A stretch of DNA of 40,704 bases from Macrostomum lignano (taxonomy: Eukaryota), in contig NIVC01001919.1 of NCBI GenBank assembly GCA_002269645.1, positions 1-40,704 of the forward strand, given 5' to 3'. Both the position numbers and the translations under genes were made by a program. The notes below the pieces were generated by a model, which had not been told where the DNA came from, did no database searches, and was given only the letters and a program-made list of their open reading frames with translations. Positions 1 through 40,704 of this stretch are shown here, piece by piece. Within the stretch, counting starts at the first letter, position 1. Each line of letters opens with the position of its first letter.

Positions 1-1075
1 ACCAGTTGGATCATCACAAAATGTGCTTAATGGCATATAAAAACCCTTGGAAGCATCACCTTTTTTCCATTATGATTTAGCTAAGAAAAATTTTTAACAG
101 ATATTTTGTAAAGTATATATATAACAAAGGTAAGAAAATAAAAAATATATACATAATATATATTGTCATATTGAGATAGCAGGTATTTAAAAAAATATCA
201 ATGCATAAATTCATACTAGTATAAACATATATAAAATAAATTAAAACATCTTTCACAATCAAAGAGTAAGACTTTTAAAAAAGCCTAAAATATAGACATT
301 TATAAGAATTATTAAGCATAAGCCAATTGATAGCATTTTTTATACTTTTAAATCTCTTTTCTCTTTCTCTTCTATATCTATTTGAGAAAATGAATGAATC
401 TGTTTAATGTTGCAATTGCATACTTTATTTCAAAGTGTCTTATCTTATATTCTAAAACAGTTTAAATTGGATATAGATTTAGGATTGGGATTGAAGCCTG
501 TAAATACAAACAAGCATTAAAAATTGCAATTGCCTACTTTAAAATTGTTTCTGACCCTTTTTGAGTCTTTGACTCCATTATCCACCCTCCTCTCCACTTT
601 TTGTGCCATTGCACTTGCTGTTTATCTCTTAGGCTTACAAAAGTAGAAAAGTACGAAGTGAAACGATAATTCTGCATGTGAATGATACTTAATTTTATAA
701 TTTGAAATAACTCTATCATTTCGCTGTGATTCAGATAACAAAATACCAAAATCTGTAGGCAATATACTAACAGTAAATTATTGTTTACAAATATTAAACT
801 TACATTTTATCTTCTTCAATAGGATAACCATATTCATCATACATTGTTGAATTTTTATTAAGATAACAAAGAACGGCAAATAACTAAATAATTTTAAAAT
901 GTTACAGTTGGATTGGATCTGGGCGGCTAGACCACTAAGTATTAATTTTGCCACGAAAACTATTTACCATGGTTCTTGGAAAAGCAAATAGTTAAACTTT
1001 TTCTTCTTATCATATCTTAACAAAATTTTTATGAGAACATCAGAAAATTAAGTTTTTCTTAAATATATACGTAAA
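1..1075 (-). mobile_element. Possible degenerate Helitron-like RepHel N-terminal fragment (DUF6570-like)
   Basis: Very AT-rich block with stop-poor minus-strand frames. Peptides SILPTDFGILL, RFKSIKNAINWLMLNNSY (resembles the Helitron V..AL.WL..NN..Y motif) and KGFYMPLSTFCDDP occur in the expected order. Motif recall only; several stops and frameshifts. Confidence 0.3.
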
Positions 1076-1253
1076 ATATATTTATTTTCCAGCACAGAAG
1101 TTAAAAATTGAAAAACAACGTCTTTCTTTAAAGACTAAAAATGTTCCTCTCTACGTCAGGTGACTAATCACTGTGGATTTCTTCTGTATGAAGTGCCAGA
1201 AACTTAATTTTTACGCAGTTACACTTAAAGACACAAGTGATTTTGAATTTAGG

Positions 1254-2355
1254 TAGTGTTGGGCAAGTTACTCAAAAAAGTAACTTGCGTTACTGTAACT
1301 TAAGTTACCAATTTTTAAAGAGTAACTTACGTTAGCCTAGTAACTTTAGACAAAAACCTGGTAACTTTTAAGTTACTGTCCGTTACTCACTTCCGTTACC
1401 CATGTTATTAACAAAATTTTCTGCTTTTTCACATTGCACATTTTTTCACATTGTTGTTACCGAAATTTGCCATTGGGCATTGGGATTAACCGATTACCAG
1501 ACAGAGACAGGAATTGGCGACACAATGTGAGGCAAGTAGAAGGACCAATGGAAAGGCAATCAATTAATTATTAATTATTAATAAATGATAAAATAAACGA
1601 ATATCAATAATTCAATAGAGTAAAATAAATAGAACTGTATAAAATGGTGTAGTGTACTGCAGTGCCAGTGGAGGGACTTGTGGGAGGCTACAGATGAATT
1701 TCTTTCTTTGGTTGTTTGTTTGAATCAAACTTGAAAATTTTTAGTTACGAAAATGGGCCTTTTCATATTGCTTGCTCTGGTTCCAGAACCAGAACCAATT
1801 TGTGAAGTATAACTTTTTGTCTCCATAACTAGAGGAGATACGTGCTATAAAGTTTTTATTATTGAATGACAATCGCCAAGAAGAAAGTGAAAAATTGTGC
1901 TAAGTTAGGTTGTTAAGGCAGTCAAATATGAACAGAGTTTAATAGTTATACTGCTGTTTTTCTTGGAATTCCGAACCGATTCTGGTTCTGGAATTGGTAA
2001 TATGAAAAGGCCCAATGAAAGGCGAAAATATTTTACCGAAATTAACAAAGTAAAACATGTTTCAAGTATTTCTTCATTAATTAAGCGCAATACCATGATA
2101 CTATTCACTTAATTTTGAATTTAGGAATGAAAAATGCAAAAACATGTGACAACCGGCGTAATAGCTAAGCATTTCAGTTTTAAATTTAAATATTGCGATT
2201 GTTGCAAAGTAACTGAAACGGACTTCTGAAATTTGAGTAACTTACCGTTACTCCGTTACTAAAATAAAAAAGTAACTTGCGTAAGGAACGCTTTACGAAA
2301 AAGTAACTTGCGTTACCATTTGCAAGTTACTCGGTAACGGAAGTGCCCAACACTG
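1254..2355. mobile_element. Non-autonomous hAT-type DNA transposon
   Basis: Terminal inverted repeats (T/C)AGTGTTGGGCA...TGCCCAACACTG; perfect 8-bp TSD AATTTAGG at 1246-1253 and 2356-2363; many subterminal GTAAC/GTTAC motifs at both ends; no transposase ORF. Confidence 0.85.
1755..2013. mobile_element. PIF/Harbinger-like MITE nested in the hAT element
   Basis: 15-bp TIR GGGCCTTTTCATATT/AATATGAAAAGGCCC with inner inverted CCAGAACCAGAA; 3-bp TSD AAT at 1752-1754 and 2014-2016. Confidence 0.75.
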
Positions 2356-3844
2356 AATTTAGGAATGCCTTATTCGACGTTGTTGTCTGTATGAAGCCTC
2401 ACATGCATCAGCGAGTCGTTTTAACAACTGCACATCGAAATCAATCGAATTGTCATCAGTATTAAAGTCACACACGACAGATGCATAATTTTCTGTATTA
2501 TTTCAATGTATTACACCAACATAAGCAGAGGCATCGCTAAAGGGGGGCAAGAATTACATCCCCTTATAATCAATAAATTTAATAAAATTTTGAATGCTAG
2601 TCCTATAATCTGCAAAGAAACAAGATCTGAATACACACAGATCCATTCGAATAAAACTAAGACAGAAAATTGTACAAAGGCGTCGTGATCATGGATCGGA
2701 TAAACAAACATATTGGATTGGTGTGTGGCCGCATCGTATTTATATAGCCTGTTGCATATTTATTATATTTGTATTAGTCAATACGCTTTGCAATACGGTT
2801 GTGGGACGCGGGAGAACCCGGCTGATTGCTTTTTGTGTTTGCAATTCTCCTGGGTATTTTCAATTTAATACAACTTTACACGTCAACTAAATTAGGAATT
2901 TTTACACATGATATTATAAAATATAATTGTTTAAAATGCTTGCACGGGCACAGCTGCCGCGGGGAACAAGTGTGTGCTTTTGTGTGAGAGACACGAGTTG
3001 TGAATTTATTGAAACAGAGCTTTAATTAACAACCAACAATCAGACACTGTCACTAATATATTACTACTCATAGTAACAAGTACGAGAATTTGAACGGATA
3101 TTTTAAAAAAATGCAAGGATTTAAAAATCAGGCAACATGAAAAACAGACGAATAATATTACAGCACAAGATACAACGGGAGCGCAAACGAAGAATTTTGG
3201 AACAGCTAAATCCGGACTTTGCCAGCTTGGGAATGAACAGTATTTGAACAGGCAAATTTATTAAACTTACAAGCTTTACTAAACTGAAAAACATTTTAGT
3301 TTTACAATAATTTTTACAATATTTGCTTACACGGAAAGGACACAAAAACGAAGATTAAAAAAGCAACAACTATTTTGCTAGCACAGGAAGCGGGCTTTAT
3401 AATAATCAAATTTTGAATGACGGAGTGCTTTTGGGACATCGCCAGTGTCTACGCTTTACCAAATCAATGCTGAGTGTGAAAGAACACAGCTATTTATTCT
3501 ATATTACTTATTTCTATCAGTAGCATTACGATATCATATAGGTGGGAAAAGACACGCCTTGGTGTATAAATGAAATTTTGCCTAGATAAAACCCCAAGAA
3601 TCCTAAAGCAGTAAAGGCTGTCTGTTCAAAGCAATAAAAATGGCCTGCTTGTTTTTTGGCTAATTAGGTGCGAGAGACATCAACTTTGCTGGTCTAAGCT
3701 GCAGACAGCAGAGTCACGGCACCAAACGGCACCAATGATAATCTAGCTTAGTATCATTTACTCACTGAGATAGTGTGGCCTATCTAGCGTTTTAGAATCC
3801 CATCGAACCTATTAAACACGTCACATTTATTTCGATACATTAGC

Positions 3845-4100
3845 AACCTTTGAAGCTTTTCTGCTATGAATTATTATTAAATGAATTACTTATCTTTCGA
3901 TACATATCGGCTAAATTAAGCTAGAAACCTTGAAGCTTTTCTGCTATGAATTATTATTAAATGAATTACTTATCTTTCGATACATATCGGCTAAATTAAG
4001 CTAGAAACCTTGAAGCTTTTCTGCAATGAATTATAATTCAATGAATTACTTATCTTTCGATACATATCGGCTAAATTAAGCTATCAACCTCAAAGCTTTC
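3845..4100. repeat. 80-bp tandem repeat, about 3 copies
   Basis: Unit CCTTGAAGCTTTTCTGCTATGAATT...GCTAAATTAAGCTAGAAA repeated just 3' of the ARID2 stop codon. Confidence 0.9.
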
Positions 4101-4146
4101 TCCAACGATATTGATTATGGATTCAATAATTCAGTTGAAGTAGTAG

Positions 4147-7100
4147 TCAGGCCAAGTCGCACACGCACTGGCTAACAATGAGGGCCGCCTCGCTGCCGGA
4201 CAGGCAAATCTCGGCCAGATAGTCCGAATAGCCGGACACGAATAGCCTGGCCGGCTGGGCGTGCCTAAGCAGATTTCGCAGAGCCAGGGCCGCAGTCAGC
4301 CTGATGTGCTTCGTCACCGGGCCCTCCCGGCTGGACACTGACGAACCCGATGGCGAGGAGGCTGCGGCAGCGGCCGCCGCGGCGGCAGCGTTAGCAACCA
4401 CTTCGCGAGCGGCCAGCCGGTGGATGGCGTGCCTGGCCGCATCCTCCGGCAGTCGCAGCATCGCCGGCTGGTTGGCATTCTTTCCTTCGTTGGCAATTGA
4501 CGCCGAGGAAGACGACGGCGATAGGGCTACGGCGCGGCGACGCTGAAGTGAGGCTTGGAGAGCTCGCTCGGAACAGTGCGACTCCTGCACGTGGGCCAGC
4601 AGGGAGTAGGCCCCGCGCGGCGTGGGATCGCAGCCGCGCCACAGGCAGCGGCATTGGTAGGACTGGCCGCTGGACTGGCCGCTGTCCCGCAGGTGGCGGG
4701 TGTAGACGTGGTGCAGCACTCGGGCAGGCGTGTCGCCGCAATACCAACAGCCGTCCCATTCGCACAGGAGGCCCAGCGGAGGCTGCTGCGGAGTTGACGG
4801 CGGTCCGACAATGCGAATCAACTGCTGCTGCTGTTGCTGAGGCTGCTGGGAAGTCGGCTTAGGCTGGGAGTCGTGACCGTTCGGCAGGATGGAAACGGAG
4901 GCGCCGTTAGGCAGAGACGGGTGATGCCCGTTGACTAAGACCTGCTGCTGCTGCTGCTGCTGTTTGGCCTTGGCGGCGGCTTCGCCCGGCCTGAGGTGGT
5001 TCAGCACCCGCTCGATGACGGCCTCGTGGCCCAGCACTGCCGGGCTGTCCGCTGCGGCGCTTGGCGAGGCCGCGGAATCGGTGACGGCGGTGCTGGCCGG
5101 ATCGCTCGAGCTGTTGCTGCCAGTCGCCTGCGGTTCCGACGCGGTCATCAAGCGCCCGCCGGCGGCCGCCGCTGATGAAGAATCGTCACTTGAGGACACG
5201 GACGAGCAGGAGTTTCGCCGGCGCGGCTGCCTCTGCTGCTGCTCCGTCTGCTTCTGGCGTTGGTCCTGCTTTTCAGTCAGAACTTTCTTAGTCGGAGTAG
5301 AAGCTTCCTCTAGCACCAGTTTCGAGTTGTCATTGTCCATGGTGGGCGCGGCCGGCTGCTGGACAATGGACAGCCCGCCGTTCTGCAGCTCTGGAGCGGC
5401 CGAGAAGCCCAGGTCGCTGGGGAGATTTAGAGGGAGGGGGTTGATTAGGGTGTTGTTATGGTTTTGGGATTGAGTGGATTAAAAGGCTCCTGATTTGGCG
5501 GTTTACTCATGCCTGACTGGGGTAGAATCGTACTTTTACTGGGTGAATATTCTCACGCCTAATTAGATAAGATTCTCACGCCTAATTAGATAAGATTCTC
5601 ACGCTTAATTAGATTCTCACGCCTAATTAGATGAGATTCTCACGCATAATTAGATGAGATTCTCACAGTCTCACACCTAATTAGATGAGATTCTTACACC
5701 TAATTAGATGAGATTCTTACACCTAATTACATGAGATTTTCACGCCTAATTAGATGAGATTCTCACGCATAATTAGATCAGATTCTCACGCAAAATTAGA
5801 TGAGATTCTCACGCAAAATTAGATGAGATTCTCACGCATAATTAGATGAGATTCTCACGCCTAATTAGATGAGATTCTCACGCCTAATTAGATGAGATTC
5901 TCACGCCTAATTAGATGAGATTCTCACGCATAATTAGATGAGATTCTCACGCATAATTAGATGAGATTCTCACGCCTAATTAGATGAGATTCTCACGCAT
6001 AATTAGATGAGATTCTCACGCCTAATTAGATGAGATTCTCACGCATAATTAGATGAGATTCTCACGCATAATTAGATGAGATTCTCACGCCTAATTACAT
6101 GAAAAATGAAAATCTCACGCATAATTAGATGAGTTTCTCACAGTCTCACACCTAACTAGATGAGATTCTCAGCATAATTAGATGAGATTCTCACAGTCTC
6201 ACACCTAATTAGATGAGATTCTCAAGCATAATTACATGAAAAATGAAAATCTCACGCATAATTAGATAGCGTGAGCAAAAAACCGCAGCAAAAAAACACC
6301 GCTAAACCCGCTCACCCAAGCAGCGAGCAGAAGTCGGCGAGCGTCAGGAAGGGCGCCCCGTTGAACTGAGCGGCGAAGGCGCGACCGCAGTCGGCATGCA
6401 GCAGAGACAGCCTGTGCGGTCCCGGCGTCACACGGCGACTGCGCAGCCACCAGACGATGTAGTCGCGCAGATTAGGCGGCTGCTGAGCTTGAATATGATT
6501 AGACTGCTGTTGAGACTGGCGGACAAGAGCAACTTGCTGTTGTTGCTGCTGCTGCTGAGGTGGCGGAGGCGGTGGAGGCGGCATGCCGCAGTCGTTAGGT
6601 GCACCCACTGCAGCAGCTGCCGTCGCCGCCGCCGCCGCTGATGCAGCCGCCGCAGCCGCAGCAGAAGCAGCCGGAGTCGAACCAGCCGCGGCGCCGGGAC
6701 CCTGGAAGATCTTGATGCCGACAATGCCGGCGCTGCCAACCTGGGAGGCCTCGAAGGTGAGCAGCGACAGCAGGACGCGAAGCAGCTCCGGCGAGGGCGA
6801 ACACAGCCGGGTTGAACAGTCGCCACCGACGCCTGACAGCCGATTGGCGGCCTCCAGGGCTGCCAGCATCAGTTGAAGATCCTTCAGGAGCAGCCAGGCG
6901 GCGAGGTTGTCGGCAAGATCGGCGGGCAGAAGGTCGACGTCTGACTGAAGGCGCTTCCAGTTGTCGGGCTGGCTGGCTAGGCAGCAGAGCAACTCGAGAC
7001 CTGGCGAGTTTTTAAGCAATTTTCCAACTAATTTTTCTACTAACTGCCAAACTGACCTACTCAAATCAGTAACAATGCAAGCATTTTTACTGCAAAATTT

Positions 7101-10100
7101 AATTGAGCTGCAAAATCATCAATAAACAATAAAGCCGTCCGTCATTTTTGTGCTGGCTTTTTTTTCGCTAAACTTAAAATCAGTCAAACTTTCATATAGA
7201 ATTCGAAATTTATGATAGATTTTTAGCCTTGACCTCCGCTAGATGGCTCCCCATCTCAAATGCCAGGGGGCCGCTGACCCCCTTGACCTCCTCAAGACCT
7301 CAACATGGCTTCCCATCTCAAATGCCAGGGGCCACTGACCCCCTGACCTCCTCAAGACCTCAACATGGCTTCCCATCTCAAATGCCAGGGGCCGCTGACC
7401 CCTTGACCTCAACATGGCTTCCCATCTCAAATGCCAGGGGCCGCTGACCCCCTTGACCTCCTACATGGCTCCCCATCTCAGATGTCAGAGGGCCGCTGAC
7501 CCCTTGACCTCCTCTACATGGCTCCCCATCTCTGTCAGGGGGCCGCTGACCTCCCTGTTTAAGTAAGGAGTGATATGCTTTGCTGAATTGGCATTCCTTC
7601 CAGCACACAAAACCTGGTTAATTCTCTCCAACGATCCCACAGACTCACCCCGCACAATCAACTGCCGATCCTGACTGCCTAGGCACCGCCGCAGCAGCAG
7701 CTGCATTGCCGTGGCCAGCCTGGCCGAGTGCAGAACAATCGGCAGCGAGGCCAGCGAGTCCAGCGCCAGATGCTGCAAAGTGGAGTGCCGGCTGGCGGCA
7801 CACAGCAGGAGGAGGCGCAGGGCTGGCGGCGAACGCGTCAAAGCGACGGCATTTGGCCGATCCTCGAGCACCAGGTTGCGCAGCGCGGTGACGATTAGGA
7901 CAACACGTTGGCCGGCGAGATCGCGCAGGCCCAGATCTGCGGTGAGATTCATCAGCCGCCAGACAGGTTCAGCGTCGGGGATGTCGACGTTTTCGACGGC
8001 GTCAGAGTCAGACTGATCGTGCGACAGCCAGGTGGGAGAGAGCAGATTGCGAAATTCGCTGTCCCAGACCGACTCGTACCAGAACTAAAAAACATTGGGA
8101 AACAAAAAACACTGATAATTTTGCATCAAGCTACTTTTTATGAGTAGCACTATTTGCATATAAAAAAGGAAATGAAAAACAACAAACTTACCCGTAGCAT
8201 GTTTGTCTTATTTTGGCTCAGCCACTCTTGCATCAATGGAAAATACGATCGAGGGCCTAAAATTAAATGGTATTTCATTGGTTGTTAACATCACACTCAT
8301 CAGTTTACAGAGATCAGTGTTTTCTCCATGTAATGCCATACATGCATTAAGCCCTTCAGGTCCATCAGTAATCTGCCGCTGACCATTCAGAGGTCTGCCA
8401 CTGCTCCCACTGATCCTTCAGTGATCTGCCACTGCCCCACTGATCCTTCAGTGATCTGCCACTGCCCCACTGATCCTTCAGTGATCTGCCACTGCTCCCA
8501 GTGATCCTTCAGTGACTGCCACTGCTCCCACTGATCCTTCAGTGATCTGCCACTGCTCCCACTGATCCTTCAGTGATCTGCCACTGCTCCCAGTGATCCT
8601 TCAGTGATCTGCCACTGCCCCACTGATCCTTCAGTGATCTGCCACTGCCCCCACTGATCCTTCAGTGATCTGCCACTGCCCCACTGATCCTTCAGTGATC
8701 TGCCACTGCCCCCACTGATCTTCAGTGATCTGCCACTGCTCCCACTGATCCTTCAGTGATCTGCCACTACCCCCCACTGATCCTTCAGTGATCTACCACT
8801 GCTCCTACTAATCCTTCAGTCAGTGATCTGCCACTGCCCCCCCACTGATCCTTCGGTGATCTGCCACTGCCCCACTGATCCTTCGGTGATCTTCCACTGC
8901 CCCCCACTAATCCTTCGGTGATCTGCAACTGCCCCACTGACCTTCAGCCAGTGATCTGCCAGTGCCCGCTACTGACCTTCAGTCAGTGATCTGCCACTGC
9001 CCGCTACTGACCTTTCAGCCAGTGATCTGCCAGTGCCCGCCAGCCATGCCCCCAAACTCACCAGAATCGAACACCCCAGCGTGAGCGGCCAGCAGTTCGA
9101 GAATTCTCGGATTGGACAGCAGCTGGAATCCACCAGGCTGATAAGACATCAACAGGCAGGCATTGATGGCAAAGTCAACTTCGTTTGGCAGTCCGCACAG
9201 CAGCGCCTTCTCCATGGAAGCCAATTCTGTGGAGTCAACTAAATCGCAGGACAAGCCCCACTGCTCGCGCATATGCGCTGCCAGTATGTGGCTCTGCACA
9301 TTGTAGACAGCTGGACAGGCCATTTCGCCTGGTACAGCGGTGCCAGCAGCCGCCGCAGCCGCAACCGCCGCGGCATTGGAGGTCTCCGATGCGAAACTCT
9401 GCGAACGCTTAACTCGAGACGACATCGACATCGACATTGACGATTCGGCGTCGTTGCTATCTTCGTCGTAGGCGGGGCGGACAAAGCCGGACAGATCTTT
9501 GTCCGGTTCGTGCTGGTGATGCTGCTGATGCCGTTCGAAGGGCTCCAGATAGCGCAGGTACACTTGTCTAATAGCCATCTCTGCGTTGGCACAGTACTTG
9601 TACAGGCCCATGGACTCCAGGACACGGTACCAGTCCTCTGCATCGTTCACCTGATATTAGATAATGAAACAATGAGAAAACATGATGGATATTGGATAAT
9701 AAAAGTTCCTTGTCATCTGAATTAGCTGATGACCTAATTTAAAGCGGGATTCTGTCCGGATAATGGGACACTTCGCCCCTATTGGGGGCAAAGGGGAGGT
9801 GCCGAGTTGCAGAGAAGATAAATGGGAGGCTGGGAGATTCTATAAGAGAATTCTGTAGTAGACTTGGCCTTTCGGGCGATTCAGGCAGCCCCCCCCCATC
9901 GAAGGTCCTGCCCGTCGCCCGACGTTGAGAAACTCAGAGCCCTGTGTGGGTCGTCTTGTCGCTACGCACACAGGGACGGATCTCTGGGGGGGAGGGGGTC
10001 AAGGGGTCCCGCTGTCCGAGACACTTAAAAAGATTCTACCATATATTTATGGGCCTATTTATCTAAGTTCTGCCACTTAAAAAGCGACCCCCACACAGTC

Positions 10101-10621
10101 AAGCAAACGCATGAATTCAAATAACGCTACCAACTCACCCGTCTGTAGCCGCCAAGAGACGCTACCGTATTATACAGGCGCAGAAAGTCGACCCGTCTGC
10201 CAAGCACCACCGGTGCGTGCAGGAAGGGTGTTCTAAAAATAGTTTTGTTGAACAAAAATGATTATTTAACCAAGTACAGCTTAGGTCAGAAGTACAGGAG
10301 GGACGGCGGCGGCGGCGGAGCAAGCGGTGGGAAGCCCCGGAGCCGGTCAAGAAGTTATTCAATTTATGATTACATATTAGTACCATAAGCCTCACGGATT
10401 CGCCAACAGTATTTAGCGATAGTGCACTTACAGGCATACACGGGGAGAAATCAGTGTCAATCAGAAGGTATATTTTCAACATTTCAATTTGTTACTCACT
10501 TTCTGGCGTAATGAAAATCCCTCAATTTCGTGGCGAATGCGTGCCGATCCTGTTCTGTTGCCATAGCAACTGGTTCGATTGTCGACGCCGAAGACGCGGC
10601 GGCGAGTTTGCGTTTACTCAT
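4147..10621 (-). CDS. ARID2: AT-rich interactive domain protein 2 (PBAF subunit BAF200) orthologue, 7 exons, 1086 aa
   Basis: Exons 10621-10500, 10232-10139, 9650-9062, 8256-8192, 8084-7649, 7000-6316, 5416-4147; all GT-AG and phase-compatible (3261 nt, no frameshift). ARID domain (AFATKLRDFHYARKTPF...LYNTVASLGGY...YLRYLEPFE), LLCGLPNEVDFAIN...LLAAHAGVFD, GQRVV...LRNL, RFX-like segment, two C2H2 fingers and C-terminal EGPVTKHIRLTAALALRNL all match ARID2 family motifs. Confidence 0.95.
5549..6267. repeat. 23-bp minisatellite in ARID2 intron 6, about 30 copies
   Basis: Unit GAGATTCTCACGC(C/A)TAATTAGAT with variant units. Confidence 0.95.
7229..7553. repeat. Variable-length (about 50-65 bp) minisatellite in ARID2 intron 5
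   Basis: Repeated CCCCTTGACCTC...ACATGGCTTCCCATCTCAAATGCCAGGGGCCGCTGA units. Confidence 0.9.
8366..9039. repeat. About 30-bp minisatellite in ARID2 intron 3
   Basis: Unit CCACTGATCCTTCAGTGATCTGCCACTGC(C/T)C with variable C-runs. Confidence 0.95.
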
Positions 10622-10631
10622 CGGGGCTTGA

Positions 10632-10660
10632 CTGGACAAGGGAGAAAGCAAAATTTTAAA
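10632..10660 (-). promoter_or_regulatory. Splice acceptor 10 nt before the ARID2 ATG (5' UTR intron or SL trans-splice site)
   Basis: Minus strand TTTTGCTTTCTCCCTTGTCCAG|TCAAGCCCCG-ATG; strong polypyrimidine tract plus CAG. Confidence 0.45.
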
Positions 10661-10679
10661 CTAAATTTTTAAATTGCTG

Positions 10680-10741
10680 GTAAACGGTGAGAGTAACTAT
10701 GATCATCTTAACATACGTAAATGCCTCGTCATCTAATTAGT
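10680..10741 (+). pseudogene. Isolated 62-nt 28S rRNA fragment (helix 69-71 region, R2/I-PpoI target)
   Basis: GTAAACGGTGAGAGTAACTATGATCATCTTAACATACGTAAATGCCTCGTCATCTAATTAGT versus the conserved eukaryotic LSU GTAAACGGCGGGAGTAACTATGACTCTCTTAAGGTAGCCAAATGCCTCGTCATCTAATTAGT (recalled): 52/62 identical, ungapped, with a perfect 23-nt block at 10719-10741. Confidence 0.8.
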
Positions 10742-12869
10742 TGTGTATGTAAATCTATTAGTACAATAGTGCTGTTTTTTAAACAAACACGCATCACTAA
10801 GATCTGCTAGGTGCGACTGACAAACTTTTTTATCCATTCAGTATATAAGGAGCTTGGCCACCTCAAAGCAAAGCGGTGGCTGCAAAAATTGCACCTCGCA
10901 AAAGTAAGCGAGACGCGCATGGTCGCAATGACCAAAGTTATAAATATGGGGTAGGCAATCTTGTCCTCGGTAGGTCCTCATCAGACAAGTTGACTCCCCT
11001 GGCAAAGACGGTAAAGAGCTTCCTAGCAAAGTTCCGGCCAACTTCAAATATGAAAATATTTAAGGGCCTATTAATTGAAACCTCATTTTCATAAAATAAA
11101 TCATTTTTGGCTGAAATTCTTCTTGAGAATTTTCGGACAGTATGCAACAGCCACACTATACGCGTTTTAGCATTGCCAACAAACTGCTTGATTGGGAAAT
11201 TCTGCTTTTAACACCTGTCTATTAGTGTGCCAGTAGATTGAAGACTTCAAATTCAAATAAGCGATCAGATTCAGACTTGTAGAAAAAACTAGACTACTAT
11301 TATTTGATAGAAACTTCGGTAGACTATACAGTAGACTATATTTTTGTATTTGTAAGATTTAATGTCCATAATAGCTAATGATATCAGTATTACAGTGTTC
11401 AATCAACTTTCCTACCTCTTCAAAGCTAAAAATAAAATTACTACACTGCCGCCGCGTGTTGGGCAAGCCGCCCAACTACTAAAACTGTGTTCGTGTTGTA
11501 CAAATTTGCGCTGTTATACTGTAAATCTAATTTATCCTAAATTTAACAGAATATCCACACAAGTCGAATAATAATATTAGAAGTTAGAACTGCACTTAAA
11601 TAAAAACTTACCGATTGTGCCGAATTCGATTTGAATCGAATATCTTTGCGAAAGACGGTTTGTTTTAAAACAGAGTTTTGCAGTTTGCATCCATCTACAT
11701 GTATGCGTAGCTAAGGAAAAAACAAAAAAGCTACTTATCAAAAAAGCAAGTAAATCTTCCAAGTAAAAATTGCTACTCGCAATGCTGGGATTTCGACACG
11801 ATCTTGTATGAATGAATCCTGTCAATTTATAAGCACACAAAATGCTTCAGTAGAAGAAAAAATATTAGCCTGTATAATTCAGGCTTGATTCCAGCCAGAG
11901 AGTGTGGCCGGCCTTGCTGAGGTGGGTGTGTGGAAATCAGCCAGTCCAAGGCTGTGTCCCGGGCGCGTATAGGGTGAAGGAGGTACACAGGCCACTGAAT
12001 AAGCGAGTGTTGCACACAGGCTGACTGGCCTCGTTGGCTGTATCTGCTAAGTCTGAACACCGCGTATGAGACTAAAGCAACGGCTTTAGCTAGGAGGACA
12101 GAACTAGCTGTGTGGCTTGACTGAATCTTTCTCTGCTTCTCTTTTCGTGTGCGCAGCAGAGGCTAGCAGAAAGCCTAGCTAGTCGCTAGATAGGAAATAG
12201 GCGGTTTCTCCGCTAGGGCTTTAGACTCTGGGTGAATATGGCTTGGTCCTATACTACTGCCCTGCTTTCCTTTCTATCGAGGTTCTGCCTTCCCTCTCTG
12301 TCCCCAATCGTTCTCCAGTCCTTCGTGTGTACAGTGGGGGACGGACGCGGAATGGGGTGGGTAAATGCTATGGAGAGGGGCGCGAGCGAATGAGCGGGCG
12401 GGTGAGGAAGGAACAGGAACAGATAGACTGAATGGAACAGGGCTGGGTTGGAGGGTAGGTAGTGAGTCAAATGGAAAGGCTTGCTATTGATTAGTCACGG
12501 GCGTATATACAAATGCAAGGGCATGGAATGAATTTAAAGGAAAAAGAACCCTAACTAAAATGGCATTGCGTTTTTCTAGGCTAGGCCAAAGAAAGGTTGA
12601 TCAATTCACTTCACTTCACTTGCCTGTTAGTAGCATGATAGGGTTAAATAAAAGTCGTAAGAAAGCTAACTATACACCAGTGTAATTTGGTATGGTCGAT
12701 GAATAAAGACTCACCAATACTACTGAGTAATTGAAAATCCAAGAAAAAAAACTCAGCTTAGTCTTCAGCTTAGGATTATGGAGAGTGATTAGATAAAACA
12801 ACAGCTTTGATAAGACTGGACAGCTTGTATGGAAAAGAAAAGTTAGCTTCAAAGATTGTCGGGCCAGAA

Positions 12870-13258
12870 CCATAGACTAAAGAACTTCACAATTGATAGA
12901 ATGATTTTGAATATCGATTGGCGGTAGAATGGCCATAGATTTTTCGGGATAGCATCTACAGTTACATGTCGGCATTGAAATTTTATTCGGTTCTCAATCT
13001 GTTGGTTTGGCCATAGCTAGAACATAAAGCTTGTAACTAAGTAGCTAATCTGCAGACTGACCTATTTTTCTTTAGGATTGATAGTTGTGGCCATAGCTAA
13101 ATATAGAATACCAAATATAGAACGCAGCTGAAGCCGATTTTACAAAGATCTACTTTTGGCCATAGACATCAGCACCTTGATTCTGCAGTGCTGTTTTCTT
13201 CACTGAAAGAGGCTTGCAGTGCCACAATAAAAGCTGCATGAGCTGTCATAGTCTATGG
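12870..13258. mobile_element. Possible MITE bounded by CCATAGACTA/TAGTCTATGG
   Basis: 10-bp inverted ends plus four internal TGGCCATAG direct repeats; no convincing TSD. Confidence 0.35.
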
Positions 13259-13365
13259 GCCAAAATTAGATGCCCCGCCGATCGGTAAAATCGGGTTCAG
13301 CTGCGAAGGCTGCTTTGGAATTTTATATTTAGCTAGATAATTTAGTATTCTCTGGTTATATCTTA

Positions 13366-13975
13366 CACTCAGCAACATTGAAAAGTGTCCACGTCTGCAC
13401 AAAAGGCTACACTAGCTGAACGATTAATAGGGATTGAAAAGTTCTTCAATTATGTTTGGGCCATAGACAATCAAAATAAGGCAACAAAGAATGAACAGCG
13501 AAACAAGCAAGTCCATGCCCATTTCCACGCTGTGTACATGTCTAAAGCATAGCCATTATCATGGGTATAGATAGCAACCACAGCATCCAACAGACCGCTC
13601 ACTCGTCGAGTCATTCCCAAACAAGGCGCCGCAGAAAGTCTTGTGGAAGCTGTTGCCACGCGACTGAAAGCGCATTGCGCAGCTGGACCATGTCTGGGGG
13701 ATAGAGATTGTTACAACTAATCGTGCGCTTCAGGAAATCCCACACGTGCTCAATCGGGTTCATATCCGGTGATCATGGACGGCCAACGCAAAGTGCGCCA
13801 ATCAGTCATTTGGCGGACTATCGTTGTCACCAGATATGACACCAGATATCGGTCTTTACTTTCCTGCCCTTTTTTGCTCATTTGTCTATGGCCCAAAACC
13901 AATTGGCAAAACCATCGATTGTGCTGCCCATGGACCCTTGGCGCAAGGGTGGGAACTTTTAAATGTTGCTGAGTG
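13366..13975 (-). mobile_element. Internally deleted Tc1/mariner element with transposase C-terminus
   Basis: TA TSD (13364-13365, 13976-13977); outer TIR CACTCAGCAACATT(G/T)AAAAGT; inner inverted TTTGGGCCATAGACAA; frameshifted minus-strand peptide WPSMSPDMNPIEHVWDFLKR...AWQQLPQDFLRRLV...MTRR (Tc1 WPS.SPDLNPIE motif). Confidence 0.85.
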
Positions 13976-15101
13976 TACTTCCAATTCATGCCCAAGATCA
14001 TATATACAGAATATACAGAGTACACTCCCGTGTGAGTGTGCGTATGACTGCGTACGTATCAAGGACCACTGTATATAGCAGAACGTAAAACTCAAAGATC
14101 GTGTAAATTTTAAGTTGATTTCCTGTAAAAAATACATGTACACTGCGGAGATAGAAAATCATTTTTTCATATCCGTGCGCTTGTCTGCCTGCTCAGGGGA
14201 GTCGGCGGAATGGGCAGGCAGTAATGCCTCTCGCCGGTTGTGTGACAAAGTCGCTTAAAGTGCACCAGGGTGCACAGCTAGAGCTCCCCTACCTCTAATA
14301 AAAACGCGAATGCGACCCGTCACCGCGCCTACTGCTTAATAAAAGAACACAATCAGAAACTAAGTCGCTATTTATTAATTATTCGATGAGGAAAACAATC
14401 GCGATTTTAAGTATTTTATTATATTGTTTCGGCTATTTTAATCGTATAAGTGGGGTAAGATTGAAGCAAATAATAATAATAATAACTAACAAAGCTCATT
14501 TACTATTAGATAGACTTAAAATATTTATGAAACATTCAGTGCTTGTTGCTGCTATCAAAGAAAAATCGGCAGCGAGTTGAAAACAATAATTTGCACATAA
14601 ATATATAAATCAGCAAAATGTTGAAAAAGTTTTCTATAATGAATAAAATAGCTAATGCCATGCCAAGCTTGATCTGTATTGCGACTAAATAAACAACAAA
14701 ACAGACTGTTGGGTAAGAAAGCTTCTTTAAGAGAAATACTTCTAAATTTACCGGTATTTAAAAAGTGCGTCACTAATAACAATAGACAGCTTTGAAATTG
14801 TGCACCGCCTGTGAATATGAAAATCGGTGTTTTTATAGCATTTTTTCTTTAGATTTATTTTTAGGAAACTTGACAGTGGACAGTTACAGTTGGGCAATAG
14901 TTGTAAGGGAATTCGAGATGCCAAAGATAACTGGCTATCTATTTATTATACCAAACAGGATGAACAGGACAGGTGGGAAATAAACAGCAAGCGGAGTCTA
15001 AGGAACACCAAACACCCAACAAGACAAAAGCTGGACAAAAACCGCGATTAAAAAATCCAATCAACACGGACGCATTCCGTGTCCAGCGCTCATCTTCCGC
15101 T

Positions 15102-18100
15102 TCACTTCATCGCGTCAACGCGAGCCTCAACGCGGTCGAGCTCGGATCGCAGCACGGGCGGAATGTCGTCGCCCACCTGCTCCTCGAGGTAGCGCCTAGT
15201 CTCGTGGATGTCGCCCTCCAGTAGTCAGGCGGGATGCTGAACAGCTCCTTCCAGTTGATGTTCAGGCCATCCGTGTTGATGCTGCCCTCCTTGGGCACCA
15301 GGCCGACAGCGGTTGGCTCGGCGATGTCCTCGCCGTCGACGCGGCGCATCATCCAGTCCAGAACGCGGATGTTCTCGCCAAAGCCTGGCCAGAGAAATTT
15401 TTCGTTTTGATCCTTGCGGAACCAGTTGACGTGGAAGATCTTTGGCATCTTGCGGCCGGGCTTCTCCATGTCTAGCCAATGCTGCAGGTACTTGCCGAAG
15501 TTGTAGCCAAGGAACGGTCGCATCGCCATGGGGTCGTGCATGATCTGCTTGCCCTTGAACTCCGCGGCGGCCGTGGCCTCTGACTTCACCTGAAATAATC
15601 AATTATTAATTATTATCAATTATTAATCATGCTTTCTAATCATCAAACATAAGCGTTTTTTTCGTTAGACCAGGGGTCGGCAAACTCCGGTCCACGAAGT
15701 CTCTCTATCCAGAACTCGGGTCCTATGAAACATCACAATGGCGATCCAGTCCGCTTAAGGTCACAGCTCTCTTACTTTCTCTCTCCGAGTGCATGAGTAA
15801 GACGTCTACGGTAGAATAGTGGCTACGAGGTCTGCAATAAGCCTAATCAACTCACTTGAGCGCCAAGGAAAACGCCGTGCTTCCAGTCCTCGGCCTCGAT
15901 GACCAGCGGCACGCCTTCGGGCCGGCGACCGCCGAAGATGATGCCAGAGATGGGCACTCCGGCCGGGTCCTCCCATTTGGGATGCATGATTGGGCAGTTC
16001 TTAGCCGGGGCGGTAAAACGCGAGTTGGGATGCGAGGAGGGATAATTCTCCTTGCTGCCAATCTTGTAGGGCTTGCCTAGCCAAGTAGTGATTGGGATGT
16101 CCTTGTCACTTCGTCTTCCAGGCCCTCCCAGAAGTAGCCGCCGTCGGCTGTCTCGGCCACGTTAGTGAGAATGCAGTCGCGCTGCAGGGCGGCCATGGCG
16201 TTGGGGTTGGTCTGGTGGTTGGTGCCGGGGGCGACGCCGAAGAAGCCGTTCTCCGGGTTGATAGCCATCAGCTGGCCGTCTTTGTTGAACCGCATCCAGG
16301 CTATGTCGTCTCCAACACAGCGCACAGTGTAGCCGGGCAGGGTAGGCTGAATCATGGCCAAGTTGGTCTTGCCGCAGGCGGACGGGAACGCGGCAACGAA
16401 GAATTTTTCAACACCCTTAGGATTGGTGACGCTCATAATTAGCATGTGCTCGGCCATCCAGCCTTCGTCGTAGGCAATTCGGCCGGCAATGCGAAGGGCG
16501 AAGCACTTCTTGCCTAGCAGGGAGTTGCCGCCGTAGCCGGACCCGTAGCTAACCACCATCCGATCGTCTGGCATATGGGCGATGATCACCTTCTCGGGTT
16601 GCCTAAGGTTGCAAATAAAATCGTCTTTGCAACACAATGTCTTTGTGAAAAATGTGATTTACGTAACTTTTTTGCTTACTGTAACCGCAGATCTAGAACT
16701 AGAATAGCTAGATGGGCCACTCAGCACATTTGCGTGTGAGCTACTTTTAGTTTTAGTACCCTCCAATAACTAAATTAACTATGGAGGGATTATTAGTAAT
16801 TTAGTTTTAGAGGAGAGAAGAAACAGGAGTGGAGAGAGGAGAAAGGATAGAGAGAGAGGAGAGAAGAAACAGGAGTGGAGAGAGGAGAAAGGATAGGAGA
16901 GAGAGAGGAGAGAAGTAGAGAGGAGAGAGAAGAGAGAGAAGCGAGACGAGAGGAAAGATTCGACTAGGGAGCTGAGAAGAGACACAAAACTCAAGCGGGC
17001 CGGATTGCTATTGTAAAATTTCAAAGAACCCGAGGGCCGGATAGAGGCTTCACGGGCCGCATGTGGCCCGCAGGCCGATGTTTGCTGACCTCTGTTTTAC
17101 AATCTCACAAACTTTCACATTCCGTTAGATGCTAAAAACAGCGCAGGTAAAAAAAGCTAAAAACAGCCCACAAAACTTTTGTCCCCTATTGGGAATTCCT
17201 CCCCTTAATTGTCAATTTTAATGACAAATGAGTAATGAGACACGAACTGAGTGTGAGTGGCTGTTTACAAAGTCTAGACAGACAGCACATCAGTTCAAAC
17301 TTCGAATAGAATAGAAATAGGGGAACTGCCGGCGAAGGAAAGTGGGGTGGTGGAGCTGGCCAACAACGGGAGTACCAATGTACATTGATAGGGCTGACTG
17401 TACAGTAGAATCGGACTTTCTTAGAATACATCCAATTGTATTAATTTTTTATATCTGGTTCTTCAGTATCGAATATTCTGGCCTGTCAGTGGCGCAACCA
17501 GAATTTTTTTGAGGGGCGGATTTTGGAGGGTAAAGACCCCAGGGGGGGGGGGAAGGGGCGGCTCCTGTATTGTGGCAAAAATGCGTTTGGTCCTCCCTCT
17601 GATTTTCTTTAGGTCTCCGCCTAAGGGGGGACCGCCCCCACCCCTCGGGGTGCGCCCCTGTGGGCTGTGGCCCGTGGTCTTGGACTGAAAACCTCATCTG
17701 GCCCTTGAGTGGAGAAAGGTTGCCAACCTCTGATCCAGTGATCTAGCGCATGACTGCGGGCCAGAGGGGAGAGGAGAGGGAAGAGAGGAGAGGAGAGGGG
17801 ACAGGAGAGAAGAGATAAGAGAAGAGAGAAAGAGAGCTGAGAATAGACACAAACCCGGATTGCTATAAATTGTGTGAAATTTTAAATTTCAGATAGATAG
17901 AGAGGCTTTGCAGGCCCGCCGGTCAGAGTTTGACGACCACTGAGCTAGACACAAGATTTTAGCTGGCCTACAGGGGCACTCACAACTATCATAGCGTTTG
18001 GGGGGAAGCAACTGTGTGACCCTTTCTGCCCTTGAAATGCTGCAAATGTATTTTTTTGGCTAAAAAGTAACAAGGTAGTTTAGTTGAGTACAGATACTGT

Positions 18101-20347
18101 TTATAGTATCTGTGATACTAACTAATCACTAACTAGACCAGCGACTAGTGTCCACTTGTCATTTTGTGACCCCAACTGTTTACTGTTTACTGTTTTTTTT
18201 CGTTTTGAACAGGGACTTCTAGAGCTAGCACCACTGGACTGGAAGCGAAAAATGATGCTATTTTTAGGAGTCACTGTTTTGACCTAGCTAAAAGCAAAAA
18301 TATTAGTCCTAAAAATATCTTTATTACGCATTCTTATTTACGTAACTTTTTAGCAATAGGAAACTGGCAGATGGGCAAAGAACTCCATTCAAGCTTGCCA
18401 TACTAAATGTAGTGGATGACGTGCAGCAAAACAAGTACGTGTATGAATAATGATATCGTAATAGTCTGGTAGGTATAAATGAGTTTTATCCATCCCAGGA
18501 TCAGCAAGTCGGGATTCTGCGATCCTTACTACCAACACAGGGAGCACTGGAGATATGTAACATAAGTGACCTTACTACCTAACTAGCACAAAGTTCCTCA
18601 AAAATACAGATTTTGAGAAACTTGATCTCGTTTTAAAGCTTAACTAATTATTCACAACTGACATGAGTTTCATTAGTAGAGCAGGAGCACAAGTTTATGC
18701 GACAGGAAGTCTCAAAACTCTTTCCCAACAAAGTTGAAGGAAACTGAAATAAAGATATAAATCGATGAAATACAATCGGGAATGGTTTGATTTAAGCGCT
18801 AGCATTCTAAAATATTCGAATAACACGCATTAGTTAGCTGCAAACTTTTTATCTATTTACCCTGTACAAACCAACCCTCCCGGGTACAGGACAAGGCCAG
18901 CAACAGCCGGGCGACCTTGACGCGTTTTTTAGTCAGCCCAGGGGTAGTGCGCGAATGTACGCATATGTATGTACATTGGCTTTTATTTACCCACAGTCCG
19001 GTCTGAAGTGTTCAACCCAATCCAGTTCTGACTAACTAGCAAGCGCGAAGTCTGGGGTGGGTAGAAAAAAATGACGACCTTCTTCTGAACCGAAAACAAC
19101 CGACCTTAGTTTGGTATGAATAATACCACAGCCCCTGGCTAAATTCCTATTCTTGATACTTAGTTCTGTCTACCCCTTTTTCCTCTGTACAAGCATATTA
19201 CACTGCGCACATTTACACTCAGCAACAGCTTCCCTAACTCACTGCCTGCCACTCTGCCCAAAAGTTTTTGCATGCCATCGGTGATTCAGAAATGTGCGAA
19301 TACTGCCGCCGCCACTGCCAGACAGATTAGCAGATTGGGGGGGGGAGTTGACGCAACACGCTGGTGGCGGTCCAATGAATCCATTGATGAGCCCATTGAT
19401 GAACCCCATAGAACTGCATATCTGGGACTTGCTATCTTTGACTTTGAAACAGTTATAGGCCTACAGATAGGCGGAATGAATCCATTTGTTTCAAGCCTAT
19501 ATTATTATTATAGAAACAATCTACATTTAAGAACGTAAAGAACTTTTATTGTCATCAACTTAGGTTCCTATTTTAGTTATATAGAAACTACTGAACTTAC
19601 AAGACCAATGATTGACAACTCGGTAATTGACTGGACGAGGACAGCCGACGCTGTGCAGGCAGCGAACGAACTCGTTGTTGCCGAGCACGCGCCAGATATC
19701 GTGCGACACGCGCGTCATCAAGCGCATGCACAGCACAACATAGTTGGAGTCGGTGAGTTCGACGCCAATCTTAGACAATGGCGAGCCAATAGGACCCATG
19801 GAGAATGGGATCACGTACATCATGCGGCCTGCAAATTGGTTGGGTTTGGCGTCATCTCTACACTGTGCAACTGATATCTGAAATATTAATTTTATTGTAT
19901 TAATAACTGACCAGCCATGCAGCCAGGAAATCGCTCTTGCATGGCGGCGTCCATATTTTCGGGACTAATCCAGTGGGCCAGCTGGGATGCAGCACCATCT
20001 TTGGTGTGACACTCGGTGGCATAGCGATCAACTGAGCACACAACTGTGCGCGATTCAACGCGGGCAACGTCACGCGGATCAGTGCGACAGATGTAGGTGT
20101 TGGGGTACTTAGTGAGCTTGTGCAGAGTGCCGCGCTCCATCAGCTTAGCAGTGATTTCTTCAGCTTCTTCCACAGATCCATCACAGATGTACACGGCCCT
20201 AGGCTGGCACACATCAACCCATTGGGTAACAAAATCTTGAACCTGCTTGGGCAAATACTTGAAGTCACCCTTGGCAACTGGCACATGGCCAATATGAGGT
20301 ACAACAATCTCATGCACTTCAAAGGCTGATTCTTTTAGTCGCCACAT
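15102..20347 (-). CDS. PCK: Phosphoenolpyruvate carboxykinase (GTP), 4 exons, about 633 aa after correcting three 1-nt deletions
   Basis: Exons 20347-19912, 19828-19601, 16602-15856, 15589-15102 (GT-AG). Motifs [70 protein letters not shown]. Apparent single-base deletions near 16597, 16107 and 15218. Confidence 0.95.
16795..17094 (-). mobile_element. hAT/Charlie-like non-autonomous repeat with GA-rich interior (PEPCK intron 2)
   Basis: Terminus reads CAGAGGTCAGCAAACATCGGCCTGCGGGCCACATGCGGCCCG on the minus strand (Charlie/MER5-like). Interior is homologous to 17745-17942 and, inverted, to 27470-27731. A similar end CAGGGGTCGGCAAAC lies at 15671. Confidence 0.55.
17487..17660. mobile_element. 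hAT-type MITE, 174 bp
   Basis: TIR CAGTGGCGCA...TGCGCCCCTG; 8-bp TSD TGGCCTGT/TGGGCTGT (1 mismatch). Confidence 0.75.
17661..17942. mobile_element. Further Charlie-like fragments
   Basis: End-like GGCCCTTGAG...AAAGGTTGCCAACCTCTG at 17700-17732, then a second GA-rich copy ending GGCCCGCCGG...GTTTGACGACCACTG. Confidence 0.45.
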
Positions 20348-23234
20348 TCTTCTTGCTTGAGTTGATTAGATCTGTGGATATAAAGAATATCAATAAAAAT
20401 TTATTAGATTAAAAACATAAGTAATCTATAGTCTAGATTATACTCCTAGTCAAAGTTAGTCTCATAGGCAAGTATAAATTAGAATAAAAATTATACGGGC
20501 CTAGTTTTTTATTCTATAAAGTGTATATAAAAATATTTTATGGTAAAAAAATAAAGTCATTTATATCAACTCATTCTATGAATTAGTAAAATTGAATACT
20601 TTATTTTATTTCCCCTAAGACATTATTTTAAGAGTTTTTTGTGCAAAATTTAACTCTACCCTATTTCAAAAATGAAAGTAGGTTTTTTATATCTTATATC
20701 CATAGTCTCAAAGAGGGGTGGTATGCTAGATTAATCCAACATACACTCATGACTTTTGGCATACACTTGGTGAGACAACTTTTTGTAAAATCTGGTATAC
20801 ATGTTCCTGCAGTTGTAGAATCAAATTGTGAAATAAAAGTATTTAATTGGAAAGAAAGTATTTTGAGATAATGAAATAAATCTTGGCATGCATTGTTTTT
20901 CTGATGTAAAGAATATCAGCAAAAAAGTGAAACAAAGGAGCAAGAAATTTGCTGAGCTGCGAAACCAGAAATAAGGCTTGTAACAAGGCTTGTTTTTTTC
21001 TGGGATTACAATTTTGGGTTGGAAAAAGTTTGGCATACACTGGCATAGGCATAGGCCTACCAAAAAAAATTGTGGGAGATTTTAGTCCAGCTCCAGCATA
21101 CCTTCAGGCTTCAGGGTGTTCTAAACTATGGTCTTATATATGTGCTATTTAATAGTTTGCTAATCAAATTCATATACTAAGTTCAGAAAATTAAAATTTG
21201 AAAAAATGTTTTAGGCCTAATTCCGTTTTTACTGCAATTTCATCAATAAAGTCTAAATACCAAAATTTATTAGCCCTTGGCGGTGGCCTATGAAAGCATG
21301 TTTTTCAAACAATTTAATATTAAGTACTTTTAATTTTAGTAGGAGTTTTAGATACCAGCCTGCTAAAGCTAACAGAATTTTTATTTTGCTTACCTAGTAG
21401 ATAGTCGCGCAGGGTAGAATTAAGCAGACGTTAGGATTAGTGTAGGATTAGTGTTACGCGTGTAATCCACTTTCAAATCGTCCGGACGAAGGCTTTGGCG
21501 GGCGCGGACGACTTTATATATTATACCAATTTTATGTCGCAAAAACAAAATGAATTTGAATTATTTCCCCCATTTTTATAGCACGCTGTAACTTTACCTT
21601 TACTCTATCATAAAATTGTTATTAAAAATAAGTCATATCAATTCGTCTTTTTTGTTAATATAGCATTCGTAAAAGTTATAACTATCCTGGCGAATATCTT
21701 TTCTATGCACTGATCCAGCTAGCCTGACTAGTGGAACGTAGCAGACATCAGTGGCAGTAGTCTGACATTAAAGTTCCCTTACCAAATGCCTTTTCGTCAA
21801 CTATGATACATTTAAACCGTTACTATGTCACTTTGTTCAAGAGACTATAGGGAATGAGTACTGTACAAAAAGTAACATATAGCCATGTAAAAGCTTCGAG
21901 GTACAATCAATTGATAAGTATAGGGAAGCGAGATAAGGCGAACTGGCATTAGTGGGATACATATCACGGTACGTGTACACGCACAGCAATCCCATGTCGG
22001 TGCAGGTCTGAGTACTGACGTTCCCGACTTAATATAATCGACGTTCGATGACTTCTGGACGTCAGCCGACGTTGCCGATGTCGGATTGCTGTACGTACTT
22101 GTACATGTGCAAGATGTAAATTGTATATGCATGATTGTGTAGAGGCTAGTTTAGATCAAGTACAGGTTTTTTCTTTACTGTACGTGTAAAACTATTGTAA
22201 TCTATAAAGTGTACATGCATATTACATTTTACATGTACATTTTTTATTTTTAGTATTAAATCTGCGTGTATGGGGCTGTTTTTACATGCACTAGGGCTCA
22301 AAGAAATTATATAGGAGAAACCATTTAAAAATCGGGTTTCCGACCAGTAGTACAACTATAGTTTCTTTTTGCTGTGTCAATCTCGAAGGCATTTAGTTAA
22401 ATTTCATTTAATTCGCCACCGGATATCAGAGATAAGGCATAAAAGGGTACACCTGACTATAATCTAGTGCCTGGATCTGACAAAGATCGGAGAACTAAAA
22501 GTAGAGGAGCTGTTTGTCTGTTAGTCCACTGCAGCCGACTAATTTTAGCTTTTCATTATCTATAAGCTTCCATAGCGAGAAAGGCATAAAACAATTTGAA
22601 AATAGTTCTCTTCAATACGACACTTTCACTTTTCTTAATGAATTAGAACAATAGATTAGTTGTGTATTAGCCTAGCAAATACTGCCTCAAAGACTAGCAC
22701 AATATAGAGCAAGTAGCAAATAAAGCAATAATCATATACAGATGCTGAACGGGGGGTCAGGTAAGGGAAACTCACAGCAATAAAACAGGTTCAGCTAGCC
22801 TCGATCCACCAAACCAATCATAAACTCAGCATGACTTGGGATTTCTCCTGTGACCAAATTCAACAGACTGATTGATTGCAGGTCGTTGAGCAGAGATTAT
22901 CGACCAGATGAAGCCGAAGGCCAATGCTGCTACTGTTCACACGCTTTCACTACACAACTATATAAAATACAAGATAAATATGTTGTGCATGCTAAATTAA
23001 AGAAATGGTAATATTCACTGCCACAGATCAAATGCAGTCATTGATTTTGTGATAAAAAGGAATTATTCCTATCTCCGCAGTTTTTTTTCAGAAAATTGGC
23101 CTCTAAAAACGCGATCTTTGAGTTTCACCTCCTGTTATCTCCTGTTTCACCTCCTATTACAGTGGTCTATGCGATAAAAGATTGCAGGTTAAAGATCTCC
23201 ACTTCATATATACACAGAAAACTTTGCTGTCCAC

Positions 23235-24047
23235 TCAAGCGGCAACATTTTCCATTGAGAATGTAAAATTGATTTTCTGTCCGGGTGGGCATTGAAACTC
23301 CATCTTCATCGATGCCGGAGCCTTTGGCTGGGGGTTTTGCATCTGTTCAAGTGGCTCAGGCTCAGGCACTGGCGGCGGCACTGGATTCGGCTGCGGCGGC
23401 TCCTGCTCGGGAGGCGGAATCTGCGGTGGCAACGGTGGCGGCGGCGGTGGTGGCGGCGGCGGCGGCGGTTGCGGCTCCTGTCCTGGCTCATTGTTTTGAT
23501 TGGGTTCCGGAGGTGGCAGTTGAAGTGGCGGCTGCGGTGGTGGCAGCTGATTAATGCCCTGCGAAACCAGGTTGAACACCTCTTGATTTGCTGGCCCATC
23601 GGCCAGTGGCACCTGCCGCCTGCCTAAACGACGTAGCCACCGCACTGGGTTGCGATGGTCGACCGCAGCTGGTTGGCTGCGGAGCCTAGGGATCTTGCGG
23701 AAGTTTTTCCTAGTAAGGATTTGTTTGATTAGCCATCTGCTGCCTTCTGTTCTAGAATACTTCAGCAGGTTTGCCGCCGTGAGATTGAACCTGACCGACG
23801 GGTGGGCGGGCCTCAACCGCTGGCCTACGGCGGTTGCTAGCTGAAGCGCAACTTCGCTGGCCGGGCTGAGGCTGTTGCTTGCCTGGCAAATGGCCGGCAC
23901 TGGCTCTGTTTTATTACTTATGGCGGCAGTGGGAGAGCAGTATCGAAACAGCAGCCATGCAATGCAGAAGCAGATGGCGGACAGGCCAGAATAATTGCAC
24001 AGGAATGAGATGGAGGGCTCAAAAAGGCTGACGATCGTCAGCATCAT
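23235..24047 (-). CDS. Orphan 270-aa ORF: hydrophobic N-terminus, basic middle, Pro-rich C-terminal half
   Basis: Uninterrupted GC-rich 813-nt ORF in AT-rich flanks; ATG directly preceded by CAG; no recognisable domain. Confidence 0.55.
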   Translation of the reverse strand: MMLTIVSLFEPSISFLCNYSGLSAICFCIAWLLFRYCSPTAAISNKTEPVPAICQASNSLSPASEVALQLATAVGQRLRPAHPSVRFNLTAANLLKYSRTEGSRWLIKQILTRKNFRKIPRLRSQPAAVDHRNPVRWLRRLGRRQVPLADGPANQEVFNLVSQGINQLPPPQPPLQLPPPEPNQNNEPGQEPQPPPPPPPPPPPPLPPQIPPPEQEPPQPNPVPPPVPEPEPLEQMQNPQPKAPASMKMEFQCPPGQKINFTFSMENVAA

Positions 24048-25294
24048 CTGTGTTGGTCAGGCAGCCTGGTGGCAATGCAAAAGGCTTTCGCTTTGGGTAC
24101 GCAAGCAGTTGCAACCGTGAATAATAATTTGCTGTGAATTTTGTTTGTTGCCTTATTCTGACCTATTCTAGAATTTTCATAGCAAAATAATGATTTCAAA
24201 TTTTAGGATACTTTACTCACATACAGCTAGTGATAGTGTAACTATCAGCATTTAATAGTGTCTCGTTTCAATAATTTCAGAAGAAATAAACAAACATGTA
24301 CTATCAGTATACAGAAATAAGGAATGCAAAACCAAGCCTAAATACTTAAAAGATAGCTTTGTACGAGCGTAAGAAACAACTCTTAAATATAAAATGAGTA
24401 AGCACAACAAAGTTTTGGTGGGACTTACCGATTATTCTTCACACACTTTTTTATTGGATTTCGATAAAAAAATCCAACACTTCAAGAGGCTTAAGAGGCT
24501 CAAGAGGCTTATCTTAGTTGTTAAAAGGATTAGATGTCTGTAACTGCTTGGTTGTAGTTAGCTCGTACTTCTCATGCTAGATAAATTAACAAATTAAAAT
24601 ATATATATTATATATATTATAGTTCCTTTTTATGAACTCACTTTTTCGACTCATATAGCGTACATTGGAGTAGGTATATGAACAACTGGGCGTACGAAAG
24701 TTGTGTATTTTTAGATTGTGGAGTGGCCTACGGCTACGTTAGTACTTGTAGGGATGAGAGAACACTGCATTGCACTGCGTACTGCACATAATGTTAGTAC
24801 ATTTCAGCTGCGTACAGCATTGCTTGATAAGTTGTGCATAGTCTTTGCCAACTTATGTCTACCCAACCTTGTTTATCAATTTTGATATGCATAATGTTAA
24901 AACAGTCATGTATCAAACGCCTAAATGTAGAAAGAGACAAAATATGTAAAATCGAAGGATTTTTGGCCTCGTTGATGGCGGTCCGAACCAGAATTTTAAA
25001 TTCCAGATTTGTTTCAACGGCTATAGTTTTTCTATAGTTAATGTACATTCTATAGTCCTTCTTGACGACATTAAATGTATTTTTTCATTGTATTATGAGC
25101 TGATGTGCAACTAAGAGCATCAAAAATGAATTCGCAAATATACAATTCACCATGGCTTAAAATTACCTTTAAATTTGAGATATATGGAAAAAACTTTCAT
25201 TAATTCGTTCAGCAACTCAGTACTGTCAACTGTGCCATCAGTGTATTGAGTCCTCCGCGGAAAACAGCTATGGAACTCAACAGCATGTCGCAGA

Positions 25295-26914
25295 CTAGTT
25301 CAGACAGAAGTTCTCTTCCGCGTAGGCCCCAACGCACAGCGAGTACTTGATCACGTGCGCAATGTAGGGCTGCTCGTGTGTCGTGTGAAACAGGTGAGAT
25401 CCGGGTCCCCTGGCGTAGATTGGCACGTCTTCAGCACCGTGTGACTCTGACGACTGGCGAATCAATGACTGAGTCAAGTACTCTGGATTGTCTGTGTCCA
25501 CATCCGTCACGTTCTCTCGCCGGCCCTTCTTAACCCCCGATGGACCGTCGCCGTAGTACAAGGGTGTGTAGGGCAGCTTGTCATCTGCCAACGCTTCACC
25601 CTTGTTGTTGTACTTATCATTTTTAGAGTAGGTGACCTTGCCGAACAGAGGCTGCCCCCTGCGGCCGTAGCCCCCGATAGCGAACACGTGACTGTGATCC
25701 GCTGTCACAACCGTCAGAGTGTCGTTAGAATTCGTCAGCTGGCCCGCCACCTTGATCGCTTTGTCGAACGCGACAAGATCGTGCATGGATTTTTTGGCCA
25801 AGTTGTCGTGATGTCCGTGATCGATTCGTCCTCCCTCAACAAGCAAAGCGAATCCCTTGGGATTTTGGCTCAAAATTTCAATCGCCTTTCTGGTCATTTC
25901 CTCTATCGTCGGCTCCTTCTGATCCTTCTGATTGTCCACGTCAAACTGAAGATGCTTGGTAGCGAAAAGACCGAGGTACATCGCGTTGGAATCAAATTTT
26001 GTATTTCTGAGTTCCTCTTTTGTCTCAATGTAGATTGCGCGACGCCCAAACCCTGCCTGCAGCTTCTTCCATCGCTCCACCAGGTTCTCTGAGCCGCTCC
26101 TGCTGCCCTTGACGAGCTTCTCTTTGATCTGATCAAAAGTTGTCTCAGTATTAGGCAGAAATTTTAGTCGACCACCACCAAAGATGACAGTAAAATTGAT
26201 AGCATTGTCTACCAGCTGTTGGGCAATGTCCGGGCACATCCATCGCACGGACTCATCCTCAACATCCTCGTTCCTGTCGGTGTCATCCTCCCAGTTTCGT
26301 GAAGATGTATGCGAGTACGCCGCACCCGGCGTTGCATGCGTGATTCTCGTTGTGGTGACGATGCCGACCGACTTGCCGAGCTGCTGGGCTTCAGTCAAGA
26401 ATGAGTTGACGTAGCGCTCCTTGAGCTGGGATGTGCAGTTGCTTGTTGTCACGAGTTCGTTCATGCCCATCGTACCAAACTTTGCCTTCACTCCACACAG
26501 GTAGGCAGTGGCGGTCCCCGCGCTGTCCGGAGTCTGCATGTCAGTGTTGTACGTCTTTGACAGGCCTGTGTGAGGGAACTTCTCAAATTCCAGCGTTGCC
26601 TCTTCGCCGCTTTTTCCGTCAAGCTGCCCTTTAAGGATGCGCCCAGCTGTGACGGATGTGATGCCCATTCCGTCTCCGAGGAAGAGAATGGCATTCTTGG
26701 CCCTGTAGTCAGTCCTCTGGTTGAATACTTCGGTGGCCGTCTTGAGATCCTGTCGAGCGATTGTTGTCCAGTGTCTTGGATCCGAGTTCAGCTTCAGAGG
26801 TACTTCTTGAGCTCTGCTTGATTTGCTCCTGATCAATCGGTGTGGTGACCCGTGACTCAGGGAGCAGCAGGTCAGGATGAAGACCGCCAGAACCAATCGA
26901 AGCTTCAAGCTCAT
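25295..26914 (-). CDS. Alkaline phosphatase, animal type, single exon, 539 aa
   Basis: Signal peptide MSLKLRLVLAVFILTCCSLSHG; LFLGDGMG, active-site PDSAGTATAYLCGVK, TTTRITHATP, VEGGRIDHGHH, VTADHSH, ESHGAEDV motifs intact. First ATG is at 26914 (the ORF track starts on TTG). Confidence 0.95.
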   Translation of the reverse strand: MSLKLRLVLAVFILTCCSLSHGSPHRLIRSKSSRAQEVPLKLNSDPRHWTTIARQDLKTATEVFNQRTDYRAKNAILFLGDGMGITSVTAGRILKGQLDGKSGEEATLEFEKFPHTGLSKTYNTDMQTPDSAGTATAYLCGVKAKFGTMGMNELVTTSNCTSQLKERYVNSFLTEAQQLGKSVGIVTTTRITHATPGAAYSHTSSRNWEDDTDRNEDVEDESVRWMCPDIAQQLVDNAINFTVIFGGGRLKFLPNTETTFDQIKEKLVKGSRSGSENLVERWKKLQAGFGRRAIYIETKEELRNTKFDSNAMYLGLFATKHLQFDVDNQKDQKEPTIEEMTRKAIEILSQNPKGFALLVEGGRIDHGHHDNLAKKSMHDLVAFDKAIKVAGQLTNSNDTLTVVTADHSHVFAIGGYGRRGQPLFGKVTYSKNDKYNNKGEALADDKLPYTPLYYGDGPSGVKKGRRENVTDVDTDNPEYLTQSLIRQSSESHGAEDVPIYARGPGSHLFHTTHEQPYIAHVIKYSLCVGAYAEENFCLN

Positions 26915-27469
26915 ACTTCTTTCCAAAGAATTTCTTTATATGGAACCGCGCGGAGATGTTTCGACTCTTGTCTTGGACTCTCGGTAGCAAACAATTTGGT
27001 TATAAATACTGGTGGGATCGCTGGGGACTTTGTCATTCTAACTGGCTGGGGTCATGTTGAACCGGTATAGCACGTCGTGCCTGCATGGCGTAAGAAGTTC
27101 GTGTAGTTCACGTGTGGCTGGAGAATTATGCAACTAATTCAATCCCCTTGGCCTTATCGACACGAGTGAAACAGTTTGGAACCGAATTTTCACTAGTGGC
27201 GACGGACCCCGTTCAGCGGGTATTCAGCAAGAGTGCGAGGGCGCCGATAAGAGTTGTCACTTCATGTAGTTTTATTCGTCGGATTTCAAATATCAAATGG
27301 CTGTGCTTCAAAGGCCGAAGCACTTTGTCGACCTTTTCTGACAGTTAATGACATAAGTTCATTATTAAATGCAAGCTAAATATAGCTTTTTTACCGAAAA
27401 TTTGATTTAATTCCCAGACCACAGCTCATTGGAATCAGCAGCTGGCGCCAACAGTTTCCCATTTAGTTC

Positions 27470-27731
27470 TTGGCCCGCTATCCGGCCCTCGAGTGCTTTG
27501 AAACTTTACAATAGCAATCCCGTCTGCTCAAGTTTGGTGTCTGTTTTCATTCTTTTCTTCTCTCCTCTCTCTTCTCCCTTTCCTCTCTCCTCTTTCCTAT
27601 CTTTTTTCTTCTCCCCCTTCTCCTCTTTCCGCTCTCTCATCTCTCATCTCTTATCTTCTATTACCTCTCCGTTCCACTCTCATCAGACCCACAGCAGGCC
27701 CTTGAGGTAAAAAATGGTTTCTGAGCCTCTG
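27470..27731 (+). mobile_element. Copy of the Charlie-like GA/TC-rich repeat family
   Basis: CTATCCGGCCCTCGAGTGCTTTGAAACTTTACAATAGCAATCC matches the reverse complement of about 17000-17043; ends GGCCCTTGAG...GGTTTCTGAGCCTCTG. Confidence 0.55.
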
Positions 27732-27967
27732 CGACTCAGCAACCAGTCTAATCGTCAAGCAACTCTCTTCGAATGTGATTGAGGCAACAATCGTGACAAT
27801 CTGTGTTGATTCACAGAATTTCAATTATTCCATCGGGCCTCTGCCTTTTTGTTCAAGCAAGGGCTGATGTCTTGCGTACTTTTTTGCTTTCTCTAAATAT
27901 CCTGTCCTGAGTAAAATATCCTGTCACTTAGTTTTAGACCAGGGGTGTAGCCTGGATTTATGATGGT

Positions 27968-28346
27968 GGCGCCAAGCCTGCTGGTAAGTAAGGGGCGCCA
28001 AGCCTGCTGGTAAGGGGGGGGGGCGCCAAGCCTGCTGGTAAGGTTGGCGCCAAGCCTGCTGGTAAGGGGGCGCCAAGCCTGCTGGTAAGGGGGGGGGGCG
28101 CCAAGCCTGCTGGTAAGGTTGGCGCCAAGCCTGCTGGTAAGGGGGCGCCAAGCCTGCTGGTAAGGGGGCGCCAAGCCTGCTGGTAAGGGGGCGCCAAGCC
28201 TGCTGGTAAGGGGGGGGGCGCCAAGCCTGCTGGTAAGGTTGGCGCCAAGCCTGCTGGTAAGGGGGCGCCAAGCCTGCTGGTAAGAAGGGGGCGCCAAGCG
28301 TGCTGGTAAGGGAGGGGGGCGCCAAGCGTGCTGGTAAGGGGCGCCA
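27968..28346. repeat. GC-rich 22-28 bp minisatellite
   Basis: Unit GGCGCCAAGCCTGCTGGTAAG plus a variable G-run or GTT linker, about 15 copies. Confidence 0.95.
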
Positions 28347-29212
28347 CATGCCTTGCCAGCTGATTGGGGGGTGGCAGCAATGGCTATCGCTTCTTCATTT
28401 TACTTAAAAGCTACAAAATAATCTTATCTCCTTACCTAAAAAATTATTGTGTGAGATTACTGTCCTGATTCTGTAAGTTTTTGCGTAGTCTTAGATTCGG
28501 TTTGTTTCTTTCTATATAAACTTTTTTACTATTTACTTCAAGTTTGCTTACCTGTATCCATCCAAACTATTAGCAAGTTTTTGTTTGAGTGTGACTTCAG
28601 ATTTTAGAATGCATGCAAAAATAGCCCCGGGAATTGGAATTCAACGGGTTTAAAATCTGCGGGCTTCAACAGCTTGTAGTATGTATAGTATATTAAAGTA
28701 TTAAAGTATGGCTTAATATAGTTAAATAATATAGTATTTTATATAACCCATCACATAAAATAACAGACAGACCTAAACAGCATAAAATTTGGCAATCTAA
28801 AACGCAAACAAGGTGAAACTGCTCCAGCAAAATAAAATTTGTTATCGTTCAAATTGAATTAAAAACAAAATTGACGCGCTAAGCAGCTTAATTGGAATTT
28901 CAGAATAGTGATGGGTGAGCAGTGGGTTACAAGGAAAAACAAATCTAATCGAAGAAAAACTCTTCATAAAATGCTTGACAAATCACTAAATAAAAAATAA
29001 GGCTTTATAAACAATCTCGAGACTTTCGGCTAAATAGAGAGGAAAAATCGAGAAAAAAAACCTGAGAATAGAAGCCTAGCACTATGTTGACTAGAGAAGA
29101 AGAAGCTATGCTCGCACCAAGCAAAAAATAAATAATCATTTTTGATCTGAATAAGTACGAGTATCTGCAAATTCAATGTTCCAATCAATGTTGATTTTGT
29201 TGGCAGAAGAGC

Positions 29213-30716
29213 CTACGGACAAACGGCTGGGTCAGTCAAGCCTTCCGCTGCCTCATCAACGAGTCGCAGTAGCGTCTGAGCAGTCGCCAGGTCCCGAAAG
29301 TACCGGAACTCCCTGTCGGCACGAGGCACAGGGCTGAGCCAGCTGCGGGAAGCCGTCGCGAGTGCCTCAGCCTCCGACTCGAGCTGCATCACCGAGCTTC
29401 TGTGGCCGAGCTGGGAGCTAGCATCTCTCAGCGCCATCAGGATGTACATTCGCTGCAGGCCGGGCTTCAGATGCGACTGCGCTTCAGCCAGGTGATGACT
29501 GAGCTGCCGCCTGAATCGAAAAATGTGGTTTGACAGAGTTGGATAAGCACAGAGTTGGATAAGCACAGAGTTGGATAAGCACAGAGTTGGATAAGCACAG
29601 AGTTGGATAAGCACAGAGTTGGATAAGCACAGAGTTGGATAAGCACAGAGTTGGATAAGCACAGAGTTGGATAAGCACAGAGTTGGATAAGCACAGAGTT
29701 GGATAAGCACAGAGTTGGATAAGCACAGAGTTGGATAAGCACAGAGTTGGATAAGCACAGAGTTGGATAAGCACAGAGTTGGATAAGCACAGAGTTGGAT
29801 AAGCACAGAGTTGGATAAGCACAGAGTTGGATAAGCACAGAGTTGGATAAGCACAGAGTTGGATAAGCACAGAGTTGGATAAGCACAGAGTTGGATAAGC
29901 ACAGAGTTGGATAAGCACAGAGTTGGATAAGCACAGAGTTGGATAAGCACAGAGTTGGATAAGCACAGAGTTGGATAAGCACAGAGTTGGATAAGCACAG
30001 AGTTGGATAAGCACAGAGTTGGATAAGCACAGAGTTGGATAAGCACAGAGTTGGATAAGCACAGAGTTGGATAAGCACAGAGTTGGATAAGCACAGAGTT
30101 GGATAAGCACAGAGTTGGATAAGCACAGAGTTGGATAAGCACAGAGTTGGATAAGGTGCTAGGCGGATTAGGCTAGGGCTATTAGGCTGCCATAGACATG
30201 TCAGTGAAGAGCTGGGTGGATCTGGACGATAGGGACAATCAGAGTTGAGGATAAAAACGGACTCAGTCCCAGCAAGACTCACCAGAGCTGCTCGGCTTCC
30301 GCCATCTCTTGCAGCCTCACCTGCGCCATCAGCAGCGCAGTCGCTTTGATCCGGCGGAAGTGGCACCGCAGGAAGTCACCAGCTCCGGTGCCGTTGCCGG
30401 TGAGCAGCAGGGCGTCAATTTTCAGCAACAGCGCGGCTTCGAACTGTTTCACCTGGCGATCCAGCGACTTGCCCCTGAGGCGGTTGCTGGCCGCCAGGCG
30501 ATCCCTGAAGTCCTGCAGATGGCCAGCCGCGTCCAGGAGGTTCTTCCGAGCCAGCTGGCTGAGATTCCTGCAGAAGCACCTAGCGGGTCCAGTACGCTTC
30601 ACCTGGCTGGCGATTCTGTGAGCCACACTGACCGTCCGGTGCCACGACGGCAACGTTGCGTCAGCAGCGCCAGCGAGCAGCAGCACAGGAAGAAGCGCAG
30701 ATAGCCGAGAGTACAT
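29213..30716 (-). CDS. Predicted secreted alpha-helical protein, 2 exons, 243 aa
   Basis: Exons 30716-30283 and 29510-29213 with GTGAGT donor, TTCAG acceptor and matching phase (TG|G = Trp). Signal peptide MYSRLSALLPVLLLAGAADA; 4 Cys; N-glycosylation sequons at N51 and N108. Confidence 0.75.
29533..30155. repeat. Near-perfect 16-bp tandem array, about 39 copies, intronic
   Basis: Unit AGAGTTGGATAAGCAC, no internal variants seen by eye. Confidence 0.98.
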
Positions 30717-31861
30717 GGCAAGTATATTGTCTTGACTAGTTGCTTGGATTAGCAAAAGATTAGCTCCTTTTATGCACCTAATCATCTCATTAGCATTGGA
30801 ATTTCCGGGAAAGCAGGAATATGAGTTTCTAAAAGGCTAAAAATAGCTTCAGTTAAAATAATGGTGGATGAGGATGGCAAAAAGTTCATCTGGCTATTGT
30901 TGCAGAAACTGCCTCTGGGAAGACTTTTGCACATCATGGTTGGAAATTCCTAGGCTTCCTCATTCTCTATTTTTACTAGATGAAGAGATGCCAACCCATT
31001 TCCAGAAATATTTGCTTCTCGGCTCCATTGGGATTACCGAGAGTTTGTATACTGAAATACTTTTGGCAGTATTTGTCTCTCGTGCCGCAGAAATACATCT
31101 GCTGCAGCTGCAGTGAGCTGAAGAAGAAGAATGCTGAGAAGAAAACAGTTGAGAGTAGGCCGTCTCACATCTGCATTTGTTAGACGCAGCAGACTCGTAA
31201 AACTCAATGCGAATCCGTAGCTGCTAGCAAAAAACTGCCCGCAGGCCTTCGATTCTTCTTAACTCCTGCAAGCAGCGTGAGACCTGTCTAGCTCTATCCA
31301 GGGCCCTTCACCAATTCCAAAACCAAATAACAACAAACTGAAAACAAAAAAAATTGCACTGGGTGTTTAGCAGCAACGCCACAAAAGTATACTTCACCGT
31401 AGACTACAGCTACGTGCTCGGAACAACATCAAGGATATAATATTGACAACAACTGGACAAAATTAGAGTGGGACTACGTGTTGCAACACTTTCTAATGGA
31501 GCTTAGGAAGCCAAATGAAAACGGGGGCACTGATACCAATTGAAGAATTCCGTTGTCTATGCTAGCGGAGATAAGCTACTGATAGTATCCGCAAGTTTTA
31601 TCACTAGGGAATAGACAAGGCGAACAGGCAGAGTGAGTTACATGACAATACGCTCGTAATCCAGCTCACAGCAATACTCGTAATTTAAAATTTGGTTGCT
31701 ATGTATACATGAAACTATTTGTGCAACGTTTTCCAACGAGCTTCAAACTGTTTTCTGTTACACCTGCAGAAGAGGTTGCTAATCGTAAACACCTACCGGT
31801 ACATACATGTAGATAAACCAGTCGTTGCAGAGACCCAGTTCCCTTATAAAAGCGGCTGGGT

Positions 31862-32782
31862 TTACAAGCGAGTTATAAAGCGTCCCGGTTCGCCGGCGTC
31901 TGCTTCCCTGCTTGAATCGACAGCTTCTTCCGAACTGGCGGCAGGCACAACGGCTGAAGTCGGCTGTCTAGGTAAAGTGCCTGGCGGCGAGCCTGAGCTG
32001 GCCTCGATGGAGGTGCGATTAAGGTGGGTAGAAATCTCTCCGTCGTTACTCGAAACAACTGTCTGACTCAGAAAGGTCGACCGGCCCAGGCCGCTGTCGA
32101 TCGCCCGCCTCAGGTTCTGTCGCCGAAGCTGAACGTTGTTCTCATTCACACCCGCTCGCGAGGCCTCCTCAAGAATCACTTCCGGCCTCACCATCGGGAT
32201 CTTCTTTCCACCAGAGAGATCAAGAAAGCGCCGCATGCCGAACTCCACGACCTCAGTTGAAGCGCCTGCATTTCTCAGGCCGATTTCCAGCTCAGCCAGC
32301 ATGAACAGCATGCGCAGGCAGACGTGCGGATACCCGTTGGTGGTCCGACAAATGCTGATGTACTTGATGTCCTCCTTCCGGTTCAGAAGATCCCTCAGGC
32401 CGGTTACCTCCTGCTCATTGAGGAAGATGTTCATTGCAGTTTCTGACTGCTCGGCATTGGCGCTAATTAGCGAGCTGCACTTCACTGCCAGCTGAGTATC
32501 ATTCCTGATCTCGGGAGCACTGGCCATGTCGGTAGTTACCACTATTTGCTCAGTAAAGTGAAGCCTGTATCTGCCACAACCATATAGCAATGGTGTGCAA
32601 AGGAGCGCTCGGGAAGCGCAACTGATCTGAAGTGGCCGCAAGTGTCTACAGACTCCTGCATACTCTTTTATTATGCCTTCCAGCGTGTACAGCAGGTACG
32701 TATTTATTTTTATTACTTTCTCCAATGAGAGTTGGAAAATTTTTTTCTTCCATTGCATTGCTTGTTGAGTAGCATCCGTCAT
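31862..32782 (-). CDS. Unknown 306-aa ORF, possibly transposon-associated or decaying
   Basis: Long ORF with a protein-like core (IFLNEQEVTGLRDLLNRKEDIKYISICRTTNGYPHVCLRMLF...); may continue through a frameshift (LYNSLVNPAAFIRELGLCNDW). An upstream 83-aa ORF (32942-33193) carries a basic RKVKKKRAR stretch. Confidence 0.45.
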   Translation of the reverse strand: MTDATQQAMQWKKKIFQLSLEKVIKINTYLLYTLEGIIKEYAGVCRHLRPLQISCASRALLCTPLLYGCGRYRLHFTEQIVVTTDMASAPEIRNDTQLAVKCSSLISANAEQSETAMNIFLNEQEVTGLRDLLNRKEDIKYISICRTTNGYPHVCLRMLFMLAELEIGLRNAGASTEVVEFGMRRFLDLSGGKKIPMVRPEVILEEASRAGVNENNVQLRRQNLRRAIDSGLGRSTFLSQTVVSSNDGEISTHLNRTSIEASSGSPPGTLPRQPTSAVVPAASSEEAVDSSREADAGEPGRFITRL

Positions 32783-33264
32783 GTCAGCTTATATCCTACA
32801 TACAAAAAATTAAATGCTTTAGTTTCAAACTGTTCCAGAGTAAAGCTCGTACGTTTCCAGTCACTTTGATGACGTTCCCTGCACACCATACTGCTTCTTT
32901 TCTCTGCTTCTGATCTTATCAGCAGTCAATATTTCTTTTCTCTACACTGAATGCCTAGCAGTATTCAGTGTAGAGTATCGCGCCTCGTCTGTTTCGCTCA
33001 TTTCTGCCCTCAACAGCCTAACTATATTATATTGTAGCCAATCTAAGCCTGCCAACGAAGCGGGCGAAAAATGCCATTTCACGCCCGCTGAATCCATTCT
33101 ATGGTCCAATTCCATTTGAAGTAAGCTATTGGCTTCATTTCTCGCCCGCTTCTTCTTGACTTTTCTATGGCCTAAGCACTCGAGACCTGTCATATTAATT
33201 CATGTTGAAGTCATGTTAGAAAGAAAAATTCATCGTGTTTTTATTCCTTTACTGTTTGTCGAAT

Positions 33265-33745
33265 ATGCTGCGTTATTCTTCAATACGCGAAGACGAAATT
33301 AGTGGATTGAGCTCAGATGAGCTCGATTTCATCACGCATCTCGATCCTCGGGACCATGTCGACAGAATCGGTCAATGGACAGGGCTGACGGATGAGCAAG
33401 AGAGGCTAATTGATGAGGAACTACGCAATCCTACGCCGGACGATCACGTTGGAAACCTGTTTCGTGAATTGACCGAAGAAGAAGAAGCTGGCCTACATCA
33501 TGTGGAGCAAGAAAGTAAACGGAAGTCGACGATTAAGCAAACTGAATTGTATATTCGCAAACGAAAAGTTTCTACGCGCGGAGAATTTACCTGATCACAT
33601 CGAGAATATGCCAGTGAGGTATCTCAACTCCTATCTACGCCTGTTCTTCGTTCAGTTTAACTTTAATCAATCAAACTAAGGTCAGAAGGTATACCGCGTG
33701 AGAAATCGAAAGACTTGTCAATGGACTATTTATCTAATGTTTATC
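33265..33745 (+). mobile_element. Deleted Crypton (tyrosine-recombinase DNA transposon) remnant
   Basis: FRELTEEEE...KRKSTIKQTELYIRK, then after a frameshift EKFLRAENLPDHIENMPVRYLNSYLRLFFVQ, then KLRSEGIPREK..DLSMDY. These resemble Crypton/DUF3504 N- and C-terminal motifs with the core deleted. Motif recall only. Confidence 0.55.
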
Positions 33746-33909
33746 TCATGTTAATGTTAATATCTCATGTTAATGCTAATATTAGCTCAAAATATACACA
33801 TAGTTTCTTTGTGCCCACTTGGGGCCATAGACAACTTTTGCTGGCGGGCAGACATCGTTGCTTTCACCCTCGTTTCGGCAGGCTTAGGACTGCTAAAATA
33901 TTGCTTTTG

Positions 33910-35016
33910 CAGTGTTGGGCAAAGTTCCGGCACTTCCGGCACTTTTAGTACCGGAAGTTACTTTTTTTTAAAGCGGCACTTTTTTCCGGTTCTTTTTTTA
34001 GAATGCCGGACTTCGGTAACGGAAGTTACTTTTTGATAAGTCCGGTCATCCGGTACTTAAACATGAAATTTTAGGTGCCAAACAGTCAATTTAGCACTAA
34101 ATAACAACTCCTTCGCAAGCTTTCTAACAAGCATAACTAGCAGTACACCAGGGTCCAGGACGCTACACTCGTGATTCGTGGAACATCTTTTGAAGGCCGA
34201 TTTCTTCATTTCGATGTTCGTGCAGGACGACACGAGTGATGCATTCTAAGAAGGTTTTGAGTTTTAACTCTTTTGAGGCTAATTTTCATTTTCTAATTGC
34301 AGCGCAGACACTATCATCAATTTATTTTGAAGTCTTGCGCATTGGTCCATCTATCAAATTCCAGCCATAATTTGTTGTCCGGTATCTTTTTGTTAACTGT
34401 TAACTGGCATTTCTAAGACTCCCAGAATATTATTATTGATTCTAAATGAGTCAGCACTACAAAAGTATAATTACAGTACTGTAAAAGTACAATACTATAC
34501 AAGCACAATACTATATATAAGTAGGGCGACAAGAGAATGGCCCACACAAACTGAGTCACCTGAAGTATTCTACACTGATCATTGTGACGCATATATTGGA
34601 CAAAAATTATCTCCATACATTTTTCTCAAGAGTCAGCATCAATATTTGAAAATCAGCCTCCAAATTTTTTATGCAAATCGTCCTGGTGTACAGTTAATTT
34701 TTGTTTTGCAAAGGTGTTATTTATTCACTCAAATATTAATAACAAAAAACATTATGTACGAGCTAGCATCTTTATTTGAGAAATAACATCATGTTGAACT
34801 CCAGACCAACACATGTTTTTGTTTTTTCACGAAGACATGTTTAAGTACTTTTTAATTGGCAGTTCTTTAAAATTAGAAAAGACCGGTAACGGAAGTACCG
34901 GAAGTTACTTTTCTTTAAAAGTACCGGTACCGGAACAAGTGCCGGAAGTTACTTTCCTTGGAACCGGAAGTGACTTAACCGGAAGTTACTTTTTCAGAGT
35001 AACTTGCCCAACACTG
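33910..35016. mobile_element. Non-autonomous hAT-type element with the same CAGTGTTGGGCA ends as 1254-2355
   Basis: TIR CAGTGTTGGGCAA...TTGCCCAACACTG; direct repeat GCTTTTG (7 bp) at 33903-33909 and 35017-35023; subterminal CCGGAAGT(TAC) arrays. Confidence 0.85.
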
Positions 35017-35038
35017 GCTTTTGTCGTGCTATGTGTAA

Positions 35039-36345
35039 CAGCGGGCATGCAAAACGGAACGGCCCATAGAATTCTATAGCCAAGTGCTTGAATTGACTCG
35101 GGTAAAGCAAGCCATAGACAACTCGATTTGTCATGCATATCGGAACGATGAGCCGGAATAGAAGAAACGGTTTGAGTTTTATTTACAGAAACAATAAAAA
35201 CAGACATTAATGAAGCACATTTTAAGTCACAAATTGAAACCATCAAATATAAAAAGGTCAACACTTCGTTAGCGTATTCGCTTCTGGCGTCGAGGCTTTC
35301 GACTCGGTTGGTGTTTTGGCGCACATCCGTCCCCTTGGTAGGAAGTTTGATCGTAAAGAGCAAACCATCCATTGCTCGATCAATTGTTTTAAGGCTCACG
35401 TGCGGCTTTCCTGACAGGAAAGCTTCCAACCAGCTTCTCAGCCATTGAATTTAGCGTTAGAAAGGGATTTAGCTGCACCTCTTGTTGCAAAAAATTGCAT
35501 CTCTGCGTCCATTTTGCAGCTTTCTTCCTTGCGTCCTCCACGAGGCAAAGCTTCCAATCTGCTGGCTTGTTCGAATGTTGACCGAATGCGGTGAACAGAA
35601 GTTTCGGATAGTCCTAACAAAACTGAAACATCCGTCATCGACAGTCCACGGTGCAAGGCGGCTATGATACGCTGTCGATCGCGTACAGAAATTTGCGGTG
35701 CCATTTATACGACCGTAACTTAGCTCCACGAATCGTTAGAAAACAAAAGCGTCTTGCCTCTGTGAAAAGCTCAAATCGTTCCTTCTATTTTGGCTCACCG
35801 TTCCTTCTATTTTGGCTCACCGTTCCTTCTATTTTGGCTCATCGTTCCTTCTATTTTGGCTCACCGTTCCTTCTATTTTGGCTCACCGTTCCTTCTATTT
35901 TGGCTCACCGTTCCTTCTATTTTGGCTCACCGTTCCTTCTATTTTGGCTCACCGTTCCTTCTATTTTGGCTCACCGTTCCTTCTATTTTGGCTCACCGTT
36001 CCTTCTATTTTGGCTCACCGTTCCTTCTATTTTGGCTCACCGTTCCTTCTATTTTGGCTCACCGTTCCTTCTATTTTGGCTCACCGTTCCTTCTATTTTG
36101 GCTCACCGTTCCTTCTATTTTGGCTCACCGTTCCTTCTATTTTGGCTCACCGTTCCTTCTATTTTGGCTCACCGTTCTTTCTATTTTGGCTCACCGTTCC
36201 TTCTATTTTGGCTCACCGTTCCTTCTATTTTGGCTCATCGTTCCATATGGCATGACAAATTAAGTTGTCTATGGCTTGCTGTCTCGAGTTGATTCAAGTG
36301 CTGGGCCATAGAACCCTATTGGCCGTTCCGTTTTGATGTCCCCAG
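35039..36345 (-). mobile_element. Tc1/IS630-like element with about 130-bp TIRs and N-terminal transposase fragment
   Basis: 35039-about 35170 is an imperfect inverted repeat of about 36215-36345. Internal HTH ORF 35438-35704 (RQRIIAALHRGLSMTDVSVLLGLSETSVHRIRSTF...PRGGRK) is followed by SLKTIDRAMDGLLFTIK...LDARSEYA; the DDE domain is absent. Confidence 0.75.
35777..36244. repeat. 22-bp tandem array, about 21 copies, inside the Tc1/IS630-like element
   Basis: Unit CCGTTCCTTCTATTTTGGCTCA. Confidence 0.98.
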
Positions 36346-36346
36346 G

Positions 36347-37161
36347 GGCCCGTGCTATAGATTTAAGAGCAAAGAGTAAGGAGTTAGGAGTCAGGAGTGC
36401 TCCTAGCAAGGAGCGAATCGATTTTGTGTGCTATAGAGTTCAAGAATCAAGAGTTAGGAGCTAGGAGTTGTTTTAAGGAGTGCAGCATAGGAGTGAGGAG
36501 GAGTTCTAAGGAGTGTAAGGCGATTGGCTAAGGAGTCTGCCAATCTGCGTGCTATATTAAACTCCTAAATGTACGCACCTTAAGGAGTAACTATAGGAGC
36601 AATTCGTGAATTCAAACAATGCAAGCAAACCAAAAAGTTGCGTTTGTTAAAGTGATGAAGCGTAGAAAACACTACTTTTTGAGACTCCATGTGCATCTCC
36701 AATCGTTCTATAGTCTGCTCCTTTGGCCAAAAAACGAATCGAAAGCCTCACTTGCTGCTCGGCACTTAAAGCATAGTTACAACGTGTTCGGTGTTCAATT
36801 CGATTTCGAATTCGATTCGTCAGGCTAGCGAGTTGATTCTCATTGAGCCGAAATCGTGACACAGTATTATATTCTTCAAAAAAGTTAATCCTCTGCTTAA
36901 ATTGTCTGGGTCGTCGTCGATCATTAGCTCCCTCATCGTCCGAGCCTAGCTCACTGTCCGAAAACATGAAAAAGAAACGAATCACACGATCCTACTATAA
37001 CCTAAGAGTGAAATTTGGCCCTTTGAAGTCTTAACTAGGAGTTAGGAGCTAGAAATGAGTTTCGCTCCTTCTATAGGACACGCACTCCTAAAACTCACTC
37101 CTAAACGGCAATTCCTAGCTCCTAGCTCCTACGCTCCGCTCCTTATTCTATAGCACGCGAC
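36347..37161 (-). mobile_element. Internally deleted PIF/Harbinger element with HARBI1-like transposase N-terminus
   Basis: Inverted ends CGTGCTATAG (36351-36360)/CTATAGCACG (37148-37157); AGGAG/CTCCT subterminal arrays; ORF 36647-36985 with RFRL...ALSAEQQVRLSIRFLAKGADYRTIGDAHGVSKSSV. Confidence 0.85.
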
Positions 37162-37178
37162 AAACCTTAATGAGGTCT

Positions 37179-37393
37179 TGAAGCGGCTTGCGAGTGGAAG
37201 CTTGAAAAGCAGCAAGCGAGCAAAAGATCTTGTGTATATTTGTTTAAGCATAGTCTTTATACTTGAGAGAATAGGGAGGTGTGAGTCAGAGCGAACTGGC
37301 TGGCTGGGAAAAACTCCCCAGCAGCCAGGCGTGCAGGGGCCTGTGTGTACAGGCGGGCCCCGCTCTCAACGGCGCACCAGTCTGGCCGCCACA
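37179..37393 (-). repeat. 3' LTR (215 bp) of the Ty3/gypsy element
   Basis: On the minus strand it begins TGT just after a G-rich polypurine tract (37394-37408), ends CA, and contains TATAAA. The 5' LTR is outside the window, so LTR identity and TSD cannot be confirmed. Confidence 0.7.
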
Positions 37394-40300
37394 GAGCTCC
37401 CCCCCCCCAGCACCAAGCTATTCGGCCAAGGCCGCCGGGCTCGGACGGCACCGGCGGGGTGGCAGTGGGCGGCTGGGGAAAGCAGCAGTGCGTTGGGCCG
37501 CCGGCGGAATGTCGCCAGCTGAAGAGGCGGGGTCGGCGGCAGAGTGCGCTGGGGGCGGCTCAGCGGGCAGCCGCGGCGGGCGGCCTCTCGGTCGCAGGGC
37601 CGGCGTCGGGAACGGGTCGACCGCGTCGATGACGGCTGGCTTCAGCCTCTCCACTGACACCCGGTCGCGGCGAGTGCCCAGGTCCAGCAGGAATGCTTTG
37701 GCGTCCCGCTCGAGGACCTTGAACGGGCCGTCGTAAGGTCGCTGCAGCGGAGGGCGGTGGCCGTCGCGCCGGACGAAAACGAACTGGCAGGCGTCGAGGG
37801 CGGCCGGCCAAGCTGTGGGGCGGCTGCCGTGACGGGACGTCGGAGTCGGCCGGAATGCCTGGACGGCACCGCGGAGCCGGGCGAGGAACTGGTCATGGTC
37901 GCCGGCCGGCGGCTGGGCTGCAGGCACTCGCCAGGCACGCAGAGGGCGCACCGTAGACCAGCTCGGCCGACGATGCCGGCAGGTCCTCCTTGGGGCCGTC
38001 CGGATGCCGAGCAGCACTCAGGGTAGCTCGCTGACCCAGGCTGGTCCGGCCAGTCGCGCCATGAGGGAGGACTTCAGCTGCCGGTGGAAACGCTCGACCA
38101 GCCCGTTCGCCTGCGGATGGAAAGCCGTTGTCCGGTGGAGCTGCATTCCGAGGAGCTGTGAGACGTTGGACCACAGCTGCGACGTGAACTGCGAACAGCG
38201 GTCCGAGGCGATGTCGCTTGGCACTCCAAACCTGGCGATCCAGTGGGCGATGAAGGCGGAGGCGCATGCGGCCGCGGAGGTGTCGGTCATCAGGATCGCC
38301 TCCGGCCACCGGGTGAAACGGTCCACAATGGTCAGCAGATGCGTGAAGCCTTGTGAAGGCGGCAGCGGCCCCACCAGGTCGACGTGCACGTGGGCGAAGC
38401 GCTGGTCCGGGACGCGGATATTGCCAACCGGGGCGGCGACGTGCCGGTGCACCTTGGCCGTCTGGCAGGCGACACAGGACCGGGCCCACCGGCTAACGTC
38501 CTTGTTCATGCCGGCCCACACGAACTTGGCGGCCACGAGGCGCCGCGTGCTGCGGACGGACGGGTGGGCGAGGCCGTGGATGGCGTCGAAGACGGGGCGT
38601 CTGAAATTCGGCGGCACCAACGGGCGCGGCCGTCCGTGGAGATGTCGCAGAGCAGGGCGACACCGGGGCTGAGCTGCAGCGGCTCAAGTTGGAGGCTGCT
38701 CAGGCTGGCGTCTGCCTGACTGGCCGCATCGGCCGCCTGCGCCTGGGCCATGGACGCGAAATCCACGCCGGGGAGCAGCCGGGGCTGCACGGAAGAGACG
38801 GTGCAGCGGGACAGCGCGTCTGCGACCGAGTTGTCCTTGCCCGCCACGTGCTGGATGTCCGTGGTGAACTCGGACACGTAGGCCAGGTGGCGCTGCTGCC
38901 GGGCGGACCACGGGTCGGACATCTTGGACATGGCGGCGACCAGCGGCTTGTGGTCCGTGAAAGCGGTGAATGCGCGGCCCTCCAGGAAATAGCGAAAGTG
39001 CCGGACCGCCAGGTACAGGGCGAGCAGCTCGCGGTCGAACGCGCTGTACTTCTGCTCGGGCGGGCGCAGCTGCCGGCTGAAGAAGGCGAGCGGCTGCCAG
39101 GCGCTGCCAACCCGCTGCTCGAGCGCGGCGCGGACTGCGGTATCGGAGGCGTCGACGGTGAGGGCGATGGGCGCGTCTGGCCGCGATGTGCCAGCATGGC
39201 GGCGGAGGCCAGCGCCCGCTTCGCTCCGTCGAAAGCGGCGGTCAGCTCGGGCGTCCACCGGACGAACTTCTCCTTGCCGGCCATGGCCGCGTGGATGGGG
39301 CACAGCAGCTGGGCGGCGCGCGGCACGAAGCGGTGGTAGAAATTCACCATGCCGGCGAACTCCTCCAGGCCCTGACGGTGGCTGGCGGTGCGAATCCGGC
39401 GATGGCATCGACTTTGGCGGCAGCGGCACGGCTCCCTGGGCGCTGATCCGGTGGCCGAGGAAGTCGATCTCGCTGCGGCCGAACTCGCACTTGGCCGGTT
39501 GACGATGAGGCCGTTGTCCGCCAGGCGCTGGAAAAGCGTCCGCAGGTGCTCCAGGTGCTGCTGCGGGCTGCGGCTAGCGACAAGGAAGTCGTCGATGTAG
39601 GCGAAGACAAAGTCCAGGTCTTGGCAGACGGAGTCCACCAACCGCTGGAAGGCCGGGCAGCGTTCTTGAGACCGAATGGCATTCGCAGGAACTCGAAGAG
39701 GCCGAACGGGGTGGTCACGGCGGTCTTGGGCACGTCGGCTGCGGGCACGGGCACCTGGTGGTAGCCATGAACCAGGTCGATCTTGGAGAAGACCGAGCAG
39801 CCGGCTAGGCGCACTGGAGAAGTCCTGGATGTGCGGCACCGGGTAGCGTCGGGCACCGTGGCGTCGTTTAGCCGTCTGAAATCGCGCCGAGGGCCGCCAG
39901 CCACCGGAGGCTTTTGGGACCATATGCAACGGCGAGGACCAAGGGCTGTTGGACCGGCGAACGATGCCGAGCTGCTCCAGGAGCCGGAACTCCTCCTTGG
40001 CCACCGCCAGCTTGTCCGGCGGCAGGCGGCGAGGGCGCGCATGGACCGGCGGGCCCTGCGTCGGGATGTGGTGCTCCACCCCGTGTCGTGGCTCAGCCCG
40101 CTGGAAACTGGGCTCGGTGAGGGCGGGAACTCGGCCAACAGCTGGCTGTACGGGTCCGCAGCGGCGGCTGCGGCGAGTTGCAGTCGGGCCCCGCGCCGTC
40201 CAGCAGGTGCACGCTGGCGAGCGAGCGGGCGTCCAGGAGGCGCCGGTGCGGCAGGTCCACACAGCAGGCCGTGGTGCCGCAGGAAGTCGGCGCGATCAGC

Positions 40301-40538
40301 GGGCGGGAGACCTCGGCCAGAAGGAACGGCGCAGGAGCAGCGCCGGATGCCGAGTCCAACGTGAGCTGGCGGGTGCGAAGGTTCGGATGAGGCTGCCGTT
40401 GGCTGCGAAAGCGGCGGGCCTGGCGAGTGCAGGCGGGCGTCGGAACCAGCGACGGGGAAAATGCTACCTCGGCGCCGGTGTCGACCAGAAAAACGCCGGC
40501 CCGTCTGCACATCCGGGATGAAGCAGGCTGCTGCTGTT

Positions 40539-40583
40539 GCCGGCCGTCGAGCTATTCACTGACGGCCGGCCTGCCCGTTTCCC
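40539..40583 (-). promoter_or_regulatory. Putative -1 ribosomal frameshift signal at the gag-pol junction
   Basis: Slippery heptamer G GGA AAC (40583-40577) in the Gag frame, 6-nt spacer, then a perfect 10-bp stem GCCGGCCGTC/GACGGCCGGC with a 12-nt loop containing the gag TGA. The -1 frame stays open toward the protease. Confidence 0.7.
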
Positions 40584-40704
40584 TGGAAACTGCACGGGAG
40601 CTCACAGCGGCGGGCTTTCGCACCGAAACGACGGTGAAAGAAACACAGGCGTCGTCCGGGCGGTGCTGCTGGGGCCGTCTCTGTCTGGCGCCCTTGCTGG
40701 CCGC

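Follow-up and report, generated by a model that had tools for sequence, protein, structure and literature searches.

A short 28S rRNA-derived fragment upstream of the ARID2 gene of Macrostomum lignano, probably captured from rDNA and now decaying

A fragment derived from 28S rRNA was located in the spacer between a U4atac-like snRNA gene and the ARID2 gene of the flatworm Macrostomum lignano. The fragment is short, is not rRNA, and is the sole rDNA-like piece in the window, by which the whole analysed stretch of 40,704 nucleotides is meant. Judged from its sequence, it is probably a piece of captured rDNA that is now decaying as non-functional DNA. Plain decay of a small rDNA insertion had been listed last by the initial annotation, and it became the best-supported reading through the shortness of the insert, its abrupt ends, and the absence of rRNA constraint. 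Genome repair is known to leave stray pieces of rDNA behind, and as a further case, in a flatworm, the fragment would matter little. It nevertheless offers a clean case of a captured rDNA fragment that is very short, lies at a gene start, and carries a template-switch-like cluster of changes, which is useful for catalogues of these events in M. lignano, whose genome is rich in repeats.

The 28S-derived fragment and its genomic setting

The segment 10680–10741 was aligned without gaps to the Rfam LSU_rRNA_eukarya consensus, with 52 of 62 bases identical, in agreement with the ungapped 62-nt copy of the H69–H71 segment described in the initial annotation. The differences were located at 10688, 10690, 10703–10705, 10712–10713, and 10716–10718. 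A blastn comparison with 120 environmental 28S genes added four bases on the left, which widened the fragment to 66 nt (10676–10741) with an eleventh difference at 10678. All 120 loci (120/120) matched this interval, and the top match showed an identity of 84.8% with an E value of 6e-13. The fragment corresponded approximately to model positions 2242–2307 of the Rfam eukaryotic LSU consensus, and the cmscan comparison with LSU_rRNA_eukarya gave 32.6 bits with an E value of 1e-6. The plus strand, GCTGGTAAACGGTGAGAGTAACTATGATCATCTTAACATACGTAAATGCCTCGTCATCTAATTAGT, was the rRNA-sense strand. Two blocks, of 12 nt (10691–10702) and 23 nt (10719–10741), were identical to the consensus, as had been claimed. 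Chance similarity was ruled out by the blastn E value and by an expectation of ~2e-13 for an ungapped match of 52/62 bases against ~7 kb of rRNA. The main features, from the ARID2 exon to the snRNA gene, were as follows.

10499–10621, minus strand: ARID2 exon 1, with the ATG at 10621–10619, a GTGAG donor near 10498, and a product starting MSKRKLAAASS
10632–10652, minus strand: pyrimidine tract with a terminal TCCAG, 10 nt from the ARID2 ATG and likely to serve as a 3′ splice acceptor or an SL trans-splice acceptor
10676–10741, plus strand: 28S rRNA-derived fragment, from H69 to the 5′ side of H71, with 11 differences from the canonical sequence
10842–10848, minus strand: putative TATA-like motif TTATATA, ~30 nt past the snRNA gene and before the fragment
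10857–11012, minus strand: U4atac-like snRNA gene (RF00618, 45.6 bits against a gathering score of 53, E 9e-5)

The homology ended abruptly on both sides. Past 10676 and 10741, the similarity to the LSU consensus in gapped alignments did not exceed that of shuffled sequences (P 0.79 on the left and 0.64 on the right). A longer decayed rDNA unit was rejected, since the cmscan extension over 10650–10760 was a forced, truncated alignment and the flanks behaved like shuffles; the insert was therefore short from the outset. No further consistent rDNA similarity was found within the 40.7-kb window by blastn against the 120 rDNA loci or by a permissive cmscan. A search for a local repeat or transposon family found no second copy of the fragment inside the window, and the 9-mers of the spacer, allowing one mismatch, gave matches only at chance level in the local repeat scan.

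The fragment had no Rfam LSU match at the gathering threshold; the local match of 66 nt scored 13.9–32.6 bits against a gathering score of 50. A functional LSU rRNA gene was rejected on this basis and by the altered centre, the loss of two of the six H69 pairs, and the loss of the H71 partner. The earlier claim that the segment is not functional rRNA thus stood, and the accompanying statement that the H69 and H71 stems are broken applied to the H71 partner, whereas only 2/6 pairs of H69 were broken. No Rfam family was reported over the fragment on either strand, even at E values up to 10. A box C/D snoRNA should combine a C box (RUGAUGA) and a D box (CUGA) with a terminal stem and a guide whose end adjoins D or D′. 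This candidate was rejected because the minus strand from 10800 to 10622 contained neither CUGA nor a C box with a terminal stem, and the sole C-like motif on that strand (GUGAUGC, ~10797) was unpartnered. An H/ACA snoRNA or another structured RNA was also rejected, as no H/ACA layout was present and the minimum free energy had a z score of +1.1 on both strands, no better than that of shuffles.

The fragment, taken as 10680–10741, was located 59 nt upstream of the ARID2 ATG and was antisense on the ARID2 strand. Both statements had been made in the initial annotation and followed from exon 1 on the minus strand. The ARID2 identity was given by homologues that carry the Pfam ARID domain, one of which is named ARID2. 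On the other side, the fragment was located ~115 nt downstream of the U4atac-like snRNA gene, which is the upstream neighbour on the ARID2 strand. A K-turn stem-loop, the Sm site AAUUUUUG, and a CCACC/GGUGG 3′ hairpin could be read from the snRNA sequence, and the presence of this gene suggests that M. lignano keeps the minor spliceosome. From the snRNA gene to the ARID2 ATG, the spacer measured ~235–256 bp, according to whether the snRNA is taken to include the 3′ hairpin. Its order on the minus strand was TTATATA, the rRNA-like fragment, and the pyrimidine tract ending in TCCAG.

The SL acceptor motif of M. lignano is [T/C]TNCAG, and conserved genes are preferentially trans-spliced (PMC8629364). 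The TCCAG at 10632 is likely to be a 3′ splice or SL trans-splice acceptor, and its resemblance to the SL motif makes it plausible that the fragment resides in the ARID2 outron. The fragment may thus be absent from the mature ARID2 mRNA. The distant ARID2 loci that were inspected (Logan contigs L121 and L122, the latter of only 2.8 kb, and the fish locus L123) carried no 28S-like piece, which excludes only deep conservation.

Several other observations were made in the window. The ARID-domain exon (9015–9650) shared long identical blocks with an M. lignano UniRef protein (P0001), by which the DNA is almost certainly that of this species. The blocks were separated by frameshift-like stretches that matched another frame of the window, suggesting that the older assembly or gene model suffers from erroneous indels. 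A 23-nt minisatellite with the unit TCTCACGCCTAATTAGATGAGAT was present in ~30 copies at 5489–6270 in an ARID2 intron. Other tandem repeats in or beside ARID2 were found at 8373–9040, 7217–7560, and 3845–4099, and the repeat units there included 30/31-nt units, units of ~50–60 nt, and an 80-nt unit in three copies. Weak Rfam matches to isrG and tsr1 at 5640–6694 were low-complexity artefacts on GC-rich triplet repeats and the minisatellite. Farther along, PEPCK exons were located at 15107–20347 (minus strand), and an alkaline phosphatase gene at 25295–26926 (minus strand; Pfam Alk_phosphatase, E 4e-130) was apparently intronless, with a single exon. Long, near-perfect minisatellites were found at 29373–30150 (16-nt unit) and 35667–36354 (22-nt unit), and the latter array was flanked by inverted repeats (35050–35171 and 36215–36335), which may mark a transposon with an internal array. 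The region 37000–40704 (minus strand), with a G+C content of 65–68% and frameshifted RVT_1 and RT_RNaseH domains, contained a degraded LTR retrotransposon of the Ty3/gypsy type.

The central substitution cluster and the R2 and I-PpoI sites

Eight of the ten differences in 10680–10741 fell within 16 nt, as had been described, which has a probability of ~0.0025 under uniform scatter, a post hoc figure. The 23-nt identical run had a probability of 0.065, given 10 differences in 62 nt. The 50 nt outside the cluster carried three changes, a number in line with drift. The non-uniform scatter together with the 23-nt run leaves room for some constraint on the two arms. The features of the central region were as follows.

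10680–10692, plus strand: equivalent of the R2 upstream motif RUM, GTAAACGGTGAGA against GTAAACGGCGGGA in 28S
10699–10706, either strand: 8-bp perfect palindrome ATGATCAT, made by the changes at 10703–10705
10703–10718, plus strand: cluster of eight substitutions on both sides of the R2 insertion point (10713/10714), with TCTTAA and TA kept
10714–10719, either strand: 6-bp perfect palindrome TACGTA, made by the changes at 10716–10718

The canonical central 16-mer, CTCTCTTAAGGTAGCC, was found in 108 of the 120 environmental 28S genes, in which the flanks were fixed, and the other 12 genes differed from it by one or two bases. The fragment differed from it at 8/16 positions. A natural rRNA variant as the source of the altered centre was excluded by these 120 real 28S genes, with their maximum of two differences. 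Since the centre departs at eight positions from a nearly invariant 28S sequence, rRNA constraint is absent from the fragment. As a separate observation, four of the 120 environmental genes (L001–L120) carried CTCTCTTCTGGTAGCC at the R2/I-PpoI site, a natural variant without TTAA in which TTAAGG is replaced by TTCTGG.

The eight changes of the cluster abolished the native CTTAAG palindrome and created the two new ones. In simulations with eight substitutions in this stretch, 0.8–3.5% of the trials (P 0.008–0.035) produced one 8-bp palindrome and another of 6 bp or more; the statistic is post hoc and modest. The patch at 10703–10705 converted ATGA/CTCT into ATGA/TCAT, in which the last four bases are the reverse complement of the adjoining four. 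A short switch of template to the complementary strand leaves just such a reverse complement of adjoining bases, and the patch probably arose in this way. For the second patch, candidate templates in the downstream flank were found only at chance level. The two new palindromes fit either a short template-switch mutation or a later use in the promoter. A 12-mer, TCATCTAATTAG, was common to the fragment and the 23-nt intronic ARID2 minisatellite in opposite orientation; a link between the two was rejected as chance (shuffles, P 0.21).

The H69–H71 segment of 28S is the target of R2 (PMC10499050), as the initial annotation had stated. The target is recognized by R2Bm through an upstream motif, RUM (−34 to −22; consensus A(−31)WWWGCNNNA(−22)) (PMC10499050), and a cleavage-site motif, RASIN, T(−6)TNANNT(+1) (PMC10499050; Wilkinson et al.). 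The fragment ran from −38 to +28 around the insertion point and included the equivalents of both RUM and RASIN at their regular distance. Its RASIN equivalent (10708–10714) was TTAACA/T, with the slash at the nick, which conforms to the R2Bm rule TTNANN/T. The critical bases T−6, T−5, A−3, and T+1 (10708, 10709, 10711, and 10714) were all unchanged, and the change of GG to CA next to the nick fell on RASIN positions that tolerate mutation. The retention of all four bases in a half-changed stretch had a hypergeometric probability of ~0.04, which is too weak to build on. The RUM equivalent departed from its consensus; the fragment read AACGGTGAGA, and the change of C(−26) to T at 10688, outside the cluster, hit the GC core. 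The change of G−24 to A fell on an N position of RUM, and the distance of RUM was kept in the ungapped alignment.

By the R2Bm rules, the nick site is predicted to be intact and the docking motif to be the damaged part, with the reservation that these rules may not transfer to flatworm R2s. This reservation holds in either direction, because flatworm R2s were earlier placed in clade C (PMC13188248), whereas R2Bm belongs to clade D (PMC10499050). The description of the copy as altered mainly at the cleavage site was thus right for the letters and wrong for the determinants, since RASIN was kept and RUM was hit. More generally, changes clustered at an R2 nick site do not amount to a disabled site when the bases that R2Bm requires there are intact. 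No R2 sequence adjoined the fragment, and neither an indel nor a target duplication was found in it.

The same 28S region is also the target of I-PpoI, the recognition site of which is the 15-bp sequence CTCTCTTAAGGTAGC. The fragment read TCATCTTAACATACG at this place, with 8/15 positions identical and 7/15 different.

Origin of the fragment and alternative readings

We infer that ~66 bp of the host's own 28S rDNA, or of its rRNA, was captured in the spacer between the U4atac-like snRNA gene and ARID2, most likely as a filler or templated insertion during the repair of a chromosome break. The captured fragment would then have drifted as non-functional DNA, that is, as an orphan rDNA fragment or rRNA pseudogene fragment, and its neutrality is assumed here. 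The eight changes of the cluster would go back to two or three mutations of several bases each, not to eight separate hits, with the patch at 10703–10705 copied from the complementary strand in a short template switch. The fragment would make no rRNA and would probably be located in the ARID2 outron or in a promoter-proximal region.

The observations agree with this account in several respects. The fragment showed significant rRNA homology and was located outside an rDNA unit, among unrelated single-copy genes, as an orphan rDNA fragment is; its length of tens of base pairs and its abrupt ends were those of a templated insertion. The human and mouse genomes are known to contain short, dispersed rDNA-like fragments (PMC5381670). 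In yeast, almost every templated insertion at a break measures less than 100 bp, and rDNA serves as a donor when Dna2 is deficient (PMC11724301). With its 66 bp, the fragment thus fits capture at a break. On the opposite side, the local repeat scan gave neither junction microhomology nor a target-site duplication by which the mode of insertion could be identified.

Among the alternatives, exapted cis-regulatory DNA is unlikely, even if it has more in its favour than the others. The fragment would have been recruited into the ARID2 promoter or leader, with the clustered changes selected as sites for dimeric factors and the arms kept. The putative binding sites would be the palindromes ATGATCAT and TACGTA beside the inherited CTAATTAG. 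This would suit the position 59–120 nt upstream of the ATG, between the TATA-like motif and the start codon, the clustering of the differences, and the formation of two perfect palindromes more often than expected from random changes. However, a template-switch mutation yields palindromes too, the palindrome statistic is post hoc (P ~0.01–0.03), and the overlap of TCATCTAATTAG with the intronic minisatellite is at chance level. If the arms were conserved across Macrostomum species, the fragment would be an interesting case of rDNA exaptation.

An antisense RNA element is a good deal less probable. In such an element, the arms in the ARID2 pre-mRNA would pair with H69–H71 of 28S or pre-28S, either in the manner of a guide or as a sensor through which ARID2 output is tied to ribosome production. 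The antisense orientation on the ARID2 strand and a predicted duplex with canonical 28S of −86 kcal/mol, against ~−21 for shuffles, would be in keeping with it, but strong pairing is a trivial consequence of the 28S origin. The placement is also suggestive. The fragment was located 44–109 nt upstream of the candidate acceptor, at roughly the distance preferred by intronic snoRNAs. Nevertheless, the minus strand from 10800 to 10622 offered neither a CUGA D box nor a convincing C box with its terminal stem, an H/ACA layout was also lacking, no Rfam snoRNA matched over the fragment, and the fold of the leader (z +1.1) was no better than that of shuffles. Furthermore, the outron would be discarded together with the fragment if ARID2 is SL trans-spliced. 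The antisense element proposed in the initial annotation was therefore not borne out, in view of the missing snoRNA boxes, Rfam match, and stable fold and of a probable position upstream of a trans-splice acceptor.

A relation to R2 or to a homing endonuclease is similarly improbable, if not more so. The fragment would then be a resistant copy of the target, the scar of an insertion attempt, or a decoy to which a nuclease specific for rDNA would dock. Platyhelminthes are among the hosts of R2 (PMC13188248), the span from −38 to +28 takes in RUM and RASIN at their proper distance, and the four RASIN-critical bases survive in a half-changed stretch (P ~0.04). Against this, the retained TTNANN/T means that the nick site was not disabled by the R2Bm rules, which contradicts resistance; the cleavage-resistant survivor of the initial annotation was accordingly dismissed, the only key loss being C(−26) to T, outside the cluster. 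The mutated GC core of RUM argues against a good docking site. A repair scar, which had also been suggested, was opposed by the absence of indels and of R2 sequence and by a changed stretch that keeps its length, its register, and half of its bases. The evidence on both sides is subject to the difference between clade C flatworm R2s and clade D R2Bm. I-PpoI is an enzyme of Physarum, and 7/15 positions of its site differ, which also counts against a homing-endonuclease origin.

Least probable of all is an error of assembly or sequencing, for instance a chimeric read or faulty polishing of the region. M. lignano assemblies are rich in repeats, and the older gene model contained frameshift-like errors. 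However, a chimeric read should carry a long stretch of unaltered rDNA, whereas the fragment has 11 substitutions in 66 nt and is free of indels, the main type of long-read error. The adjacent snRNA gene and ARID2 exon were intact.

A bolder version of these proposals would make the fragment a domesticated rDNA copy with its arms under selection, either as an antisense pre-28S sensor in the ARID2 outron or as an R2 docking or decoy site; we regard it as very improbable. If true, the sensor would couple a chromatin-remodeller gene (ARID2) to ribosome production, and the decoy would give a flatworm R2 a working nicking motif (TTNANN/T) at a non-rDNA address. Capture of a short rDNA piece followed by decay is the reading that we prefer.

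Comparison with known systems

The fragment shared with the R2 target site (PMC10499050) the same 28S stretch, the spacing between RUM and RASIN, and the intact TTNANNT motif. It differed from a genuine target in its location outside an rRNA gene, the mutated GC core of RUM, the absence of R2, and the changed bases flanking the nick. Like the reported elements of mRNA–rRNA complementarity (PMC3763539, PMC4911919), it placed an rRNA-complementary stretch upstream of a coding region. However, the published elements are short, statistical matches of the 5′ UTR mainly to 18S, whereas the present one is a 66-nt copy of 28S that may be outside the mature mRNA.

Closer likenesses were found among captured and dispersed sequences. 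Templated or filler insertions at breaks (PMC11724301), including the capture of numts (PMC2567098), are also shorter than 100 bp, come from an abundant or repeated donor locus, and have neither poly(A) nor a target-site duplication; the break-repair mechanism is only inferred for the present fragment. The dispersed rDNA-like fragments of human and mouse (PMC5381670) are likewise short stretches of mature rRNA sequence outside the arrays, with substitutions incompatible with rRNA. Compared with them, the M. lignano fragment was very short with abrupt ends, came from the most conserved part of 28S, was located in a 256-bp spacer at a gene start, and carried substitutions that were clustered rather than evenly spread.
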